DNA from: Anaerolineae bacterium
GTDB taxonomy: Bacteria > Chloroflexota > Anaerolineae > Anaerolineales > UBA4823
Length of the DNA: 64,000 nucleotides
Assembly (NCBI GenBank): GCA_041479245.1
Contig: JBGOXS010000015.1
Coordinates: 7,446-71,445 of the forward strand
Direction of reading: 5' to 3'
Shown: in pieces, positions 1 to 64,000 of the stretch
Numbering within the stretch: position 1 is the stretch's first letter
How the letters are laid out: every line of letters starts with the position of its first letter
Position numbers and translations under genes: made by a program
Notes under the pieces: model-generated
The model's database searches: none
What the model saw: the letters and a program-made list of their open reading frames with translations, nothing else
What the model was told of the DNA's origin: nothing

Positions 1-1
1 G

Positions 2-169
2 CTCCGCCTGGGCCAGGGACGTGAAAACGCCAAGGATTACCTGCGGGCGCATAACGAGCTGGCCGCCGAGATCGAAATGGCAGTTCGTGAACGAGCAGCC
101 AGTGGCGAGACCGCGCTGGGTTTTGGAAATATTGTCGAAGAAAGCTCCACCGAAGGCGAAGATCTGTGA
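2..169 (+). CDS. recA: RecA recombinase, C-terminal end only (gene starts left of window)
   Basis: Frame-2 reading LRLGQGRENAKDYLRAHNELAAEIEMAVRERAASG...STEGEDL* (stop TGA 167-169) matches the conserved RecA C-terminal region with acidic tail. It is absent from the ORF track because it is truncated. Confidence 0.8.
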   Translation, partial: LRLGQGRENAKDYLRAHNELAAEIEMAVRERAASGETALGFGNIVEESSTEGEDL

Positions 170-211
170 TCCGTGAGGATTGGATAAATTTTGTTTCATT
201 GCCAATTCGTG

Positions 212-251
212 ATGCGCAATACAAGTCCAGTATTGCGCATTTTGTATTTTT
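212..251 (+). terminator. Rho-independent terminator after recA
   Basis: Perfect stem ATGCGCAATAC / GTATTGCGCAT (212-222 / 230-240) with a 7-nt loop, followed by TTTGTATTTTT. Confidence 0.8.
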
Positions 252-539
252 AATAATGACCATCCAACGCAGAATAAGAATTGACGCGCCATCCAAGCGC
301 AACACAGCTGAACCTGGCAACCCCAGACGGAATGGCAGGCATTAGACCCTTCCGAGAAACCTTTAGGGGATAGGCTCACCCTGCGCCTCGTGGTGGATCG
401 GGGGAACCTCTGACCAGGCCTAGCTCAAAGATTAAAAACTATTTATTCGGTAGTTATCTAAACGCATTATAATTTTATTCGTTCCGCCTCGGAAGCGATG
501 TCGTGCTCGATGGGCAATTTTTTAAATCGGGATGTGATT

Positions 540-1595
540 ATGCGTAAAGCCATCATGCTTCTTTTCACCATGCTGTTGGTCATCAGCGCAACCGGCAGCG
601 CAAAAGCCGCGCCGATTCAAAGCGAGCAGCCAGTGGTGCATGCTGTCCTTTTCTTCTCAAACGGCTGCCCGTACTGCAGCGATGTATTGACCAAGACGCT
701 GCCCCCCATCCAGGACCAATATCAATCTCAGTTGAGCCTCATGCTGATAGAAGTTGCTACCCTCCAGGATATTAATAACCTGTACGCCCTGGGAGATGCT
801 CTGGGCTTGACCAAGGAGCAAGTGGCGGTGCCCTTTCTACTGGTTGATCGCACACCGCTCATCGGGGTTGATGAAATCAACAATCAATTTTCGGGTTTGA
901 TCGACAAATACCTTAAGAGCGGCGGGCTGGAATACCCCGATCTTCCCCTATTGAACGAGATGCTACCCAAAGGGATTGCATTCACCTCGTATGACCCATC
1001 CCTGCACCTCGTCCCCCCAACGGCAACCGTTTCTCAGTCCACCGGAACGGCGTTGGCTTGGGGCGTCATGGCGATCATGATCATCGCTCTTATCCTGGTT
1101 GGAGTGATGATCGTGCGCGCCTTCCAGGGTACGCCAATGAATGAAGTGAAAGGTTGGTTGGATCTGGTGATTCCCATCCTTGCCATCGTCGGTCTGGGCG
1201 CAGCCATCTACCTTACCTATGTCGAGGTGACCCATACTAATGCCATCTGCGGGCCTGTGGGTGACTGCAACGCGGTCCAAAGCAGCCCGTATGCCAAACT
1301 GTTCGGTTTAATCCCCATTGGCGTGGTGGGTGCGGTGGGGTATATCGCCATCCTGTTCACCTGGCTGTGGGGCTGCTTCCGGAGTGATGCATTTTCCAAG
1401 GCTGCCGGCCCGATCATGTTTGCCATGGCGCTGTTTGGCACCCTTTTCTCCATCTACCTGACCTATCTTGAGCTGTTTGTCATCCATGCAGTCTGCATCT
1501 GGTGCCTCTCCTCGGCAGTTATCATCACAGCACTGATGCTGCTCAGCCTACCCTTCGTCACACAATGGCTGGCGATTTCAGACGATGAGGAGTAG
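540..1595 (+). CDS. Thioredoxin-like domain fused to a vitamin K epoxide reductase (VKOR) family membrane oxidoreductase
   Basis: ATG at 540 gives the signal peptide MRKAIMLLFTMLLVISATGSAKA. The exported N-terminal part carries CPYC. The C-terminal multi-TM part has the VKOR loop cysteines CGPVGDC and the CIWC motif. The ORF-track start at 498 is less likely. Confidence 0.75.
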   Translation: MRKAIMLLFTMLLVISATGSAKAAPIQSEQPVVHAVLFFSNGCPYCSDVLTKTLPPIQDQYQSQLSLMLIEVATLQDINNLYALGDALGLTKEQVAVPFLLVDRTPLIGVDEINNQFSGLIDKYLKSGGLEYPDLPLLNEMLPKGIAFTSYDPSLHLVPPTATVSQSTGTALAWGVMAIMIIALILVGVMIVRAFQGTPMNEVKGWLDLVIPILAIVGLGAAIYLTYVEVTHTNAICGPVGDCNAVQSSPYAKLFGLIPIGVVGAVGYIAILFTWLWGCFRSDAFSKAAGPIMFAMALFGTLFSIYLTYLELFVIHAVCIWCLSSAVIITALMLLSLPFVTQWLAISDDEE

Positions 1596-1599
1596 CTGA

Positions 1600-2841
1600 T
1601 TGAGTGCAGTTAGCCTGAATAACCAGTTCAACATAAGGGATACTTTTGCCTCGTTAAAATATCCAAATTACCGCTTGTGGTTTGTTGGGCAGCTTGCCTC
1701 ACTGGTGGGCACCTGGACGCAAACCGCTGCTCAGGGATACCTGATCTACGAGCTAACCAAATCGCCTGCTTACCTAGGTTATGCGAGCTTTGCCAACGGT
1801 GTTCCAACCTGGTTCTTCACCTTGTATGCAGGTGCGATTGCCGACCGAATGTCCAGACGGACGCTGATGGTCATCACCCAAACTTCCATGATGATCCTGG
1901 CTTTCATCCTGGCAATATTGACCTTCACCCATACCGTTCAATGGTGGCACATTCTGATCCTATCATTCCTACTGGGTGTCAGCAACGCTTTCGATGCGCC
2001 AGCCCGACAGGCATTCGTTTTGGAAATGGTCGACCGGGAAGACCTGACCAATGCCATCGCATTAAACTCAACCATGTTCAACCTGGCGATGGTTCTGGGG
2101 CCAGCACTCGGGGGGCTGATCTATTATGCCGTGGGACCGGGTTGGTGCTTCACCATTAATGGCATATCCTTTATTGCTGTGATCATTGCGCTACTCTTGA
2201 TGAAGTTAAAGCCTTTTGTGCTGGTCAACAGAAATAGCAGCACCTTGAGTGATGTGAAGGACGGGCTGAGTTATGTAAGGCACCATCCCGCAGTAAGAAT
2301 GATGATCTCCAACCTTTTTATCACCACCTTATTTGGATTGGGCATCGTGACGCTGATCCCTGCCTGGTCTGTGACAGTTTTGAGCGGTGATGCGAAGACG
2401 AACGGCTTCTTGCTGGCGGCACGTGGTATTGGGTCGCTGATAGCGGCGTTAACCATAGCCGCATTGGGGAGATTCCGCTCCAGGGGTAAAGTATGGACGG
2501 TAAACAGCATCCTGCTGCCCATCTCGATGATCTTTTTTGCCTTTATGACCTGGCTGATCCCTTCGTTAATAGCCATAGCTGCCATGGGTTTTACCTTCAT
2601 GATGATCGTCAACCTTTCCAACGCCATGGTGCAAATCCGGATCACCGATGAAATGCGCGGCCGGGTGATGGGCGTGTACACATTTTTCTTTTTCGGCGCT
2701 TTTCCTATCGGCTCCCTGATCGCAGGTTGGTCAGCAGATGCAATTGGTGAGCCGTTAACTGTAATGATCAGTGCAGCAATTTTATTGGTGTTCGCGTTAT
2801 GGGTGATCTGGCGTCAGCCGGCTTTGCGAGCGATGGAATAA
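1600..2841 (+). CDS. MFS transporter (EntS/DUF894-like family)
   Basis: 413 aa, about 12 TM. The N-terminal YRLWFVGQLASLVGTWTQ signature is typical of this MFS subgroup. TTG start lies 5 nt after the upstream stop. Confidence 0.8.
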   Translation: MSAVSLNNQFNIRDTFASLKYPNYRLWFVGQLASLVGTWTQTAAQGYLIYELTKSPAYLGYASFANGVPTWFFTLYAGAIADRMSRRTLMVITQTSMMILAFILAILTFTHTVQWWHILILSFLLGVSNAFDAPARQAFVLEMVDREDLTNAIALNSTMFNLAMVLGPALGGLIYYAVGPGWCFTINGISFIAVIIALLLMKLKPFVLVNRNSSTLSDVKDGLSYVRHHPAVRMMISNLFITTLFGLGIVTLIPAWSVTVLSGDAKTNGFLLAARGIGSLIAALTIAALGRFRSRGKVWTVNSILLPISMIFFAFMTWLIPSLIAIAAMGFTFMMIVNLSNAMVQIRITDEMRGRVMGVYTFFFFGAFPIGSLIAGWSADAIGEPLTVMISAAILLVFALWVIWRQPALRAME

Positions 2842-2915
2842 GGTCAGCAGATTAGGCATCTATAGAGTGGAACAGGTATATATTTGAGAATTATTCCCGT
2901 CTTGGAGACTGGTAA

Positions 2916-2944
2916 TTGACGAAGCCATAGGGAGATGGTAAAAT
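2916..2944 (+). promoter_or_regulatory. Sigma-70-type promoter for tRNA-Glu
   Basis: TTGACG (2916-2921), 17-nt spacer, TAAAAT (2939-2944), about 13 nt upstream of the mature tRNA 5' end. Confidence 0.55.
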
Positions 2945-2957
2945 TCCGACGCTTTCC

Positions 2958-3030
2958 GCCCCCATTGTCTAGTGGCCCAGGACGCGGCCCTCTCAAGGCC
3001 GAAACACGAGTTCGAACCTCGTTGGGGGCA
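2958..3030 (+). tRNA. tRNA-Glu (anticodon CUC)
   Basis: Folded by hand. Acceptor GCCCCCA/TGGGGGC, anticodon stem CGGCC/GGCCG with loop CTCTCAA, T-arm ACGAG-TTCGAAC-CTCGT, discriminator A. CCA is not encoded. Confidence 0.9.
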
Positions 3031-3059
3031 TAAAAATATATCGTCTAGAAGTTCCAGAT

Positions 3060-3090
3060 AATACACCCAGACTGAGGGTGTATTTGTTTT
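3060..3090 (+). terminator. Rho-independent terminator after tRNA-Glu
   Basis: Stem AATACACCC / GGGTGTATT with a 7-nt loop, then TGTTTT. Confidence 0.7.
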
Positions 3091-3160
3091 AACCGCCCCA
3101 GCGACTCGATCGGTCAACCCGAGGTATCTGGAAGCTTATCCGTTATACGCGTTTATCAAT

Positions 3161-4009
3161 TTAATATTTCTCCACCGCATTCAGCTTCACCGGCGGATAG
3201 ATTTGGCCCGCTACCGGTGGCATGGGGTTATAAACCCAATCCACCTTAACTACGCCAGCTTTGACCCCCGCCATGTGGCGTATACCCAGATATTTTCCGC
3301 GCAGCAGCACATCTTCCATAGTGAGCGCCATACTGAAGACCGCCACATCGGCGCCGGTTGGAATCGCTTTCAGCTCGTCGGTATACACGGAGGTCGAAAA
3401 CAGAATATGCTGCCCGTCCAGGCTTTGGGTTTGGATAGCGGGGATAATGTATGGGTAGCCATCTCCATCGACCCAGGAAATAAATTTCAGGTTATCAAGT
3501 TTATCCAGGAAGGAGCGAGTCCAGGGATTGAGCACCTCCACTTTACTGGATTTGCGGGTCAGCGTGCGTGCCACCATGGTTTGAACAGCCGCAAAGATGA
3601 TACGGTTCATGGGCAGGGGTTGTTCACCCGTGTGGGAAAGCAGAGCAAGATAGTAGACTGTGTGAATGCCAAAATAGGCATTGTAACGGAACATCGGCAC
3701 ATTATTGTAGTAATCGTACTCCACCCCTTCTCGTGTGGAGTGGGTGAAAGTTGCCTTGCCACGCCATAGATTTTTTTCCAAGCTCATGATTAGAAAGGCA
3801 GTTTTAGGGTTATTCAGAATATGCTGCTTGGAGAGGCCCTCGGTGAACTGGCCAAACGACAGCTGCTGCGGTGCGCATGCCATCAGGGACGAGATCAGCG
3901 TGACGTGGGGCAATCCCGCGGGTGAGATGGTAGCAAGCAGGCCAATTTTCATCGCCGGTTGGGTGCTCAGGATATCTTGAGGAGAAAAGGTGGACTTGGA
4001 TATGTTCAT
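3161..4009 (-). CDS. Pyridoxamine-5'-phosphate-oxidase-like (split-barrel) family protein, two-domain; last gene of the GRE operon
   Basis: 282 aa. The N-terminal KIGLLATISPAGLPHVTLISSL resembles PNPOx-like FMN-binding split-barrel proteins, and a second similar half follows (WVDGDGYPYIIP). It lies 24 nt downstream of the activase. The function call is from motif memory only. Confidence 0.5.
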   Translation of the reverse strand: MNISKSTFSPQDILSTQPAMKIGLLATISPAGLPHVTLISSLMACAPQQLSFGQFTEGLSKQHILNNPKTAFLIMSLEKNLWRGKATFTHSTREGVEYDYYNNVPMFRYNAYFGIHTVYYLALLSHTGEQPLPMNRIIFAAVQTMVARTLTRKSSKVEVLNPWTRSFLDKLDNLKFISWVDGDGYPYIIPAIQTQSLDGQHILFSTSVYTDELKAIPTGADVAVFSMALTMEDVLLRGKYLGIRHMAGVKAGVVKVDWVYNPMPPVAGQIYPPVKLNAVEKY

Positions 4010-4033
4010 ATTAGTTTCCTGCGTTGATACAAT

Positions 4034-4987
4034 CTACCTGGTAGTTCCTGTAGCACGGATGATTTCGGGGTGGCCTGAGGCGGATTTCGCCACTTGTTCG
4101 AAATCTCGCAACTCAGCCGCCGTCATCAATGGTGTACTCGCATAAGCCCATTCCACGCCGAGACGGGTATATTGGTCGCGGCATAGATTGTTGAAGGCGC
4201 ACAGCTCCCAGCGTTCCACGCCGCCAGTAATCTCATCACTGAGATAATATCCCAGAGCGGTCAGATTGTCGCCGGTCGCGGTTGTCCCTGGGATAAGCGG
4301 GGTGCGGATCCAGAGTTTGAATTGCCAAGACTGGCGCTGCTGCACATCAAGGAGGTGGAGCAGGTTATCCAGGATTTGGCGATTCGAGCTGCCGGTGTAT
4401 TGTCGGTGCAGGTCTGCGTCATATAGCTTCAGATCATAGAGCACCAGGTCTGTGAAAGGCAGTAGACGGTCCAGTGTTGCCGAAGGACACAACCCACATG
4501 TGTCAAGGGCCGTAGAGATGCCATTTTCTTTCAGCGCAAGCAGCAATGCCTCAGCGAAATCAGCCTGCAAGGTTGGCTCGCCGCCGGAAAGCGTCACCCC
4601 ACCACCCGATTTTTGGAAATATGCGCGGTCTTTGAGCAGCTCAGCCAATAGCTCATCCACGGAAATGGTTTTGCCCAACAGCTCGAGTGCGCCGGCAGGG
4701 CAGGCTTCGGCACAATCGCCGCAACCATCGCAGCGTGCCCGATCAATACTGAGCCCGGAATCGGTTCGGGTCAGGCAGTGGTCGGGACATGCCGATAAAC
4801 AGGTATCACAGCGGATGCAGCGGATAGCAAACCACTGTATCTGCGATTGGGAGGAGAGACTCTCGGGGTTATGGCACCATGCACAGCGCAATGGACAGCC
4901 TTTAAAGAAAACCGTGGTACGGATTCCGGGGCCATCCTCGGTTGAAAGGCGCTGTAGGTGCAGGATGCGTCCGGTGAGGGGCGTCAT
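4034..4987 (-). CDS. Glycyl-radical enzyme activating protein (radical SAM, PflA-like with extra ferredoxin-type clusters)
   Basis: It carries the CPLRCAWCHN (CX3CX2C) motif. Two further Cys clusters are present: CIRCDTCLSACP and CDGCGDCAEACP. The GGEP motif is present. The start overlaps the GRE stop by 4 nt. Confidence 0.9.
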   Translation of the reverse strand: MTPLTGRILHLQRLSTEDGPGIRTTVFFKGCPLRCAWCHNPESLSSQSQIQWFAIRCIRCDTCLSACPDHCLTRTDSGLSIDRARCDGCGDCAEACPAGALELLGKTISVDELLAELLKDRAYFQKSGGGVTLSGGEPTLQADFAEALLLALKENGISTALDTCGLCPSATLDRLLPFTDLVLYDLKLYDADLHRQYTGSSNRQILDNLLHLLDVQQRQSWQFKLWIRTPLIPGTTATGDNLTALGYYLSDEITGGVERWELCAFNNLCRDQYTRLGVEWAYASTPLMTAAELRDFEQVAKSASGHPEIIRATGTTR

Positions 4988-7503
4988 TTCATTTGATGGC
5001 TTTCGCGAGCAATGATCTCATTCTGCAATTCACGCCCGATGGAGGTGAAGTAGGCGTTGTAACCGGTAACACGCACCAGCAGGTGGCGGTAATTCTCGGG
5101 GTTTTTCTGGGCATCGCGGAGCATGTCGGCATTGATCAGGTTTATTTGCAAGGCAGAGCCACCATTTTCGATATAGCCGAGTAGGAAGGATTTGAATTTA
5201 TCGCGGTGCTCAGGGTCACGCAGGATGGATGGATTGAAAGTCATGGTGTGGCTGCCGCCATTAGGTAGTACGTTCAGGTATTCAGCCCAATCACCGTGAC
5301 CGTCTGCAGCTTTCCCACCCAAAACCTTACCCACCGAGTTGACGTTGGCGGTCGGACCATTGTTATCGGCGCCGTTAGAGGGACAGAGCGCATTGGACAG
5401 GAATTTGCCTTGCGGACGCCCGTCTGGGCTGGCCGGCAGGATGAAGGAATCGGCCACCCAATAGTTCCAGCTTAACATCCCAGGGCGAAACTGGCGGCCA
5501 GTGGACTGCGTACGGTACTTCCAGGTTTCTTCCGTCCATAACTCCATCACCTGGCGCGCCTGATCATCGGCAGCGTCGTCGTCGCGGCCGTATTTGGGTG
5601 CTTTATGAAGGGCGCGTGCCTGCAAGACTTCATGACCCACCCAGTTATCGCGCAACGCCTGAACAAGCTCAGCCATCGTACAGAACTGGTTATCATAAAC
5701 GAGATACTTCACTGCCAGGAGTGAATCGACGGTAGTGGCATACGTGACCGCCTCGATGGTGACGTAGCCCAGCTCGGCGCCGCCCTCGTTAATATCCAGG
5801 CCCTTTTGAGCGCAGCCTTTGATCAGGCAGGATACGTAGGGTGTAGGTGCGAAGCGGGCCCGCAGGGATTCGCTCTGCTCGTAAAGCGCAACGATGCGGC
5901 GAATAATGCCGCGCGTCTGGGCAGCGTAGGCCCGCCAGAATTGATCCCAGTTTTCGAACTGGGTAGGATCGCCAGTATCTTCACCCCAACGCTTAACCTC
6001 CTCTGACTTGCCGGTCAGTGGGTCTTTGAATGGTAGAAGATCATAACCGCCGGTGAGGGTCAGCTCAACGGCTTTGAGCAGGTTCAGGTTGGCGTCCACT
6101 GTGCCAGAGCGATCATTGCCGACCATGGTATTTTCCAGGCAGCCCACCGGGGCATAATCAAAAACGTTTTGTTCGTTGATGAGCTGGGTCACTCCCGACT
6201 TTTTCGCCTGGAGCATCATCCCGGCCATCGAGCGCTCATCGAAATTGAGCAGAAAAGGCGAGCCCTGGCTGGACGCAATCATATCCACCACGCGGGTGAG
6301 AAGTTTATCGGGTGTATTGCGGTGCAAGCGCACATTAGGCTTGGGTTCAAGGATGGGTGACATCTCATCTATCACGTCCAACAGGATATAGGTGAAATCA
6401 TTAGACATATCCTGCCCTCCTTGACCCATACCCGAAATGGTAAACAGCTGCCCATAACCGGCAGTGATGCCCTGATTGCCACCGGTACGGATCAAGCCAT
6501 CGTAAGCGGTGTTGCAGTGGATCCAGAAGCATTTGAGAATTTCCTTACCGAACTCCGGGTCCATCCCCTCATCGATGGATTTTTGCCACAAGGGGAACAG
6601 GTATTGGTCCAGCCTGCCGAATGAATCACCCGGGCCGGGATAGTTCTCGTCGGCCATGACCAGCATATGGGTCAGCCACAGTGCCTGGACTGCCTCCCAA
6701 AAAGTCTGAGGAGGCTCCCAGGGCACACACAACAGGTTATCGGCCATCTGAGCCAGCTCTGCACGGCGGATGGAATCTGGCTCAATTTCAGCCAGGCGGT
6801 TACATTCACGGCAGTATGCTTCTGCCAGGTCACGTGGCAGCGTGGCCGCGATCATCATCGCCCGTAATTGACTACCCTTTTTACCGGCTTTATCGGCGCT
6901 GGAAAGGGTTGCATAAGCTCCCTCCAATTCCGCATAGATTGCTTTCCAACCCTCACGGATAATGCGCCCATAATCCGGGATGATGTGACCGGAGGTGGCG
7001 CCTGCATTACCGTAGCCATGATTATGAAACCACAACATGGCTGCTCGGCTGCCATTTGGTCCATACACCAGGCTGTCACGCTGCGTGGTTTCTTTTTCCG
7101 TCAGGCAAGCCGAGGTCATAATATTGAAACGCCCCCCGGCGAGCAAATCACCGGGCAGGATTTCTTGAGGTAGATATTTCACCATGACTTCACGGTTGAA
7201 CCAGGCGCGGCGTTCAGGCATTGACCACTTCCAGAATTCCCGATCCAGCTGCACGGGATGCGCCACCTGCTTAAAAGAAGAACGGAAAGTCTGTAGGAAC
7301 GTGTAAGTTTCAGGGACGATATAAAAGCTCAGCTCGTTATACTGGAAATCCCAGGGTGTACCTGTAGTCCAGGAAGAGTATTCATTGTTCCAGGCGCGTT
7401 TAACGCCCTGAAAATAATACTCGCGCAGCCATTGGATGCGCGAGGAGAGATTCGTGGGGGTTTTAATGGCGTAACGGGGTTGGTCGCGGATCACAGTCGC
7501 CAT
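4984..7503 (-). CDS. Glycyl-radical enzyme (PFL superfamily), substrate unknown; 1,2-eliminase-like active-site loop
   Basis: 839 aa. C-terminal glycyl-radical motif LLVRVTGYNAYF. Thiyl loop PVGCLEN (Cys-x-Glu). Coupled to an activase. Confidence 0.9.
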   Translation of the reverse strand: MATVIRDQPRYAIKTPTNLSSRIQWLREYYFQGVKRAWNNEYSSWTTGTPWDFQYNELSFYIVPETYTFLQTFRSSFKQVAHPVQLDREFWKWSMPERRAWFNREVMVKYLPQEILPGDLLAGGRFNIMTSACLTEKETTQRDSLVYGPNGSRAAMLWFHNHGYGNAGATSGHIIPDYGRIIREGWKAIYAELEGAYATLSSADKAGKKGSQLRAMMIAATLPRDLAEAYCRECNRLAEIEPDSIRRAELAQMADNLLCVPWEPPQTFWEAVQALWLTHMLVMADENYPGPGDSFGRLDQYLFPLWQKSIDEGMDPEFGKEILKCFWIHCNTAYDGLIRTGGNQGITAGYGQLFTISGMGQGGQDMSNDFTYILLDVIDEMSPILEPKPNVRLHRNTPDKLLTRVVDMIASSQGSPFLLNFDERSMAGMMLQAKKSGVTQLINEQNVFDYAPVGCLENTMVGNDRSGTVDANLNLLKAVELTLTGGYDLLPFKDPLTGKSEEVKRWGEDTGDPTQFENWDQFWRAYAAQTRGIIRRIVALYEQSESLRARFAPTPYVSCLIKGCAQKGLDINEGGAELGYVTIEAVTYATTVDSLLAVKYLVYDNQFCTMAELVQALRDNWVGHEVLQARALHKAPKYGRDDDAADDQARQVMELWTEETWKYRTQSTGRQFRPGMLSWNYWVADSFILPASPDGRPQGKFLSNALCPSNGADNNGPTANVNSVGKVLGGKAADGHGDWAEYLNVLPNGGSHTMTFNPSILRDPEHRDKFKSFLLGYIENGGSALQINLINADMLRDAQKNPENYRHLLVRVTGYNAYFTSIGRELQNEIIARESHQMK

Positions 7504-7562
7504 GAATGGCTCCTCTCAAGGTACTGATGGATTCTGGCTCTTATCATTTTTAGGTGGTACTT

Positions 7563-7591
7563 AGTATAGCACGTCTATAAGGCGGAAACAA
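7563..7591 (-). promoter_or_regulatory. Candidate promoter of the GRE operon
   Basis: The minus strand reads TTGTTT, 17 nt, TGCTATACT (extended -10), about 55 nt upstream of the GRE ATG. Confidence 0.35.
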
Positions 7592-7625
7592 TTCCGTCCG
7601 ACGGGTGAAAAATCTGTCCCATATG

Positions 7626-7653
7626 TTACGCATCCATCAACTCATGCTATACT
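7626..7653 (+). promoter_or_regulatory. Candidate promoter of the sulfatase-anSME operon
   Basis: TTACGC, 16 nt, then the same 9-mer TGCTATACT (7645-7653) found in the divergent GRE promoter. Confidence 0.35.
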
Positions 7654-7708
7654 CGTTTATCGGCAGAATGGCCAACTGAAATTAAGGTTGGGTAATTCCA
7701 GGAGGAGA

Positions 7709-9142
7709 ATGACGCCCAAGAAATTGAGCCGGCGTGGGTTTCTGAAAGTGGCTGCCATCGGGGGTGGGGTAGTGGCCGTTGGGGGAATTGCCCGGCAGGT
7801 GCATAACCAGGTCGGGCGGAATTTCCGACCCGACCGGGCTCTGACCTACCTGGAACAGATCCAAACCAATTCGAGCCCTGAGACATCGCCTAATATCATT
7901 ATCATCCTGTGTGATGACCTCGGCCTGGGCGACCTGGAATCAACGGCGATCAACCAACCCAACCTACGCCGTATGGCCGATGAAGGCACTACACTGACCA
8001 ACTTTTACGCCGGTGCGTCTGTGTGCAGTCCATCCCGTGCTGGGCTGCTGACCGGGCGCTACCCCGTGCGGACGCTTATTTCCACACCGCTGCTCTCTAC
8101 AAATAATCCACTGAACCCGATAATGGACGTATTGGGGCGCTATTCTTATAATGTGCGCGGTATTCCGAAAGATGAGCTACTCTTATCGGAAGTTCTGCAG
8201 CATAGAGGTTATCGCACAGGCATGGTAGGAAAATGGCACCTGGGTGGCACAGCCGGATATCTACCCAACGACCGGGGCTTTGACACCTTCTACGGTGCAA
8301 AGTGGAGCAACGACGATACGCCATATGCCATTTACCGCGACCGGCAGGTGGAGATTCCTGCGCCAGCCAACCAAGATAACCTGACCCACAATTTTACGGT
8401 GGAAGCACAAAATTTCATCCAGGAGAACAAAGACAGGCCATTTTTCCTGTACCTGGCGCATGCCATGCCGCACTTCCCGGTGCATGCCTCAGCGGCATTC
8501 CAGGACACTTCGGTAGCGGGACGGTATGGAGATGCTGTGCAGGAAATCGATTGGAGCGTAGGGCAGATCCTCACTACGCTTAAGCAGCTCGGATTGGATG
8601 ATAATACACTCGTGGTTTTCAGCAGCGATAATGGGCCGTGGATGGAAGGCAACCCAGGCTACCAGCGGGGGCGAAAACTGGAATGGTTCGAAGGCGGGTT
8701 CCGGGTGCCCTTCATTGCCAGGTGGCCGGGAGTAATCCCACCGGGCATAACCAACCCTGAGATGATCATTAACTATGACCTCTTCCCGACATTTGTTAAT
8801 CTTGCTGGGGCGGTGGTACCACAAGACCGGATCATCGATGGGAAAGATATCCTAACCGTCTTAAAAGGAGAATCACCATCTCCCCACGATACTTTTTTCT
8901 ATTATGACACACGCACGGCCGTCGCGGTACGCTACCAGCAGTGGAAGTACTGCCGCCGCCACCTGACTGATATCGCCGCATATTGGCCGCTGAAGCAGGG
9001 ACCCTTCCTGTTTAACCTGGATACAGACCCGAATGAATCCTACAGCATGATCGACTCTGAGCCCGAGCTGGCGAAAAAACTCTCTGGCATGCTGGATACA
9101 TTCAATGCTGAGATGAAGGCCAATCTGCGCGGCTGGTTATGA
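7709..9142 (+). CDS. Cys-type (formylglycine-dependent) sulfatase with Tat signal
   Basis: GGAGGAG RBS precedes the ATG at 7709. Twin-arginine signal SRRGFLKVAAIGG. Sulfatase signature CSPSRAGLLTGRYP and the DDLG metal-site motif. Confidence 0.9.
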   Translation: MTPKKLSRRGFLKVAAIGGGVVAVGGIARQVHNQVGRNFRPDRALTYLEQIQTNSSPETSPNIIIILCDDLGLGDLESTAINQPNLRRMADEGTTLTNFYAGASVCSPSRAGLLTGRYPVRTLISTPLLSTNNPLNPIMDVLGRYSYNVRGIPKDELLLSEVLQHRGYRTGMVGKWHLGGTAGYLPNDRGFDTFYGAKWSNDDTPYAIYRDRQVEIPAPANQDNLTHNFTVEAQNFIQENKDRPFFLYLAHAMPHFPVHASAAFQDTSVAGRYGDAVQEIDWSVGQILTTLKQLGLDDNTLVVFSSDNGPWMEGNPGYQRGRKLEWFEGGFRVPFIARWPGVIPPGITNPEMIINYDLFPTFVNLAGAVVPQDRIIDGKDILTVLKGESPSPHDTFFYYDTRTAVAVRYQQWKYCRRHLTDIAAYWPLKQGPFLFNLDTDPNESYSMIDSEPELAKKLSGMLDTFNAEMKANLRGWL

Positions 9143-9230
9143 GCACCAGATCATGAATACCACGCGGAGACCGTATACAACCCAAACCACCCGCACCGAT
9201 AACACCATCATCACCTTCTGTACATAGACT

Positions 9231-10481
9231 GTGCCAACCCAAACAGAGCCTCCATTCCCTGGCTTCACTTTGTTAGCCAAGCCCACAGGTGCAGCGTGCA
9301 ACCTGGCATGTGAATACTGTTTTTATCTCAGCAAGGAGCAGCTGTATCCTGAGAGCCGTATGCGCATGCCTGACGGAGTATTGGAGGCTTACATCCGGCA
9401 GATATTGGCCGCGCAGCCGGCATCGGAAACCTGCATTGCATGGCAAGGGGGTGAGCCGACGCTAATAGGTATGAATTTTTTCGAGCGCTCGATAAAGCTG
9501 GTCGAACAGTACCGGATGCCTGGCCAGCTGGTGAGGTACACCCTCCAGACCAATGGGACCAGACTAGACGACGAGTGGTGCGAGTTCTTTAAGCAACATA
9601 AGTTCCTGATCGGCCTTAGCATGGATGGCCCCCAGGAAATGCACGATGCCTACCGTGTGGATAAGGGAGGACAAGGCAGCTTCGAGCAAGTAAGGGCCGG
9701 TTGGGATTTGCTTCAGAAGCACAAGGTAGACACCAATATCCTATGCGCCGTCCATGCAGCCAATGCACCGCATCCATTGGATGTGTACCGCTTTTTTCGA
9801 GATGAGTTAAACGCCCGGTTCATCCAGTTCATCCCCATCGTCGAGCGATCTAGCCGTAATAGGCGCCAACGCTCACAAGATGGTCTCCAAGGGCCAGATG
9901 GTAACAGACGGCTTCGTTATACGCAGAAAGAAAAGCTGGTCAGCTCCCGTTCGGTGACCCCTGACCAATTCGGTAGTTTTCTGATCGATATTTTCGAGGA
10001 GTGGGTGCATCACGACGTCGGCGACGTATTTATCCAGACTTTCGAGGCGGCATTAGCCAGCTGGTGCCAGCTTCCAGCCAACGTGTGCATCTTCCAGGAA
10101 GTGTGCGGCTCGTCGCTGGTGCTGGAACACAACGGTGACTTGTACGCTTGTGATCATTTCGTTGAGCCGGGCTATCGCCTGGGTAATATTCTGGAGATCC
10201 CTATGACCGGGCTGGTGAGCACGCCGCAGCAGCGCCAATTCGGATTGAACAAGCGAGAGCAGTTGCCAACATACTGCCACGAGTGTGAGGTCTTATTTGC
10301 GTGCCACGGTGAATGCCCTCGCAACCGCTTCGTGAAGTGCTCGGGTGGGAAAGAAGAAGGACTTAACTATTTATGCTCCGGATATAAACGATTCTTCCAG
10401 CATATCGATCGACCGATGCGGCTCATGAGCGAGCTTTTACGCTTGGGGCGTTCACCAGCAGAGGTCATGGAGATGTTGTGA
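9231..10481 (+). CDS. Anaerobic sulfatase-maturating enzyme (radical SAM/SPASM)
   Basis: CNLACEYCFY radical-SAM motif. C-terminal SPASM-type Cys clusters (CIFQEVCG, CDHF, CHECEVLFACHGECPRNR). GTG start. Confidence 0.85.
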   Translation: MPTQTEPPFPGFTLLAKPTGAACNLACEYCFYLSKEQLYPESRMRMPDGVLEAYIRQILAAQPASETCIAWQGGEPTLIGMNFFERSIKLVEQYRMPGQLVRYTLQTNGTRLDDEWCEFFKQHKFLIGLSMDGPQEMHDAYRVDKGGQGSFEQVRAGWDLLQKHKVDTNILCAVHAANAPHPLDVYRFFRDELNARFIQFIPIVERSSRNRRQRSQDGLQGPDGNRRLRYTQKEKLVSSRSVTPDQFGSFLIDIFEEWVHHDVGDVFIQTFEAALASWCQLPANVCIFQEVCGSSLVLEHNGDLYACDHFVEPGYRLGNILEIPMTGLVSTPQQRQFGLNKREQLPTYCHECEVLFACHGECPRNRFVKCSGGKEEGLNYLCSGYKRFFQHIDRPMRLMSELLRLGRSPAEVMEML

Positions 10482-10710
10482 TCGTTCGAGCCGACGCGAG
10501 GCAGCACTTGAAAGAGCTGCCTCGACGCAGGTAGCCATCAGATTGATAAGTGTCATTTTCATTTCTCGACCTCCCGCCTGGAACGTCTCCAGCTCCACAT
10601 TCATGCGAGAAATGACTTTCTATACCGACTGGTTCGGTGTTCAATTTGGCAGGCAGATACATCCGCTCAGGGATAAAGCAGATTAACCACAGGGACTCTG
10701 TGGGTAATAC

Positions 10711-10745
10711 AAAAAATCGCCGGAAATTCCAGCGATTTCTTTTCA
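10711..10745. terminator. Bidirectional hairpin between convergent anSME and ABC-2 genes
   Basis: Stem AAATCGC / GCGATTT with an 11-nt loop, an A-run on the left and TTTCTTTTC on the right. Confidence 0.45.
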
Positions 10746-10767
10746 TCTACTGATCATTGCATGGACA

Positions 10768-11592
10768 TTATGATCGGCGAGTACGTACACTCAGAGCAAA
10801 GACCGCTAACGCATACATAGCGGCCGCCAAAAGGAGACATGCCAATATGCTGATGCCGATGGCATGCGCATCCCAGCCGTTGTTAAGGAGAGAGCGCATA
10901 GCTTCCAGCACATAGGTGATGGGATTTAGTTTGGCAGCAACCGCCAACCACCCTGAGAGCAGTGCCAGAGGAACGAAGGTGGGTGCAAGGAAGGTCAATG
11001 GAAAGAACAGGAAGCTGGCTCCTTGAGTGGCAGCCGCGCTACCGCTTCCCAGCGCCGCCGACACCGTGAAACCGGCGAACCCGAGGCCGAGTAGTACGCC
11101 CAGTCCAATGACCACTAACAGACCTAGAATACCTGTAGCAGGTTTAAGACCCAGTAGCAGACCTACTGAGACGACAATGGTTGATTGGATTCCTAAGATC
11201 ACAGCACCGGCCAAAATTGGAGCGACCAGCAACGCTGCCCGACGGACCGGTGTGAGAAGTAATTTATCGAAATAGCCACGCTCGATGTCGCGCACCAGAT
11301 TCTGGGCAGCAATACCGGAACCAGATAGAGATCCACTGACGATCGAGAGTGGTAGGATAAATCCTAAATAACTACCTCCGATGCCCGGTATGAAACTGGA
11401 TGCCTTACCCAGCGTCGATTGGTAGATCACTAAAAAGAAGATACTGATAGCCAAGGGTGGCAGTAATGCTTCAGGCGTGCGCAGTAAGGTCGTCAGCGAA
11501 CGGACGACCAACAGGTAAATATGGACGGGTAGCGAAAGGGTAGTGTTTTTCGTGGGCTGTTTGACTGATAGTGTGTTGACTTGTGTATCCAT
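10768..11592 (-). CDS. ABC-2 type transporter permease
   Basis: 274 aa, 6 predicted TM. It lies immediately downstream (2-nt gap) of the ABC ATPase. Confidence 0.8.
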   Translation of the reverse strand: MDTQVNTLSVKQPTKNTTLSLPVHIYLLVVRSLTTLLRTPEALLPPLAISIFFLVIYQSTLGKASSFIPGIGGSYLGFILPLSIVSGSLSGSGIAAQNLVRDIERGYFDKLLLTPVRRAALLVAPILAGAVILGIQSTIVVSVGLLLGLKPATGILGLLVVIGLGVLLGLGFAGFTVSAALGSGSAAATQGASFLFFPLTFLAPTFVPLALLSGWLAVAAKLNPITYVLEAMRSLLNNGWDAHAIGISILACLLLAAAMYALAVFALSVRTRRS

Positions 11593-11594
11593 GA

Positions 11595-12593
11595 TTAATT
11601 TGCCTCCGCCCGTCGGCTAGAACGGGATGATAGTGGTTTAGCTGCCTCAGATGCAACCAGGCGCTGTCCGGTAACTTGCAGGAAAACATCATCGAGAGTC
11701 GGTTGGGTCAAGGTTAGGGATATGGGTGATACTCCCGCCTGTTGAAGCTGGTTAATCACCGTCGGAATGGAACTCGCTGCCTTGCTCAAATAAAGCCGGA
11801 CCGTGTCGCGGTCCAATTGGATCCGATCCCCCATCCGTTCGAGAGATGACCGGCCTTTTTCAGCAATCTCAGGGGTCTCAAAAATCAGGTTGATGGACTC
11901 TTCGCCCATGGCTGCTTTGAGTTTTGCGGGAGTGCCTTCCGTAGCGATCTTCCCATCAACGATTATTGCCACCGTGTCAGCCAGCTCATCGGCTTCTTCC
12001 AGATATTGAGTGGTAAGGAAAATAGTAATTCCTATTTCACGATTCAGCCGGCGGACCTCTCGCCAAACATCCCTGCGGCTAACGGGGTCAAGTCCAGTGG
12101 TAGGTTCATCCAAAAACAACACTTTAGGTTGATGCACCAATGCCAGGGCTAAGTCGAGGCGGCGTCGCATCCCTCCACTGTAAGTGCCTACTCTGCGATC
12201 CGCTGCATCTGTCAGCTGAACCAGCTCGAGTAATTCGCCGGCACGGGCTGTCGCTTCAGATTTATTGGCACCAAACAGGCGTCCCTGTAAGACGAGGAGT
12301 TCCATGGACTTCATCAGAGGATCGATGCCGATATCCTGCAAAGCCACACCAGCTACATGCCGTACATCGGTTGCCTGGCTTACAATATCGAAACCGCCGA
12401 CCTTCGCCCACCCTGAGGTTGGGAGGGCCAGGGTAGTCAATATCTTGATCGTGGTACTTTTACCGGCTCCATTAGGCCCGAGAAATCCAAAGATCTTACC
12501 TTCATCCACCTTGAAGCTTATTCCATCTACGGCAGTTACCTTGCCGGAGTATGTTTTTACTAATTCTTCAACGACTATCTCGCGATCGTTCAT
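11595..12593 (-). CDS. ABC transporter ATP-binding protein (DrrA-like exporter ATPase)
   Basis: Walker A GPNGAGKST, signature YSGGMRRRL, Walker B LFLDEPTTGLD. Confidence 0.9.
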   Translation of the reverse strand: MNDREIVVEELVKTYSGKVTAVDGISFKVDEGKIFGFLGPNGAGKSTTIKILTTLALPTSGWAKVGGFDIVSQATDVRHVAGVALQDIGIDPLMKSMELLVLQGRLFGANKSEATARAGELLELVQLTDAADRRVGTYSGGMRRRLDLALALVHQPKVLFLDEPTTGLDPVSRRDVWREVRRLNREIGITIFLTTQYLEEADELADTVAIIVDGKIATEGTPAKLKAAMGEESINLIFETPEIAEKGRSSLERMGDRIQLDRDTVRLYLSKAASSIPTVINQLQQAGVSPISLTLTQPTLDDVFLQVTGQRLVASEAAKPLSSRSSRRAEAN

Positions 12594-12785
12594 TTTTGTT
12601 CTCCTTCGTCGGTCATATCATGATTCTTCTGAATGACTATTTGTTATATTCAACATAACAATTTTACTCTATTATATCTACAATATCAAGACAAAACATA
12701 TACAAAACATAAACACTAATGCCGCACTCATTCTCTTTGCCACACCCAAAAGGCGAAGTAATGTCAACCATGCTCCCAATGGAGG

Positions 12786-12826
12786 TTAAAAATAAAGGGA
12801 AATGCCTGTGCTTCCAAGCATTTCCC
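12786..12826 (-). terminator. Rho-independent terminator after the FNT channel gene
   Basis: On the minus strand, stem GGGAAATGC / GCATTTCCC (12818-12826 / 12797-12805) is followed by TTTATTTTTAA. Confidence 0.75.
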
Positions 12827-12858
12827 CAGGTGTCAGTATTAGAAAATGTCAGATGGGC

Positions 12859-13926
12859 TTACATTCGCCTTGCAGCTGATTCACTCTCTTTGGCTTTTGC
12901 GTTCAGGGCTTGTAAAGGCACTTCGACAGTGCGGGCAGGCGGCTCGCGGGTCACGTAAAAAACCGGCGCCGGCACTTCCGGACGGGCGGTGGCAGTGGCA
13001 ATTCGTTGTGTGGCCTCGGCCGGAACCGCCGCTTGCTGAGCCTTGCTAAGGTAGATGAACCAATACATCAGACCCACCATCACTACACCACCAATAATAT
13101 TCCCAATGGTCACCGGTACCAGGTTTACCAGGAAGAAATTGCTCCAGGTGAGGTGAGAAAAATCCGCCGGGGTTTTCTTGATCGCTTCGAAAAAGGCGGG
13201 CGACCCAAACTGCTTGATGAACAGGGCGACGGGGATGAAGTACATGTTAGCAATGCTGTGCTCGAAGCCCGCTGCAACGAAGGCAGCGATGGGGGGCACG
13301 ATCGCCAGGATCTTATCGATAGTGCTGCGTGCGCTATAGCACATCCAGACAGCCATGCACACCAAGGCGTTGCAGAATATACCCAACACCACAGCCTGAG
13401 CAAATCCCAGAGCTGTTTTGGCCTCACCGGTATTGAGTGCGGCCAGACCTATCGAACCGGCGCCAAAGGTGTACTGGCGGGTAAGGAACATCAGGTAAGC
13501 GGTCAACAACGCACCGACGAAATTACCCAGGTAAACGATGCCCCAATTGCGCAGTAAGGCAGGTAGGGCGATGCGCCGGTTGGCGAAGGCAATGATGACC
13601 AGGCTGTTGCCAGTGAATAGCTCTGAGCCTGAGACGACCACCAGTATCAGGCCGAGGGTAAAGGTGACGCCGGCTAGCAGGCGGGCGATGCCGAATGGCA
13701 GGGCTGATGCTCCGGCGCTGACGGTGGTGGCGAATACGGCGCCCATGGCGATGAATGCACCTGCCAGGATGGCGAGCAGGAACATGCGCACAGTATCTAA
13801 TTTCGTTTTCTTCACCCCCGTCTCGGCGGCTTTTACGGCCATCTCGGCGGGCGTCAAGGCATCAAAGGATACTTCCTTGGTGGGTTGTCGATTATCTCTT
13901 GGGGTATGTGTGGAAGTGGTAAACAT
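12859..13926 (-). CDS. Formate/nitrite transporter (FNT) family channel with about 50-aa C-terminal extension
   Basis: FNT hallmarks GSELFTGN and EHSIANMY, six TM. The ATG at 13926 is preceded by GAGGTGA. The ORF-track TTG at 13944 would overlap the upstream gene. Confidence 0.85.
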   Translation of the reverse strand: MFTTSTHTPRDNRQPTKEVSFDALTPAEMAVKAAETGVKKTKLDTVRMFLLAILAGAFIAMGAVFATTVSAGASALPFGIARLLAGVTFTLGLILVVVSGSELFTGNSLVIIAFANRRIALPALLRNWGIVYLGNFVGALLTAYLMFLTRQYTFGAGSIGLAALNTGEAKTALGFAQAVVLGIFCNALVCMAVWMCYSARSTIDKILAIVPPIAAFVAAGFEHSIANMYFIPVALFIKQFGSPAFFEAIKKTPADFSHLTWSNFFLVNLVPVTIGNIIGGVVMVGLMYWFIYLSKAQQAAVPAEATQRIATATARPEVPAPVFYVTREPPARTVEVPLQALNAKAKESESAARRM

Positions 13927-13936
13927 TGGGGTCACC

Positions 13937-14545
13937 TCATGCAATCGTGGCTATCTGTGTATCTATGGCGAAGATATGATCATAGCGCTCGTCAATCGGC
14001 GAAGCGACAGGCAACTCGGGCTGGATAATTTTTAACAGCCCTTGGCACATGGCATTCAATCCAGCATGGGCCAATTCTGACTGGGGGAGTCCGGTCTGCC
14101 CGGCGGTCTTATCAAAAGGGCAATCGCAGATGATAAAACGCAGCTCGGGACCAATCTGATGGATGGTGAAATCCACCCGCAGCGTCTCGAGTACGCATTC
14201 CAATGCGCAAACCCCCGGGTTTGGGAACCCATCCAGGAAGATGTTGTCCAACATGTACATGGCAGCCGCCTGACCTAAGCCGCTGCCAAAACTCTCCATA
14301 AGGGCATATGATTGGCTCTCATCGAATCCGGTCTGACAGAACATGGCATATTCCAGGAAAATTTCACACAGGGAGATGGCGGTTTGTTCACCTGCGCCGT
14401 TCAGTTCCCCCCAAATCTGAAAACCGTGGACGAGATCATCACGGGCATAAACATCACGCTGCCCGACTTCGTTGTAATACATATCGCTGCTCGCAATAGG
14501 ATAACGACAGATCAATGTGGGTTTGATTTGAACAGATGATGGCAT
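13937..14545 (-). CDS. Hypothetical Cys-rich cytoplasmic protein, co-transcribed with the FNT channel
   Basis: 202 aa from the ATG at 14545 (RBS GAGGAGAAG). Cys motifs LICRY, GVCALECV, IICDCPFDK. I recognise no family. Confidence 0.6.
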   Translation of the reverse strand: MPSSVQIKPTLICRYPIASSDMYYNEVGQRDVYARDDLVHGFQIWGELNGAGEQTAISLCEIFLEYAMFCQTGFDESQSYALMESFGSGLGQAAAMYMLDNIFLDGFPNPGVCALECVLETLRVDFTIHQIGPELRFIICDCPFDKTAGQTGLPQSELAHAGLNAMCQGLLKIIQPELPVASPIDERYDHIFAIDTQIATIA

Positions 14546-14662
14546 GGTTCTTCTCCTCAATTGGTAGTGGTTCGTCGTTTGGTAAAGCCAGGGTTTGGAT
14601 CCCTGGCACTGGCTGGACAGATTGCGTAATAATTCACTATCTATTTATATCGGAAGGGGGTC

Positions 14663-14701
14663 ACAACCACAAGCACCCAGTGGTTACAATGTGGTTACAA
14701 T
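14663..14701. repeat. 11-bp tandem direct repeat GTGGTTACAAT x2 plus an inverted partial copy
   Basis: GTGGTTACAAT occurs at 14680-14690 and again at 14691-14701. ACAACCAC at 14663-14670 is the reverse complement of GTGGTTGT. The site lies between the response-regulator stop and the promoter region of the Cys-rich/FNT operon. Confidence 0.7.
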
Positions 14702-14739
14702 ATTTCCCCCTGAATTATTTGTTACATGATAGTTACCGG

Positions 14740-15426
14740 CTAAGGTTGGTTATTTTGTGTGTTCAGCACGTATCCCGCATTGGGGATAGTTTCAATCAGC
14801 GATGGAGCGCCAGCTTCTGTTTCCAGTTTGTTACGCAGGCGATATAGAAGCTGCTTCAGCATTTCATTGGTGGCACCCTCGGGGCCCCACACACGCAGAA
14901 TCAAGGTGTCATTGTTGAGCACCCGGTCGGGATTTTGCATCAGGGCGCGCAGCAGGCGCGTCTCCAGGTGGGTAAGGTGGACCGGTTCAGAGTCTCCATG
15001 ACGCACCTCACGCCTTTCGGCATCGAAGGAGAGTGAGCCCGCCTGAAGAATTTCCTGAGGCTCCTTGACTGCCCGGCGCAGCAACGCCCGAATGCGGGCG
15101 ATCAGTTGACGGGGGCTGAACGGCTTGATGATGTATTCATCCGCTCCAGCCTCCAGAGCGGCGATGACGTTATCGTCGGTGTCACGCACAGTGAGCATGA
15201 TGATGGGTACATCCGATTCGGTGCGGATGCGTGTGCAGACCTCTAACCCATCCAGGCGCGGTAATCCCCAATCCAGCACGATCAGTTCAGGCCGTTCCTT
15301 AGAAAACGCTTCCAGGGCGCTCATCCCGTCATGGGCATTGGCAACCTCAAAACCCGCCCGGCGGATGGCAAATGCCAGCACGTCCGATAGCGCCAGGTCA
15401 TCATCAACGACAAGTATCTTGGTCAT
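14740..15426 (-). CDS. OmpR-family response regulator
   Basis: Receiver MTKILVVDDD...LIVLDWGLPRLDG and a winged-helix C-terminus. The ATG overlaps the kinase stop (ATGA). Confidence 0.9.
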   Translation of the reverse strand: MTKILVVDDDLALSDVLAFAIRRAGFEVANAHDGMSALEAFSKERPELIVLDWGLPRLDGLEVCTRIRTESDVPIIMLTVRDTDDNVIAALEAGADEYIIKPFSPRQLIARIRALLRRAVKEPQEILQAGSLSFDAERREVRHGDSEPVHLTHLETRLLRALMQNPDRVLNNDTLILRVWGPEGATNEMLKQLLYRLRNKLETEAGAPSLIETIPNAGYVLNTQNNQP

Positions 15427-17621
15427 AGGTTCTCCTTTTCTTCTGGAGGGTGGATGGGAATGGTAAACCATACTTTTGCGCCTCCCTGGGGGAGGTTTTT
15501 TGCGCCGACTTGCCCGCCGTGCATTTCCACAATTGACTTAACCACCGACAGTCCCAAGCCAATACCGTACTGAGTGTCGTGCGACTGGTTGGCGGTTACA
15601 AAACGCTTAAACAGGTCGGCAAAACGATCGGTGGGCAGCCCAGGCCCATCATCAATGACATCTACGGTCACCCAGTCAGGGTCCTGGGAGATGCTCAGCT
15701 CAATTTTGCCACCCATCGGACTAAACTTGCTGGCGTTGGATAGTAAATTAACCAGCACCTGGACCAAGCGGTTGGCATCTGCCCAAAGCGTGGGCAGCTT
15801 GTCGGGCAAGGTCAAAACAAGCTTCTGCTTCCGGCGTTTGAGCAAAGGTGACATTAAGTGAGCCGCATCCTGGGCGACTCCCTGGAAATTGATCGGCCGT
15901 CGGTGTACCTGGAAACAGCCGGCTTCAATAGTAGTGCTCTCTAAAAGATTCTCGACCAATGTCTGCAGATGCAGAGTGCTTAATTGAATGGTTTCCAACA
16001 ATTCTTTCAGCTCATTGGGAGTCAGTATGGTCCCCTCTTCCACAAGAATCTCGGTAGTTGCAGCAATGCCCGATAATGGGGTCCGGAATTCGTGGGCTAC
16101 ATTGGCCAGGAAGTTATAGCGCAGCCGGTTGACGGCCTCCTCTTCGGTGACGTCACGGATGACAACCACACGTTCGGAGCCATAGCCACTGGGAGGATTA
16201 TCGTCCAGGGGGGAAACCGTGATGAAGAGGAGCAGCGGTTTACCGTGTGCATCGAGCACATTCAAGCGCTGTGCAACCGGCCCATCAGTCTGTTTGTGTA
16301 TAAGCGCGCCGATAGTGGCAGTCTCACCGGGAGCAGGCGGGAAAATATGGGTGTAGTGAAGCCGCTCCACATCCCAGCTGTGATAACCCAGGATCTCCTC
16401 AGCATCAGGATTGATAAAGGTGATGCGGTCGTTCTCATCCAAAGCGATGACGCCTTTAGGGAGCAGCGATAACAGCCTTTCTGCGTGTTTCATCTCTCGC
16501 TGAGTCACCGAAAGCATGTAGCGCAGCTGGCGTCGGGCAAGCTCAAAATGGCGGGATAACTGGTTGATCTCCGGTATACCTGTTTCGATAGCTGTGCTTA
16601 CGTCCAGGTTGCCCTGGCTGATCTGGTCAGCGGATTTACTCAGCTGCAGGAGGGGTCTGGTAATGGTCCGCGCCTGCCGTACTACCAGGTATGAACCTAC
16701 CAGCATCACCAGGAGGCTGAACCCGGCGGAAATCAGGATCGTGTTGATCATGCCCTGGCGGATGGAATTACCAGGGAGGGCCACTTCACTCAACGCAGCC
16801 ACATTTCCAGATGAATCGGTCAGGGGCATCAAGCCGACATAATAGGTCTGATCCAGGGCAGCACCCATTGTGCAGCAAGCTTTGCCCGTTTTCTCAACGG
16901 TCAGTGCGGATGCGGGGTCAAGCGACCATCCTGGCGCAGCCGGCAGGCTGGTGGCAACACGCCGGCCGCCAACGATCAGGCTTTGCGCCAAACCGGACTG
17001 CTGCTCGAGGGTTTTCATGTAGGCTGATTTGAGCTCGCGGGCCACCAGAACATATCCAACCGGGAGATTGCCTTCAGCGGAGGATTGGATCTGACTGACA
17101 CCCACGATAAAGAGACGCGGCGGGTCTCCCAGGGTGACAAAATCGGCTGCATATGGCTCGCGGCCGGCCAGGAATGCCTGGGGGGATGGCAAACCTACCA
17201 GTTGATCACCCGCCTTCAGGTCGGGAGTGATGACCTGGACGATATCGAGGTTTCCGCTTTCCTCTTTGAGCGAATTCAAATAGGGAGCCATCCCGGCGAC
17301 GTCACCCTGTTGTATCAGGTTGTACAGGGTGGGCCGCCCGGCAATGAGACCAGCAAGTTTCTTCAGTCTGGTTACTTCAGCGGTATACAACCCGTTGGTA
17401 GCAGATTGGGCATCCTGGACACGCAGCCATACCTGATTTTCGAGCGCTCGCCACATGGCAAGGTTGGTCGGCAGACCGATGAACACGATGATGGCGATCA
17501 CGACCAACACGAGATTCAGAATGAGCCGCTGTGACAGGTTCATCTGGTGGAAACGCTGGCGAAAGCCGATTAATAGACGGTGCATATCAGACCGCGGGAT
17601 GGACGCAGTTAATTTTAACAC
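15423..17621 (-). CDS. Sensor histidine kinase (TM - extracytoplasmic domain - HAMP - PAS - HisKA - HATPase)
   Basis: H-box VAHEFRTPLSG, N box LLSNASKF, G boxes DDGPGL and GIGLGLS. The start is uncertain: GTG 17621, ATG 17585 or ATG 17543. Confidence 0.85.
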   Translation of the reverse strand: MLKLTASIPRSDMHRLLIGFRQRFHQMNLSQRLILNLVLVVIAIIVFIGLPTNLAMWRALENQVWLRVQDAQSATNGLYTAEVTRLKKLAGLIAGRPTLYNLIQQGDVAGMAPYLNSLKEESGNLDIVQVITPDLKAGDQLVGLPSPQAFLAGREPYAADFVTLGDPPRLFIVGVSQIQSSAEGNLPVGYVLVARELKSAYMKTLEQQSGLAQSLIVGGRRVATSLPAAPGWSLDPASALTVEKTGKACCTMGAALDQTYYVGLMPLTDSSGNVAALSEVALPGNSIRQGMINTILISAGFSLLVMLVGSYLVVRQARTITRPLLQLSKSADQISQGNLDVSTAIETGIPEINQLSRHFELARRQLRYMLSVTQREMKHAERLLSLLPKGVIALDENDRITFINPDAEEILGYHSWDVERLHYTHIFPPAPGETATIGALIHKQTDGPVAQRLNVLDAHGKPLLLFITVSPLDDNPPSGYGSERVVVIRDVTEEEAVNRLRYNFLANVAHEFRTPLSGIAATTEILVEEGTILTPNELKELLETIQLSTLHLQTLVENLLESTTIEAGCFQVHRRPINFQGVAQDAAHLMSPLLKRRKQKLVLTLPDKLPTLWADANRLVQVLVNLLSNASKFSPMGGKIELSISQDPDWVTVDVIDDGPGLPTDRFADLFKRFVTANQSHDTQYGIGLGLSVVKSIVEMHGGQVGAKNLPQGGAKVWFTIPIHPPEEKENL

Positions 17622-18203
17622 AAAGTATCCGCCTGTTCATGAGCGGGGGTCCAATGATGGAAACGATGAATTTTTTGTACACAATAGAGGTAATCAATAC
17701 AACCTCTCATATCTGACGAGCATAATAGACAGGTTATGCCTGAACTAAAAAACCTCCCAGCATTTACGCCAGGAGGCTTTTTATGATCTGAAACAATGAT
17801 GCTAAGGGTAATTTATGAACAGTTGAAGCTATGCACGAAGAATCCTACAAATGGCACTATGAGTCGATAAATTTCACGACAAAAACATCATTTGGTAGAC
17901 AATCCTTCAAGTGATTATTCGAAATTCATTTCCATCATAGAGTGTGCTTCAACCTTTGAGTAGGTTATATCGAGATAGGATTTTCCCTGCCAGCTGCATA
18001 ATTATTTGGGTAATTGCGACTGGTGTCTAAGTAAGGGATTTAGCGGCTAACTTTTGTTTCCTTGGAGGAGAAGCAAGTCGAATTGTGTGGAAATGTAGGG
18101 ATTGAATAGAAAGCTTGGATGTGTCAGCCTTGTGGACGTGAAAGCGGAAGTCTTTAATCACCTGGCAACCTAGGAGCGGCAGGATTATTAGGATGATTGC
18201 GTT

Positions 18204-19535
18204 CTATTTTCCGTCAAAGTAAATCGGATTGGAGATCAAGGCCGGCAGCAAAGGCAGACCAGGTAGGAAGCTACGCAGGATCTGAATGTAGGCAAAACCG
18301 GGAGCCGGCATAGAATAACCGCCGTGCATGGTCCCATTAGTTTCGGCTTTGAGCAGTGGAAAATTCCCACTTGAAGTGACCACCTGCACAACATCCCCGG
18401 CGATCAGATTGCCGACATTGAATTCGAGCTGCTTGACCCTGGAGAAATCGACGCTATCGCCCAGCATGGAATCGCCGGCGGTTAGCTCGAGGGTGGGACC
18501 GGCGGCACTGTAGGTGATATAAGCATGCCCGAGTTTTACCGCTGAGAGGGTATCTGATGGGCTGGCAGACATGGCGTACACACAAGTGGTGGGTCCGCCG
18601 GTGAACAGTAGTAAGGAGTCGCGGTGATAATCACTACCGCCGCAGATGGGGACTTTTTTTCCAGACATGAGCATCGAGTGCCACAGTTCTATTGCCTGCA
18701 GGTTAGAACCGCGCATGGGTCCATTCCAGACCTCCAGACAGTCATAAGGAAGCGTATTCAGGTCAAACAGGAACGGGCAGACTGGGTCACAGGGATGATT
18801 AATGCAAATGAAAGCCCCACGTGCGCGGGCGGATTCAAAGCGCGCCTGGACCTCAGTGAGAGAATTAGCTAAAAAAGGCTCATCGTATGGCTGATCCACT
18901 CCCAAGAAGTTGGCGTGCCCCTGGTAGTGAGTCCATTCAACACCTGGGATCAGAGTGAGGCCACCGAGACGCCTCAAGGAATCGGCTGAAACCGGCTGGT
19001 TGTGGTCGGTGATAGCAAGATAGTCCAACCCGTTCTTCCATGCATGTTGAGCTAATTCGTCCACCTCGAGCACACCATCGGAGGCGAGGGTGTGGGTGTG
19101 CAAATCTCCTTTTAATAGACGCATACGTTTGGGAGTAAAGGACAGGTCGTAAACGACGTTCACCCCCTCCGGCGCAACCTTGTAGGCGCCAACGATGATC
19201 TGCCATTCACCAGCGACAAGGCGGCAGGGATGGTAGCCTGGTGTGGCAGCAGTCTCGCTGATCAAAATACCTAGCTTATCAGAGCCGGATGCTCCCACCT
19301 GGGTTCCATCCGGACCAATCACACCCAGGTCAATGATATTGATCTCTTTGCGGGATATAAAACGGCCATTCTCCACTACCAGCTCGCTTTCATGATGCCT
19401 TTTATATCGGTAGGTGAGGGTGAATGACTCAGTATTGGCGGGCATGGTGAACGGGATTGTGTAATAAGTCCCCTGCCGACTGGGTTCGATAAATAAAGGT
19501 ATTTGCATGTGGGTTTCGAGGGGTCGATTATCCAT
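18204..19535 (-). CDS. PHP-domain metallohydrolase (CehA/McbA-like)
   Basis: GDLHTHTLASDG and AITDHN PHP motifs after a roughly 130-aa beta-rich N-terminal domain. Confidence 0.7.
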   Translation of the reverse strand: MDNRPLETHMQIPLFIEPSRQGTYYTIPFTMPANTESFTLTYRYKRHHESELVVENGRFISRKEINIIDLGVIGPDGTQVGASGSDKLGILISETAATPGYHPCRLVAGEWQIIVGAYKVAPEGVNVVYDLSFTPKRMRLLKGDLHTHTLASDGVLEVDELAQHAWKNGLDYLAITDHNQPVSADSLRRLGGLTLIPGVEWTHYQGHANFLGVDQPYDEPFLANSLTEVQARFESARARGAFICINHPCDPVCPFLFDLNTLPYDCLEVWNGPMRGSNLQAIELWHSMLMSGKKVPICGGSDYHRDSLLLFTGGPTTCVYAMSASPSDTLSAVKLGHAYITYSAAGPTLELTAGDSMLGDSVDFSRVKQLEFNVGNLIAGDVVQVVTSSGNFPLLKAETNGTMHGGYSMPAPGFAYIQILRSFLPGLPLLPALISNPIYFDGK

Positions 19536-19719
19536 GGCGTTTTAGTGGGGTTTTTAGGTTGTCGACAAGGAAGCGCTGAATCTGCTCATTCCAGAAGAAC
19601 CAATCGTAGTAGCCTTTTTCTGCGTTGTAGCCGATAGGGATGACTGAAGATCGGCTGGCTGGCTGAATGTATGGACAGAAACACTTATTAGGATTATATA
19701 TCAGAACAGGAGATAGGGG

Positions 19720-19743
19720 TTTTATCCTGATCTCAGGATAAAA
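19720..19743. promoter_or_regulatory. Perfect 11-bp inverted repeat (operator-like)
   Basis: TTTTATCCTGA TC TCAGGATAAAA lies in the divergent intergenic region between the PHP gene and the VOC gene. Confidence 0.4.
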
Positions 19744-19885
19744 CTAGTAAGGCATCCAGAGCTAGACAGACAATAAATTAGTGAAGATGGTCTTATAAAA
19801 CAATCACGGTGATAAAAGTTGAGGCCGCAGCAGGCGCAAGCCGAGGTTCACCGTGGCAGCCCCCCTTACGGAAAGGATAAATTGC

Positions 19886-20230
19886 ATGATCATTGGCGCA
19901 CACACGATTATTTTCAGCACCAACCCGGAGGCCGACCGTATGTTCCTGCGGGATGTGCTTCACTTACCGAACCTTGATGCCGGCGATGGATGGCTGATAT
20001 TTAAATCTCCTCCGGCCGAAATTGCGGTGCATCCGTACAAACGGAATAATGTCCATACGTTATACCTGATGTGCGATGACGTGCAGGCATTCATGGCGGA
20101 AATGAAGCAGCAAAGTATCGCATGCGACGAATTGGTGGAGGCTGAGTGGGGTTTTCTTACCAATATCTCGTTGCCGGGCGGCGGGAAGCTGGGAGTGTAT
20201 CAGCCGACGCACGCCAGACCTGAATACTGA
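19886..20230 (+). CDS. VOC/glyoxalase-bleomycin-resistance family protein
   Basis: 114 aa from the ATG at 19886 (RBS GGAAAGGA). MIIGAHTIIFS...IAVHP...GGKLGVYQP is typical of small VOC-fold proteins. Confidence 0.6.
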   Translation: MIIGAHTIIFSTNPEADRMFLRDVLHLPNLDAGDGWLIFKSPPAEIAVHPYKRNNVHTLYLMCDDVQAFMAEMKQQSIACDELVEAEWGFLTNISLPGGGKLGVYQPTHARPEY

Positions 20231-20319
20231 TCAGGGCAGAGATGTGTTGGTGAAGAAGGGGTTCGATGGCAGAACGCAGAGAGAAGAACGGAACTGCCCA
20301 TTATACGCTGTACCAGATC

Positions 20320-21183
20320 CTAGCGAACGGCGGCCAGGATGGGATTGGAGAAGCGCTGGCTTTCAATGACCTGTTTGGTAAGTGCAAAACCCTGGGCGAT
20401 TAAATCGTCAGTGTGGCTAAAATCCCAGATCTGAATGGGCATTTCGCCGGTGAGGCATAGGTACAGCAGAGGTATACCGCGGGCTTCTGCCAGCTCCATC
20501 TCGAGGTCCGACTGCCGCCGTCCCACGGAATAGATCAGGCGGCTTAAAAACCCCCGCACTCCATCTCCTGATGCATTCATCTCGCGTGAATCGATCAAAT
20601 CTAGCGCCACGATCTCAGTTGCACCCAGGCTGATCGCCGGTTCAACTGGCAGGTTGCTCACCACAGCCCCATCCATTAGATATCGGTCTTGGTTCCTCAC
20701 CGGCATGAACCAGGGTGGCAGGGTGGACGAAAGCAATACTGCATCCAAAATTTTGTCACCTGCCATCGTTCCGTGCAAGATTGGTTTCCCGGTATTCAGA
20801 TCTGCGGAGACGATCACGAGGTCTGGATGAGAGACATCCGTAAAATTTAAATCGGGGGTTAATCCCTGATGGATAAAGAAATCTCTCAAGCGGTGCGATG
20901 GATCACTTGAGGAGCGATTAAACATGGCGCGCATAGTGAGCCAGAGGTAATTGGAAGGTAACAACTCAGAGGCTCCAGCCGAATGCCAGGCAGCCGTAAG
21001 TCGATCGAGAGAATCTTTCGAAAAGCCACTCAAGGCGACGAAGGCAGCATTCGCCGCACCGATCGAGACACCGATGAGTAGATCGGGCTGGAGGCCATAT
21101 TCCAGCAAAGCATACATGGCGCCCACCTGTAATGCCCCACGTGAGCCGCCTCCACTGAGCGCAAATGCCAATTTTTTATCCAT
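20320..21183 (-). CDS. Patatin-like phospholipase
   Basis: GGGSRG oxyanion motif, GVSIGA (GxSxG) and the DGA catalytic Asp motif. Confidence 0.85.
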   Translation of the reverse strand: MDKKLAFALSGGGSRGALQVGAMYALLEYGLQPDLLIGVSIGAANAAFVALSGFSKDSLDRLTAAWHSAGASELLPSNYLWLTMRAMFNRSSSDPSHRLRDFFIHQGLTPDLNFTDVSHPDLVIVSADLNTGKPILHGTMAGDKILDAVLLSSTLPPWFMPVRNQDRYLMDGAVVSNLPVEPAISLGATEIVALDLIDSREMNASGDGVRGFLSRLIYSVGRRQSDLEMELAEARGIPLLYLCLTGEMPIQIWDFSHTDDLIAQGFALTKQVIESQRFSNPILAAVR

Positions 21184-21489
21184 TACGATACACAATTACC
21201 AGGCAACTAATTTTTTCAACAGTTTACCGGCGTTACCAATTACCCTCATTCGTACAGTATAACAAGGTACCCAAAGGTAGTCAATCAAGCCTTAATCAAA
21301 ATATCCATGATAGGCCATCCGTATCTACTTTTTTGTTTATGAACTTAATGGGGCTAAAAAGAGTCGTGGTAACCTGGTTCATCCACATCTACCAGAACAC
21401 AATTATCTCTGCCTTCTGGTAGACCGGATCAGTCAGTTAATTCGACAGCAATACTGGGCAAACACCTAAAATACTGGAATCGCTACCCG

Positions 21490-22290
21490 TTATTGTTGCA
21501 CCACAAGCGATTCCCTAACCGCATTGCAGCGTTCACAATCCTCACGGCTGCATAATAACGCTGACGGGTCATCCTTTAATAAATCACAAACGGAATCCAC
21601 CAGGCTACCGAGCGGGATGGCTTGAACGACTGCCTCATCCAGCTTAACTTTACGGACCATCTCGTCCAGGTGGGAAGCAACGGTATCAAAGCCTTCGGAA
21701 CAGCCCGGAAACCTGTGGCAGGGAATTACACCCTTCGGAGTGAGAGCCCAACGGATGAACTGTTTTCGCCCTGCGAGCTGCTCAGCATAATGGATGCTGG
21801 TGTTAACCGTATGTTCCACACCCATGAGCAACACCCATCCATTGCCTTCCGCGAGCATCTGGATAGGGACGAGGGGGTCTTTGATGGATTGTGACTCCAG
21901 GATTTTTTGAGCATTGATCCCCGCAAAAGAAAGGATTGGGTGGCTCGAGCGGAGCGACCTGGGATGCGTCCGCAGCCCTTCAGCCACGATACCCATCAGT
22001 GCATCGGCCGGCATATCATGGCGGAAGAGTTCCGCCATCCGGTTGGCATCCTTGCCACTGCCATAATTAATCGCGTTCCCGGGCGGTCCCACCTCCGGCG
22101 TGATCATCGTCTTATAAGTGAACACCGGCATGATAAATGTGTCAAATGTGGAACCAAGAGCACCCAGCACGGTCTCAGCGCCGCCATGGACATCACCGAA
22201 TGCGGAGAGAGAACTATGCACAATCACAGGTCGTGAGCGATCAATTTCAAGCTTACGGAATCCGGTGATGAAATCGCGATAGGTCAACAC
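21490..22290 (-). CDS. AAC(3)-family aminoglycoside N-acetyltransferase-like protein
   Basis: VIVHSSLSAFG...GAETVLGAL are AAC(3)-type N-terminal motifs. The GTG start at 22290 lies 5 nt after the upstream stop with RBS GGAAGGGAG. The ORF-track start at 22407 lies inside the upstream gene. Confidence 0.7.
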   Translation of the reverse strand: MLTYRDFITGFRKLEIDRSRPVIVHSSLSAFGDVHGGAETVLGALGSTFDTFIMPVFTYKTMITPEVGPPGNAINYGSGKDANRMAELFRHDMPADALMGIVAEGLRTHPRSLRSSHPILSFAGINAQKILESQSIKDPLVPIQMLAEGNGWVLLMGVEHTVNTSIHYAEQLAGRKQFIRWALTPKGVIPCHRFPGCSEGFDTVASHLDEMVRKVKLDEAVVQAIPLGSLVDSVCDLLKDDPSALLCSREDCERCNAVRESLVVQQ

Positions 22291-22294
22291 CTGC

Positions 22295-23074
22295 TCATTC
22301 TCCCTTCCAGGAGGGCTTGCGCTTTTCCACAAACGCCTGCATGCCTTCCTTTTGGTCCTGCGAGGCAAAGAGCATATAGAAAGCCCGACGCTCATCCGCC
22401 AGCCCATCGCTTAAAAATGATTCAAACGCGTGGTTCACAACTTCTTTTCCCAAGCGTACCGCCAAAGGCGCACGTGCGGCGATCTCCGCAGCAAGCTGAA
22501 GTGCCTCCTCCAGGTAACGTTCAACCGGCACCACCCGGTTGACCAGACCGAAACTCCTCGCCTCTTCCGCCGTCAATAGGCGGTTGTTGAGCACCATTTC
22601 CATCGCCAGGGCTTTGCCTACCGCACGGGTCAGACGCTGAGTGCCACCAGCGCCGGGGATGACGCCCAGATTGATCTCCGGTTGACCAAAGCGTGCCGTT
22701 TCAGAGGCGATGATCATGTCACACGCCATGGCCAGCTCGTTGCCACCCCCCAGGCACCACCCAGATGCAGCGGCGATGACCGGTTTATGGATTGCCCTGA
22801 TACGGTCGAACTGAGGGATATGGCTTCGGGTGAGCATGTGCACGGCGCTGGCATCGGCCATCTCCTTGATATCTGCACCGGCTGCAAATGCTTGGTCGTC
22901 TCCGGTGATGACGATCGCGCCCACAGCAGGGTCGGTATCAAATGTTTCCAGAGCTTCGCCCAACTCGTGTAGCACAGTGCTGTTGAGCGCATTGCGCACC
23001 TTGGGACGGTTGATGCGCACAAGCCCGACTTGACCGTGAATCTCAGTCAGAATGGTTTCGAATGGTGCAGGCAT
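22295..23074 (-). CDS. Enoyl-CoA hydratase (crotonase family)
   Basis: 259 aa with FAAGADIKEM and the GGGNELAMACD oxyanion-hole motifs. Confidence 0.9.
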   Translation of the reverse strand: MPAPFETILTEIHGQVGLVRINRPKVRNALNSTVLHELGEALETFDTDPAVGAIVITGDDQAFAAGADIKEMADASAVHMLTRSHIPQFDRIRAIHKPVIAAASGWCLGGGNELAMACDMIIASETARFGQPEINLGVIPGAGGTQRLTRAVGKALAMEMVLNNRLLTAEEARSFGLVNRVVPVERYLEEALQLAAEIAARAPLAVRLGKEVVNHAFESFLSDGLADERRAFYMLFASQDQKEGMQAFVEKRKPSWKGE

Positions 23075-23151
23075 AACCCCTCCTGGGTGTGGATTTTTGA
23101 GACACCAACTTTGATCGATAGGACGTTAAAATTATACGTCAAACTCAGAAG

Positions 23152-23628
23152 TCACACGTCAAGTAATGAGAGCAGCTGGCTGAAGTATTGCTGAGATGTA
23201 TCCCTTTGCTGTTCCACCCACCACTGCAAGGCATGCACCCCCCACCTTGGGTGCCTGCCAGCACGGCTCCAGCTGGTCGGAAGTAAGCCGCACAGCAAAC
23301 CTACCTCCCAGGTGCGTAAAGAGGCAAAATTTTCAATGATGATCCTGGCAGGTTCTTCTGGAACGTAATGTTCTGCCATCCAGGCGTCAGCATCAAATAC
23401 CGGTAGGAGAGGCATTTCTTCATCCAAGATTCGACGGATTTGGGGTGTGAATCCATGGGCATCTTCAGCCGATAGGCGAGCAAGGACGTAATGAGCAGTG
23501 GGTTGATCATCACCTAAACGACGGAACCAACCTTCGTAGGAAATCTCGACTTCAATTCTTGCCAGCAGGGGTATGTCTGCTTCCAGAACGGATAACAATT
23601 CCTGACGATAAGAGAGTAATTCTTCCAT
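23152..23628 (-). CDS. Hypothetical protein (possibly DinB-like helical bundle)
   Basis: 158-aa clean ORF with compact spacing. The family assignment is weak. Confidence 0.5.
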   Translation of the reverse strand: MEELLSYRQELLSVLEADIPLLARIEVEISYEGWFRRLGDDQPTAHYVLARLSAEDAHGFTPQIRRILDEEMPLLPVFDADAWMAEHYVPEEPARIIIENFASLRTWEVGLLCGLLPTSWSRAGRHPRWGVHALQWWVEQQRDTSQQYFSQLLSLLDV

Positions 23629-23650
23629 ACTTCACCACGTTACAATGGGC

Positions 23651-24397
23651 TCATATTACGGGTGGCAGAGATAGTACCTGCCCAGTCAGCCCTAAGGCGG
23701 CTGGTGAGCACTCGAACAATACCAGGCTGACCAGACCCGCGCGGTCTTCCAGCTTGAGGTCGGGAAGGCTTTCCTTCCATAGGCGGAATGCGGCGACGTC
23801 CCAGGACGATGATGGGGCGGGACCTATCCCCAGCGGACCATCAAAAACAGCATTGACCCGGATGTTGAAAGCTGACAACTCACTTGCAGCAGCCCGCGTC
23901 AGACCGATCAGGCCAACCTGGCTGGTTAAATGGGCTGCATGACCTTTTTGGAAATCCTGACCCCCGACCAAGGAAATCAGGTTCACAATACTGCCAGCAC
24001 CTTGCTGGCGCATAATCCTCCCGACCTGTTGCACAGTGAAGAATGGACCGCCCAGGTTAACATCCAGTGTGCGGTGGAATTCCCACTCGTCCATATCGAG
24101 GAGAGAAATGTCGGGTTCCACACACGCATGATTGATCAGGATGTCGATACGCCCGTAATGATCAAGAACCTGGGTGACCATGGCTTCGATCGGCATGCGC
24201 TTGGCAATATCGAAGACGTATGGAGTGGCGTTACCACCCGCGTGATGGATAAGCTCAATCGTTTCGTCCAGGCTAATAGGGTTGATGTCGTTGGCAGCCA
24301 CGCTCGCACCCAGGGAAGAAAAAGCCAGGGCAAGCTCCCGACCCAAGCCTCGACCTGCCCCGGTAATCAACACCACCTTGTCAGCAAATTCATCCAT
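23651..24397 (-). CDS. SDR-family oxidoreductase
   Basis: TGAGRGLGRE Rossmann motif, 248 aa. Confidence 0.85.
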   Translation of the reverse strand: MDEFADKVVLITGAGRGLGRELALAFSSLGASVAANDINPISLDETIELIHHAGGNATPYVFDIAKRMPIEAMVTQVLDHYGRIDILINHACVEPDISLLDMDEWEFHRTLDVNLGGPFFTVQQVGRIMRQQGAGSIVNLISLVGGQDFQKGHAAHLTSQVGLIGLTRAAASELSAFNIRVNAVFDGPLGIGPAPSSSWDVAAFRLWKESLPDLKLEDRAGLVSLVLFECSPAALGLTGQVLSLPPVI

Positions 24398-24455
24398 CGT
24401 TTATCTCTCATGCATTATACGGTAGAGGCCCTCAGATAAGCTATACCTATGGCTT

Positions 24456-25163
24456 TTAATTCGTTGCATCAGCCTCACACACCACGACCCCATTCGGGTT
24501 TTGACTGGCATTGAGCGAGATGCCCAGGTAGGGGGAAGGATCAAGCGTGTTCTCGATCTTCAACTCATTGCGGAAACTGCCCTGACCATCATCCTGGACG
24601 ATGGAAAAATGCAAATGTACCCCCACGGGATTATCAGGGTCGCCAGAAAAATCCCCTTGATACCCGAGAAAGGTACCCGCTTCCACGCGCATCTCACTTG
24701 TCCCGGGAGGAAACTCCGGTGAGATATACGAGGCACCGCGTTCATTGGCTATATGCGTGTAATACGTCCAGATCTGACGAGCAGGGTATAGCGGGTCGGC
24801 GGGTATGCGAATGATGACCGTTGATTTCCAATCGGACAAAAGGGTGAGATAACCACCATAGGCAGCGATCACCGGTGTTTTCCCGGGCACATCACCGCCA
24901 AAGATATCGATCCCCTGGTGCCGGTTCCCCGGTCGTAATGAATCGCCCCAGGTGAAGCCTACGAACCCCTCGGTGGGTATTATGAAAGGAGCGCTCCCAC
25001 AGCTTTTACCCGGCTGCAGCGACCAATCCGCGTGGGCTGAAGGGTCATTTAGCCACTCCACCAAACGCTTTGACCGTCCAACCCGCGTTCGCAGCCAAGG
25101 ATAAGCAAAATATAACCCCACCAGGATCAATATTAAAACCAGGGCAATAAACCAGCGTTTCAT
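24456..25163 (-). CDS. M23-family metallopeptidase, membrane-anchored
   Basis: N-terminal TM helix, HQGIDIFG and GVHLHFSI zinc-site motifs. Confidence 0.85.
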   Translation of the reverse strand: MKRWFIALVLILILVGLYFAYPWLRTRVGRSKRLVEWLNDPSAHADWSLQPGKSCGSAPFIIPTEGFVGFTWGDSLRPGNRHQGIDIFGGDVPGKTPVIAAYGGYLTLLSDWKSTVIIRIPADPLYPARQIWTYYTHIANERGASYISPEFPPGTSEMRVEAGTFLGYQGDFSGDPDNPVGVHLHFSIVQDDGQGSFRNELKIENTLDPSPYLGISLNASQNPNGVVVCEADATN

Positions 25164-25401
25164 ATTTTGTTTATACCGCTACACCAACTGGCACCCAATA
25201 CGGTGAGGCCTGGCAATACGTTCATAAAACGGCATCCATACAATTCAAGTATATTACCATCCTTTACGGATTAAATCCCCGTTCTTCCTGAGGCTGTGGA
25301 GACAATTATGTATTTATAATATGGAGAGACGCGCCACAAGGACTTTAATAGCCAGCAAGCAGCCCGGCATAATCAGTTCAGCTATTTCTGTAGGTCAAGT
25401 T

Positions 25402-25989
25402 ATGGAAAAAATAAAATACGAATTCCCCACACCGTTCGAGAGTGAGCGTTTAATCCTACGCAGCTATCAACCGGGCGATGGTAGCTGGTTTTACGCCATG
25501 AGCCTGAGGAACCGGGGACACTTGAGCCGGTTTGAAGCAGATAATGTCGCCGCCAATGTGGAAAGCGAAGCAGCGGCCGAGGAGTTGGTGGGTGAGCTGG
25601 AGGCTGCCTGGAAGGCACGCAACTGCTTCTTCATCGGTGCCTTCGAGAAACAAACCAGTGATTTCGTTGCTCAGATCTATGTTGGACCGGTGGATTGGAA
25701 TCTATCGGAATTCCAAGTCGGCTACTTTGCAGATATCGACCATGAGGGGCAAGGGTTCGTCACTGAAGGGGTGAAGGCTGTGTTGGCTATTCTATTCGGA
25801 AAAATGAACGCCCACCGGGTGCGGCTGGAATGTGATGAAAGCAACTCGCGCAGCATCCGGGTGGCAGAGCGCTGCAACATGACCAGGGAAGGTTATTTGC
25901 GCGAAAACAGGCGCCACCTGGGTGAGACGTATAGCGGATCATATATATACGGGCTGCTGAAGGCTGAATTCAAGGCTAATGCCGCATGA
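25402..25989 (+). CDS. GNAT N-acetyltransferase (RimJ/RimL-like)
   Basis: ERLILRSY...GQGFVTEG...AHRVRLECDESNSRSIRVAERCNM. Start chosen at the ATG at 25402. Confidence 0.8.
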   Translation: MEKIKYEFPTPFESERLILRSYQPGDGSWFYAMSLRNRGHLSRFEADNVAANVESEAAAEELVGELEAAWKARNCFFIGAFEKQTSDFVAQIYVGPVDWNLSEFQVGYFADIDHEGQGFVTEGVKAVLAILFGKMNAHRVRLECDESNSRSIRVAERCNMTREGYLRENRRHLGETYSGSYIYGLLKAEFKANAA

Positions 25990-26021
25990 TAGGCCGGTCA
26001 ATTATACAAGAGGGGCGAGGA

Positions 26022-26906
26022 TTACTTGTTGGCAAAGGCTCCCTGGATGCGGGCATCCGCCAGGCTGACATATTCCGCGCAAATTTCATAACCAATATAA
26101 TGCCGGCTGGCTTTGAGGGCGGCAAGGGCAGTTTGGCCACTGCCCATGAAGGGATCGAGGATCACCTCATCTTCGAAGGAATACAGCTGGGCAAGGCGGT
26201 AGGGCAGCTCCACCGGGAAGGGTGCCGGGTGACTCACTTTCGAGGCTGACTCAGCGGGAAAGGTCCATATGCTTTTAGTGAACTCGAGGAACTCGTCGCG
26301 TGAAATAGTGCTGTTCCGGTGAAGCAGGTTTTGCCGTTTGAACGTACCTTTTGAAAAGATGAGGATATATTCATGCACATCACGCAAGGTGGGGTTGGCG
26401 GCAGATTTCCAGCTACCCCAGGCAGTAGACGGGCTGGCGCTGGCAGCTTTGTTCCAGATGACTTCACCACGCATTAAAAATCCCAGCCCCAGCATGCTGT
26501 CTGCAATCCAGGCGTTCAGGGGTATATAAGGCCTCCGACCGAGATTGGCAACATTGACACACGCTCTGCCCCCCGGAACAAGAACCCGATATACCTCAGC
26601 CCAAACCCTGGTCAAGAACTCCAGATACTCCGGCAGCGTCAAATCTTTATCATATTCCTTGCCTACATTGTAAGGCGGGGAGGTGACCATCAAGTGTACA
26701 CTGTCATCAGGCAGCTCTCCCATGTTCTCGGAGGAACGCTGAAAAATCCGGTCTAGTTTCTCCATCGGGATGGGGTTCTCTGTATAATCCGTCATGTGTT
26801 CCTGGGACAGGTCCGCGTATAAACGGCTGTTATAAAAAGGGGAGGCGTCATGGCTGGCGCGCCCGGGTGACCCAAATTTACTGGTGGTAGTTTTCTTGGG
26901 TTTCAT
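26022..26906 (-). CDS. DNA methyltransferase, beta-class amino-MTase with SPPY motif (N4-cytosine or N6-adenine), no adjacent endonuclease
   Basis: Motif IV TSPPYNVGKEY precedes the C-terminal SAM motif DPFMGSGQT. The ATG at 26906 lies 10 nt after the YbaK-like stop. Confidence 0.85.
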   Translation of the reverse strand: MKPKKTTTSKFGSPGRASHDASPFYNSRLYADLSQEHMTDYTENPIPMEKLDRIFQRSSENMGELPDDSVHLMVTSPPYNVGKEYDKDLTLPEYLEFLTRVWAEVYRVLVPGGRACVNVANLGRRPYIPLNAWIADSMLGLGFLMRGEVIWNKAASASPSTAWGSWKSAANPTLRDVHEYILIFSKGTFKRQNLLHRNSTISRDEFLEFTKSIWTFPAESASKVSHPAPFPVELPYRLAQLYSFEDEVILDPFMGSGQTALAALKASRHYIGYEICAEYVSLADARIQGAFANK

Positions 26907-26915
26907 CCCCAAACG

Positions 26916-27398
26916 CTATTCAAGTAAATCCAGTACTTTCGCCCCCGTCACGCGGAGGATATCTTGCGGATTGAGGTGCAGCAGCACATTTTCGGCTCCA
27001 CCCCCGGCGTAAGCATCAGTAAAGGCGAGTACTCGCCTGTCGATAACGGTGTTCAATGGCTGGCGATGACCAAAAGGAGGCATTGCACCCACTTCATAGC
27101 CGCTGATCTCGAGGACCATCTCAGGCGTGGCGAGTTTTACTCTTTTCTTGCCTACTTTGTATAAATCGGCAATGGCTCGCCGCTGGATGTTGGATAATCC
27201 GCAGGCGATCGCCAGTACGGGATGCTCATCGGCTAAAAAAAGAATGGATTTGATGATTTGATCCACTTGAGTGCCCACCGCCTGGGCGGCTGTCTCCACC
27301 GTAGGGGTGGGTACGTCCAGCTGGACGATCTCTGCCGGGATGCTCCGAGACTGTATATATGTCCTCAGATCATCCACGCCCAGTTTAGTTGGTGCCAT
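26916..27398 (-). CDS. YbaK/EbsC-type aminoacyl-tRNA editing domain protein
   Basis: 160 aa from the ATG at 27398. KSILFLADEHPVLAIACG...GYEVGAMPPFG is YbaK-like. Confidence 0.7.
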   Translation of the reverse strand: MAPTKLGVDDLRTYIQSRSIPAEIVQLDVPTPTVETAAQAVGTQVDQIIKSILFLADEHPVLAIACGLSNIQRRAIADLYKVGKKRVKLATPEMVLEISGYEVGAMPPFGHRQPLNTVIDRRVLAFTDAYAGGGAENVLLHLNPQDILRVTGAKVLDLLE

Positions 27399-27735
27399 TT
27401 TGCGCCATAGTCTTGTACTTGCGGATATTTTCCAGGTCGTCCTGGCTATGGTCGGCAATCAACAGCATTACCCTGCCGGCGGTCATTTCCTGCAAGAGCC
27501 TGCCAGCTTCCCGACCAGATTCAGACGCTAGACCTGAATTGAGCGCGGCCAGGCTATCGAAATACAATTCATGGATCAAGGCGCACTGCATATCGCCATA
27601 CAACGTCTGGCTAACTCGGCTGGTGGCTTCGCGTCGTAAACCGGGGATATCTTCAGCGGCATGCAGGAAACGCGGCCAGAACCCGTGAAAACCTGGAGTC
27701 GACGTCGATGCGACCAGGATAACCAATTTATACAT
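27385..27735 (-). CDS. EthD-like / dimeric alpha-beta barrel protein
   Basis: 116 aa from MYKLVILV. The 3' end overlaps the YbaK-like start by 14 nt. Confidence 0.5.
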   Translation of the reverse strand: MYKLVILVASTSTPGFHGFWPRFLHAAEDIPGLRREATSRVSQTLYGDMQCALIHELYFDSLAALNSGLASESGREAGRLLQEMTAGRVMLLIADHSQDDLENIRKYKTMAQNGTN

Positions 27736-27832
27736 TCTTCCATTATACACTTGACGACTTAGATGCAAAATATTAATAGAAAATAACCGTTAGCGCTTTC
27801 GTGGTATGATTCCAAAACCAAGGAATCTATAA

Positions 27833-28210
27833 ATGGAAGAAAAGATAACCATCATTGAAGGCCCACCCCCAAACTTTGAAGATGTGCACGAGGGTTGGCC
27901 ACTGGGTTTGAATGAAAGCCCCTCTCTGCATAAACTTGCACTGACTCGCCTGCGCACCTTTAATGGACCGGCGCTGGTCGAGCGGTGCTACCGCGCCTGG
28001 CGTAAACAGGAAGCCATCCAGCTCGAATTCCGCGCTGCCGATGGATTAATTCATAAGACACCGATCGTAGCATCACGCACGATGGATGCCGACGATGGGC
28101 AGCTCATCTTTTTGTGGGTTCGTTTCACCGAGCAAGAAGCACTCATTGAATTAGGCGCCGACGACGACCAATACGGCCTGGAGGACGATGACCAGGAGCC
28201 ACCGGAATAG
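27833..28210 (+). CDS. Hypothetical protein with acidic C-terminus
   Basis: 125-aa ORF followed by a strong terminator. Confidence 0.6.
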   Translation: MEEKITIIEGPPPNFEDVHEGWPLGLNESPSLHKLALTRLRTFNGPALVERCYRAWRKQEAIQLEFRAADGLIHKTPIVASRTMDADDGQLIFLWVRFTEQEALIELGADDDQYGLEDDDQEPPE

Positions 28211-28230
28211 CTCGTTTGCATGATCATTGA

Positions 28231-28267
28231 GAACAGGCGGATCTACCAATCCGCCTGTTCTTTGTTT
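28231..28267 (+). terminator. Rho-independent terminator
   Basis: 12-bp perfect stem GAACAGGCGGAT / ATCCGCCTGTTC, 6-nt loop, then TTTGTTT. Confidence 0.85.
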
Positions 28268-28311
28268 AAAACTGTAAATATGGCATTAAAATAATCCTGG
28301 GAGGATATCCG

Positions 28312-29088
28312 ATGGCTGATCTAATCACTTCCGAATACAAAGATGGGATTTTTGTGATCACAATGGACCATCCCAAGGCGAACGCACTCACGCTTGAGAT
28401 GGTCGGGCTGCTGCAGGGAGCATTCAAGGAGGTATCCCGGCAAAAACAGGTACGGGTGGTGGTGTTCAGGGGGGCAGGCGATCAGTTCAGCGCCGGGCAG
28501 GATGTATATGAAATCGTACAAGCCAAAGGCGAGTCATACCGGCAGCACCTGCTCGAAACCTATAATCCCCTCGTTCTTCAGATCAGGCAATTGGATCGAC
28601 CCGTTTTGGCCGAAATTAACGGCACCGTGGCCGGAGCGGCGTTAGGTCTGGCACTGGCCTGTGACCTACGTATTGCTAGCGAGGAAGCGCGCTTCGTCGT
28701 GGGGTTCCTCGGCATCGGTCTGGCGCTCGATTCAGCTGTTTCGTTGTTCCTGCCGGCATTGATCGGCCTGGGGCGGGCGACCGAGGCTGCTTTCTCGAAT
28801 AAACCGATCAGCGCGCAGCAAGCCCTGGAATGGGGGTTGGTCAACCGCCTGGTACCCTCGGCTGAGCTGCACACCAGCGCTCTCCAGATGGCGAAGGCTC
28901 TGGCTATGGGACCCATCCACAGCATGGGACTAGCCAAGCGTGATTTTAACAAAGCCATTTACCCTCAGCTTGAGCAGGTGTTAGATTATGAGGCGCATAA
29001 CCAGGAGATTGCCCGGTTGGGAGCCGAGCACAAGGAGGGTGTGAGGGCGTTTGTGGAGAAAAGGGCTCCCGAGTGGGAAAATAACTAA
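28312..29088 (+). CDS. Enoyl-CoA hydratase/isomerase family protein
   Basis: 258 aa with FSAGQDV and GAALGLALACD crotonase motifs. Confidence 0.85.
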   Translation: MADLITSEYKDGIFVITMDHPKANALTLEMVGLLQGAFKEVSRQKQVRVVVFRGAGDQFSAGQDVYEIVQAKGESYRQHLLETYNPLVLQIRQLDRPVLAEINGTVAGAALGLALACDLRIASEEARFVVGFLGIGLALDSAVSLFLPALIGLGRATEAAFSNKPISAQQALEWGLVNRLVPSAELHTSALQMAKALAMGPIHSMGLAKRDFNKAIYPQLEQVLDYEAHNQEIARLGAEHKEGVRAFVEKRAPEWENN

Positions 29089-29864
29089 CCCTTATTGATA
29101 AATATAGCGGCAATGGTGAGGAAGAAAAACAAGGCAAACACCGCTGTGCCTGCTATGATTACCTCCCTACTGCTGCGTACGTTTATTACGGCGTTGGTTT
29201 GTACAAGCTCCTGCTTCCGCAGTACAGGTCCACCGAACCAGGCAAATAGTGTCCCACCGATCAATCCGCCAATATGCCCCCAGATATCAATACCGGGTAT
29301 GGTTACCCCAATGACCAGGTTGACTGCTGCGATGATGACTACCTGGCTTAGGGCGCGGCGGGCAATGCTACCAAATACGTCACGATTCTGATATATCAGC
29401 ACACCCTCTGCACCGAGCAAGCCAAATATGGCAGTAGACGCTCCCAATGACGGGCTTTGCGTGAACATAAACGACATCACATTACCCGCAAAGCCGCTTA
29501 CCATAAACAGGATCAGGTAGCGCCAACGACCATAAAACCGTTCAAGGGTTGGTCCAATAGCGTATAGCGCATACATGTTAAAACCAATATGCAGGGGGTT
29601 TGTAACCGAGTGCAAAAAAATAGGGGTAATCAACCGCCAGAATTGCCCTGCCATGATCAAATTATTCTCTTTGACACCAATCGCGGCCGGAATGTCAACC
29701 TGTAAAAAATTATAGGTGGCTAATTGAAGGAGGTACACCGCCACGCAGATACCAATTAATACAAAGGTCACATATGGACGAAAAACGGGCCGCTGCGGCA
29801 TTTGGCCCGTAAATACTCCTGGCGGTTGAGAGCTACCTTGAGGGGCCGGCTGATCCTGGTTCAT
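29085..29864 (-). CDS. Rhomboid-family intramembrane serine protease
   Basis: GASTAIFGLLG (catalytic Ser) and HIGGLIGG (His), about 6 TM. Confidence 0.85.
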   Translation of the reverse strand: MNQDQPAPQGSSQPPGVFTGQMPQRPVFRPYVTFVLIGICVAVYLLQLATYNFLQVDIPAAIGVKENNLIMAGQFWRLITPIFLHSVTNPLHIGFNMYALYAIGPTLERFYGRWRYLILFMVSGFAGNVMSFMFTQSPSLGASTAIFGLLGAEGVLIYQNRDVFGSIARRALSQVVIIAAVNLVIGVTIPGIDIWGHIGGLIGGTLFAWFGGPVLRKQELVQTNAVINVRSSREVIIAGTAVFALFFFLTIAAIFINKG

Positions 29865-30481
29865 AAGGTGACCATGCGTTGTTTTACCCGGTGATGCTCA
29901 GCAATGATGATCGAAATAATGGTGTCGACGGTCTCATCCAGGTGGAGCTCACGGTTGATCACCACGTAGTCAAATGAGTTGATATGGGTCATCTCCTGTT
30001 TAGCCGTGGCGATGCGCACTTTTAATCCATCCGGCGTCTCAGTTTTTCGCTCCTGGAGTCGACCGATCATCTCGTCTTCATCCTGAGGCGAGAGAAAGAT
30101 CATCAATGCGTCAGGACATAGTTGGCGGATCGTTTCGGCTCCCTGCACATCCAGGCGCATTACCACATCTTTGCCACTGGTAAAGGCATCTCTCACCTGG
30201 GCTTTGGGGATACCCTTATAATCGTTATACACTAACGCATACTCCAACAGCTCTCCTTTTTCGATCATCTGTGAAAACTCGTCCGGCGAGTAGAAAAAAT
30301 AATCCCTGCCATGGACTTCATTGGGGCGCGGCGGACGGGTGGTGGCGGTGATCACAAATTGAAAGTGTAGGTCCCTTTCCTTCATCCTTTGGATGATCGT
30401 ATCCTTCCCTACTCCTGACGGACCTGAAATCACGATCAGCAGCGGCTCAGTATGGCGCGATGCGTATGTAAATAAGGTCAT
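29861..30481 (-). CDS. gmk: Guanylate kinase
   Basis: P-loop GPSGVGKDT. The ATG at 30481 has a GGAG RBS. The ORF-track TTG at 30499 is less likely. Confidence 0.9.
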   Translation of the reverse strand: MTLFTYASRHTEPLLIVISGPSGVGKDTIIQRMKERDLHFQFVITATTRPPRPNEVHGRDYFFYSPDEFSQMIEKGELLEYALVYNDYKGIPKAQVRDAFTSGKDVVMRLDVQGAETIRQLCPDALMIFLSPQDEDEMIGRLQERKTETPDGLKVRIATAKQEMTHINSFDYVVINRELHLDETVDTIISIIIAEHHRVKQRMVTL

Positions 30482-30567
30482 AGAATTCTCCGCAAACAAG
30501 CATTATAATTCAGCCTTGCTCTGCTTGCGAGCGAATACCCTCCGGCATTTTGGAGACGGAGTTAAAC

Positions 30568-30960
30568 ATGCCAACGTATCAATATCGATGTCTGAATTGT
30601 AAAAAACGTTTCGATGTATTTTTATCTTACAAGGAATACGGCGTCAAAGCTGTCCACTGCCCCCACTGCTCCAGTGACCAGGTGCAACGACGGATCGGGC
30701 GCATCCGCATCGCCAAATCGGAAGAAAGCCGGTTGGACGCGCTTACCGACCCGACCGGGTTGGAAGGTCTGGAGAATGACCCCAAGGCACTCGGGAAAAT
30801 GATGCGTAAAATGGGTAACGAAATGGGTGAAGAAGTTGGACCGGAATTCGATGAAGTGGTCGACCGTCTAGAAGCGGGACAAAGCCCAGAGGATATCGAA
30901 AAAGCAATCCCGGACCTGGAGGGAGGTGCAGCTGGGATGGGGGATGATGGTGATTTTTAG
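30568..30960 (+). CDS. FmdB-family zinc-ribbon protein
   Basis: MPTYQYRCLNCKKRF...CPHC followed by an acidic tail. Confidence 0.8.
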   Translation: MPTYQYRCLNCKKRFDVFLSYKEYGVKAVHCPHCSSDQVQRRIGRIRIAKSEESRLDALTDPTGLEGLENDPKALGKMMRKMGNEMGEEVGPEFDEVVDRLEAGQSPEDIEKAIPDLEGGAAGMGDDGDF

Positions 30961-30973
30961 GAAGGTAACGAAT

Positions 30974-31594
30974 TCAGGGGCGAATATTTAATCTCTTAGC
31001 CACTACCCGCCGCAGCTCATCCTGGACTTTTCTAGGGCTGTGAGAGGCATCGATCACCTCCCATCGATCGGGTTCGGCTTGCACGAGCTGAAGATATCCC
31101 TGGTGTACGCGCTGGTGAAATTCCAGGTCATAGGCATCCAGGCGGTTCCATTCCCCCTTCAATTCCTTGCGCCGTAAGCCTGTTTCGACGTCCACATCCA
31201 GCAGGATCGTCAAGTCGGGTTTCAATCCACCGGTGGCGAAAGTCACCAACATCCGCAGTGTTTCAATATCAATTTGGTGACCGTACCCCTGATAAGCCAG
31301 GGTCGAATCGGCATAGCGATCACTGAGCACAATGCCGCCCTTATTCAAGTGAGGTTTAATGACCTGATCGACGAGCTGGGCACGCGAGGCCTGATAAAGC
31401 AGGATCTCAGTGCGGGGGTTCATCTCCTTGTTTTCAAGGTTATGCAACACCGTGCGAATCTGCTCGCTGATGGATGTACCGCCAGGCTCACGGGTGGTCA
31501 AAACATCAAAGCCGTGTTGGCGCAAATATTCTGCCAGGATGGGTAGCTGGGAGGTCTTACCACTGCCTTCGGGACCCTCGAGGGTGATGAACAT
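30974..31594 (-). CDS. tmk: Thymidylate kinase
   Basis: FITLEGPEGSGKTS P-loop, DRY motif, 206 aa. Confidence 0.9.
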   Translation of the reverse strand: MFITLEGPEGSGKTSQLPILAEYLRQHGFDVLTTREPGGTSISEQIRTVLHNLENKEMNPRTEILLYQASRAQLVDQVIKPHLNKGGIVLSDRYADSTLAYQGYGHQIDIETLRMLVTFATGGLKPDLTILLDVDVETGLRRKELKGEWNRLDAYDLEFHQRVHQGYLQLVQAEPDRWEVIDASHSPRKVQDELRRVVAKRLNIRP

Positions 31595-31598
31595 CTGG

Positions 31599-33230
31599 TT
31601 AGTCTCTGAAGATCCTCACCCGCCTGTAAGGCTCCTTCCCGTAGGAATGGGATGTAAGGTTTGCCTGGCGCGCCATCTGGTGCTGCAGGCGACGGATGTA
31701 GGCTGTGGCGGGAGGTAGCTCAACATAACGCTCCCCGTTCAGCACGGCGTCGATGGCTGCCTGGGTATTTTGCATGGCAGGCTCCATACCGCGTTCTTCG
31801 GTGACTGTGCTAGATAGGTTGTACAAATCACTAAGGAAATGCTGCATCTGGTTAACGGTGTTGGCGCGCAGCACGTAGATCGGCATACCGCGGTTTTCGG
31901 CATCGATCACCGGATGCTGGCGGCTGCGATAATAAGACCGCAGGGTGACCAGAACCTGTGCCTGCTCCAATTCATTCACCACAACGGCAGGCACTCCCAA
32001 ATACTTGGCAGCCTGGATCAAACGGTTGCGGGCAACGCCGTACGGATAGATTTTTATGGGTTGTAACGTAGATAGGTCCAGGTTGGTGGCGGCCTCATCC
32101 TTGCTTTCAGGAAGCTCTTCACCGCGATCATTGCGACCCCCGGCTGCCACTGTCGGAAGGCCCCTGTCTTTACCAAACTCCATTGGCTGGCGTGAAAACC
32201 CCTGTACGCCAAAATTCCTTTTGGCAGGTGGGGTTGAATGCTCGATATGGATCTCTCCGCTTTCATCACGGTAGCGCAGTTCGGGCTGGATGGGATAACC
32301 GCGCAGGAGTGCGTCGACTGAATCACCGACATCCAGGTGGACTGCCAGGCGGTCGCGAGTTTGGATCTCGATGAGCATATCGAAGGTGGGCGGCGAGCGG
32401 CGCTCAAGCACTGTTTTTTGCGTGCCGCGCCGACGGGCTTCTTCATCCGAAAGTGTGACCGATTCAATCCCTCCCACCAGGTCGGATAAGGTTGGGTTGA
32501 GCAGCAGGTTTTCGAGCGTGTTCCCATGCGCCGTGCCGATCAGCTGCACGCCCCGTTCGGCGATGGTACGAGCGGCCGCTGCCTCAAGCTCGCGACCAAT
32601 CTCGTCAATCACAATCACCTCAGGATTATGGTTTTCTACCGCTTCGATCATCACCTCATGCTGCAGTGCTGGGGTAGAGACCTGCATGCGGCGGGCGCGG
32701 CCAACTGCAGGGTGAGGCACATCACCGTCCCCACCAATCTCATTGGAGGTATCGACAATCACTACGCGCTTTTTCTCAGCCAACAGGCGGGCAGCTTCAC
32801 GTAGCATAGTAGTTTTACCGATCCCAGGACGCCCCAGTAGTAGCAAGCTCTTGCCGCTTTCGATCAAATCTTGAATAATGTCCGTCGTGCCATACACGGC
32901 GCGCCCAACCCGGCAGGTGAGGCCAACGATATCCCCCCGGCGGTTGCGTATGGCAGCGATGCGGTGTAAGGTGCGCTCCATGCCGGCACGATTATCAGTA
33001 TCGAAGGCGCTGATGCGCTCAACCACATAACCAATGTCGGTATGGGTCACTTCAACCTGGCTCAGGGTTTCCTCACGGTCGATATATCGTGCCGTAGGTA
33101 CACGCCCGAGGTCGAGGATCACTTCTAGCAGATCGTCCGAGCGGTTGATGATCGTCAATTGGCTGGCCACCTTGGGTGGCAGCACATTCAATAAGACATC
33201 TAAATTATCAGTGATTCGTTTTCTCGTCAT
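31599..33230 (-). CDS. AAA ATPase, SpoIIIAA/Ycf45-like, with a long C-terminal nucleic-acid-binding-type extension
   Basis: Walker A GRPGIGKTT, Walker B VIVIDEIG. Start chosen at the ATG at 33230 (MTRKRI), which avoids overlapping the upstream gene. Confidence 0.7.
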   Translation of the reverse strand: MTRKRITDNLDVLLNVLPPKVASQLTIINRSDDLLEVILDLGRVPTARYIDREETLSQVEVTHTDIGYVVERISAFDTDNRAGMERTLHRIAAIRNRRGDIVGLTCRVGRAVYGTTDIIQDLIESGKSLLLLGRPGIGKTTMLREAARLLAEKKRVVIVDTSNEIGGDGDVPHPAVGRARRMQVSTPALQHEVMIEAVENHNPEVIVIDEIGRELEAAAARTIAERGVQLIGTAHGNTLENLLLNPTLSDLVGGIESVTLSDEEARRRGTQKTVLERRSPPTFDMLIEIQTRDRLAVHLDVGDSVDALLRGYPIQPELRYRDESGEIHIEHSTPPAKRNFGVQGFSRQPMEFGKDRGLPTVAAGGRNDRGEELPESKDEAATNLDLSTLQPIKIYPYGVARNRLIQAAKYLGVPAVVVNELEQAQVLVTLRSYYRSRQHPVIDAENRGMPIYVLRANTVNQMQHFLSDLYNLSSTVTEERGMEPAMQNTQAAIDAVLNGERYVELPPATAYIRRLQHQMARQANLTSHSYGKEPYRRVRIFRD

Positions 33231-33270
33231 AATTATCCTAAAGAAATCCCCTCGAGGATTCCTTTTAAGT

Positions 33271-34266
33271 TTACAATATGGAATTTGCCCCCGACCATCT
33301 CTCGTCTTCAGCGGGTTCCTGATAGCGGGATTCATTTATATTTGCTATCGGTGCAGTAGGCTCAGCGCGTGTGCCATTCATGGCGGGCACCTTGTAGGCC
33401 TGGTTTACGCGTTGGGCAACTGTCAGGTGCCGCACCATCACGGCCTGCACCGGGCCTGGTTGCGCGCCCATAGCCTCGATGGCTGACTCCAACCAGGATT
33501 GGTAGGAGCGGATGCACAGGTATAGCGGACGGTTGCCCCTATTGGGTAGTTCATGTAGTAAATTTACCAGTGAGCAATCGAAGTCCCCCACATCGGGATG
33601 GATAAACGGCTGTACCCAAATCCCATTACGCCCGTATTTCAGCTCAACGAATGCAATCACATCACTGGCTTTATAGAGAACGACCCCTTTGAGATTCTTT
33701 TTAGGCAGCGGCTCGACCTGCTGGACTAACCCAGGCACTACATTGGAGTACAGCGATCGCACCCCGATTGCATCCCTGGACAGGGCAGTTCTCCAGGGAA
33801 CAGGTTCCTGGTCGCCCTGAGGCTGACCATCCAGGCGCCAGATTCGCTGGCGGGCATAGATCGCAAACCCTGCCCGGTGCAACAGCTGGAAGACCTGGCT
33901 GCTCTCATTGATGTCAGCGAGAATGTGGAAGGCACCCTTATTGCCCATCTGCAGAGCCATATAATCTGATAGTGCAGTCAACCCTGGTTGATCGATACCA
34001 TCTTCGGGCGCCAGGAAGGAAAGACGGGCATACGAAGCACCTCCAGTGAAGGTCATCTGCCCAATCAGGGGCGTTCCAGAGGGTGCGTCATAGTCACAGC
34101 GATAGGTAAACATTCGGGTGGAGGGACCAAGGAAATACAGGAGGGCTCCCATGGGGATGACCGATTTACCATGGATCAGTGCACGGGTGCTATCTAAGAA
34201 TATGCCGCGGTTGAGATAACCACGCAGGAGCGTCAAATCACGCCAATCGAATGGGCGAATGTTCAT
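33271..34266 (-). CDS. Hypothetical protein (possibly acetyltransferase-like fold)
   Basis: 331-aa ORF. Its start overlaps the pdxT stop by 4 nt. Confidence 0.6.
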   Translation of the reverse strand: MNIRPFDWRDLTLLRGYLNRGIFLDSTRALIHGKSVIPMGALLYFLGPSTRMFTYRCDYDAPSGTPLIGQMTFTGGASYARLSFLAPEDGIDQPGLTALSDYMALQMGNKGAFHILADINESSQVFQLLHRAGFAIYARQRIWRLDGQPQGDQEPVPWRTALSRDAIGVRSLYSNVVPGLVQQVEPLPKKNLKGVVLYKASDVIAFVELKYGRNGIWVQPFIHPDVGDFDCSLVNLLHELPNRGNRPLYLCIRSYQSWLESAIEAMGAQPGPVQAVMVRHLTVAQRVNQAYKVPAMNGTRAEPTAPIANINESRYQEPAEDERWSGANSIL

Positions 34267-34841
34267 GCTGCTAGCTGCAAGAAGTAGCGGTGAAAGCGGT
34301 CATCTTTGGTCAGCTCTGGGTGAAAAGCCGTAGCTAACAAGTGTCCCTGCTGGGCTGCCACAATCCTTCCGTCAGAAAGTCTAGCCAATATGCACGCATC
34401 AGCCTGCACAGATTCGATCAATGGAGCGCGGATGAATACGGCATGGAAGGGTTTCTGCTCAGGGTCAACCTCCAGCAGGGTGGGGATATCCAAATCAACT
34501 TCAAAGCTGTCCACTTGCCGACCGAATGCATTACGTTCCACGGTGATGTCCATCAATTGGAGCAGTGGTTGGTCGCGATGGGCATCCCTGGACATGAAAA
34601 TCGCCCCGGCACAGGTGCCCCAGATTGCGTTCTGCTCACCAAACTTACACAATGGTTCCATTAATCCGTAACTGACCGCCAGCTTGGCAATGGTGGTTGA
34701 TTCGCCACCCGGGATGATCAGGCCACTTAATCCTGCAAGCTGCTCCGGCAGGCGTACTTCGACCACCGTGACGCCTAAACGCTTGAGCATTACGCTGTGT
34801 TCGGCAAAATCGCCTTGTAAGGCTAAAATACCAATACGCAT
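34263..34841 (-). CDS. pdxT: Pyridoxal 5'-phosphate synthase glutaminase subunit
   Basis: MRIGILALQGDF...GTCAG (catalytic Cys)...FHPE, directly after pdxS. Confidence 0.9.
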   Translation of the reverse strand: MRIGILALQGDFAEHSVMLKRLGVTVVEVRLPEQLAGLSGLIIPGGESTTIAKLAVSYGLMEPLCKFGEQNAIWGTCAGAIFMSRDAHRDQPLLQLMDITVERNAFGRQVDSFEVDLDIPTLLEVDPEQKPFHAVFIRAPLIESVQADACILARLSDGRIVAAQQGHLLATAFHPELTKDDRFHRYFLQLAA

Positions 34842-35729
34842 TTACCAACCACGCCCAGCCAGTCGTTCCACCTCAGGCATGGTGGAGACATTGCGCCCCA
34901 CCATGGGCTCACCCAAATTTCGACTTACTTCCGCCAGGATATAGGGATCATTGAAATGGGTCGTTGCTTTGACGATCGCGTTGGCGCGCCTGGCAGGATC
35001 GCTAGATTTAAAGATACCCGAGCCGACGAATACCCCGTCGACGCCCAGCTGCATCATCAGAGCTGCATCGGCGGGAGTGGCAATCCCGCCAGCGGCGAAG
35101 TTCACTACTGGCATCCTGCCTTCCAGGCGGGTTTGCACCACCAGCTCGTATGGAGCCCCAATTTCCTTCGAAAAAGCCATCAGCTCTTCATCAGGTAGGT
35201 TTTGTAAGCGCCGGATCTCTCCCATCACGGTGCGGGCGTGCCTGACCGCTTCAACCACATCGCCAGTGCCTGCCTCACCCTTGGTGCGGATCATCGCCGC
35301 TCCCTCGCCAATACGCCGTAGGGCTTCACCCAGATTACGGCACCCACACACAAAGGGAACCTTGAAATCGTGCTTGAAAATGTGGTGCTCTACGTCAGCC
35401 GGAGTAAGGACCTCGGATTCATCGATGTAGTCGACCCCGATGGCCTCCAAAATTTGAGCTTCAGCGAAATGGCCGATGCGGCATTTTGCCATCACCGGGA
35501 TGGATACAGCATCCATGATCTGGAGGATCAGCTCCGGATCGCTCATGCGCGCCACGCCGCCCTGGGCACGGATGTCCGCAGGGACGCGTTCGAGCGCCAT
35601 CACTGCCACAGCGCCGGCATCCTCAGCGATTTTCGCATGCTCAGCCGTGACCACATCCATAATCACACCCCCCTTGAGCATCTGAGCCAAACCCTTCTTC
35701 ACGGTAAATGTATTCGCTTGTCCTTCCAT
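34842..35729 (-). CDS. pdxS: Pyridoxal 5'-phosphate synthase lyase subunit
   Basis: Highly conserved PdxS sequence ([24 protein letters not shown]). Confidence 0.95.
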
Positions 35730-35947
35730 AAGTTCAACCTCCTGAAATCAAGAACAGACTCCCGTGCTCCACCAGCAACGCCAGTCTTGCAATAAATATA
35801 TGTAAACTTGTTATTCTTACCGCATTCTACCACGCGCTATGAGGCGTGGCAATCCGTCGAGCGATTACTCAGCCCGTCTCGACTCTTGTATCCTGATGGA
35901 TATTTTGTTACAGTTAAGCAGCATCCGAAATAGAAGGAGAAGATTCG

Positions 35948-36433
35948 ATGGACCTGATCAGCGTAAAAATCGAAAAGCCCGAGGAGATCAATTTCATCCT
36001 GGGGCAATCTCATTTCATCAAGACCGTTGAGGATGTTCATGAAGCACTGGTCAATACTGTGCCAGGGATCAAGTTCGGGGTTGCCTTTTGCGAAGCCTCT
36101 GGGAAATGCCTGATCCGTTGGAGCGGCACGGATGAAGCCATGCTCGACCTGGCGCGCAGGAATGCGCGGGCAATCGGCGCCGGTCACAGCTTTATCGTCT
36201 TCTTGGGAGATGGGTTTTACCCGGTGAATGTGTTGAATGCGATTAAATCAGTCCCCGAGGTATGCCGCATTTTCTGCGCAACTGCTAACCCGGCGGAAGT
36301 ATTGGTGGCGCAAACCGACCTGGGCCGAGGGATCCTGGGCGTAGTGGATGGCTCTTCTCCCGTAGGGTTTGAGACAGACGAAGACATCGCCTGGCGTAAG
36401 GGATTTTTGAGGATGATCGGATATAAACTATAG
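35948..36433 (+). CDS. Adenosine-specific-kinase family (DUF355-like) protein
   Basis: 161 aa. [17 protein letters not shown]...FCEASG...GHSFIVFL resembles that family. Recognised from memory. Confidence 0.55.
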
Positions 36434-36535
36434 CATTGACCGCACGTGACGGGTAGATAATCGCCAGTTCGCTCATGTATATCCAACCGGCTTTGAACGG
36501 CTAATCTTTGCCCCGGCCAAGGAGCGGCTTAGGGT

Positions 36536-37009
36536 TCAACCGCGCAGTTTTTTTCCCTGCGCCAGTAGAGTAAGCGCTTTTTCTATCCGATGGCTGCGCG
36601 TCTTCTCTTGTTTGGCGCCCAAGATCCAGTCCACGTACAGCTTCTGCTGCGAGTGCGAAAGCTTTTCAAAACCGCTCAAAGCTTCAGGGTGATCTTCCAA
36701 GGCCCGGCGCAGGTCGTCTGGGATGACCACCTGACGTTTTTCAAGATCCAGCTCCAGGGTAACCTTTACCGAATCTCCCACCGCTTTCTTAATCTGATCG
36801 CGGATATCCTTCCCGACCACCAAATAATGCGAGCCATCGCCCATGGGGAGCGCTGTGCTGCGGAAGGGGCAGCTATCAACTGTCCCCTTTACCATAACTT
36901 GCCCCTTGGAGCCGAAGGTTGAGGATACATCGCGGGGGATATTGAGATAGGTCCAGGTTCCCACTCCCTCAGGCCGGATCAGTATAGCTTCGAATGAATA
37001 ATCAGGCAC
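36536..37009 (-). CDS. DUF1905 / YdeI-like protein
   Basis: GTG at 37009 with AAGGAG 7 nt upstream. FEAILIRPEGVGTWTYLNIP is a DUF1905-type start. The ORF-track start at 37078 lacks an RBS. Confidence 0.6.
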   Translation of the reverse strand: MPDYSFEAILIRPEGVGTWTYLNIPRDVSSTFGSKGQVMVKGTVDSCPFRSTALPMGDGSHYLVVGKDIRDQIKKAVGDSVKVTLELDLEKRQVVIPDDLRRALEDHPEALSGFEKLSHSQQKLYVDWILGAKQEKTRSHRIEKALTLLAQGKKLRG

Positions 37010-37119
37010 ATGAATACTCCTTAGCCTTGCCGGGCAGTAAAGAGGCCTATGAGAGTTACTCAGCCCATGGATATGCATCCAGGGAACACCACTTCAATTT
37101 TAATACATTTAGCAGGTGA

Positions 37120-37157
37120 TTGACATTCTATTTAGTTGTGCTATAGTACTATTGCAC
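37120..37157 (+). promoter_or_regulatory. Promoter with overlapping near-palindromic operator upstream of the GntR gene
   Basis: TTGACA (37120-37125), 16 nt, TGCTATAGT. The 20-bp near-palindrome GTGCtATAGTACTATtGCAC (37138-37157) spans the -10. Confidence 0.5.
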
Positions 37158-37202
37158 TAATGTTATAGTATAATAGATTAATCAAAGGTGTACCTACCGA
37201 CC

Positions 37203-37604
37203 ATGGAAATCCGTATCGATAAGACCAGCCGTGTCCCGATATACGACCAGATCAAGGAACAGATTAAGGGTCTGATCCATGCCGGGCAGATCAAGACCGG
37301 GGACCAGCTCCCGACCATCCGAGAATTATCAGTGGAGCTGTCGGTGAATTTCAATACCGTCGCCCTGGCATACCGTGACCTGGCCAACGAAGGGGTAATC
37401 ATCACCCAACGAGGGAAGGGCACTTTTGTCGCCAGCACCCCCGGTGAAGAGGAAATGCAGACCATACGTCAAGAAAAACTGGTCAATTTACTGGCGGCTT
37501 TGTTCCGTGAAACCGAACGCCTGGGGTACACCCCAGAGGAAGTGGGGAAGGCGTATACAGACCAGATCAAAAAAGTGAGGCTTAACAGGCGCTCTACTAT
37601 ATGA
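37203..37604 (+). CDS. GntR-family transcriptional regulator (short YtrA-like type)
   Basis: Winged-HTH PIYDQIKEQIKGLI..GDQLPTIRELSVELSVNFNTVALAYRDL. 133 aa. Confidence 0.85.
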   Translation: MEIRIDKTSRVPIYDQIKEQIKGLIHAGQIKTGDQLPTIRELSVELSVNFNTVALAYRDLANEGVIITQRGKGTFVASTPGEEEMQTIRQEKLVNLLAALFRETERLGYTPEEVGKAYTDQIKKVRLNRRSTI

Positions 37605-37617
37605 AAGTGAGGCACAA

Positions 37618-37917
37618 ATGAAAAAGCAATCCAACGGCACTGACAGCTCAAGCAGAAAACCGAAATCCAACCTGCGCGTCAGTGGGGTAGCCTGGTTCCT
37701 ATTCGTTGTCATCATCGTATTGGCGTTTGGTGGATCAACTCTCATGGATGAGAACGGCATTCTCAAACCATTCAGGTAACATACCTGGTTATGATGATCT
37801 TATTGACCTTGCGAGCCTCATGGCAGTGAAAGTTGCCTCCCAATCGGAGAAAGCAGTCGTCCTGCGCTTTGGAAAATTCCACTTAAGATTATGGCTTGAT
37901 CAACCCAATGGCACGTA
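37618..37917 (+). pseudogene. Disrupted SPFH/band-7 (HflK-like) gene: N-terminal TM fragment, frameshift, then truncation
   Basis: 37618-37779 encodes MKKQSN...VAWFLFVVIIVLAFGG (TM)...*. A different frame then reads VKVASQSEKAVVLRFGKF, the typical start of an SPFH domain, and stops at 37918. Sequence composition changes right after. Confidence 0.45.
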
Positions 37918-38290
37918 GTATTTCCACGATTATCATTCGTTAACAAGCCGTTTGAAATAGTATGTTATTTCAAACAGACCAAGTGCGATTGGTTCTTTTT
38001 CCCTTTTAGTGGCGTTCACCAGTTTCCAACCTTATTTGCCCAGTTCATCAAACATCTTGTTTTCCGATACCCATGCAGGAGAAATAAAAATCCCATGTGT
38101 AGACGTAGTCGCAACAATGGTTTTAAATTCCCTTGATGGCATATTTAGATTATCGCCCCGCTTTTCCAGCGGGTCAAGCAAATTAGTTGCGATTACGATA
38201 AAACAATGGGCAGCTCGTAAACCAGCCGCTGGGCGTTCCGCCTGGTTAACATCTCCAAGACTAATATTTTATGGGTAATAAACCAATCCA

Positions 38291-38707
38291 TCAACGGCAA
38301 CCATCATGGGCTGCAGATATAAAAATACCGTCTGCAAAACTTTCATAAATACCGACTTGCTTTTTAAACAGGCTTTTACATACTGGGCATACTAAATCAT
38401 CCTTGCGTGTTTCCCAGAACTTATACATATCAACGCCTTGTTTCTGGAGATCCTCCCCTTCTAATTGCTGTACGTTAGCAGTAGCCCTCGTAATCTCGGT
38501 AACAGCTATAACGTTTGCCCGCTCCTCACCAACATATTTACTGATCTTATTTGACACATCTCCCAGGGTAGTACCGCCCTTTAAATAAAAATCAGAAATT
38601 GCTTTTTTGATCGCACCTTTTTCTTTTTCTGTAAGATCGCGGCATGTTTCCCCTGCGTTCTTTCTCGCCCAATTAGCACCGCCAATTTTTGCTAACGACC
38701 ATCCCAT
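38291..38707 (-). pseudogene. Phage head-morphogenesis protein (Mu F / SPP1 gp7 family), C-terminal fragment
   Basis: ERANVIAVTEITRATANV...FWETRKDDLVCPVCKSL matches the MuF C-terminal core. The N-terminal two-thirds is missing. Upstream frames contain stop-interrupted remnants. Confidence 0.6.
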
Positions 38708-38869
38708 CTCATGCCTTCATAGTGCCGCTATCTTATTTTCCACCCCGCCCATGATAGGGGAGGCGTAGCGTCCCCGCCGCTTTGGCTTATGACAGACTGT
38801 ATTCCACTCGTCATTCTCAAGTTCATTTTTTTTTATTCCTATTCAGATTATTTCCACCCTCTCAATATT

Positions 38870-39619
38870 CTACGGTAATGTTCCGTCAACCTGTAATCTA
38901 TACGAAGTAACGTCGGCATAATCACGACTGAAGAAAGTTATATCGAAGGAACTTATTTGCCCAGGAGCTAAATCAGTGCTATTAACGTAAGTAAAATCAC
39001 AACCAACAACCTTGCCCAGATTGTTATACAGAGTACCTACTGGACTAACAAATTTAACACTAACCCCTTCATTATTACCAACCTGACCAATGATATCGTA
39101 CCATCCAAATGTAGTATCGTATGAGCCACTGTCGTTTAGAACTGTAAGGTTGGGTAAAGGTTGACCATCCGTAAAATAGGTCGGAGCTTCAAATTGATAA
39201 TATGCCCATCCAGAAGGGACTGGTACAGAAACCTCAAAGCATGTAATTCCCCATGCGGGTAAATAGTCCAGGTATATATAGGTGAAATCACTGTAGAGAA
39301 GTTGCCCACTGGCATTAAAAAAGTTGGCAGTGATTTTGACGAAACTCAAGTCATCGCCAGTATTATTCAGAACTTCACCTACGACATTAAGATAGTTAAT
39401 ACTATCTATATAATAAGAATCATTGGGTAGGATTTGAACCTCAGATGGATTCGAAGTTGGGGTTGGACTTGGAATAATTATTGGAGTACTTGTTTTAGTT
39501 GGGGTCAGAGTCGGTTGTTTATAAACAATGGGTATATAGGTCTGAAAGGCTAATGCTACACTTACCCAAATACCAAGCATTGCAAGCGCCAAAATGAAAA
39601 CTAAAAAGACTCTCTTCAT
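38870..39619 (-). CDS. Secreted protein with Thr/Pro linker and two FxLYD-like beta modules
   Basis: Signal/TM MKRVFLVFILALAMLGIWVSVALA and linker TPTKTSTPIIIPSPTPTSNP. Two homologous modules follow (VVGEVLNNTGDDLSFVKITANFFNASGQLLYSD / IIGQVGNNEGVSVKFVSPVGTLYNNLG). Confidence 0.65.
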   Translation of the reverse strand: MKRVFLVFILALAMLGIWVSVALAFQTYIPIVYKQPTLTPTKTSTPIIIPSPTPTSNPSEVQILPNDSYYIDSINYLNVVGEVLNNTGDDLSFVKITANFFNASGQLLYSDFTYIYLDYLPAWGITCFEVSVPVPSGWAYYQFEAPTYFTDGQPLPNLTVLNDSGSYDTTFGWYDIIGQVGNNEGVSVKFVSPVGTLYNNLGKVVGCDFTYVNSTDLAPGQISSFDITFFSRDYADVTSYRLQVDGTLP

Positions 39620-40163
39620 ATATCTCCTCCTTCTACTATGAAGTAGTTTTGGTTTTCAGGAATAATTACTTATTAATTATTTTACACCTGCACAACTTTT
39701 CTCATCCCAATGATTGTGCCTCGTATTTCACAGTCTTTTCTATGTCTACCCTACATACACATTCTTCCCATAACATTTCGACAATTTCCAGAATTGGACG
39801 GCTTTTCTTGCCTGGCACATCACTCCCTTGAAAGTAAGCAACATCTATCCACTTAGTAGAGTAACTGATGGCTTAATTAATCCATTTTTTGTAATGCTTC
39901 AACGTTCTGTTGATCAATAATAAAGTGATTTTTTTACTCATGCACAATCCATAAAAATATATATGCAGTTATTTTATCCGGCCTAACCCTCATTGTTTCT
40001 CAATAATGATATCGATCGATAACAGCAATACCCACCCACACCCATATTAATTTCGAAAAGTGTGGCATGTAATTTGCAATAAAAACTCTGTGAAAGCGGT
40101 TCATTCTAGCCCGCTAAAGCCAAGTTGAATTCACACAATGAGAGAATAAAAGGAGAGCGAATT

Positions 40164-40277
40164 ATGTTATGGATTGGAATACTTATAGCAATATTCCTGG
40201 GTGTGATTGTCTATATCTTCCTTATTTCTCTGTGCCTGGCAGCAAAAAGAGGAGATAAACAAGGAGGCTACGAATGA
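40164..40277 (+). CDS. Small single-TM protein (37 aa)
   Basis: AAAGGAGAG RBS lies 7 nt upstream of the ATG. MLWIGILIAIFLGVIVYIFLISLCLAAKRGDKQGGYE. Below the ORF-track cutoff. Confidence 0.4.
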   Translation: MLWIGILIAIFLGVIVYIFLISLCLAAKRGDKQGGYE

Positions 40278-40345
40278 CTGACAGGCTACCCACGTTACAC
40301 GCCAGTTTTATGCTATACCAGCAGTATGGTATATCATAAACAGCA

Positions 40346-40513
40346 TTATTGCTCGTCCTCATCCTCTTTATCTTCCAGAATCATAGCCTGTAAAAAATCA
40401 CCTGTTGAGGATACAGAAACACCACCTAAAGGCTTCCATCCTTGTTCTATACGACTGTTCACTTGCTTCACAAGAACATGTACAGTAACATCGATAACTA
40501 CTTGATATTCCAT
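40346..40513 (-). CDS. DUF1737-like small protein (55 aa)
   Basis: AAAGGAGAAG RBS. MEYQVVIDVTVHVLVKQVNSRIEQGWKPLGGVSVSSTG... resembles DUF1737 (N-x(3)-GW-P-GG). Below the ORF-track cutoff. Confidence 0.5.
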   Translation of the reverse strand: MEYQVVIDVTVHVLVKQVNSRIEQGWKPLGGVSVSSTGDFLQAMILEDKEDEDEQ

Positions 40514-40643
40514 AGCAACTTCTCCTTTATATGTTGATCTTCCTGCTAGCAGGCTGTCTTACTATCATTCTGGCATGACAGTATTGGTGATGATACGAGC
40601 GAGCCAAAAGTCCCTTCTCGAGAGGGAATGTTCTATTTTGACT

Positions 40644-40711
40644 GTTTCACGTGAAACCAGCTGGATTTGGAGCACCTTTCAACCAACAACCAAACATGTT
40701 TCACGTGAAAC
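40644..40711. promoter_or_regulatory. Two identical 14-bp perfect palindromes GTTTCACGTGAAAC, 54 bp apart
   Basis: Copies at 40644-40657 and 40698-40711, the second extending to a 16-bp palindrome. They lie upstream of the DUF1737-like gene at the right edge of the AT-rich island. Confidence 0.6.
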
Positions 40712-40829
40712 AATTTCCGATTTGCGCTATATATAATGTGTATGAGTAATAATTATGTAAGATATCATGTAATGTGAAGGGTAACAACAACTTGAAAAGA
40801 GTCAGCATATTGGTATGGAAGAATGAGAA

Positions 40830-41843
40830 TTAGCTTGGTGCCTGGATCCCATTCTCGCGCCCCCATCTTTCCAACAACTCCTCAACCAGGTCGAGGTAGG
40901 CATCCAGGGCCTCGATTTTCTCGCAGAATGCCTCGCCCAGCAAACCCAACCCCTCGCCGGCGGATTGCCAGGCAGCATAATGGGGTGAATCACCAGGTAG
41001 TGCTTGAATCATATGCGTCCAGGTGCGCCAGAGGGGCCAGAGGGCGTCGTAGGGGGTCTGACTATCCAGCATGACCTCGATTGCGCGCTGATAATACAGC
41101 ACACGGTGGGGGTGCAGGCGAACCGGGGCCTGGTTTTCAGCCAGCGAGCCATATGCAGCATGCCACTCAGGTATCCAGGCACGTATACCACCCACTTCTA
41201 CCGCTGAAGCCCCTAATAGCCCCAGGAATCCTTTATACAGACCGGGTTTGTGCACCGCCTCGGCATGGTGGAGCAAAGAGGGCAGGAAGCGCCGCTCGGT
41301 CAGGTTGTGGCCGCTGAGTCCAGCGATGGCATCCGCGGCGTGTTCCAAAGCCTGGAGGTATAAGGATGCGTCATGTGGATTAGGCTGGCGATGGCTGGCA
41401 TTGAACGATTCCCACATTTCCCGGGCGTGGACAGCTTGTTTCTGAACACGTGTTACCACGTTTTCCGGATTATTAAACTGGCCCCTTACACTTGCCTGGA
41501 CAAAGTCGATAAAGTGCTGCGGATCGTACATGATCTTACAGTTGTATATCACCGGTCCGAGCCATGGGTCGACGCGCAGCTCACGTGGCTGGCGGTAGAC
41601 TCGATGCGAGTGATGTGAGATGTCGAGATGTACCTCATCCGACAGCCTGACAATCTCGCGCTCGAGAGAGACATCATCATTGTGAACAAAAAACAGGTCA
41701 ATATCGGCGGTGTTTCCGATCAGCGGCTCATCACTTAACAGCGATCCCTGCAGGTAAATGGCGATGATAGAACGGTCAGCAATCACGCTTTTTTCTACCG
41801 TATCATTAGCCAGCTTAAGCAACATGTTACGGTTAATACGCAT
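40830..41843 (-). CDS. Nucleotidyltransferase-fold protein, function unknown
   Basis: N-terminal IAIYLQGSLLSDEPLIGNTADIDLFFV (GS...DxD minimal NTase motif) followed by a long helical domain. Confidence 0.6.
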   Translation of the reverse strand: MRINRNMLLKLANDTVEKSVIADRSIIAIYLQGSLLSDEPLIGNTADIDLFFVHNDDVSLEREIVRLSDEVHLDISHHSHRVYRQPRELRVDPWLGPVIYNCKIMYDPQHFIDFVQASVRGQFNNPENVVTRVQKQAVHAREMWESFNASHRQPNPHDASLYLQALEHAADAIAGLSGHNLTERRFLPSLLHHAEAVHKPGLYKGFLGLLGASAVEVGGIRAWIPEWHAAYGSLAENQAPVRLHPHRVLYYQRAIEVMLDSQTPYDALWPLWRTWTHMIQALPGDSPHYAAWQSAGEGLGLLGEAFCEKIEALDAYLDLVEELLERWGRENGIQAPS

Positions 41844-41916
41844 ATATACCCCCAGGCTGATAATCGTTATATTTTATATATCGCTTGTCCCGCATGGTTG
41901 TAATTTTGCCTGAATT

Positions 41917-42576
41917 TCACAACTCGTCGATCATGGGTAGGGTGGCCTGGAAGGGAACTTGTTTCAGCGTTTGGCGAATCCGGTTCTCAACCAGCTTTAG
42001 GTCTTCAACCCGGCCCACATAGTCAAGCTCATTGGTATCCAGAGTGAGAACGGTCACACTTTCGCCAACATTCCGGGCGTGGTTATCGATAAAAAAGGAA
42101 TCGTAGGCATGGCTTAGCTCGTCGATATAATCGCGTTCCATATTACGCTCGTACGGGCGGTCGCGTGAGGCAATTCGCTGCATCAGCACGTCGATATCGG
42201 CGCGTAAGTAAACAATCAAATTAGGGAGGGGGATCTTCTCAGCCAGGGCATTGTGCACACGGTAGTACATGTCCAACTCGTCCCCGACCAGGTTGATACG
42301 CGCGAACAGTGCATCCTTGGCAAAGGTGTAATCAGTGATCAACGAATCGCCGCGTTTAAGGATTTCGGGGACTGAACGGCGCTGCTGGTAGTAACGGCTG
42401 AGCAGAAAGAAAATCTGAGTCTGGAAGGCGTAACGCTGACGGTCTGAATAGAAATCTGATAGGAATGGATTTTCTTCGAAGACCTCAAGCACCAGGGTAG
42501 ATTGGAATGCGGATTGAAGCAAGCGCGCCAGGGTAGTTTTCCCCACCCCAATGACACCCTCAATAGCGACGTACAT
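41917..42576 (-). CDS. Deoxynucleoside kinase
   Basis: MYVAIEGVIGVGKTTLARLL P-loop, ENPFL, DRxxER-type motifs. The ATG lies 1 nt after the upstream stop. Confidence 0.8.
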   Translation of the reverse strand: MYVAIEGVIGVGKTTLARLLQSAFQSTLVLEVFEENPFLSDFYSDRQRYAFQTQIFFLLSRYYQQRRSVPEILKRGDSLITDYTFAKDALFARINLVGDELDMYYRVHNALAEKIPLPNLIVYLRADIDVLMQRIASRDRPYERNMERDYIDELSHAYDSFFIDNHARNVGESVTVLTLDTNELDYVGRVEDLKLVENRIRQTLKQVPFQATLPMIDEL

Positions 42577-42577
42577 A

Positions 42578-43363
42578 TCAAAAACCCTCACCCGGATGAA
42601 ATGAAACTGCACCCAGGAAGGAAAGCAATCCATCAGCGACGAGCCGCGGCTGTTCCAGCATCACCATATGCCCTGCGTTGGGAATCACACATAACTGGGC
42701 GTGCGGAATGGTATTCGATAGAAATTGGGCATAACGCAGGGGCGTCATCTGGTCCTCAGCACCGCAGACCACTAACGTGGGTTGATCGACAAACTCGAGG
42801 TGTTCCATCACGTCAAAGCAATTGCAGGCAAGCAGATCTCCTAGAAACACGCTTTGGCGAGTCTCCAGCATTCGCTTGGAGGACAATTCGATCATCCGAG
42901 GCGGTGTATTGGGACTAAAAGAATAGGATACCAGGAGATCGGTGGCTTTAATAAATGTGGTCTGATCCGTGGCAAAACTCAATATCTCCTGATTGACCCT
43001 GAGGCGCGCTCCAGCGCTGATCAAGCCCAATCCCACGACATACTCCGAATGATGGATTGCCATAGTCAAGGCAATCGCACTCCCCATCGAATGACCCACG
43101 AAAACCGCCCGACGCAGCTGGATCGATTCCAGCCACTCGACCAGGTGGCGGGCATAATCCCCAATCGTCTGCTGACCATCGCAGCTCTCCGATTTGCCAT
43201 GGCCTGGTAAATCAATAGCATAAACACAATACCCGGGTAAACGGCGAATCTCCGGTGGCCAGTACAGGTGTGTTCCTCCAGCTCCATGGATCAGCACCAA
43301 TGGGGGATTTTCCGTCCCTCGTTCACTATGGATAGAATAATACAGGTTTCCTGAGACGGGCAT
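42578..43363 (-). CDS. Alpha/beta hydrolase
   Basis: HGAGG oxyanion motif, GHSMGS nucleophile elbow, C-terminal GHMV. Confidence 0.85.
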   Translation of the reverse strand: MPVSGNLYYSIHSERGTENPPLVLIHGAGGTHLYWPPEIRRLPGYCVYAIDLPGHGKSESCDGQQTIGDYARHLVEWLESIQLRRAVFVGHSMGSAIALTMAIHHSEYVVGLGLISAGARLRVNQEILSFATDQTTFIKATDLLVSYSFSPNTPPRMIELSSKRMLETRQSVFLGDLLACNCFDVMEHLEFVDQPTLVVCGAEDQMTPLRYAQFLSNTIPHAQLCVIPNAGHMVMLEQPRLVADGLLSFLGAVSFHPGEGF

Positions 43364-43369
43364 TGTGGA

Positions 43370-44740
43370 TCAACCGCCTCTGCGCAATCGTTCAGCGGCC
43401 TCTGAAGTTAAGGGTATCACCACACGAATAGTGGTGCCTTTTCCGGGGCTTGAGTCTATTCGGAAAATGCCACTCATCATTTCGGTGCGTTCACTCATAT
43501 TTCTGAGTCCCAGGCTGCCGCGCTGTTCGGTTGTAGTTTCAATGCCGGTCAGATCAAAACCAACGCCATCATCCTGGACCTCGAGCATCACAAGGTCCTG
43601 GTCATAATCTTTCATGCGCACCCATATGTGGTTCGCCTGGGCATATTTGCTGGCATTGTTAATCGCTTCTTCGGCGATATAGAAGATGATGGTTTGCCTG
43701 CTCATCTCAAGATGGGTAATGACATTCTCTTCAGCTTCTACGATGACGTTCTGGTCATAGGTCTCGTGCGTTTTTTCCGCCATTGCTTTCAACGCCCCGA
43801 TCAAACCTTGTGATTCGAGCTCCAACGGGCGCAGGGTGAAGAGCATGTGGCGGATTTCCTTGGTCGTGCGGCGGGCAAGCTCCTCAATTTTCATCAGCTC
43901 ATCAGCGGTAGCTTTGGGATCGCGCTCCAGAAGACGGCGAGCAAAATTCAAGCGCATGGCAATGGCAGCCATAGATTGGGTGGGGCCATCGTGCAGGTCA
44001 CGCGCGAGTTTTTTGTGCTCCTGTTGTTGAATTTCAATCATCTGTTCTTTTTCGCGCTGGATATCGCTGTATAAGCGCGCATTCTGAATGGCGATGACTG
44101 ACTGGTGAGAAATAATATCCAGAAGCTCGCACTTGGAGGGGGTAAAAAAGTCTGGATCGGTATGGGCGAAAATCAGCACTCCATAAGTATCCAACCCAGA
44201 CCGTAATGGCAGGCAGTATGCTACCGAAGAGTTACGCAGGGCGATGAACCGACTTAACTCCGGGTCTTTGGAGGGTTCAGTGCAGCTTTTTGGTAGACCC
44301 TCGGTGATCACCTCTCCAATCAGCCCGCTGGTACCCGGCAAGACAATGCGCATATCTGACTGGGGAAAGTGCCGCGACGTCCCAATAGTTAAGTTCGGAT
44401 GTTCATTTTCAGACTGGGTGAAAAGCAGCACGGCGCTCACCAACCGTTCCGGAGGTATATGCGGCGTCGCCAACACCCTTGAACCCAGGTCCAGTGCAAT
44501 TTCAAGCACATTTTGGTATTTTAAAGTGGATGTAACTTTAGAGATCAGGTTATAAATCTCGCGCAGCCGGCGATGGTCAATATCCCACATCGGTTTATTG
44601 CCGCCAGAGCTATCCTGCTGCCTGCGAAACGGGTTGCTAAAATTCAATTGCCCCATAAAGCTTAGAATAGCCAGGCATAGGATAATACCCAGGACAATGG
44701 CAATGGCACCCACGAGGAGGGTATAGCTAAGCTGGCTCAT
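43370..44740 (-). CDS. GAF-domain sensor histidine kinase (HisKA_3/NarL-partner type), no adjacent response regulator
   Basis: N-terminal TM, GAF-like middle, H-box LARDLHDGPTQS, HATPase EAINNASKYA / DDGVGF. Confidence 0.85.
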   Translation of the reverse strand: MSQLSYTLLVGAIAIVLGIILCLAILSFMGQLNFSNPFRRQQDSSGGNKPMWDIDHRRLREIYNLISKVTSTLKYQNVLEIALDLGSRVLATPHIPPERLVSAVLLFTQSENEHPNLTIGTSRHFPQSDMRIVLPGTSGLIGEVITEGLPKSCTEPSKDPELSRFIALRNSSVAYCLPLRSGLDTYGVLIFAHTDPDFFTPSKCELLDIISHQSVIAIQNARLYSDIQREKEQMIEIQQQEHKKLARDLHDGPTQSMAAIAMRLNFARRLLERDPKATADELMKIEELARRTTKEIRHMLFTLRPLELESQGLIGALKAMAEKTHETYDQNVIVEAEENVITHLEMSRQTIIFYIAEEAINNASKYAQANHIWVRMKDYDQDLVMLEVQDDGVGFDLTGIETTTEQRGSLGLRNMSERTEMMSGIFRIDSSPGKGTTIRVVIPLTSEAAERLRRGG

Positions 44741-44811
44741 CGACCTTATGATAACCCAAAATACCCGGCTTGGAAAGCATCTCCTCGCCGAATTTAGTCA
44801 AATCCATGAGC

Positions 44812-45411
44812 CTAATCTTGAAGGAGCGCGTGTAAAACAGGCAAGGCGGCCTTAACTGCGCGTGCCCGGTGACTTAATTGATTTTTTTCAGGCGTGCTGA
44901 GCTCCGCCATAGTCAATCCGACAGCGGGTAACAGGAAGATTGGATCATAACCGAACCCGTTCGTACCCCGTTCGGTGGGAATGATCATGCCAGGGCAGTT
45001 CCCTTGAGCAAAATAGATCCTTTCTGTTGGGACAGCGATCGCCACCGTACAATGGAAGTGAGCAGTCCATGGTTGGGAGAGACCTTGCAGTAAATCCAAC
45101 AGGTAGGCACGGCGGTCGGCATCAGTGGCATTTGCCAGGGGAGAGAAGCGCGCTGAGCGGATGCCCGGCCGGCCGCCCAGGACGTCCACTTCCAGGCCCG
45201 AATCATCTGCCAGAGTGACCAGATTGCCCAAGCGGGCATATGCGCTCGCTTTCAATGCGGCATTTTCCTCATAGGAACTGCCAGTTTCCTTCACCTTTAA
45301 TGAAATGCCGACCATATCCGGAGTGACGAGAGAGATTTCGAGATCATCGAGCAGAGATTGTATTTCACTTAGTTTTCCCGGATTTCTTGTGGCGATGAGC
45401 AATCGTTGCAT
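44812..45411 (-). CDS. rdgB: Non-canonical purine NTP pyrophosphatase (RdgB/HAM1)
   Basis: LLIATRNPGKLSEI...GFGYDPIF...SHRARA. Confidence 0.9.
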   Translation of the reverse strand: MQRLLIATRNPGKLSEIQSLLDDLEISLVTPDMVGISLKVKETGSSYEENAALKASAYARLGNLVTLADDSGLEVDVLGGRPGIRSARFSPLANATDADRRAYLLDLLQGLSQPWTAHFHCTVAIAVPTERIYFAQGNCPGMIIPTERGTNGFGYDPIFLLPAVGLTMAELSTPEKNQLSHRARAVKAALPVLHALLQD

Positions 45412-45583
45412 ATGGCTCCTCCAAATAATCGACTATCCGCACCTTACCCACACACCATATGTGGGTAAATCTACAAAATTCTATCTTACCTGTGGCAACA
45501 AAATATGTTATAATAATTGTATAATATAATAAATTACTTTGCGATTTACAAGATAATTTTCAAAGTATAGCTATAGAACCATA

Positions 45584-46096
45584 GTGTCTGACCCACATTC
45601 TCCATTACGTCTGAATGTCGGCTTTGTTGTTGCTCAATCTGCAGGGTTCAGCCGGGACATCCCTTTCGATCTCCCGCAAATATACATCCCTCCGGATTTG
45701 CGTTTAAGCGGACTATTCGGAAATGTAAGGGCAACCCGTACCCCACAAGGTATCCTGCTGCAGGTAATATTTCAAACCTTGATCGACCTCGAATGCGTGC
45801 GCTGCCTAACCAGTTTTCAGCAAACCCTGAATTTCGAATTCACCGAATTGTACGCCGTTTCTCAGCGTTACATGACTGATTCGGGTTTAATCATGCCTGA
45901 CACGGGGTTCATCGACCTCACACCCGTGCTGCGGGAGTATATTTTACTCGAGATTCCTATCAGTCCATTATGCCGGCCGGATTGCAAAGGTTTATGCCCA
46001 ATATGCGGGAATAACCTGAATGAAAGTACCTGTCATCACGAGGAAGACTCTGGTGATCCCAGATTGGCCTCTCTGAAATCGCTCCTGGATAAATAG
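45584..46096 (+). CDS. yceD: YceD/DUF177 family protein
   Basis: 170 aa, C-terminal CRPDCKGLCPICGNNLNE zinc-ribbon typical of DUF177. GTG start. Confidence 0.8.
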   Translation: MSDPHSPLRLNVGFVVAQSAGFSRDIPFDLPQIYIPPDLRLSGLFGNVRATRTPQGILLQVIFQTLIDLECVRCLTSFQQTLNFEFTELYAVSQRYMTDSGLIMPDTGFIDLTPVLREYILLEIPISPLCRPDCKGLCPICGNNLNESTCHHEEDSGDPRLASLKSLLDK

Positions 46097-46122
46097 ACAC
46101 ATCATACAATAGGAGGGAAAAA

Positions 46123-47325
46123 ATGGTTAATCCAAATCCACAGCCGCAAAAAGTAGAAGCACTGGATACATTACTGGAGAAAGCCGATCTGCAAGGCTAC
46201 CTGACCACCGGGGATATCCTTGAAGTTTTTCCATGGGACGGAGAAGACGATGAGAACCTGTTGGAGCTGTTCGGGCTGCTGCACCGGCAGGGTGTCGAAA
46301 TCGTGATCGAAGAGGACACGGAACCAGAACCCGACCTCACCAAGCTCGACAGCACTGCCCTGGATTTCAACCCTACTACTCTCGAAGCACCTCTGCTCCC
46401 CAGCCTGGAGAATATCTCCGCCGACGACAGCGTGGGGCTTTATCTTAAAGAAATGTCACGCGTTCCCCTGCTTTCCCTGGAAGAGGAGGTCAACCTGGCG
46501 CAGAGAATCGAGCTTGCTACGGATTGCAAAGCCAGGCTCATTAGGATGAACGGCAAAGGGTCGAGCAAACTTCGCAGCGAGCTGGAGGTGGCCATCCAGG
46601 ATGGCATCTTAGCACGTGAGCACCTGATCAAAGCCAATACCCGCCTGGTGGTGAGTGTGGCAAAAAAATATATCGGGCGTGGGGTGGCGTTTCTGGACCT
46701 GATCCAGGAAGGCAACCTGGGACTGATGAAAGCAGTCTCAAAGTTTGAATATCAGCGCGGCTTCCGCTTCTCTACCTATGCCACCTGGTGGATACGGCAG
46801 ACGATCACGCGCTCGATCGCGGACCAGAGCCGGACGATACGCATCCCGGTGCACATGACCGACCGCTTGCGGATGATGTATAAGGCCGCGCATAATCTGG
46901 AGCAACGGTACGGACGGCCGCCCACCCAGGAGGAGCTTTGCCTGGAAATGGGCGTTGGTCATGATAAGCTGCGCTGGATGATCGAGGTCGCCCGCATCCC
47001 AGTCTCACTGGAAAGCCCGGTGGGTGATGAGGATGATACCGAGCTGGGAATGTTTGTTGAAGATACGATCACACCGTCTCCTTCGCAAACGACTTACGAG
47101 AACATGCTGCGCGAACGCGTCGACCAGGTTCTTTCCACGCTTTCACCGCGTGAAGCTCGTATTTTACGGCTGCGCTTTGGTTTGGAAAATGGGCATCCAT
47201 ATACGTTGGAGGAAGTGGGGCATAAGTTCGGTTTGACCCGTGAGCGCATCCGCCAGATCGAGGGTAAGGCGCTGCGCAGGCTGCGCCACCCTTATCGGGC
47301 AAGGCTGCTGCGCGAATATCTCTAA
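46123..47325 (+). CDS. rpoD: RNA polymerase primary sigma factor
   Basis: Regions 1.2-4.2 are recognisable (YLKEMSRVPLL, DLIQEGNLGLMKAV, YATWWIRQTITR, LTRERIRQIEGKALRRL). Confidence 0.95.
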   Translation: MVNPNPQPQKVEALDTLLEKADLQGYLTTGDILEVFPWDGEDDENLLELFGLLHRQGVEIVIEEDTEPEPDLTKLDSTALDFNPTTLEAPLLPSLENISADDSVGLYLKEMSRVPLLSLEEEVNLAQRIELATDCKARLIRMNGKGSSKLRSELEVAIQDGILAREHLIKANTRLVVSVAKKYIGRGVAFLDLIQEGNLGLMKAVSKFEYQRGFRFSTYATWWIRQTITRSIADQSRTIRIPVHMTDRLRMMYKAAHNLEQRYGRPPTQEELCLEMGVGHDKLRWMIEVARIPVSLESPVGDEDDTELGMFVEDTITPSPSQTTYENMLRERVDQVLSTLSPREARILRLRFGLENGHPYTLEEVGHKFGLTRERIRQIEGKALRRLRHPYRARLLREYL

Positions 47326-47361
47326 AGACTGCGGACGAAAGCCTAATCAGCTGTAAATATC

Positions 47362-47390
47362 TTGACAAAAGCCCCCCATCCGTTTAGACT
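47362..47390 (+). promoter_or_regulatory. Promoter of the metG leader
   Basis: TTGACA (47362-47367), 17 nt, TAGACT (47385-47390). Confidence 0.5.
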
Positions 47391-47419
47391 CATTTTTGAT
47401 AATCTAAAAGGTTGGCTGT

Positions 47420-47515
47420 ATGAACGGACATATCCACAACTTATTCGTAATGTCTATGGCCATGATGGAGATAATTCAACGCGCCTGGGCAGCCGGCTTT
47501 GAGGGTGATCAATAA
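47420..47515 (+). CDS. Candidate leader peptide (31 aa) rich in Met codons
   Basis: AAAGG lies 8 nt upstream of the ATG. MNGHIHNLFVMSMAMMEIIQRAWAAGFEGDQ* has four AUG codons within six codons (47450-47467). The ORF ends 22 nt before the terminator stem. Confidence 0.45.
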   Translation: MNGHIHNLFVMSMAMMEIIQRAWAAGFEGDQ

Positions 47516-47537
47516 CCACCATAGGATAAAACATCGA

Positions 47538-47567
47538 GGGCTGCCCGAACCAGGGCAGCCCTTTTTT
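47538..47567 (+). terminator. Intrinsic terminator (attenuator) in the metG leader
   Basis: GGGCTGCCC / GGGCAGCCC 9-bp stem, 6-nt loop, TTTTTT. It lies 50 nt upstream of the metG ATG. Confidence 0.8.
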
Positions 47568-47617
47568 ATGCGGGTAGTTACCAGAGACTTGTATTGAATA
47601 AAAATAAGGAGGACAAA

Positions 47618-49408
47618 ATGTCAAACAACATTCTTATCGCCATCGCCTGGCCATACGCCAACAGCCAGATCCATGTGGGCAACATCACCGGGTCGCACCT
47701 GCCGGGAGATATTGTGGCGCGCTATCACCGCCTCAAAGGTGACCGGGTGTTGATGGTCTCTGGCACCGATTCACATGGCACCCCAGTCACATTGCGCGCA
47801 GATGCAGAGGGTAAGCCGGTGGAAGAGGTGTACCAATTTTTTCACAACCAATTCCTCGAGCTATTCCAAAAAGCAGGTATCAGCTATGACCTGTTCACCA
47901 CCACGCACACAGAAAATCACTTCAAAGTAGCCCAAGCCATGTTCCTGGCGCTGAACGAAAACAACTACCTTTATACCGAGTCGCGCTCTCAGTGGTACTC
48001 TCCGGCAGCCAAACGTTTCCTGCCCGACCGGTATGTGGAAGGCACGTGTTATATCTGCGGTTTCGAGGGAGCCCGGTCTGACCAGTGCGACAATTGTGGC
48101 AATGTGCTTGAGCCCGAGAAGCTGCTCAACCCGCACTCCAAGATTGATGGGTCTACGCCGGAGCTGCGTGAGACCAAGCATTATTTCCTCGATCTTACAA
48201 AGTTGGAGCCTGAGGTGGAGAAGTTCTTATGCGACCGCCAGAGTTACTGGCGCGAGACGGTGATAGGTCAATCGTTGGGGCAGATTGAAAGCGAGGGCCT
48301 ACGCCCACGCCCAATCACGCGCGACCTTGACTGGGGTATCCCGGTGCCTGTGGAGGGCTGGGAGGGCAAATGCCTGTACGTATGGTTTGAGGCGGTCATC
48401 GGTTATCTTTCCGCCACCATTGAGTGGGCACAAATCACGGGTCAGCCCGAAGCCTGGCGAGATTGGTGGACCGACGTATCCGCTAAAACGTTTTACTTCA
48501 TCGGGAAGGATAATATCTTTTTCCACCTTACCATGTGGCCGGCGCAGCTGAAAGGGGCGGGGAAGGAATTCGTGAAGATTTTCGCCGAGGAGGAAGGAAC
48601 CCCCCTCAACCTGCCCTATGACATACCCGCCAACCAGTTTATGAACCTGGAGGGGAAAAAGATCTCTGGTAGCCGGAACTGGGCTATTTGGGGATTGGAT
48701 TTCCTCTCACGCTATGACGCAGATGCGCTGCGATTCTATTTGACGATCAACATGCCGGAATACCACGATTCGGATTGGGATTGGGATGAGTTTATCGCCC
48801 GCAACAACAATGACCTGGTAGCAACCTGGGGCAACCTAGTTAATCGAGCGCTGCCATTTGCCTATAAGCATTGGGATGGGCAGGTTCCCAACCCGGGTGA
48901 TCTCCGTCAGATTGATAAGGATATCATCACAGCTGTAGATGCAGGGTTTCAAACGGTCGGTGAGCACCTGGAAGCTGTCCACCTGAGGGCAGCATTGAGT
49001 GAAGCCTTGCGCCTGGCGAAGGAAGGCAATAAATACCAGGAGGCGACTTCGCCTTGGCATGAGATCAAGACCGATAAGGCTGCCGCGGCGAAATCAATCT
49101 ATACCGCATTGCGAGTGATCGACTCGCTCAAGGTCTTATTCGCCCCGTTCATCCCCTTCAGCAGCGACCGTTTAAATACTTACCTGGGCTATACCCAACC
49201 GCTGTTTGGAGAGCCGTATATCGAAGCGCAGAGTGATATGCTGGGAACTCATAATACCTTGCGCTACCGCCCTCCACAAGCAGGAGGGCGTTGGGAGCCA
49301 TCCACCTTGCAGCCTGGTCAGCGCCTGGTGCAGCCGGCTGCCCTGTTCATAAAGCTGGAGCCAGTTTTAGCTGAGGAAGAACGAAAACGGTTGGGGAAGA
49401 CCGGTTAA
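47618..49408 (+). CDS. metG: Methionine--tRNA ligase
   Basis: AAGGAGGA RBS. AWPYANSQIHVGNITG (HIGH region), Zn knuckles CYICG/CDNCG, KISGSRNW (KMSKS region). Confidence 0.95.
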   Translation: MSNNILIAIAWPYANSQIHVGNITGSHLPGDIVARYHRLKGDRVLMVSGTDSHGTPVTLRADAEGKPVEEVYQFFHNQFLELFQKAGISYDLFTTTHTENHFKVAQAMFLALNENNYLYTESRSQWYSPAAKRFLPDRYVEGTCYICGFEGARSDQCDNCGNVLEPEKLLNPHSKIDGSTPELRETKHYFLDLTKLEPEVEKFLCDRQSYWRETVIGQSLGQIESEGLRPRPITRDLDWGIPVPVEGWEGKCLYVWFEAVIGYLSATIEWAQITGQPEAWRDWWTDVSAKTFYFIGKDNIFFHLTMWPAQLKGAGKEFVKIFAEEEGTPLNLPYDIPANQFMNLEGKKISGSRNWAIWGLDFLSRYDADALRFYLTINMPEYHDSDWDWDEFIARNNNDLVATWGNLVNRALPFAYKHWDGQVPNPGDLRQIDKDIITAVDAGFQTVGEHLEAVHLRAALSEALRLAKEGNKYQEATSPWHEIKTDKAAAAKSIYTALRVIDSLKVLFAPFIPFSSDRLNTYLGYTQPLFGEPYIEAQSDMLGTHNTLRYRPPQAGGRWEPSTLQPGQRLVQPAALFIKLEPVLAEEERKRLGKTG

Positions 49409-49480
49409 GACTAACCAGCTTTTTACCTCCACCCCATGGAATGGAAGGTATAATCGCTTTCTGTTGGGAGGCGACCTTCG

Positions 49481-50080
49481 ATGACCAGTCCTGTCAGAAC
49501 TGAGAAACTTAGCAAGACCTACGAGGTGCGCGCTCGCAAGGGTCTGTTTAAATCTGAGCATCGTTCGGTTGAGGCGCTGAACTCGATCACCCTGGAAGTT
49601 AACCAGGGCGAGGTCTTCGGGCTGCTCGGACCAAACGGTGCCGGCAAAACCACCCTGATCAAAATACTGACCACCTTGTTGCTGCCCACCAGCGGTAGTG
49701 CCTGGATCAATGGATTTAACGTCACCCAAGATGAGAATAAAGTGCGCGGCAGTGTGGGCTGCATGTTAATGGGTGAGCGTGGGCTATACTGGAAGCTGAC
49801 CGGCCGCGAAAACCTGGAATATTTTGGGGCGCTTTACCACCTCGACCCGGCACAGCGATATATGAGGCTGCCTCGTGTGCCCCGTTCACCCGAGCTTTCC
49901 AATTGGGGTCAGGCTTTGTCATCACCAGCACATCTTTATAACCCAGCGACATCAAGTGAACCGGGGTTTTCGTTCAATTTTCCAGGACAAAATAAGCACG
50001 CGGTTCGGAGGTCGGGTGAGAAGCCTGGATTTCCACCCCTGCAGGCATCTCCGCACTTCCAGGCGTTAGCCTCTCGATAA
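49481..50080 (+). pseudogene. Truncated ABC transporter ATPase (only the N-terminal ~125 aa are ABC-like)
   Basis: Walker A GPNGAGKTT and the Q-loop region are present up to ...LEYFGALYHLDPAQR (about 49860). The reading frame then runs into non-ABC sequence. There is no LSGGQ signature, no Walker B and no permease gene. Confidence 0.6.
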
Positions 50081-50209
50081 ACCATAATCCATTTTAGGTT
50101 CCGAAGCGATCGCTAGATACACGCTGAGAAGGCCTGTTCCCAGCATCAACAGGAACACACCGGTCAATCTGATCAGCGCCTGGAAATAAATTAATGAAGA
50201 TAACTGCTT

Positions 50210-51385
50210 CTACTCCACAATCTCCTCAATGTTGAAGCCTCGCCGCCTGAGCTCCCCCATAAAGGGAACTGCCGGCACAAAAGTTTCAACCCCACCGGCG
50301 CCACGTGGGGTCTGGCCGTGCGCCATCATCTCGGCGACAATGGCCGCATCCCAGCCGGTGGTGCGTTCCATGGCGGTAAAGCCGGTCTTCTCATCGAATC
50401 GGTCCACCAGCTCCACCAATGCCTGTGCGGGACGACCATTCTTCTTCCCTAACACCTTCACCCGCACCAGCACGATATCCTTGCCTTTCTCAGGGTCGTT
50501 GCGGAATGTTACTTTAGGTTCATATAAGGCATGGAATACATCCCTTGGGATCACCTCTCCCTGTTTCAGAGCAATGGATTTCAAATCCCACAACCCCAGG
50601 TCCCAGAAGGCCCGCAGCTGGTTGAGGTGCCCTGGGTAGCGTAGGGTGAGGTTTTGCAGCGTCCGCAGCTTGCCTTCAAACGTCCAGGGCATGGTGCTGG
50701 TGCCGCCGCCTGCCACAAAGGCTTCCAATGTGCCTGCCGAATCGGGGAATTCCACCGTCTCGAGCTCGGTCATGGGTTCAACCTGGGTGACCTTTCCGTT
50801 GCGCAGGAAGATAGCTGGTTCGGCATATTCATTGGTCAGCCCGGCAACGTGAAAAGTGAGTAAATAATTGAAGGGAGGCTGAGGATTTTGTGGCAGACCT
50901 CCATCCCACATATACACATCGCTGGCTTCATCCAGCAGACCCATGGCATAAACCGTTAAGGAGGTGCCCAAACCGGGCACCTGACCACAGTCAGGGATGA
51001 TGCTGATCCCTGCCTGCCGAGCCTGGTCATTAAATCCGTGCTGCTGTCGGGCAATATCCGTGTTGCCGCCCAGGTCGCACATGCTGGCTTTCACTTTGAT
51101 GGCTACGCGGGTGATATCCAGGTTGTAATAATAGGGGACCGCACTGACGAAGGCATGCACACCGGTAAGGGCGCGTTCGAGGGCCGCCATGTCGGTCACA
51201 TCGACCCGCATACCCTCGGCAATATTCTTCCCGATCAGATTATTCACGCGTTGAGCTGACCGTTCTGCGATAGCCAAATCCTGGTCGATCAGGATGACCT
51301 TTTTCGCTTCACCCCAGCGGGCCATATCATAGGCTGAAGCTGTTCCCTGCCTTCCGGCGCCTAAAACTGCATATATATATTCCAT
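50210..51385 (-). CDS. Saccharopine dehydrogenase family protein
   Basis: N-terminal Rossmann YAVLGAGRQG, 391 aa, typical SDH-family C-terminal domain. Confidence 0.8.
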   Translation of the reverse strand: MEYIYAVLGAGRQGTASAYDMARWGEAKKVILIDQDLAIAERSAQRVNNLIGKNIAEGMRVDVTDMAALERALTGVHAFVSAVPYYYNLDITRVAIKVKASMCDLGGNTDIARQQHGFNDQARQAGISIIPDCGQVPGLGTSLTVYAMGLLDEASDVYMWDGGLPQNPQPPFNYLLTFHVAGLTNEYAEPAIFLRNGKVTQVEPMTELETVEFPDSAGTLEAFVAGGGTSTMPWTFEGKLRTLQNLTLRYPGHLNQLRAFWDLGLWDLKSIALKQGEVIPRDVFHALYEPKVTFRNDPEKGKDIVLVRVKVLGKKNGRPAQALVELVDRFDEKTGFTAMERTTGWDAAIVAEMMAHGQTPRGAGGVETFVPAVPFMGELRRRGFNIEEIVE

Positions 51386-51498
51386 GTCTATCCTCCTGAT
51401 AATTGTGTGCTCGATTATAAGGCAAATTAACCCTCCCTGTGGCTAGCTCCTATGGTAAACTCCCTGATTGCTTGACATTAACACCTCGTTAAATCAAC

Positions 51499-53949
51499 AT
51501 GGATGCTAAAACTTTACACACCCTGGAGTACCAGAAGGTACTCGAACGCCTGGCGGGCTACTGCGCCTTCGCCGCTTCGACTGAAAAAGCGCTTAAACTG
51601 CACCCGACGAATAACATCGATGATGCCCATCTCCGGCTGGCTGAGACAAGCGAAGCTGTGCAGATGCTGGTTACCCGCCCTGACTTGACTATCGGCGGGG
51701 CACGCGATGTGCGCCAGATGGTAGACCTGGCTGCGCATGGAGGCGTGCTGGCTCCGACAGACCTGTTGGATATAAAATCCACCCTGGTTGCAGCCCGCAC
51801 CCTGGTGCGCACATTCGAGCGCCTGGGTGAACGTTTCCCGACTCTTTACGGGATCGTCTCACAAATTCCCGCTCCAATGGGTCTGGTGGATGGGATCACG
51901 CGTGCCATTTCGGAGCGCGGTGAAATATTAGACAGCGCATCGGATGCACTTTCAGTCATCCGGCGCAATCTGCGCATCGCCCACGACCGGCTGATGACCA
52001 AGCTGCAGAAGATGGTGTCTGACCCACATACCGCTCCTTACCTGCAGGAAGCGCTGATCACCCAGCGCGACGGGCGCTATGTTCTACCATTACGGGCAGA
52101 ATTCAAAGGGCGCATCCGGGCGGTGGTGCATGACCAATCGGCGTCAGGGGCGACGCTATTCGTTGAGCCACTGAGTGTGGTGGAGCACAACAATGAGTTT
52201 CGTGAGCTCCAGCTGGCTGAACGGGATGAGGAACGGCGCATCCTGACCGAGCTTTCCCAGCAAGTGGGGATGCAGGCCGGGAATATCCTCAATACGGTCG
52301 AAAGGGTGGCTGACCTTGATCTGTGCTTTGCCAAGGCTAAATATTCCGATGCCACTGCGGGCACCGAACCGGGCTTGCTCCCGATCGGGAAAACAACCGG
52401 ACGGCACCCAGGCACCATCATCCGGCTATTCCAGGCCCGCCACCCATTACTCGACCCGGCGACGGTCGTTCCGATCGACGTCGAGCTGGATGCCCAGACC
52501 TACGCCATGGTGGTCACCGGACCCAATACCGGCGGCAAGACCGTCACACTCAAAACGATTGGGTTGCTGGCGCTGATGGCGCAGTCTGGATTGCACATCC
52601 CGGCGCATTCTGGCTCTGAGATCAGCCTTTTCCACAACATCTACGCCGATATCGGCGACGAGCAGTCGATCGAACAGTCTCTGTCCACATTCTCGGGGCA
52701 CATCACCAACATTATCCGCATCCTCGAGCACGCTGACCAGCGGTCGCTTGTCATCCTGGACGAATTGGGCGCCGGCACCGACCCGCAAGAGGGTGCGGCC
52801 CTGGCACGCGCCCTGCTCACACACCTGCTCGAGCGCGGTATCACCACCTTGGTGACTACACATCATCCCGAGCTGAAAGCTTTTGCTCATTCCACCCCGG
52901 GTGTGGTCAATGCCAGTGTTGAATTTGACCTGGAGACGCTCCGCCCCACCTTCCATCTGACGATCGGTCTGCCCGGCCGGTCGAATGCCCTGGCAATTGC
53001 CCAGCGCCTGGGCATGCCCGACCCGATCATTACGACTGCCCGCTCAGAGATAAGCCCGGAAGACCTGCGGGCTGAAGATTTGCTCGATGAAATCCACCGC
53101 CAACGTGACTTGTCACGCAAGGCACGCGCCGCGGCTGAAAGCGCCCGCCACGAGGCTGAAACCATGCGGGCTGAGCTGGCCAGCCGCCTGGAGAAGATTG
53201 AGGACGAGCGCATGCAAGTGTTGGATAAGGCTCATCGTCAGGCAGAAGAACAGCTTGAAGAGCTGCAGGACGAACTGCGCGATGTGCGGCGCCAGTTGGC
53301 GCGCACCAGGCAGCCGTTGGAGGTCATTGAAGAAGTTGAGCAGCAGGTGGAAGAGCTGCAGGATACCATCGCAGCTCCTATTGAACGCCGGACGCCTGAA
53401 ACCAGCATCGCTCCGGTGAGGCGAGCCATTCGATTGGGGGATAAAGTGCGCTTGCACTCGTTGAACACCCAGGGCGTGGTCACCTCGTTGAGTGAAGAGG
53501 AAGCGGAAGTCTCGGTGGGAGTGCTGCGGATACGCGCCAGGCTGGCAGAGCTACAGCTGATGGGTGAAGAACCAGCTGTACAATCCAGCCTTGCCGGTCT
53601 GCCGACCGCACGTGAACTGATGGCAGGCAACCATCCTCGCCCTCTGGCTGAAATATCTACAGGGACCGTTCGACAATCTGGCTCACAACTGTATGCTGAG
53701 TCTCCAGGGATCGAGCTCGACCTGCGCGGCCAGCGCAGTGAAGAAGCCCTGGAAGCCCTCGACCGGTATCTCGACTCAGCCTATCTGTCGGGGCTGCCAT
53801 GGGTGCGAATCATCCACGGCAAGGGCACCGGAAAATTACGCCTGGCCGTCCGGGAGGCCTTAAGCCATAACCCACATGTGAAATCCTTCGAGTCTGGTGG
53901 GGATAAAGAAGGCGGTGAAGGGGTCACAGTCGCTAAGCTGGCGCAATAA
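51499..53949 (+). CDS. mutS2: Endonuclease MutS2
   Basis: Walker A GPNTGGKT, DELGAGTDP, coiled-coil region, C-terminal Smr domain (ELDLRGQRSEEAL...IIHGKGTGKLR). Confidence 0.95.
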   Translation: MDAKTLHTLEYQKVLERLAGYCAFAASTEKALKLHPTNNIDDAHLRLAETSEAVQMLVTRPDLTIGGARDVRQMVDLAAHGGVLAPTDLLDIKSTLVAARTLVRTFERLGERFPTLYGIVSQIPAPMGLVDGITRAISERGEILDSASDALSVIRRNLRIAHDRLMTKLQKMVSDPHTAPYLQEALITQRDGRYVLPLRAEFKGRIRAVVHDQSASGATLFVEPLSVVEHNNEFRELQLAERDEERRILTELSQQVGMQAGNILNTVERVADLDLCFAKAKYSDATAGTEPGLLPIGKTTGRHPGTIIRLFQARHPLLDPATVVPIDVELDAQTYAMVVTGPNTGGKTVTLKTIGLLALMAQSGLHIPAHSGSEISLFHNIYADIGDEQSIEQSLSTFSGHITNIIRILEHADQRSLVILDELGAGTDPQEGAALARALLTHLLERGITTLVTTHHPELKAFAHSTPGVVNASVEFDLETLRPTFHLTIGLPGRSNALAIAQRLGMPDPIITTARSEISPEDLRAEDLLDEIHRQRDLSRKARAAAESARHEAETMRAELASRLEKIEDERMQVLDKAHRQAEEQLEELQDELRDVRRQLARTRQPLEVIEEVEQQVEELQDTIAAPIERRTPETSIAPVRRAIRLGDKVRLHSLNTQGVVTSLSEEEAEVSVGVLRIRARLAELQLMGEEPAVQSSLAGLPTARELMAGNHPRPLAEISTGTVRQSGSQLYAESPGIELDLRGQRSEEALEALDRYLDSAYLSGLPWVRIIHGKGTGKLRLAVREALSHNPHVKSFESGGDKEGGEGVTVAKLAQ

Positions 53950-55245
53950 ATGTTCACCAGTGTGCGCCTGCCCGCCACCTTCCGTGCCTTCCGGCACCGC
54001 AATTATTCGCTGTGGTTTGTGGGCCAGGGAATTTCCCTGATTGGCACGTGGATGCAAACCATGGCCCAGCAGGTGCTCGTCTACCGCCTGACTGGCTCAG
54101 CTACCTCATTGGGTATTATCAGTTTTATCGGGCTAGTGCCTCTTATCCCTCTTTCCCTGTGGAGTGGTTCGATCACTGATCGTTTTCCCAAGCGCACCAT
54201 TATTCTGATCACCCAATCGATCATGCTCATCCAGGCATTCTTGCTGGCAGCGTTGGTCTGGAGCGGAACGGTTCAAATCTGGCATGTGTACATCATGGCA
54301 TTCATCCTAGGAGCCGCTATTGCGGTGGACTTGCCTGCCAGGCAAGCCTTCACCGTGGATATGGTTGAGGGCAAGGATGATCTGACCAGTGCGATCGGCA
54401 TGAACTCAGCCATGTTCAACTCGGCACGTGCCATCGGACCCGCCCTCGCGGGGGTGCTGGTGGCAACGACCGGTGAGGGCAATGCTTTCTTCATCAACGG
54501 CTTGTCTTTTATCGCCGTCATCATCAGTCTGCTCATGATGCGTGGTTTACCGAAGCCCATACCCCATGCTGAATATGAGAGCCCAATCAAACACATGACC
54601 GGAGGCGTGCGCTTTATTCTCCAACGCCAGACCATCCTGATCTTGATCAGCCTGATCGCAGTGAGTGCGTTCCTCTCTATGCCATATAACACACTGCTGC
54701 CAGTCTTTGCGGGTGACGTCCTAAAGCTGAGCGCACGACCAACGGTGGTCTCCTTCTGCAGCTCGATCAGCTTCACCTCAGGTTGCCAGGCTCCCGAGGC
54801 CCTTCCGCTTGGAATGCTGTATTCTATGCTGGGAATCGGGGCGGTGATCGGGGCGTTAGTAGTTGCCTCGCTTCCCACAAATGCCAGGCGAGGTAAATTG
54901 CTCACCTTGGGGAACCTTGCATTCCCTCTTTTTTTGTTGATGTTCGCATTTTCAACCCAATTCGCAATTTCATTATTCTTGATGTCGTTTATCGGTTTCA
55001 GTTTCGTCTGGCAGAACGCACTCGCAAACACCTTGCTCCAGTTTGTCACCCCTGATGAGTTACGCGGCCGGGTGATGGGCGTTTATACCATGACCTTCCA
55101 GACCATGTTCAGATTGGGCGGTCTGCAAGCAGGGTTCGTTGCCGATTGGATCGGGGCTCCCCTTTCCGTTGGGATCGGTGCCGCCCTGTCCTTAGTTTAT
55201 GGAATTTTTGTAGCTGTTCGCTATCCCAAGGTCAGGCAGCTGTAA
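53950..55245 (+). CDS. MFS transporter (same subgroup as 1600-2841)
   Basis: FRHRNYSLWFVGQGISLIGTWMQ signature. The ATG directly abuts the mutS2 stop. Confidence 0.85.
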   Translation: MFTSVRLPATFRAFRHRNYSLWFVGQGISLIGTWMQTMAQQVLVYRLTGSATSLGIISFIGLVPLIPLSLWSGSITDRFPKRTIILITQSIMLIQAFLLAALVWSGTVQIWHVYIMAFILGAAIAVDLPARQAFTVDMVEGKDDLTSAIGMNSAMFNSARAIGPALAGVLVATTGEGNAFFINGLSFIAVIISLLMMRGLPKPIPHAEYESPIKHMTGGVRFILQRQTILILISLIAVSAFLSMPYNTLLPVFAGDVLKLSARPTVVSFCSSISFTSGCQAPEALPLGMLYSMLGIGAVIGALVVASLPTNARRGKLLTLGNLAFPLFLLMFAFSTQFAISLFLMSFIGFSFVWQNALANTLLQFVTPDELRGRVMGVYTMTFQTMFRLGGLQAGFVADWIGAPLSVGIGAALSLVYGIFVAVRYPKVRQL

Positions 55246-55429
55246 TTTTTTTGACGGTGATTGGTACACCATCCCTACTCGAAACACCAAGAGTGGCATT
55301 CCCAATCAAAAAACCACAAAATATGTGAGTTGACCACATCTCTTTTTGGAATTATAGATACACAGCCATTCTTGGAAGCGAAGGTGCTGATGATTTTAAC
55401 CCCTATAAGTATATTATTTAATAGTAGTC

Positions 55430-55840
55430 GTAGTAGAGCCTGTGGATATGTGTATAAGCTGATCCAGGATAACCTGACCCGCCATAGATGGGTGAGTGCT
55501 ATACGATATAAGCTGTATATAGGGGTTTTTGTGTATAAATTTATCCCCAGGCATGCGCTTGTATTAAGTGGATAAACCACCGTATTTTCCTTTCCCACAT
55601 ATCACCACCTATGAATTGGGTATGGCCAATATTTGCATCCCATATATAGGACTATAAGGATATAAAATATTTTGAGATTTGAGGAGTTATCCACAATTAT
55701 GCGGAGTTATCCACAATATTTATTGAGTTATCCACAGTTTTGTGAAGATAAAAAGTAAGATAATCTACTGGTGGATTGAATTACCCCGCTAAACTTTTGT
55801 TGGAATAAACGATCCATCTTCTAGGGAAAGTGGATTGAAA
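55430..55840. other. oriC-like DnaA-box cluster in an AT-rich ~870-bp non-coding gap
   Basis: Three perfect TTATCCACA boxes sit beside an AT-rich stretch (55641-55680). Three 1-mismatch boxes are also present: TGTGGATAT 55441-55449, TTATCCCCA 55541-55549 and AGTGGATAA 55567-55575. Confidence 0.6.
55687..55736 (+). repeat. Three perfect, same-orientation DnaA boxes (GAGTTATCCACA) at 20-21 bp spacing
   Basis: TTATCCACA at 55687-55695, 55707-55715 and 55728-55736, each preceded by GAG. Confidence 0.85.
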
Positions 55841-55955
55841 AGCCCTTAAAACCATGGGTCAATGCGTTCCCAATGCCACGAATAGCACTGCATCCTGATA
55901 AGGAAAATACGAGCACTGCCATCACACACGCACGATACCACAATTTTTTCAACAT
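55821..55955 (-). CDS. Entericidin-like small lipoprotein (44 aa)
   Basis: GGAGGAGAT RBS. MLKKLWYRACVMAVLVFSLSGC lipobox followed by SAIRGIGNALTHGFKGF, resembling the EcnA/B family. The ORF-track start at 56024 is unlikely. Confidence 0.55.
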   Translation of the reverse strand: MLKKLWYRACVMAVLVFSLSGCSAIRGIGNALTHGFKGFSIHFP

Positions 55956-56124
55956 ATCTCCTCCTTGAGGGTGGAGCCTACAATTCATCTTCGAACGTTT
56001 ATCCAAAGGGTAGGGAGTTGACAAACATAACCTGTTAGATTATTATCTAATTAGATGTATATCTAATACAGATATTTCCCGGCAGCCAAAAAAGTATCTC
56101 CTACACATAATATCATTAAATCAG

Positions 56125-57195
56125 ATGACCTCATACCAAAAACCACTCGTCCGTTGGAGCCTGGGCACAGCCTATGACCTGTTTGCCAGCCTGCACGTCC
56201 TGCACCACCCTGAACGATTCGGGCTGCGCCTCTCATGGGCAGCCGGAGTACGTTCGCGGCTGACACCATCCCAGCGCAGCGTATTGGAAGGATCTCAATG
56301 TTTATTCTTCAGTAGTCCTATTGCCTGGGTTTCGAGTTTGCCTGAGCCTCGGGATGCAGACACAGTCCTCAAAGCATTGGGGCAGATCGAACCCGCTGAT
56401 CGTTTGACCAAATTAGCTTATCATGCCGACGTTTTTCCCGAATTGTTGGAAATGCTTAGGGACGTAAAAACCAGGGGCTCCTGGAATCAAAATAATCTCG
56501 ACCAGCTGCAGAGAGATTATCCATTAAAAGAAAGCCCCCCTTCACCGGAGGAATTAGTCACCGCGTTGAACTGGTGGTCGCGTGCGGAGGAATTCGGCGA
56601 GCGCTATCTGGAGGCACTGCAGGCGTACGTTTCGGTTTTCTTCGCCGAGGAAGAACGCCGCATCAGACCATACCTCCAGCAAGCGCTGGATCGAGCCCAA
56701 CAGCTGGCAGCGTTGCTTGACTTTCCTCATCTGATATTGGAGTTATCGCAGGGCGTGAAGGTCGCCGCCTTTGAAGAAGCTGACGAAGTGATATTTGCTC
56801 CCTCGTACTGGTCCACACCATTGGTGATGTATGATAGTGTTGTTCTAAAACACTGGGTGGTGCTCTTCGGCGCCCGCCCGGCTGAGGTTGCATTGGTGCC
56901 GGGAGAGGTGATACCTGATGCCATGCTCAGAGCACTTAAGGCGCTCTCCGATCCCACCCGACTGCTCATCCTGCGTTATCTAAGCGATCAGCCTCTCACC
57001 CCTTCACAGCTGGCTAAGAAACTGCGCTTGAGAGCTCCAACCGTCACCCACCACCTGAGCGCGCTGCGCCTGGCGGGTCTGGTCTACGTCTCACTCGACG
57101 AAACAGAGGAGAAGCGCTACACCGTCAGGGAGGCGGTGGTCGCCGACACATTTGAATCCATTTACAAATTTTTAGCCATCAAGAGCGAGGGTTGA
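56125..57195 (+). CDS. ArsR-type winged-HTH regulator with a large N-terminal domain of unknown function
   Basis: C-terminal LKALSDPTRLLILRYLSDQPLTPSQLAKKLRLRAPTVTHHLSALRLAGLV is a canonical ArsR HTH. Confidence 0.8.
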   Translation: MTSYQKPLVRWSLGTAYDLFASLHVLHHPERFGLRLSWAAGVRSRLTPSQRSVLEGSQCLFFSSPIAWVSSLPEPRDADTVLKALGQIEPADRLTKLAYHADVFPELLEMLRDVKTRGSWNQNNLDQLQRDYPLKESPPSPEELVTALNWWSRAEEFGERYLEALQAYVSVFFAEEERRIRPYLQQALDRAQQLAALLDFPHLILELSQGVKVAAFEEADEVIFAPSYWSTPLVMYDSVVLKHWVVLFGARPAEVALVPGEVIPDAMLRALKALSDPTRLLILRYLSDQPLTPSQLAKKLRLRAPTVTHHLSALRLAGLVYVSLDETEEKRYTVREAVVADTFESIYKFLAIKSEG

Positions 57196-57198
57196 ACC

Positions 57199-58476
57199 GT
57201 GTTGGCGAGCATCAATCGGAATATAAAAGATTACGTTGGACACCTGGTAGCTTTCCGCCCCAATGCGCGCTTGTATCTGGTCTACGCCATCATATCCGGT
57301 GTTTCCATGGGAATCTACCGGCTGATTTTCAACTTTTATATCCTCAGTCTGGGTTTCGATGAAAAATTAGTTGGAAACCTGGTGACGATTACCGGTATAA
57401 CCGCATTAGTCTTCGCCTTACCGATGGGGTACCTGGCAGATACCATTGGGCGCAAGAGATCCTTGCTCATATCAGCCGTACTGGTCAGCTTCTCGATTGG
57501 TATGATGGTCATCTGGCCGGTGACATTCATCTTTTATGCCATGAATATTGTCTCGGGGGTTGCTCAGAGCCTGGCAGCAGTAACCATGAGCCCGTTCCTG
57601 ATGGAGAACAGCGGCGAGCACGAGCGCACGTATTTGTTCAGCTTCAGCTCCGGAATACAAATGGTAGCTGCGTCGGTCGGCAATTGGATTGGCGGCTATA
57701 TGCCCAGCTGGGTGGCAAACCTGCGCAATGTCGATCCGGTCAGCAGCCAGGCTTATGGCGTATCTATCCTGGTTGTAGCAATCGGTTTGGCGATCGGTAT
57801 CATCCCCCTGATTTTGATTAAACTACCCCGCCTGGCTCATTCAGATCGCACAGTTTTTGCTCCTCTTTCTTATGCAGCCAAAAACCCCAGCAAATTATCC
57901 AAGCTCGTCCTACCCATGTTGATCACATCTATCGGTGCAGGTCTGATCATGCCGTTCATGAATGTGTTTTTCAGAGTCCAATACCATCAGCCCGATCAGG
58001 TGATCGGCGGCTTGTTCGCTTGGGGCTCTTTGGCGATGGGTTTAGGGCTGCTGGCTGCACCTCCGCTGGCTGAGCGCTTCGGCAAAATCCAGGTTGTAGT
58101 GATTACGCAGGCATTATCGATCCCATTCCTGATCCTGTTGGGTTTCTCGCCAGTGTTTTGGGCGAGCGGGTTGGCGTATTACATCAGGGTTGCCCTGATG
58201 AACATGAGCAGCCCGGTATATCAAACTTTTGTCATGGAAGAAGTAGAGCCGTCTTCGAGGGCGATGGTTGCCAGCTTGGTCAGTATGGCATGGAACTTTG
58301 GATGGGTGATCAGTCCAACCGTCAGCGGGAGCCTGCAGGTGAAGTATGGATTTGGGCCGCCATTCCTGGGCACTATCTTTCTATATACAATCTCCGTATT
58401 CCTTTACTGGTACTTTTGGTGGCGTAAGGGTGACACGCGTGAGCCGGTATCACCTAAAACCGCAGTTGATGGATGA
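57199..58476 (+). CDS. MFS transporter
   Basis: 425 aa, about 12 TM, GYLADTIGRKR loop motif. GTG start 4 nt after the regulator stop. Confidence 0.85.
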   Translation: MLASINRNIKDYVGHLVAFRPNARLYLVYAIISGVSMGIYRLIFNFYILSLGFDEKLVGNLVTITGITALVFALPMGYLADTIGRKRSLLISAVLVSFSIGMMVIWPVTFIFYAMNIVSGVAQSLAAVTMSPFLMENSGEHERTYLFSFSSGIQMVAASVGNWIGGYMPSWVANLRNVDPVSSQAYGVSILVVAIGLAIGIIPLILIKLPRLAHSDRTVFAPLSYAAKNPSKLSKLVLPMLITSIGAGLIMPFMNVFFRVQYHQPDQVIGGLFAWGSLAMGLGLLAAPPLAERFGKIQVVVITQALSIPFLILLGFSPVFWASGLAYYIRVALMNMSSPVYQTFVMEEVEPSSRAMVASLVSMAWNFGWVISPTVSGSLQVKYGFGPPFLGTIFLYTISVFLYWYFWWRKGDTREPVSPKTAVDG

Positions 58477-58622
58477 AGTATTCATCATATGTATTTGTCT
58501 TGTTGCCTGCTGTCGACTGCTGGATTTCTCATCATGATAGTTTCTATCAGGTAACCTTTACAGCTGCCGTGCATCATAAATAAATACCTCAGTAATATTA
58601 AATAAAAAGGAGCATAAATCAC

Positions 58623-59036
58623 ATGGATATGATGGTTGACTTCCCAGGTGGTGACAGGGTGGATGCACATTTTGGACCTTTCACGGTGATGACCGATCAG
58701 ACCGGTCCGAACGGTGAGGCTGGTTCGGCGCCCACACCATTTTCTTTATTCCTGGCATCCATTGCCACCTGCGCCGGCATATACGTGCTCGGGTTTTGCC
58801 GGCAGCGCAACCTGCCCACCGAGGGTTTAAAGATCATCCAGCGTGCTCATCGCAATCCGACGAATGGGATGGTTGAGACTGTGGACCTGGAGATCCAGAC
58901 CCCGGCTGGTTTCCCTGAAAAATATTTGCCCTCCCTGATCCGCAGTGCTGAATTATGTGCGGTCAAGAAACACATCGAAACCCCTCCCGCGTTCAAGGTA
59001 TACACTCAGACGGTATCGCCCATTGAAGCTGTCTAA
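58623..59036 (+). CDS. OsmC-family protein
   Basis: 137 aa with the two conserved Cys contexts (SIATCAGIY and AELCAVKKH). Confidence 0.75.
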   Translation: MDMMVDFPGGDRVDAHFGPFTVMTDQTGPNGEAGSAPTPFSLFLASIATCAGIYVLGFCRQRNLPTEGLKIIQRAHRNPTNGMVETVDLEIQTPAGFPEKYLPSLIRSAELCAVKKHIETPPAFKVYTQTVSPIEAV

Positions 59037-59055
59037 ATTTATAGTCTTGTCATAA

Positions 59056-59094
59056 TAAAAACCCACCCGATTAATAAAAACGGGTGGGTTTTGT
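59056..59094. terminator. Bidirectional terminator between OsmC gene and tRNA-Leu
   Basis: Stem ACCCACCCG / CGGGTGGGT (59061-59069 / 59081-59089), flanked by AAAAA on the left and TTTTG on the right. Confidence 0.8.
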
Positions 59095-59101
59095 ATAGAA
59101 A

Positions 59102-59186
59102 TGGTGCCGAAGGAGGGAATCGAACCCTCATTCCTTGCGGAACACGATTTTGAGTCGTGCGCGTCTGCCTATTCCGCCACTTCGGC
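59102..59186 (-). tRNA. tRNA-Leu (anticodon CAA), CCA encoded
   Basis: The reverse complement begins GCCGAAGTGGCGGAAT.... Anticodon arm CACGA-CTCAAAA-TCGTG. A long variable arm is present. T-arm GAGGG-TTCGATT-CCCTC. The 3' end is CTTCGGCACCA. Confidence 0.9.
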
Positions 59187-59272
59187 TGTTTTCAACCCCC
59201 ATATATAGTACATAAAGTCGGGAAAAGATGGTTTTGCCCCCATATTTAGACGTTTAGTCAGGAGGCTAAACC

Positions 59273-60220
59273 ATGTACACAAACAATCAGGACAACTCAA
59301 CGCACACGATTATAGAAAATCTTGTCCGTTACAACCTACTTGAATGGGCAAATCAATTCTATCAATCGAAGAAAATAGAAGGGGTTTCAGGGTTTACTCT
59401 TACCTTCTATAAACAGCAACTAGGGCATTTCCTGAAATATTGTGAATCGCAACTTATCACCAGTCTTGAAGAAATCACACCAAACGTTATCCGTCAATTC
59501 TTGTTATGGCATCAGGAAACAGGGCATAACCCTGGCGGTCTGCATGCTGCGTTCCGCACCATAAGGGTTTTCTTGCTATGGTACGAGAGTGAAGCTGAAC
59601 CAGAAGGTTGGAAGAACCCTATCAATAAAGTAAAAGCACCCAAAATCCCTACCAAGTTTCTCGAACCAGTTGATTTGGAGGATATATCTATCATGTTAGC
59701 CACTTGTAAAACTGGCTCATTTCTGGATTATAGAGATAAAGCATTATTATTGTTTCTCTTAGACTCAGGAGCAAGAGCAAGAGAAATTATCCAAATCGAC
59801 ATTATGGATGTAGACCTGGTTAGTGGGGCTGTATTAATACTGCGCGGTAAAGGAGCAAAGCCACGCACTGTATTCTTAGGAAAATCAAGCCGAAAGGCTC
59901 TACGAGCATATCTAAAGCGTCGTGGAGACAGTAACCCTGCTTTATGGATAACAGGTGAAGGAGAGAGGTTGGAATATGGAGGCTTACGGGGCATCTTAAC
60001 CCGAAGGGCAAAACTGGCCGATATAATAGCCCCGTGCTTACATTCTTTCAGGAGAGCATTTGCTATTAATATGTTACGCGCAGGGGTGGATGTGTTCAGC
60101 CTTCAAAAGTTAATGGGTCATTCAGACCTACAAGTGTTGCGTAGGTATCTCGCTCAAACGACTGAGGACGTTGCCCAGGCACACAGGATTGGTAGCCCGG
60201 TGGATAGGAACAATATTTGA
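59273..60220 (+). CDS. Tyrosine recombinase / phage-type integrase
   Basis: Catalytic residues in context: DSGARAREI (Arg), GKGAKPR (Lys), HSFRRAF (His-x-x-Arg), GHSDLQVLRRY (His, Tyr). RBS AGGAGG. Confidence 0.9.
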   Translation: MYTNNQDNSTHTIIENLVRYNLLEWANQFYQSKKIEGVSGFTLTFYKQQLGHFLKYCESQLITSLEEITPNVIRQFLLWHQETGHNPGGLHAAFRTIRVFLLWYESEAEPEGWKNPINKVKAPKIPTKFLEPVDLEDISIMLATCKTGSFLDYRDKALLLFLLDSGARAREIIQIDIMDVDLVSGAVLILRGKGAKPRTVFLGKSSRKALRAYLKRRGDSNPALWITGEGERLEYGGLRGILTRRAKLADIIAPCLHSFRRAFAINMLRAGVDVFSLQKLMGHSDLQVLRRYLAQTTEDVAQAHRIGSPVDRNNI

Positions 60221-60488
60221 TAATAAATTCAGGGCAGTATTATATTATCTATACCCCTGTGTAAAAGATTTTCTCAAAACAACATGGTTTATATGGTACT
60301 AGCTACCTGCTCCACGGCGTGGAAGTGAAATTACGAACATGGTTAGCAGGTAATTCATTTTCTTAGTAATTGGTCAACATTAATAAGCAAAGGAGAATTG
60401 TAGTCAACTCAATTCAACGATATTTCAATTAAGCCTCTTGCCATAAATATACAAGGTGTTCAGTAATTATTGAAACTAAGATATTGTA

Positions 60489-61100
60489 TTATGGTATAGA
60501 CTTTTCTGAAATGCGAAGGTGTTTGGCTTCTGCGAGAGTTCGCCAACCTGCTATCAAATTCTCGTCAGCAGGTTGCCAAGCAAGCAGAAACATGAAAGTG
60601 CCTTGGTTACTATACACACCAAAGGCCTTTCCAATTGGCTGTTCGTACATATTGATATAAGTACCATCGAGTTGTTTTACCAGTAATTCACTTCCTTTCT
60701 TCCTATCCGTGATTTCTAATTCAATGGTCCCCAATTGATTAGAAATCTTTTGTAGTTCGACTAAGATTTCTGTAAATCTTTGTTCGAAGTTATTGTTTGA
60801 TGCCTCTTGTATATCTCCGATGTTATTAACAGTATTGCACAAATCATTTCCAAGCGTGTTTAATAATTTCTGTGTGGTTTTATTCTCTACAATTAAGTCT
60901 TCTAAAAGTTGAGTCTCGAAAATCGCACATAATGAGATAATGCCTAAGTTATCACAAATCCTCTCTTGCGTTGCGCGAGTTGAATCCTCAGTTATCTTGT
61001 TCCTTTCCTGTAGGACCATGGATAGATAATCTAAAAGCGAATTTTGATTATTTAGAACTGATATTAATAAAGTTTTAAATCTTGTTCTTTCTTCATCCAT
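60489..61100 (-). CDS. Hypothetical protein (helical N-terminal half, beta-rich C-terminal ~70 aa)
   Basis: 203-aa ORF in AT-rich DNA. I recognise no family. Confidence 0.55.
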   Translation of the reverse strand: MDEERTRFKTLLISVLNNQNSLLDYLSMVLQERNKITEDSTRATQERICDNLGIISLCAIFETQLLEDLIVENKTTQKLLNTLGNDLCNTVNNIGDIQEASNNNFEQRFTEILVELQKISNQLGTIELEITDRKKGSELLVKQLDGTYINMYEQPIGKAFGVYSNQGTFMFLLAWQPADENLIAGWRTLAEAKHLRISEKSIP

Positions 61101-61376
61101 TTTATTGAACTTGTAACCTTATTATTCTGCTATTTAGCCAAAATACAATTCTTTTATTAAGAAATCCTATCATGCTTAGGAGAATTGGCACCACCCAAGA
61201 TTGATTATTTCTTCCTATCTCATTATATAGGAACATTTATTAATTACAACTACATTCTTTGTAATTTTACTGTAGAAGTATTCGGCGTAAGGTAAACGCG
61301 ATTATATATGGCATTAGTTTGACCAAGAAGTGAGCATGGGGGTATCAACAATTAAATATTTCTTTTCTCCTTTATC

Positions 61377-61503
61377 GGTGACCCCATAGGGCACCGTCTG
61401 GGTAGGGGAGAGCGGGATGCAGGCAGCCGTGCAGCTTGTTTCCCGTGTCATTTAGCACGGCCTATCCAAGAGCCCGCCTCTCATACGAGAGACGGGCTCT
61501 TTT
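61377..61503 (+). ncRNA. GC-rich structured leader RNA candidate ending in an intrinsic terminator
   Basis: This GC-rich patch sits in AT-rich DNA. Hairpin GGTGaCCC-CATA-GGGCACC (61377-61395). Helix CCGTGC/GCACGG (61427-32 / 61455-60). Terminator AGAGCCCGcCTCTC-ATAC-GAGAGaCGGGCTCT + TTT (61469-61503). An alternative pairing joins GAGAGCGGG (61408-16) with the terminator 5' arm. Confidence 0.4.
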
Positions 61504-61528
61504 GATTCTATGAATATTGGAGGTCAAT

Positions 61529-61834
61529 ATGTTCAAGGTTCGTGTTTTATCAAAGTGCCAGCACTGCAATGGCGAGGCATATTTACCCATCGAGGAGTGC
61601 GAAGATAGTCATGGTAAAACCTATATTCGCTATGCTCCTTGCCCGACCTGCGAAGGTAGTGGCAGCCAGCCCCAGTGGGTTGACCTTGAGGACTTCGCCA
61701 AGTTATTACATCAAGCAGATTGCGCGCATGAGCATACCTCTTACCAGGGCAATATGCGCTTCATCGCAGGTGATGTGTGGGATGACCTGCAAGAGGTCTG
61801 CGACGATTGCGGCGCTGACCTTGATAAACACTAA
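61529..61834 (+). CDS. Small zinc-finger protein with DnaJ-type CxxCxGxG motif
   Basis: GGAGG RBS. 101 aa with CQHCNGEA, CPTCEGSG and CDDCG motifs. Confidence 0.6.
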   Translation: MFKVRVLSKCQHCNGEAYLPIEECEDSHGKTYIRYAPCPTCEGSGSQPQWVDLEDFAKLLHQADCAHEHTSYQGNMRFIAGDVWDDLQEVCDDCGADLDKH

Positions 61835-61914
61835 ATCATCGCCCAAATCAATGGAGTGCCTCTCAAATGGCAGGGAGGCACTCAACTTTTATGTTCAGAA
61901 AGGATATATTTTTG

Positions 61915-62331
61915 ATGAACGCCAATAACAACAATCACAAAAATAGTACCAAAGTCAACGAGCTGAGTTTTGAAGAAGCACCCGCAAGCTGGAATACCAA
62001 ATATCTTTCCCCAGAAGGATTTGAATGTATGCTCACTTTACGCGCGGAAAATGGCTCAGATTTATTAGAGAGAGCTGCCAATGCTGTCGCCTATTTACTT
62101 GCCAATGCCTGCATACCTTCAGTCTATTACCACAATGGAGTACGTCCAGCAGATAACAAAACTAGTGAGCATAAGAAAAGCGAAGGAGCAAGTAATGGTA
62201 ATGGCAACTTCGAGAATGGTTCTTCACCCTCGTGGTGCCCCATCCATCAAGCGGAGATGAAAGCGTGGTCTAAAGAGGGCAAGGTCTGGTATAGCCACAA
62301 AGTCGATGGCAAATGGTGCCGCGGTAAATAA
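61915..62331 (+). CDS. Hypothetical protein with C-terminal CPxH...WC zinc-knuckle
   Basis: 138 aa from MNANNNNHK. The C-terminus reads SWCPIHQAEMKAWSKEGKVWYSHKVDGKWCRGK. The start is uncertain (ORF track gives 61867). Confidence 0.55.
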   Translation: MNANNNNHKNSTKVNELSFEEAPASWNTKYLSPEGFECMLTLRAENGSDLLERAANAVAYLLANACIPSVYYHNGVRPADNKTSEHKKSEGASNGNGNFENGSSPSWCPIHQAEMKAWSKEGKVWYSHKVDGKWCRGK

Positions 62332-62338
62332 GTGTGCC

Positions 62339-62542
62339 ATGACCAATAACCCTGCTCCAAAGGCCCGTGTGCTGAAAGTCAGTGAAACGGGTGACTTCTA
62401 CCACAAGCATACCTGGCCATATCTACGTCTGATGGGTATATGGTTGGCAAAGGCGGGTATCATTGCCAACCGTCGCGTCCGGGTAGAAAATCCAGAACCA
62501 GGTTTGCTCATCATCTGCTTGGTAGATGAGCAAAGCGATTAG
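62339..62542 (+). CDS. SymE-like / AbrB-fold small protein (67 aa)
   Basis: PYLRLMGIWLAKAGIIANRRVRVENPEPGLLIICLV fits the SymE-family pattern (P-x-L-x-L-x-G-x-WL-x-x-AG...V-x-V...L-x-I). The ATG lies 8 nt after the upstream stop. Confidence 0.5.
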   Translation: MTNNPAPKARVLKVSETGDFYHKHTWPYLRLMGIWLAKAGIIANRRVRVENPEPGLLIICLVDEQSD

Positions 62543-62555
62543 TTCGCTATTCCAA

Positions 62556-62597
62556 CCACCCCCATAGCCTGGATTTCTATGGGGGTGGATTATTTCT
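62556..62597 (+). terminator. Hairpin terminator after the SymE-like gene
   Basis: 11-bp stem CCACCCCCATA / TATGGGGGTGG followed by a weak T-tract ATTATTTCT. Confidence 0.5.
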
Positions 62598-62613
62598 ATA
62601 AAGGAGGTATGTA

Positions 62614-62814
62614 ATGGGCGCGGTCAAGTCGTTTGCCATGTGGCTAGCAGAACGGGTATATTTAAGTCGATGGTCTGATGAGGAAATCATAACCAATGTC
62701 AAGAGCCAATATCCAGATTTTCAACGAGCCAGAATATTGGATTGGCTTCGTATTCAGATACAGACAGTCAGGGAAAATCCTGACTTATATCAAGTAATAA
62801 TTATGCAGAAATAG
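62614..62814 (+). CDS. Hypothetical small protein (66 aa)
   Basis: AAAGGAGG RBS. No recognisable family. Confidence 0.5.
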   Translation: MGAVKSFAMWLAERVYLSRWSDEEIITNVKSQYPDFQRARILDWLRIQIQTVRENPDLYQVIIMQK

Positions 62815-63060
62815 GAGAAAATCTCATAAATTAATTGATGTAGGCGAACTATCATTAGGTTTATAAATATCGAAGCACACACTGCGTGACAAATTGGGGG
62901 GAGTTATATCCTTTCCCCCCTTAGTCACCTTCAAGATTCAGACATATAATAATAACCATACACTTTCCATACATGGTAATAATAACCAACTAAAGAAGTA
63001 GCTGGAGATAATTATGCAGCAAAACTTTATCCAGCTCCCAATTTAGATAGAGGATATATT

Positions 63061-63483
63061 ATGAACGTTCCTGATTTATTGAAGAATCTTAGCTTGGATA
63101 AATGGTATAAGGTTGTTATATATCTCGGGGTGATATTACTAATTATTTCACTTGTTGTAGAAATAAAAGTCATAAATAATAAGCAATTACTTTTCCTATC
63201 CCTTGGTTTTCTCTTTGGAGGCGTTGGAGAATGGATAAATCATAGAAAAGATACCGTTATCAAACCTCCTAACGCATATACTGGTCCGACAATGTTGATT
63301 GAATTTGAAGTATGGAAACCTAAATTGATTGGTGTAATTTTCGATATTATTGGAATAGGCCTATTAGCTTTTAGTTTGTATTGGATTTTAAATCCAACCA
63401 TACAGAGTTTCCTGGGAATACCAGTGCCATCTCTCATATCGACGTTAGCAACACCCATATCTACTCCTTCTCCTATACCCTAA
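63061..63483 (+). CDS. Hypothetical membrane protein (3 TM) with Pro/Ser/Thr tail
   Basis: 140 aa. It ends 15 nt before the Mod-like gene. Confidence 0.55.
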   Translation: MNVPDLLKNLSLDKWYKVVIYLGVILLIISLVVEIKVINNKQLLFLSLGFLFGGVGEWINHRKDTVIKPPNAYTGPTMLIEFEVWKPKLIGVIFDIIGIGLLAFSLYWILNPTIQSFLGIPVPSLISTLATPISTPSPIP

Positions 63484-63498
63484 TATAAGGTCTACATT

Positions 63499-64000
63499 AT
63501 GCCAACTTTGAACTGGATTGGAAAATCCGCTGTAGTTGAACACCATAAGGAAGTACCCTTCCACCTTTTGCGTAGTAACTCAGAACTATCATTAGGTGAC
63601 TCGGGCAACGGGAACATGCTCATCCAAGGCGATAATCTTATCGCTTTGAAAGCTCTTCTTCCCTATTATGCTGGTCAAGTCAAATGTATTTATATAGACC
63701 CGCCGTACAATACGGGTAATGAAAATTGGGTTTACAACGATGCTGTCAACAGCCCTGAGATGCGAGATTGGTTAGGTAAAGTAGTTGGGGGTGAAGCGGA
63801 GGATTTATCAAGGCATGATAAATGGTTATGTATGATGTATCCACGCCTAGTGCTATTAAGAGAAATGTTGAGAGAAGATGGTGCAATATTTATAAGCATT
63901 GACGATACCGAAATGAGTAATCTGCATTTAATTATGGATGAGGTATTTGGAGGTAATAATTTTGTTGAATGTATTACCTGGAATAAACGTATACCTAAAA
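63499..64000 (+). CDS. Type III restriction-modification Mod-like N6-adenine DNA methyltransferase, N-terminal part (runs off window)
   Basis: MPTLNWIGK...LIQGDNLIALKALLPYYAGQVKCIYIDPPYNTGNE (motif IV DPPY)...DGAIFISIDD. Confidence 0.8.
   Translation, partial: MPTLNWIGKSAVVEHHKEVPFHLLRSNSELSLGDSGNGNMLIQGDNLIALKALLPYYAGQVKCIYIDPPYNTGNENWVYNDAVNSPEMRDWLGKVVGGEAEDLSRHDKWLCMMYPRLVLLREMLREDGAIFISIDDTEMSNLHLIMDEVFGGNNFVECITWNKRIPK

Follow-up and report, generated by a model that had tools for sequence, protein, structure and literature searches.

The stretch of DNA analysed here (64,000 nt; the window) carries a conserved glycyl-radical enzyme (GRE) cassette on the minus strand (positions 3161-7671) and a sulfatase with its maturase (anSME) on the plus strand (7709-10481), and we consider it probable that these are two unrelated modules. 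As part of the same explanation, which we hold with reasonable confidence as a whole, the GRE would be a 1,2-eliminase-type enzyme whose substrate is probably a small hydroxy-carboxylate and whose obligate partner is a split-barrel protein.

Arrangement of the two modules

The gene order read from the ORF coordinates and junctions is the one originally predicted. On the minus strand, an 839-aa GRE (4984-7503; Pfam PFL-like and Gly_radical domains, PDB alignments) is followed by a 317-aa GRE-activating radical-SAM enzyme with a ferredoxin-like two-cluster insert (4034-4987; it scores 305 bits on TIGR02494, whose cut-off is 174, and has Radical_SAM and Fer4 domains in the profile search), so that a cognate activase gene adjoins the GRE gene. 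The GRE stop overlaps the activase start in an ATGA at 4984-4987, by which the activase is predicted to be translationally coupled to the GRE. A gap of 24 nt with an AGGAAA ribosome-binding site separates the activase stop from the ATG of a 282-aa tandem split-barrel ("PNPOx-like") protein (3161-4009), assigned from its ORF, AlphaFold2, Foldseek and conserved adjacency to the GRE; about 77 nt past its stop, a terminator-like scan picked up a minus-strand hairpin with a weak T-run (3060-3084) that might end the operon.

On the plus strand lie a Tat-exported Cys-type (CSPSR) S1 sulfatase, assigned by its Pfam Sulfatase match (PF00884, 197.6 bits) together with CSPSR, and a 416-aa anSME of the radical-SAM/SPASM type starting at GTG 9231 (9231-10481; 467 bits on TIGR03942, whose cut-off is 349; SPASM PF13186). 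The ORF list starts the sulfatase at TTG 7688, and ATG 7709, preceded by AGGAGG at 7700-7705, is the more probable start, giving 477 aa (7709-9142); public assemblies list a protein of 477 aa that is identical to it. The CxxxCxxC motif of the anSME (CNLACEYC) occupies residues 23-30, so the 373-aa start of public gene calls would cut it off. The intergenic spacer measures 184 bp from the TTG and 205 bp from the ATG, close to the divergent region of roughly 200 bp that had been proposed, and the proposed motifs were all found: PVGCLEN (C455, E457), RVTGYNAYF (G814), CSPSR and a twin-arginine signal, here SRRGFLK.

The original prediction went further and paired the two modules functionally: the exported sulfatase would desulfate an extracellular ester, the GRE would eliminate on the released alcohol, and both operons would be controlled from the divergent region. 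The divergent layout with its short spacer, here and in near-identical assemblies, and the need of both systems for anoxia speak for such a pathway. However, the sulfatase and anSME adjoin the GRE only in near-identical strains, at least 97% identical (L082-L085), and syntenic relatives at 88% GRE identity lack both genes while keeping the same GRE upstream leader. In two of the loci (L029 and L049) an ABC-2 gene abuts that leader, which we read as the ancestral 5' leader/promoter region of the GRE operon (7504-7671, minus strand); it is 82-83% identical to these loci by blastn, with a 24-nt block (7639-7662) that is 100% identical to L029, and a search for an Rfam family within it found none. 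Among 160 independent GRE loci, drawn from four phyla or more, one has a sulfatase homologue, at a distance of about 6 kb, and none has an anSME; the arrangement is absent from 159 of them. An adjacency that is limited to near-identical strains and missing from both syntenic and independent loci means that the link between GRE and sulfatase fails, and the two genes owe their place next to the GRE to a recent lineage-specific indel of 3.1 kb, outside the conserved cassette.

The simplest chemistry that had been suggested, from choline-O-sulfate through choline to TMA, fares no better, as the GRE scores 287 bits against the CutC cut-off of 1050 and the sulfatase 109 against 433 for the choline-sulfatase (BetC) model TIGR03417. 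Among solved structures the choline sulfatase gives 98.6 bits and steryl sulfatase 229.5, and the nearest matches belong to the steryl, GalNAc-6 (GALNS), arylsulfatase A and carrageenan types. A joint sulfatase-GRE pathway is therefore largely refuted by the comparative data and seems to us extremely unlikely, although the shared intergenic region may still allow local co-regulation of sulfatase and GRE in this organism. Of the two outcomes that the prediction had named as counting against it, only the second was found: the adjacency is not conserved in relatives, but the GRE lies inside no characterised clade.

An isolated clade of glycyl-radical enzymes

The GRE matches the PFL-like (PF02901, 383.6 bits) and Gly_radical (PF01228, 75.2 bits) domains and aligns with 2f3o at E = 2e-82 and with solved PFL2-type structures at E of about 1e-80. 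G814, C455, E457 and H173 are invariant in all 76 aligned family members; H173 aligns with His164 of glycerol dehydratase (GD), the proposed general acid (PMC13450708), and C455-L-E457 with GD C433-V-E435. The enzyme thereby carries the CXE motif that defines the eliminase and isomerase classes (PMC13450708), as had been predicted together with its not being of the PFL type; the motif also occurs in GRE decarboxylases and does not prove the reaction class.

All NCBIfam equivalog scores lie below their cut-offs: 387 against 678 for PFL2-3 (TIGR01774), 362 against 1100 for HypD (NF043068), 356 against 1000 for HpsG, 79.8 against 994 for PFL (TIGR01255) and the value given above for CutC (TIGR04394). 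In a set clustered at 50%, only a few representatives are 38-63% identical to the GRE, the rest falling at 30-35% and about 280 bits, and its N-terminal 170 residues are recognisable within its own clade only. By these comparisons it belongs to an isolated clade that shares 30-35% identity with each of the characterised GREs, which is what the original prediction of an uncharacterised enzyme had anticipated.

The suggested alignment and pocket check places the enzyme in no known specificity. Pyruvate formate-lyase is rejected on its profile score and on the thiyl loop, which reads G-C-L-E and not as an adjacent Cys-Cys pair. CutC is rejected on its score and on H173 at the GD His164 position, a site that in CutC is occupied by Asp216, which binds the ammonium group. 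For the C-S lyases IslA/IseG/HpsG, in which an Arg-Gln-Arg triad anchors the sulfonate (PMC13450708), IseG R187/Q191/R676 correspond to A169/H173/G675, the first two extrapolated 1-5 residues past the alignment start.

A divergent orthologue of glycerol/propanediol dehydratase or hydroxyproline dehydratase would accord with the top PDB and NCBIfam matches, which are A. fulgidus PFL2, HypD and GD, with the retained equivalents of GD His164 and of CXE, and with a sister GRE (P0247) that sits within a glycerol-kinase/G3P-dehydrogenase cluster. Its scores nevertheless reach a third to slightly more than half of the curated cut-offs; GD Y640 and S642 are replaced by L677 and W679, GD Y339 falls in a deletion, and HypD D278 corresponds to P291/G292 in a longer loop whose alignment is uncertain. 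Together with a cassette that contains no aldehyde/alcohol dehydrogenase, BMC shell or P5C reductase gene, these differences make such an orthologue very unlikely, and because none of the known specificities fits the residues of the pocket, the substrate is not readable from sequence.

The reaction type and substrate class that we infer instead draw on the conserved active site and on the genes around the cassette. In the proposed 1,2-eliminase-type reaction, the activase would place the radical on G814, from which it would pass to C455, and the resulting thiyl radical would take a hydrogen from the carbinol carbon of a small hydroxylated substrate. E457 would deprotonate the carbinol hydroxyl and H173 protonate the vicinal leaving group, giving a carbonyl product by 1,2-elimination or ring-opening. 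A FadR-type GntR regulator, which scores best against NanR, LldR, FadR, GlcC and PdhR, lies upstream in only 46 of the 160 loci (about 30%) and is absent from the 64,000-nt window, and one lineage has an MFS transporter of the anion-symporter type with its best score against the D-galactonate transporter subfamily. These regulators and this transporter point to a hydroxy-carboxylate, possibly a hydroxy-amino acid, as the putative substrate. In other lineages the locus contains a gene for a class-III aminotransferase or for an amine-oxidase-like flavoprotein, a hint that amine chemistry, and not a plain hydroxy-acid, is involved. Metagenomes from soil, sediment, peat and digesters contain the clade in abundance, in Chloroflexota, Desulfobacterota and Spirochaetota, and since the GRE is at least 68% identical between phyla, it probably handles a common environmental metabolite.

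The split-barrel partner and its possible roles

A genome scan found 226 stretches, from which 80 loci with 68-89% GRE identity were kept (Anaerolineae, Dehalococcoidia, Spirochaetota and Desulfobacterota). The GRE-activase-partner trio is complete in 78 of these and the other two end at contig ends; a complete Desulfobacter genome has the order GntR-GRE-AE-partner, and the other genes flanking the trio are housekeeping or lineage-specific. When metagenomes were searched from the partner, the GRE was present in 40 of the 41 loci with upstream room. Nine metagenome loci have no activase directly upstream of the partner, which in several of them abuts or overlaps the GRE, and in one locus (L162) the activase is found some 2.5 kb downstream, the partner remaining next to the GRE. 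The pairing extends to a sister clade at 47% identity (P0243), where a homologous partner follows the GRE with a 7-nt overlap and is retained even though that GRE has lost its catalytic Cys; alongside P0247 there is a 150-aa PNPOx_N gene. The best reading of this pattern is that the partner is an obligate companion of this GRE clade, and a pairing this strict would be expected of a committed pathway enzyme no less than of a subunit.

The description of the partner as a two-domain PNPOx-like protein holds for its architecture, while its Pfam support is marginal and confined to the N-terminal half (PNPOx_N, 28.5 bits against a cut-off of 28.1; 21.8 bits for the N-terminal half alone and no match for the C-terminal half). 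The suggested structure prediction gave two tandem beta-barrels (AlphaFold2, pLDDT 87.7, pTM 0.86), and Foldseek matched the model, over the length of one barrel, to split-barrel flavin and haem proteins (probability 1.0, TM 0.6-0.7 on target), among them 2htd, HupZ, the D. vulgaris FMN-binding protein and F420 reductase, with weak profile matches to one split-barrel relative on each half. The modelled protein thus has a predicted split beta-barrel fold. Its family alignment contains 53 invariant columns, and the protein has a single Cys. The C-terminal tail (W258...P272) is invariant, and pLDDT is lower in this tail and in an FRYNAYF segment, which is common in docking segments. The FRYNAYFG segment repeats the YNAYF found in the glycyl-radical loop of the GRE.

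In the literature a split-barrel obligate partner is described for no GRE, which agrees with the earlier view that a GRE with a PNPOx-like partner of this kind is without described precedent. We consider stoichiometric binding to the GRE, as a cofactor-bearing or regulatory subunit, its most likely action. We further suggest, tentatively, that it represents a novel type of subunit in a two-component GRE, docking by its invariant C-terminal tail and perhaps by FRYNAYFG, and either gating radical installation or storage or supplying a flavin or haem cofactor that couples elimination to a redox step. We know of no GRE in which flavin or haem chemistry couples radical elimination to a redox step.

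It is also possible, if doubtful, that the protein is no subunit but an FMN/F420 redox enzyme acting in the same short pathway, making the GRE substrate or consuming the product, for example an imine, enamine or aldehyde that is reduced or oxidised. Its fold relatives are FMN- or F420-dependent oxidoreductases, and some lineages place the amine-oxidase-like flavoprotein between GRE and partner or have the class-III aminotransferase. The N-terminal F55-T-E-G-L-S60-K61...N-P, in which S60 and K61 are invariant, also resembles the PNPOx-type flavin-phosphate motif, flavin binding being putative. However, the cassette contains no obvious gene for an electron acceptor or donor, and the pairing with a GRE that has lost its catalytic Cys, like the abutting of partner and GRE in several of the nine loci with no activase directly upstream, is less easily reconciled with a separate enzyme.

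A third role, as a dedicated low-potential electron donor that replaces flavodoxin in reducing the [4Fe-4S] cluster of the activase, would accord with the D. vulgaris FMN-binding protein among the Foldseek matches, which is regarded as a small electron carrier. The E. coli PFL activase uses flavodoxin (PMC13450708), and PNPOx-like genes recur in GRE operons, as with LssP of the limonenylsuccinate synthase operon (PMC12583861) and the gene beside P0247. Yet it is the GRE and not the activase that the partner accompanies, both in L162 and in other loci where it abuts the GRE and no activase was found nearby, and split-barrel flavoproteins are usually two-electron enzymes, which leaves a donor function unlikely.

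Significance and comparison with known systems

GREs perform key anaerobic reactions. According to a 2026 review, whole GRE clades are without an assigned function, and the cassette described here, which is self-contained and widely conserved among anaerobes, would, through the split-barrel protein with which the GRE is strictly paired, add a new type of accessory protein to the superfamily. Because the cassette is compact and many genomes add a ligand-sensing GntR regulator to it, the question is experimentally tractable, and recognising the sulfatase adjacency as incidental avoids a false pathway and saves effort.

The plus-strand module is a standard example of the Cys-type sulfatase and anSME pairs (AtsA/AtsB, Bacteroides), with CSPSR, a Tat signal and an adjacent maturase; only its position by the GRE is lineage-specific. 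The GRE shares its fold family with the PFL2-type enzymes (GD, propanediol dehydratase, HypD, CutC, IslA/IseG, HpsG/HpfG, YbiW/PflD and HplG), as well as the glycine loop, the CXE thiyl loop, a His at the GD His164 position and an activase with a ferredoxin-like insert. It differs from them in its low identity, in its clade-specific loops GCLENTMxGNDRSGTVD and RVTGYNAYF, in a pocket that matches none of theirs and in the split-barrel protein that accompanies it.

The barrels of the split-barrel FMN/F420/haem proteins (PNPOx family, D. vulgaris FMN-binding protein, HupZ, Rv1155, PhdC) superpose on each half of the partner, with sequence similarity at the noise limit. These relatives form homodimers, whereas the partner fuses two barrels in one chain, and its motifs FRYNAYFG, MEDVLxRG and WVYNxMPPxxGQxYP are not found in those families within the alignments examined. 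The accessory subunits of other GREs (HPAD gamma, BSS beta/gamma, MASS beta/gamma/delta) are likewise extra proteins encoded beside the GRE, needed for or modulating activity in a role that has been called enigmatic (PMC13450708). In contrast to the BSS small subunits with their [4Fe-4S] clusters and the rubredoxin-like single Fe site of MASS delta (PMC13450708), the partner here, 282 aa long and with one Cys, is built as a tandem split beta-barrel related to flavin- and haem-binding proteins.

Gene layout and the sulfatase module

The open reading frame map agrees with the original prediction on gene content, so the sequence observation itself is confirmed. On the minus strand, the 839-residue glycyl-radical enzyme (GRE; 4984-7503), with PFL-like and glycine-radical domains, is followed by a 317-residue radical-SAM activase (4034-4987), whose ATG overlaps the upstream stop codon as ATGA, and, after 24 nt that contain an AGGAAA ribosome-binding site, by a partner protein of 282 residues (3161-4009). 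The closest homologues of the GRE are proteins from metagenome-assembled genomes of Anaerolineales and Chloroflexi, which places the source in Chloroflexota (Anaerolineales-type); megablast of the region against E. coli genomes gave nothing, which excludes an enterobacterial origin. The plus strand carries a sulfatase with a CSPSR motif and a twin-arginine motif (SRRGFLK) and an anSME (9231-10481), which scores 467 bits against the TIGR03942 cut-off of 349. For the sulfatase, the most likely start codon is ATG 7709, preceded by AGGAGG, and not TTG 7688, which sets the GRE-sulfatase spacer at 205 bp; public assemblies call this same product of 477 residues. Public gene calls for the anSME in near-identical strains (L083-L085) use a start equivalent to 9360 and give 373 residues, and this start loses the CxxxCxxC radical-SAM motif (residues 23-30 of the 416-residue reading), so that translation must begin at GTG 9231 or close to it.

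A genome scan with one genome per species returned 226 stretches encoding relatives, and 80 loci that are 68-89% identical were kept; they represent Anaerolineae, Dehalococcoidia, Spirochaetota, and Desulfobacterota. The partner protein then served as the query for a further 80 metagenome loci, which are independent of the first set. In tblastn searches with all window proteins, the 80 genome loci yielded a sulfatase once (L040), more than 6 kb past the partner gene, and an anSME never, and the metagenome set contained only one unrelated sulfatase match (25% identity, 4 kb off). The totals over the 160 loci are one sulfatase, no anSME, and 46 GntR regulators. The sulfatase/anSME pair is carried only by contigs with at least 97% GRE identity or an identical sulfatase (L082-L085).

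In the two nearest syntenic relatives, with 88% GRE identity (L029 and L049), the gene order is FocA, ABC ATPase, ABC-2, and then GRE, activase, partner, MFS, and VKOR, with the GRE about 300 bp after ABC-2. According to blastn, both relatives keep the GRE leader of the window (7504-7598 and 7639-7671), and the window block from about 7672 to 10771 stands in place of 167 bp. The spacer does have the length claimed for a shared divergent control region of roughly 200 bp, but the conservation of the leader indicates that about 170 bp of it is ancestral GRE leader.

The view that two radical systems operate in one pathway is not supported, as the adjacency is lineage-limited. Its choline-O-sulfate version is contradicted by the scores for the CutC model (287 bits against a cut-off of 1,050) and the choline-sulfatase model (109 against 433); at 190-230 bits, the closest resemblance of the sulfatase is to steryl sulfatase, GalNAc-6-sulfatase, arylsulfatase A, and carrageenan sulfatases, and it is far less like choline sulfatase (98.6 bits). 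While the sequence was read correctly and the sulfatase pathway reading is unsupported, what is left is a real, widespread GRE clade with a split-barrel partner.

Other features of the window include a tRNA-Glu(CUC) gene (2958-3030, plus strand), with the MFS gene on one side and the partner gene on the other. An 85-residue open reading frame at 2860-3117 was rejected as spurious, since it overlaps this tRNA, which accounts for its apparent conservation in relatives. The VKOR domain of a 365-residue protein (498-1595, plus strand) is confined to the C-terminal third (residues 224-350), and the N-terminal 220 residues are without assignment; close relatives keep this gene in synteny with the MFS_3 gene. 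Behind a tyrosine integrase (59273-60220) lies DNA of 40% GC whose open reading frames are unassignable, probably an integrated element (59273-64000). Another patch of low GC (38000-40000) holds a weak phage Mu F-like fragment.

The conserved cassette and its genomic context

The conserved unit consists of the GRE, the activase, and the 282-residue partner. All three were found by tblastn in 78 of the 80 genome loci, the other two being truncated by contig ends, and the GRE was present in 40 of the 41 partner-seeded loci with enough upstream sequence. In nine loci the activase is not directly upstream of the partner, and several of the nine have the partner immediately behind the GRE or overlapping it, which argues that the GRE-partner bond is tighter than that with the activase. 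One locus (L162) has its activase about 2.5 kb downstream, and an amine-oxidase-like flavoprotein stands between GRE and partner in two others (L161 and L169).

Directly upstream and on the same strand, 46 of the 160 loci, a complete Desulfobacter genome among them, carry a FadR-type GntR regulator (GntR plus FCD/FadR_C domains). Nine Dehalococcoidia loci have an MFS transporter upstream in the regulator's stead, which matches the D-galactonate (anion:cation symporter) subfamily best. Clustering of the flanking genes of the 80 genome loci revealed no pathway enzymes common to the flanks, the GntR regulator excepted; the remaining flank genes (such as MinCD, FtsW, GluRS, cytochrome bd, and hydrolases) are housekeeping or lineage-specific. 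The NanR/LldR/FadR/GlcC/PdhR-like character of the regulators and the anion-symporter-type MFS weakly suggest a hydroxy-carboxylate substrate. Other lineages carry a class-III aminotransferase (in 4 loci) and an amine-oxidase-like flavoprotein (in 5 loci), which weakly suggest an amino group. One metagenomic lineage (L161, L169, L152, L170, L142, L143, and L150) has an ornithine-aminotransferase-like class-III aminotransferase before the GRE and an amine-oxidase/CrtI-like flavoprotein inserted between GRE and partner, which may hint at an amino-substituted substrate.

A FocA-type formate channel (12859-13944, minus strand) lies a few kilobases from the cassette in this Anaerolineales lineage, and in L005 and L010 FocA comes immediately after the partner gene. 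The idea that FocA hints at formate production was rejected, as the channel gene occurs in only 6 of the 160 loci and in one lineage, which probably reflects mere synteny, and as the GRE is without the PFL Cys-Cys pair.

Within the GRE leader, a 24-nt block (7639-7662) is 100% identical to L029 amid diverged intergenic DNA, which makes it a candidate operator or promoter element. The window contains no homologue of the FadR-type GntR regulator of the cassette, an Rfam scan of the leader gave no riboswitch (sole match E = 6.5, noise), and a sigma-70/terminator scan of the intergenic region was uninformative.

Distant sister GREs have other neighbors: glycerol kinase and G3P dehydrogenase genes near P0247, an Fe-ADH near P0246 and P0248, and a TPP enzyme near the archaeal P0245. 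These contexts are consistent with a dehydratase-like ancestry and do not pinpoint the substrate, and the cluster names of the sister GREs are uninformative. The Firmicutes proteins P0246 and P0248 (L090 6753-10156; L092 8001-11355; 38-41% identity) have no Gly_radical Pfam match, and the CXE loop is absent from them in the alignment, yet activase and Fe-ADH still adjoin; they may be non-canonical aminoacyl-radical enzymes, which were reportedly described in 2024. In P0243 (L086 260-3669; 47% identical to the GRE), Phe replaces the catalytic Cys (VSGFHE) and the glycine motif is altered to RIFGQKCRF; P0243 may be a paralogue that is radical-dead. It is nonetheless coupled translationally, through a 7-nt overlap, to a split-barrel partner homologue with 34% identity, and further downstream are genes for an enoyl-CoA hydratase, a SnoaL-like protein, and an ABC importer.

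The split-barrel partner

The description of the partner as a two-domain PNPOx-like protein holds at the level of the predicted fold and less so at that of the sequence, where the Pfam PNPOx_N score of 28.5 bits barely passes the cut-off of 28.1 and nothing matches the C-terminal half. The AlphaFold2 model, for which 44 homologues with 42-89% identity to the window protein were used, has good confidence (pLDDT 87.7, pTM 0.86) and bears out the two barrels, which follow one another and are joined by a long helix. Foldseek matches to it (probability 1.0, TM 0.6-0.7 on target) have the length of a single barrel and include the putative PNPOx 2htd, HupZ, a Desulfovibrio FMN-binding protein, F420 reductases, and the prFMN maturase PhdC. 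A profile search against PDB sequences gave matches on both halves that are marginal (E = 0.1 or worse), so that cofactor-binding residues are not transferable to the partner.

Tentatively, we favor the reading that the partner acts on the GRE as a stoichiometric subunit or as a regulator; a flavin-dependent pathway enzyme is less likely. The favored role is suggested by the strict association across phyla, by the overlap of GRE and partner genes in two lineages, and by a pairing that holds even with the sister GRE that has lost its catalytic Cys. The loci in which the partner abuts the GRE and no activase adjoins it also speak for a subunit, and a flavodoxin-like reductant for the activase seems improbable. 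The invariant segments of the partner (the tail W258-P272 and F107-G114) have lower model confidence, as docking elements often do, and may serve as such. The invariant FRYNAYFG of the partner (residues 107-113, window 3673-3693) has YNAYF in common with the radical loop TGYNAYF of the GRE (GYNAYF, residues 814-819, window 5047-5064). This is the sole 5-mer common to both proteins, and a shared 5-mer would fall in the Gly loop with P = 0.004 in a post hoc shuffle test; in the P0243 pair, YNAYF-type motifs are gone from both proteins. The partner motif may mimic the Gly loop, or the match may be chance.

The GRE clade and known systems

Among 1.8 billion representative sequences (50% clustering) that were searched, the GRE falls in an isolated clade, with full-length representatives at 63, 48, 43, 42, 41, and 38% identity and, beyond these, the general GRE pool at 30-35% identity and about 280 bits. 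Roughly the first 170 residues align solely within the clade and its near relatives, and every NCBIfam equivalog was missed by a wide margin. HMMER alignment with solved structures places H173 on His164 of glycerol dehydratase (GD), C455 and E457 on GD C433 and E435, and L677 and W679 on GD Y640 and S642. W679 also aligns with HypD T645 and with an IseG Phe that we take to be the equivalent of IslA F682; G675 aligns with IseG Arg676, and the HypD Asp278 position falls in a longer YPGPG loop of the GRE. Invariant or nearly so in 76 family sequences are H173, VGCLENTMxGNDRSGTVD, FRPGMLSWNYW, and LLVRVTGYNAYFT. A 2026 superfamily review gives the CXE motif as the defining mark of the eliminase and isomerase classes and assigns GD His164 to protonate the leaving hydroxyl (PMC13450708). 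From the CXE motif and the His164 equivalent, we infer that the GRE would use a 1,2-eliminase or ring-opening mechanism. In contrast to characterized members, the GRE has neither the specificity Asp of CutC nor that of HypD, nor the Arg-Gln-Arg triad of the C-S lyases, nor the pocket Tyr residues of GD.

The clade is thus real, widespread, and not assigned to a characterized function, and no GRE has been described with this type of partner, which is relevant to those who study GREs and to the microbiology of anaerobic carbon cycling. As originally claimed, the literature searched yields no account of a GRE paired with a PNPOx-like protein: searches on GREs with Anaerolineae, PNPOx, split barrel, or pyridoxamine did not turn up the pairing. 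The GRE review mentions neither a flavoprotein partner nor a sulfatase and names as accessory types only those of HPAD, BSS, and MASS, with iron cofactors (PMC13450708), which the partner, with its single Cys, does not resemble. Its nearest parallels are LssP, which is PNPOx-like, is described as "without clear function", and is encoded with an X-succinate synthase, in the operon for limonenylsuccinate synthase (PMC12583861), and the single-barrel PNPOx_N gene upstream of the sister GRE P0247.

Follow-up and report, generated by a model that had tools for sequence, protein, structure and literature searches.

How is the methionyl-tRNA synthetase gene metG controlled in an Anaerolineae bacterium in which a short, methionine-rich ORF and a transcription terminator lie between the promoter and the gene? 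Leader-peptide attenuation is textbook knowledge for Trp, His, Leu, Thr, Ile/Val and Phe, and it extends to a few aminoacyl-tRNA synthetase genes, i.e., pheST, trpS and leuS. The known regulation of methionine genes relies on MetJ, S-box/SAM riboswitches and T-boxes. The locus studied here lies in a window of 64,000 nucleotides, which is the whole stretch of DNA that was analysed, and a preliminary description of this window proposed that metG is subject to ribosome-mediated attenuation responding to Met-tRNA charging. The analysis reported below points, with a probability of roughly 0.8, to a ribosome-mediated leader-peptide transcription attenuator that would couple metG transcription to charged elongator tRNA-Met. 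The leader would most likely raise MetRS production when charged Met tRNA runs short.

The preliminary description had placed a TTGACA-17-TAGACT promoter and a 31-codon ORF with the codons M-S-M-A-M-M in front of metG, and all three are present as described (Table 1). The promoter agrees with the consensus at 10 of 12 positions and is the top promoter-like site within 46000-50500. The leader ORF encodes the peptide MNGHIHNLFVMSMAMMEIIQRAWAAGFEGDQ, in which the Met cluster occupies codons 11-16. The window contains 432 ORFs of 20-60 codons that begin with ATG, and no other of these has at least four Met in six codons. The ORF was also said to be preceded by a ribosome-binding site. This part of the description stands only in that a motif is present; however, the Shine–Dalgarno sequence is weak, consisting of AAGG only (47408-47411, 8 nt 5′ of the ATG), and it lies within a predicted helix. 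Two other observations in the window concern neighbouring or distant sequence. An ORF at 49481-50080 (+) starts like an ABC-transporter ATPase, with a Walker A motif GPNGAGKTT, and this likeness fades after ~125 residues; the signature and Walker B motifs are apparently absent as judged by eye, and the ORF is probably a truncated or frameshifted gene. A second attenuator considered at 17776-17753 (-), the only further terminator of the window in a 5′-proximal position, was rejected, as the hairpin there is most likely the terminator of the upstream PHP-domain gene. Within 17753-17937 (-), a mini-ORF (MMEMNFE) is found ~140 nt before this hairpin, which itself lies 131 nt 5′ of a PAS/HAMP histidine-kinase gene.

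Table 1. Features of the metG leader and its surroundings in the window (positions counted from the first nucleotide of the window).
Feature	Position	Strand	Evidence or remarks
Sigma-70-type promoter	47362..47390	+	TTGACA 47362-47367, 17-nt spacer, TAGACT 47385-47390
Region 1, 5′ strand of helix P1 (anti-antiterminator)	47408..47419	+	MFE of the whole leader; contains AAGG
Leader ORF, 31 codons + TAA	47420..47515	+	ATG 47420, TAA 47513-47515
Met-codon cluster, proposed stall site	47450..47467	+	AUG at 47450, 47456, 47462, 47465
CGCGCC motif directly 5′ of region 2	47480..47485	+	Alignment A2
Region 2, antiterminator 5′ strand, UGGGCAGCC	47486..47494	+	Overlaps the P1 3′ strand at 47489-47494
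Region 3, terminator 5′ arm, common to the antiterminator	47536..47546	+	Sequence and folding
Region 4, terminator 3′ arm (47553-47563) and T-run (47562-47567)	47553..47567	+	Sequence and folding
metG Shine–Dalgarno sequence AAGGAGG	47606..47612	+	Sequence
metG, methionyl-tRNA synthetase, 596 aa	47618..49408	+	Pfam tRNA-synt_1g E=3.7e-135, Anticodon_3

The RNA elements of the preliminary description also held up in the folding calculations. The terminator stem (47536-47546/47553-47563) comprises 11 bp, eight of which are G-C, with the loop GAACCA and a following T6, and exhibits an energy of -24.1 kcal/mol (z=-6.0). The upstream 8-nt segment that had been said to complement the terminator arm, GGGCAGCC (47487-47494), matches 47539-47546 exactly as its reverse complement; when the 64-nt interval is shuffled, an exact complement of at least 8 nt to the arm turns up 0.36% of the time (p=0.0036 for the window alone). 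With one further pair, this gives a 9-bp antiterminator helix (2:3) between 47486-47494 and 47539-47547. Folding additionally predicts a 12-bp helix P1 (1:2) between 47408-47419 and 47489-47500, which encloses the Met cluster and contains the Shine–Dalgarno sequence. The helices 1:2, 2:3 and 3:4 are mutually exclusive in the folding of the window leader. Folding of 47483-47549, from which region 4 is missing, yields the 9-bp 2:3 helix as the MFE structure; once region 4 is included, the terminator takes its place. The ribosome-free full-length leader adopts P1 plus the terminator as its MFE structure, with -56.2 kcal/mol vs. -43.0 kcal/mol for the most stable state containing the antiterminator. 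Even when the RNA 3′ of a stalled ribosome is folded alone, the terminator (-24 kcal/mol) keeps its thermodynamic advantage, so antitermination would have to be kinetic, like that of the classical attenuators.

These elements can be combined into a predicted course of events. Transcription would begin at about 47397-47399, and a ribosome would translate the 31-codon leader ORF with RNA polymerase ahead of it. When Met-tRNA(Met) is scarce, the ribosome would stall with one of the four AUG codons of the cluster in its A site, its front edge at ~47480 leaving region 2 exposed. Region 1 lies upstream of the Met codons, and the stalled ribosome would therefore sit inside the loop of the 1:2 helix and keep this helix open. 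Region 2 would pair with the terminator 5′ arm upon its emergence, the terminator hairpin would be blocked, and the polymerase would read through into metG. When Met-tRNA is plentiful, the ribosome would reach the UAA codon and occupy ~47495-47528, thereby separating region 2 from region 3. This ribosome would sterically block the 2:3 helix and/or region 2 would re-pair with region 1, and the 3:4 terminator would form, releasing a transcript of ~170 nt. Without translation, helices 1:2 and 3:4 would form together, making termination the predicted default. Low MetRS activity would lower fMet-tRNA as well and thereby reduce leader initiation, in which case termination would be favoured where 1:2 forms.

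Relatives of the locus were gathered by a MetRS protein search of genomes and metagenomes, which returned proteins 45-87% identical to the window MetRS (best genome match 76%, best metagenome match 87%) and placed the window in an Anaerolineales-like member of Chloroflexota; individual loci carry L numbers below. The preliminary description had made its reading depend on the conservation of the leader ORF and its Met run, and both are kept in relatives: at least 70 non-redundant loci from Anaerolineae combine a Met-rich short ORF, a terminator and a complementary segment in front of metG. This set consists of 70 elements after removal of duplicates, with further ones recognised by eye (L014, L028, L030, L102, L120, L141 and L148). 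Most of the Anaerolineae metG loci examined carry the element, whatever the upstream gene is (a YceD-family gene or others); the terminator is found in all family members, and the promoter (TTGACA/TAnnnT) lies at the same position in the relatives. The element is absent from the examined Anaerolineae loci L012, L020, L034, L041, L042 and L045 and from the examined loci of Chloroflexales, Actinomycetota and Dormibacteraeota. The window and 160 loci (1.89 Mb) were scanned on both strands with a detector that requires a short ORF with at least three Met in seven codons and, no more than 75 nt away, a terminator; its 60 matches all lie directly upstream of metG or of a metG operon. In L148 (441-1483), a leaderless Met leader and a terminator are followed by a 271-aa ORF and then directly by metG, and the attenuator would therefore control a two-gene operon there.

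This distribution bears on the idea that the arrangement is due to chance, the hairpin serving only to terminate the sigma-factor gene upstream. The genes 5′ of the leader in the window are a YceD-family gene and a sigma-70 gene, and the latter ends at 47325, 210 nt before the hairpin, which is what lends this idea some appeal. However, a consensus promoter lies between the sigma-70 gene and the hairpin, the upstream gene varies in relatives while the element stays with metG, and L042 possesses a separate sigma-gene terminator and no Met leader. The chance estimates made on the window alone are small as well. With the comparative data at hand, this explanation appears effectively refuted, and it is the least credible of those weighed here.

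Several loci depart from the common plan. No stop codon ends the Met-leader ORF of L026 ahead of the terminator. Only one or two scattered Met codons remain in L126/L136, L143 and L065, although the leaderless ORF, region 2 and the terminator are all preserved there. Palindromic repeats (GTCATTGCGAGG...GCAATCTC...), MITE- or REP-like, are found between the terminator and metG in L009, L011, L016 and L021; the distance from terminator to metG, which ranges from 21 to 255 nt in the family, varies because of such inserts in several relatives. Since this distance is unconstrained, a translational coupling of leader and metG was considered unlikely and rejected. L098 (1119-1266, -) and L045 (2605-2767, -), two loci without a Met leader, each carry a cobalamin riboswitch upstream of metG on the opposite strand.

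The reading frame of the leader was examined as a check on the ORF. The family ORFs are 18-41 codons long in the 70 loci, and Met accounts for 280 of their 1925 codons (14.5%), with two to seven per leader. ATG triplets are distributed over the three frames as 280/14/11 in this set, which was chosen on Met content. Because of that selection, the test was repeated in a promoter-anchored manner, using the pattern TTGAC-N-TAnnnT-N5-8-ATG without regard to Met content and counting ATG over the next 90 nt. The counts were 144, 14 and 13 for frames 0, 1 and 2, and no such in-frame enrichment was seen at the other promoter-proximal ATGs in the data. In ~50 of the 70 loci, the -10 box ends 6-7 nt 5′ of the leader ATG, which pins down the start codon without recourse to the Met run and, as a signature judged by the -10 spacing, suggests that the leader ORF of most relatives lies on a leaderless mRNA. 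Leaderless-type starts include L005, L010, L011, L015, L017-L019, L022-L024, L029 and L033-L040. The window and L001, L002, L004, L008, L081, L088, L099 and L141 possess a 5′ UTR of ~22 nt with AAAGG-like Shine–Dalgarno sequences. The ORFs of the window clade are preceded by AAGG/GGAAGG, and the aligned leader start is ATG, TTG or GTG in the closest relatives of the window. The ~22-nt 5′ UTR with its weak Shine–Dalgarno sequence was either acquired or retained in this clade.

The Met codons themselves are mostly arranged as M-x-M (131 of 210 Met gaps), adjacent M-M accounting for only 26 gaps, and x is mostly S, A, P, E, R, L or T. As the MxM spacing resembles Cu(I)-binding Mets motifs and the ORF has its own promoter and terminator, one could regard the element as an independent gene for a Met-rich micropeptide that merely adjoins metG. 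In the family leaders, however, no conservation of the peptide sequence was found beyond the Met run and the residues encoded by the RNA helices. Moreover, the element is always co-oriented with and directly 5′ of metG or its operon despite changing neighbours, and a micropeptide gene would leave the conserved complement to the terminator arm without a role. Such a gene is therefore a very improbable explanation.

A different kind of alternative dispenses with translation altogether. The leader, as a structured RNA of ~170 nt comprising the P1 hairpin and the terminator, could be an RNA switch that responds to a ligand, to uncharged tRNA-Met in the manner of a T-box, or to MetRS itself, or it could be a trans-acting sRNA. 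The MetRS variant of this idea invokes anticodon mimicry at the AUG/CAU-rich apex of P1; autoregulation by anticodon mimicry is known for E. coli thrS. The full leader indeed folds better than shuffled sequences (z=-4.4), P1-like hairpins around the Met cluster recur, and the CAUG palindromes in the cluster can form small apical hairpins. The CGCGCC motif 5′ of region 2 is conserved in clades A and B and is kept even beyond the leader stop in L006 and L141, so the constraint on it acts at the RNA or DNA level; it is perhaps a pause signal. Against such a switch, the ATGs lie in one stop-free frame running from an ATG at the transcription start, and the length of the peptide and the position of its stop codon follow a ribosome-sized spacing. 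Only 35% of the in-frame ATGs are preceded by C, showing that CAU is not the conserved feature, and binding of MetRS or tRNA to CAU triplets was rejected for this reason. Searches with Rfam 15 gave no match to the T-box (RF00230), SAM or other riboswitches at E<=10 in 47200-47800, and no relevant match at the gathering score in the whole window or in 36 related loci, 18 of which bear the element. The relatives without a Met leader have no T-box in Rfam searches either. The sole weak Rfam match in the leader is that of the terminator hairpin to Listeria sbrA, with 16.7 bits vs. a cutoff of 45 bits. Taken with the frame and spacing, these results leave a translation-independent switch or sRNA unlikely.

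Whether the two competing helices are maintained across the family was examined by a test in which the region between the last Met codon and the terminator was paired with its own terminator arm or with the arms of other terminator classes or clades. This region prefers its own arm, with a mean duplex energy of -14.6 vs. -11.2 kcal/mol (Wilcoxon p=3e-10, a value that is inflated, like the other family p-values, because the loci counted are not phylogenetically independent). The terminator classes differ by clade (GGCUGYCC; CCGCCAGCCUCGGCUGGCGG; CCGUCUGUCC...ACAGGCGG), and region 2 changes in step with the class (GGRCAGCC; GCCGAGGCU; GGACAGACGG). Coordinated changes were also found at single loci, i.e., UGUUU/AAACA in L066 and UCUGC/GCAGA in L039 and L126. 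A single global MAFFT alignment (A2) was discarded for covariation analysis, as region 2 of clades A and B fell into different columns; the own-vs-swapped test and an alignment of clade D were used for this reason. The latter (A3) comprises 14 D-clade leaders aligned with MAFFT and was not fitted to the structure. In this alignment, 85.7% of the antiterminator cells are paired vs. 36-50% with a slid partner, and four antiterminator pairs change on both sides, a count found in 9 of 500 shuffles. The D-clade terminator pairs in 97% of cells and hardly varies at all. The terminator arm is also nearly invariant within clades A and B, so the co-variation derives mainly from differences between clades. 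For helix 1:2, own partners are favoured over swapped ones (-13.8 vs. -11.8 kcal/mol, p=4e-5, likewise inflated), z falls below -1.64 in only 24% of loci, and 1:2 helices of differing sequence occur, such as GCUUUCC/GGAAAGC in L010 and GCCUUCC/GGAAGGC in L021. The family-wide support for this helix is modest.

The spacing of the elements is compatible with ribosomes at two positions. The distance from the last Met codon to region 2 has a median of 13 nt (IQR 11-17), that from region 2 to the stop codon a median of 3 nt (IQR 0-12), and that from the stop codon to the terminator arm a median of 23 nt (IQR 22-28, minimum 18). Judged from these distances, the median start of region 2 would lie just past the front of a ribosome that has stalled on the last Met codon, a terminating ribosome would cover region 2 in most relatives, where the segment lies 0-12 nt 5′ of the stop, and the gap between stop and arm would leave space for the hairpin before a ribosome at the stop codon. 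The corresponding values in the window are ~18, 18 and 20 nt, placing it at the long end of the family for the distance from region 2 to the stop. The preliminary description held that a ribosome at the stop codon masks 47487-47494. This is predicted for most relatives but not for the window, in which the stop codon lies 19 nt past the core complement, so that the ribosome would abut rather than cover the segment.

For 55 of the 70 loci, the terminator is the ground state predicted without a ribosome, and in the other 15, including strong D-clade antiterminators such as that of L033, the antiterminator is then as stable or more stable. These 15 loci raise the question of whether the leader ORF might sense general translation capacity or initiation (ribosomes, fMet-tRNA) rather than Met-tRNA(Met), with readthrough whenever translation does not get as far as the stop codon, as termination in them would need a ribosome at the stop. 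Leaderless initiation depends on initiator tRNA, and so would the leaderless start of these leaders. However, a general sensor does not account for the Met cluster, which is the sole strongly conserved feature of the peptide and is placed 11-17 nt before region 2, i.e., where a codon-specific stall sensor needs it, and the terminator ground state of the 55 loci also argues against it. General sensing is accordingly regarded as unlikely. A combination of both ideas, a dual sensor in which the leaderless AUG reports fMet-tRNA(fMet) and the internal AUGs report elongator Met-tRNA(Met), is possible but doubtful. In such a dual sensor, failure of either initiation or elongation would lead to readthrough in loci with an antiterminator ground state (such as L033, L037 and L108), and the M-x-M periodicity and CGCGCC may belong to a design specialised for stalling and pausing. 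If the dual sensor were true, it would be the first Met-codon attenuator and would show a solution to the problem that Met starvation also blocks initiation.

Attenuation by elongator Met-tRNA, the preferred reading, draws its support from conservation in the family, the single reading frame, the tracking of the terminator arm by region 2, the spacing and the lack of an Rfam match, all of which are properties of the sequences. Weighing against it are the weak Shine–Dalgarno sequence inside P1 and the wide gap between region 2 and the stop codon in the window, the thermodynamic advantage of the terminator, the modest support for helix 1:2, the expected drop in fMet-tRNA at low MetRS activity, the lineages with one or two Met codons and the Anaerolineae loci that lack the element. 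The family displays the features of the attenuator class, i.e., a short ORF between promoter and gene, a cluster of cognate codons, a terminator, an exclusive antiterminator and ribosome-compatible spacing. In E. coli pheST, a Phe-codon leader peptide and an antiterminator/terminator pair precede an aminoacyl-tRNA synthetase operon. The metG leader resembles it in having an ORF of cognate codons and alternative helices before a synthetase gene, with low charged tRNA predicted to give more synthetase. It differs in the amino acid concerned, Met, which has one codon only and uses it for initiation too, in that it occurs in Chloroflexota and is mostly leaderless, and in that there is no sequence or Rfam relationship. 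With the trp/his/leu/thr attenuators, the metG leader would share the 1:2, 2:3, 3:4 logic, albeit with modest family-wide support for 1:2, as well as the predicted default termination in the untranslated state and a stop codon at which a finishing ribosome would prevent 2:3. In contrast to these attenuators, region 1 of the metG leader does not overlap the regulatory codons but precedes them, being located in the 5′ UTR of the window leader and at codons 3-8 of the leaderless relatives. Moreover, control would be exerted on a synthetase instead of a biosynthetic operon, and the Met codons are mostly M-x-M and do not form a run.

Further known or candidate systems sense the charging of tRNA or the supply of one amino acid. 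Met T-box riboswitches upstream of metS/metG in Firmicutes bind uncharged tRNA directly, which requires a Stem I carrying the specifier loop as well as the conserved T-box sequence, with a UGGN bulge in the antiterminator. The metG leader would likewise sense tRNA-Met charging to control MetRS by antitermination, but Stem I, the specifier loop and the T-box sequence are undetectable in it. Candidate attenuators of Streptomyces trpS and leuS were reported in a computational study, which found no conserved RNA regulatory structure upstream of the methionine operons of Actinobacteria and which cites pheST as a precedent (Seliverstov et al. 2005, PMC1262725). Both these candidates and the metG leader are predicted leader-peptide attenuators of aminoacyl-tRNA synthetase genes outside Proteobacteria, differing in amino acid and phylum. 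In mycobacteria, leaderless poly-Cys sORFs have been reported to exert a translational control in which stalling unmasks a downstream RBS (Canestrari et al., bioRxiv 10.1101/834739). The likeness to this system lies in a leaderless sensory ORF at which stalling for one amino acid raises downstream expression; the output of the metG leader, in contrast, would be an intrinsic terminator with a T-run, and the metG Shine–Dalgarno sequence lies 40-250 nt beyond. The preliminary description knew of no such mechanism for metG, and in agreement with this, no Met-codon attenuator and no metG leader peptide were found in full-text searches of the literature, outside of which lies the Russian-language survey of Lopatovskaya et al. 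2010.

If the proposed attenuation is correct, the element would be the first well-supported cis-regulator of an aminoacyl-tRNA synthetase gene in the Anaerolineae, a large and poorly cultured group. Its interest lies in the unusual choice of Met as an amino acid to be sensed by stalling, in its class-wide conservation, and in the joint use of leaderless translation and an intrinsic terminator in most loci; it predicts that leaderless "leader" ORFs can drive intrinsic-terminator attenuation. The element also marks a small, predicted translated ORF that gene callers miss, and it may find use as a small reporter for Met-tRNA charging or MetRS inhibition. As AUG is also the start codon, and the charging of initiator tRNA needs the same enzyme, the metG leader would offer a natural test case for the sensing of ribosome stalls at AUG.

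Follow-up and report, generated by a model that had tools for sequence, protein, structure and literature searches.

An intergenic stretch in the genome of an uncultured Anaerolineales bacterium, at positions 55391 to 55769 of the 64,000-nucleotide stretch of DNA that we analyzed (referred to here as the window), is very probably the chromosomal origin of replication (oriC) of this organism (probability, about 0.9). An initial annotation had proposed a replication origin in a noncanonical position, and we uphold that proposal because the locus contains a complete DnaA-trio module, is conserved as a single copy across the order, has parS sites nearby, has homologs adjacent to dnaA in two families, and has a homolog near the GC skew switch of a relative (i.e., G023). 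The sequence anatomy, the conservation, the single-copy status, and the chromosomal position on which this reading is based were all observed directly. The origin is of an ordinary kind, with a standard DnaA-driven unwinding module, but is separated from dnaA.

Clustering of DnaA boxes

The window represents positions 7,446 to 71,445 of a 72-kb contig from an assembly of 87 contigs (2.75 Mb; 72.7% complete). We scanned it for the DnaA-box consensus TTATCCACA, counting all sites with at most one mismatch. Both the scan and direct reading of the sequence reproduced the reported set of three perfect same-strand boxes, which share a 12-mer and are spaced by 20 to 21 bp. In the preceding 300 bp, for which at least three one-mismatch boxes in both orientations had been claimed, the scan counted five. 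The boxes of the locus and the sequence that follows them are as follows.

55441 and 55449, minus strand, two one-mismatch boxes (the tandem pair of the unwinding module)
55530, minus strand, one-mismatch middle box TTATACACA
55541, plus strand, one-mismatch middle box TTATCCCCA
55567, minus strand, one-mismatch middle box TTATCCACT (the three middle boxes span 55530 to 55575)
55687 to 55695, 55707 to 55715, and 55728 to 55736, plus strand, three perfect boxes TTATCCACA (the triple array)
55737 to 55769, tail after the third perfect box, GTTTTGTGAAGATAAAAAGTAAGATAATCTACT, conserved in the alignment
55999, plus strand, one-mismatch box

Each of the perfect boxes is preceded by GAG and lies inside the 12-mer GAGTTATCCACA. 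Successive starts are separated by 20 and 21 bp (i.e., two helical turns), which places all three on one face of the helix, and the array at 55687 to 55736 is a predicted high-affinity loading array for DnaA. Three relatives (i.e., G009, G010, and G011) have a perfect TTATCCACA at the box that corresponds to 55567, the TCCCCA and GTGGATAA blocks around the middle boxes are conserved in relatives, and the tail region of G009 carries an additional reverse box, TGTGGATAT.

The window contains 29 boxes with at most one mismatch, compared with 14.5 ± 3.8 in shuffled sequences, and none of 100 shuffles reached 29. Three of the 44 perfect boxes in the 2.75-Mb assembly fall inside these 50 bp, the sole spot in the assembly where three perfect boxes occur together. 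The locus is also the densest cluster in the assembly, with 9 boxes in 560 bp versus 4 for the runner-up (600-bp windows). A DnaA-box cluster above chance, one of the marks of an oriC, is thus present.

Architecture of the unwinding module

The left side of the cluster carries a module, not described in the initial annotation, with the organization of the basal unwinding system (BUS), which was defined in Bacillus subtilis and which bioinformatic analysis has identified in 85% of predicted origins (PMC6669920; PMC8287927). From 55391, the plus strand reads TGATTTTAACCCCTATAAGTATATTATTTAA, TAG TAG TCG TAG TAG, AGCC, and TGTGGATAT GTGTATAA; on the minus strand, the order is box, box, GGCT, CTACTACGACTACTA, and the AT-rich sequence. 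The elements of the module (55391 to 55457), and a second AT-rich tract to its right, are listed below.

55391 to 55421, AT-rich tract TGATTTTAACCCCTATAAGTATATTATTTAA, the predicted duplex-unwinding element, just distal to the DnaA-trios
55422 to 55436, plus strand, DnaA-trio array TAG TAG TCG TAG TAG (3'-GAT-5' repeats on this strand)
55437 to 55440, AGCC, a 4-nt spacer that separates the trios from the tandem boxes and is placed where the BUS has its "GC-rich region"
55441 to 55457, minus strand, tandem DnaA boxes TGTGGATATGTGTATAA, composed of ATATCCACA (55441 to 55449) and TTATACACA (55449 to 55457), which share one base and point toward the trios
55641 to 55680, second AT-rich tract, adjoining the triple array and without adjoining trios

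The published BUS rule asks for a DnaA box with no more than two mismatches, an optional tandem box, and at least three trios with a central adenine within 16 bp on the correct strand (PMC8287927). Read 3' to 5' off the box, the trios of the present module are GAT GAT GCT GAT GAT AAT, in keeping with this definition: the run is broken by a single GCT, the flanking NAN runs consist of two and three trios, and the three-trio run begins 13 nt from the nearer box. The last of these trios corresponds to an in-frame TAA at 55419 to 55421, which lengthens the array to six trios, (TAA)TAGTAGTCGTAGTAG. The third trio (TCG) has C in its middle position and departs from the middle-adenine rule of PMC8287927. 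The supplement of that study writes the BUS 3' to 5', as AATAGGTGT, a second box, a spacer, and GAT GAT repeats (the Deinococcus entry, for instance, begins AATAGGTGT CAAAGGTGT CGGG AATGATAATGAT). In the same notation, the module described here reads AATATGTGT ATAGGTGT CCGA GATGATGCTGATGAT AAT, and the orientation of its trios relative to its boxes agrees with the BUS table.

The spacer, which is GGGC, GGCC, or AGCC in relatives, can be compared with an average BUS spacer of 4 bp (PMC8287927). Each of the tandem boxes has one mismatch in this genome; the pair in relatives is TGTGGATATGTGGATAA, which is perfectly conserved in G009, G039, G069, and G052. A composite BUS motif (at most one mismatch in the trios and one in the box) is unique to this locus in the assembly. 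A looser composite scan (up to three to five mismatches in the trios and two to three in the box) gave no enrichment over a reversed-genome control, and therefore only the stringent match was counted.

A candidate for the adjacent AT-rich unwinding element, another mark of an oriC, is found by sequence on both sides of the middle boxes, given that the 30-mers at 55404 to 55433 and 55642 to 55671 are both among the least stable 1% in the window. The former is 80% AT, with a ΔG of −29.0 compared with a window mean of −41.3 ± 3.8, and the latter is 83% AT, with a ΔG of −28.2. The initial annotation had placed the unwinding element at 55641 to 55680. The AT richness of that tract is real, but the trios adjoin only the AT-rich tract on the left side of the cluster, and the unwinding site is therefore likely to be 55391 to 55436. 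An AT-rich tract is present at this position in all aligned relatives. The ATAAAATATTTTGA sequence of the second tract is kept within the genus and not in family f13; this tract may be a site for an architectural protein or an auxiliary, easily melted region.

Conservation across the genus and the order

An 871-bp query covering the locus was matched in 20 of 21 further same-genus genomes, and other families of the order gave weaker matches. The loci of the genus share the three-box array with its 20- and 21-bp spacing, a reverse box approximately 120 bp upstream, and a tandem reverse pair approximately 240 bp upstream. The triple array, with the same spacing, was present in all genus loci that were fetched and also in families f16 and f13, and the equivalent position in G037, G027, G086, and G023 is occupied by two boxes at a 21-bp spacing. 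We aligned 11 loci from three families, including two genera of family f1. In this alignment, the trios and spacer, the tandem and middle boxes, and the triple array stand out as invariant islands, and the sequence between them drifts. Conservation of the trio array extends to families f1, f16, and f13 and to genus g3. The TCG sequence occurs at the third trio in most of genus g1, and f16 has three TCG trios.

A core motif, TAGTAG-N4-TGTGGATAnGTGGATA, was found with up to three mismatches in 125 of 251 sampled Anaerolineales genomes, representing 15 of 18 families and occurring almost always once per genome, whereas a reversed control pattern gave approximately 13 matches in total. The module thus has the distribution that an oriC should have (i.e., one per chromosome and conserved in relatives).

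Three phased boxes alone are not diagnostic of an origin because relatives also carry arrays linked to a DUF92 gene. In four genomes (G023, G090, G114, and G093), an equally perfect triple array occupies a gap of approximately 70 bp, with the gene for a DUF92 membrane protein immediately downstream and with no AT-rich or trio element. The BUS core motif is on contigs other than that of the DUF92 array in G090 and G093 and is 357 kb away in G114. The exact triple-box pattern was consequently rejected as an origin marker, since it also marks the DUF92 locus, which has no BUS or unwinding element, in these genomes.

These separate and clearly non-origin arrays indicate that phased triplets have other uses in the order, and they lend some weight to an alternative raised in the initial annotation, in which the locus would be datA-like or DARS-like, binding DnaA to regulate initiation without itself firing. 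The presence of a high-affinity box cluster away from dnaA is also compatible with that role. However, datA and DARS loci are devoid of a trio and unwinding module, and a complete one is present here; the same module adjoins dnaA in families f4 and f14; neither the assembly nor the surroundings of dnaA and dnaN in relatives yielded another candidate cluster; and the parS and skew evidence described below favors this locus as the origin. We therefore consider a datA-like or DARS-like role very unlikely and retain the assignment as an oriC.

Gene neighborhood and other readings of the gap

The gap is flanked by the following genes and contains one short open reading frame (ORF).

53950 to 55245, MFS transporter gene, left flank
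55821 to 55955, minus strand, ORF for a lipoprotein-like product of 44 aa, with AGGAGG as its ribosome-binding site
56125 to 57195, gene for a 356-aa ArsR-HTH protein, right flank

Further out, mutS2 lies beyond the left flank and a second MFS gene beyond the right. The gap had been described as free of any credible long ORF. The 104-aa and 107-aa ORFs that overlap the box cluster had no Pfam match. The gap is not wholly noncoding, however, in view of the 44-aa ORF. Because this ORF occupies 55821 to 55955, the strictly intergenic stretch shrinks to approximately 55246 to 55820, which is bounded by two convergent genes. No Pfam match was obtained for the 44-aa lipoprotein at E values up to 0.01, and its assignment to the entericidin family was rejected on this ground. 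A coding reading of the cluster was rejected as well, given the absence of Pfam matches and an alignment that consists of motif islands without codon-like conservation. We likewise rejected an ncRNA reading, as an Rfam search of the locus returned no family at E values up to 1. The window also includes an integrase gene (59273 to 60220), which prompted us to consider the origin of a mobile element or plasmid; this candidate was rejected in view of the order-wide chromosomal conservation and the surrounding housekeeping genes (i.e., metG, a sigma-70 factor gene, and mutS2). A search for NrdR boxes in the origin gave a single degenerate site at 55711 to 55728 (3 to 4 mismatches in 16 positions) and thus did not confirm such boxes.

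The cluster might instead be a DnaA-controlled promoter or regulatory region of a neighboring gene, namely the 44-aa lipoprotein ORF, the gene for the ArsR-type regulator, or a gene for an antisense RNA. A weak sigma-70-like match on the plus strand (55672 to 55700) overlaps the first perfect box, and DnaA boxes regulate promoters elsewhere, as in G027, where dnaA has a triple array upstream of it. However, promoter-like matches are no more common here than in shuffled sequences, and the cluster lies downstream of both convergent flanking genes, an arrangement in which no promoter is needed. The ArsR gene already has a strong promoter of its own, located at 56018 to 56046 with 11 of 12 matches, together with palindromic operators within 56018 to 56075. 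Regulation of a neighboring gene would also leave unexplained both the trios and a conservation that extends across the order despite differing neighbors. A promoter function is thus extremely improbable as an account of the locus, and the features of the gap are better read as those of an origin.

Position relative to dnaA, dnaN, and parS

Neither dnaA nor dnaN was found within the 64-kb window, as the initial annotation had stated. In the assembly (72.7% complete), dnaN is located on contig C30, where its upstream region contains just two imperfect boxes; no dnaA was detected, most likely owing to incompleteness. It is conceivable that a second, better cluster of this genome lies on the DNA missing from the assembly.

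The homologous module is next to dnaA in two other families. In G037 (family f14; a single contig), dnaA occupies 4,313,827 to 4,315,137 on the minus strand, and the core motif lies at 4,313,391. G027 and G086 (family f4) have the same layout, with the module approximately 0.4 kb past the 3' end of dnaA. In these three genomes, the BUS is followed by a reverse box at approximately +125 and two perfect plus-strand boxes 21 bp apart at approximately +290; the 3' end of dnaA comes next. This polarity, with the boxes near dnaA and the trios pointing away from it, is that of the B. subtilis incC arrangement. The distance between the module and dnaA is 114 to 219 kb in G061, G100, G046, and G039 (families f7 and f16), 895 kb in G015, which belongs to the genus of the window, and 1.07 Mb in G252; it ranges from 0.9 to 1.07 Mb in f1 and one genus of f7. 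No box cluster was present in the dnaA flanks of five relatives.

parS sites are origin-proximal markers. The window contains one pair.

40643 to 40712, parS pair composed of TGTTTCACGTGAAACC (40643 to 40658) and a perfect TGTTTCACGTGAAACA (40697 to 40712), 15 kb from the DnaA-box cluster

These two sites are the only parS matches with at most two mismatches in the 2.75-Mb assembly, which also encodes ParB (contig C7). The distance between parS and the module is 21 kb in G010, 25 kb in G015, 17 kb in G023, and 6 kb in G039, and no further parS was found in the 300 to 560 kb examined around each of these modules. A nearby parS, which is typical of an oriC without being obligatory, is thus a feature of this locus.

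GC skew and gene orientation

No switch could be resolved on the 72-kb contig that includes the window, given its short length and its weak GC skew and strand bias. GC skew is weak throughout the genus (replication term, approximately 0.01 to 0.02), and step fits in G010 and G015 gave broad intervals. The minimum of cumulative gene orientation is 16 kb from the module in G010 and 21 kb in G015, two genomes in which skew is weak.

G023, a member of the same family (genus g3), has a strong skew with one minus-to-plus switch on its 2.75-Mb contig, at approximately 695 to 780 kb. Negative skew extends from 1 to approximately 700 kb, values close to zero from 700 to 780 kb, and positive skew from approximately 780 kb to 2.63 Mb. 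The module of this genome is at 783.0 to 783.3 kb; the skew reaches its cumulative minimum 49 kb away, at 734 kb, and the best step fit is 88 kb away, at 695 kb. The dnaN gene, at 1864 kb, is within uniformly positive skew with no switch, and the dnaA contig (190 kb) has uniformly positive skew and no box cluster. For G039, a complete genome of which 800 kb was sampled, there is no local switch at the module (166 kb), the cumulative minimum is approximately 310 kb away, and the origin side is flat. A plus-to-minus, terminus-like switch occurs in this genome at approximately 1.47 Mb, and its antipode, at approximately 0.18 Mb, agrees with the position of the module; step fits were uninformative.

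The flat skew at the G039 module and the great distance to dnaA in the genus (e.g., the 895 kb in G015) could also be expected if the locus were a relic, that is, an ancestral oriC now unused in a chromosome whose replication begins elsewhere, such as near a relocated dnaA. An unused origin would decay, yet the boxes, the spacer, and the trios are clearly constrained across genera and families. The places where a replacement might be sought also argue against a relic, as the five dnaA flanks mentioned above have no box cluster and the dnaA contig of G023 has no skew switch. We consider it highly improbable that the locus has fallen out of use, and we treat it below as the probable active origin.

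Proposed mode of initiation

DnaA binding, the place of unwinding, and the part played by the triple array are predicted by analogy with the B. subtilis BUS (PMC6669920, PMC8287927). DnaA-ATP would fill the three phased high-affinity boxes (55687 to 55736), the middle boxes, and the tandem pair at 55441 to 55457. From the tandem pair, a DnaA oligomer (i.e., an ATP-DnaA filament) would spread onto the trio strand at 55419 to 55436, and the filament would stretch and open the AT-rich tract at approximately 55391 to 55421. The replicative helicase would then be loaded at the opened tract, and replication would proceed bidirectionally. The triple array, 230 to 280 bp away, probably concentrates DnaA locally at the module by looping or oligomerization; the distal incC boxes of B. 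subtilis act through a loop (PMC6669920).

Implications

Origins located away from dnaA are already well known, and a literature search of limited scope found no paper describing an origin from Anaerolineae. The present assignment would fix the origin for a genus, and by homology for much of an order, of abundant uncultured Chloroflexota, in whose genomes dnaA is unusable as an origin landmark. It could serve in estimating growth rates from metagenome coverage (peak-to-trough ratio), in orienting and closing MAGs, and in correcting database origin calls. The module also provides a well-conserved natural example of the BUS from an undersampled phylum, with a recurrent noncanonical TCG trio and a strictly phased three-box array. 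As a more tentative proposal, on which we would not insist, the Anaerolineales origin may be a single module that became uncoupled from dnaA several times within one order, with a DnaA that tolerates or prefers trios lacking a central adenine.

Comparison with known systems

Like the predictions in DoriC and Ori-Finder, including that for Anaerolinea thermophila UNI-1 (ORI94030346), the present assignment is a computational call from a box cluster and compositional asymmetry. The BUS tabulated for A. thermophila UNI-1 in the supplement of PMC8287927 is weak (a box with 2 mismatches, a 16-nt spacer, and a score of 7) and does not resemble the sharply defined core motif that recurs across the order.

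The datA, DARS1, and DARS2 loci of Escherichia coli resemble the locus in being DnaA-box clusters away from dnaA. Those loci, however, have neither a trio array nor an unwinding element and are not the densest clusters of their genome, and none of them is an order-wide single-copy module that adjoins dnaA in some lineages, as is the case here.

The E. coli oriC (between gidA and mioC, with a DUE and boxes R1 to R4) is likewise unlinked to dnaA, although the gene is only approximately 42 kb away in that genome. Both loci have the unwinding element outside the left-most box and have opposed boxes, with TGTGGATAA on the left and TTATCCACA on the right of the same strand. The context of the E. coli R4 box, GAGTTATCCACAG, is identical to the 12-mer of the triple array. 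Unlike the E. coli origin, the present locus has no 13-mer repeats and no clustering of GATC.

The closest described system is the incC region and BUS of the B. subtilis oriC, with DnaA-box#6 and DnaA-box#7, a GC cluster, DnaA-trios, and an AT-rich 27-mer (PMC6669920, PMC8287927). The locus differs from it in that the module is not beside dnaA or dnaN in this genome and genus, forms one continuous unit of approximately 380 bp rather than two parts flanking dnaA, includes one TCG trio, and has its distal boxes in a strict three-box array at two-turn spacing. The two systems nevertheless share tandem boxes, a 4-nt spacer, five to six 3'-GAT-5' trios, and an AT-rich tract, in the same order and orientation, and both have distal upstream boxes; in families f4 and f14, moreover, the module is just downstream of dnaA, as incC is in B. 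subtilis.

Sequence variation inside the probable origin

The third DnaA-trio of the origin (positions 55428-55430 of the window) reads TCG, so that C replaces the central A regarded as invariant. Alignment of the loci showed that this TCG is kept in most genomes of the genus and in G023, a member of the same family but of genus g3, and that in family f16 three of five trio positions carry TCG; in two other Anaerolineales genomes, G018 and G011, the third-trio position is TAG. In the triple array of perfect DnaA boxes, boxes 2 and 3 are separated by a spacer, CACAATATTTATTGAG (55711-55728), that most of the genus keeps unchanged, which is not so for the spacer between boxes 1 and 2. The invariant spacer matches the NrdR-box consensus weakly, with 3 to 4 mismatches in 16 positions.

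Features surrounding the probable origin

The following noncoding sites and small open reading frame (ORF) were located in the window:

40643-40712, intergenic: a parS pair, sites TGTTTCACGTGAAACC and perfect TGTTTCACGTGAAACA, 54 bp apart
55821-55955, - strand: a 44-aa ORF, MLKKLWYRACVMAVLVFSLSGCSAIRGIGNALTHGFKGFSIHFP; its ribosome-binding site reads AGGAGG, and its product contains a lipobox (LSGC)
56018-56075: a strong sigma-70-like promoter (TTGACA-17-TATTAT) serving the ArsR-HTH gene

The 44-aa ORF, whose 3' end faces the origin, had no Pfam match at E values up to 0.01, and its predicted product resembles an entericidin-type small lipoprotein. The promoter of the ArsR-HTH gene (i.e., the gene for a 356-aa protein that flanks the origin gap) overlaps two palindromes, TTAGATTATTATCTAA and TTAGATGTATATCTAA; both probably serve as operators for autoregulation. 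The palindrome is kept in several relatives, and the DNA search matched it on both strands.

A scan of the whole assembly found no parS sites beyond the pair in the window. The parB gene lies on contig C7 and does not adjoin the pair; the ORFs beside the pair (249 and 337 aa) had no Pfam match. Two stretches of the window (38000-40000 and 60000-64000) have a low GC content (~0.40, versus ~0.52 window-wide). A tyrosine integrase gene (59273-60220) precedes the second stretch, which is therefore probably a genomic island, located ~3.5 kb from the origin.

Other DnaA-box clusters and comparison with a database origin

A second class of triple array, in which three perfect DnaA boxes are spaced 21 bp apart, was found in G023 (contig C12, 724102-724152) and at loci L096 (G090), L097 (G114), and L098 (G093). 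These arrays occupy a gap of ~70 bp, ~20 nt before the start codon of a gene for a DUF92 integral membrane protein, and no AT-rich or trio element was found at any of the four. This class is distinct from oriC; it may be a promoter under DnaA control or a reservoir of DnaA. In the assembly containing the window (GCA_041479245.1), the second-densest cluster (contig C17, 39556-39608) packs four DnaA boxes, one perfect and three with one mismatch, into 53 bp upstream of a - strand gene, possibly as a DnaA-regulated promoter.

In G027, three perfect and three one-mismatch boxes (L103; contig C117, 10440-10490) lie ~550 bp upstream of dnaA, and the basal unwinding system (BUS) module lies downstream of it. 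This upstream cluster may serve in dnaA autoregulation or form the other half of a bipartite origin of the Bacillus type. The DoriC origin of Anaerolinea thermophila UNI-1 (NC_014960) yielded a poor BUS, having a box with 2 mismatches, a 16-nt spacer, and a score of 7 (supplementary table, PMC8287927). Given the sharp core motif conserved throughout the order, the DoriC origin of A. thermophila may be misplaced.
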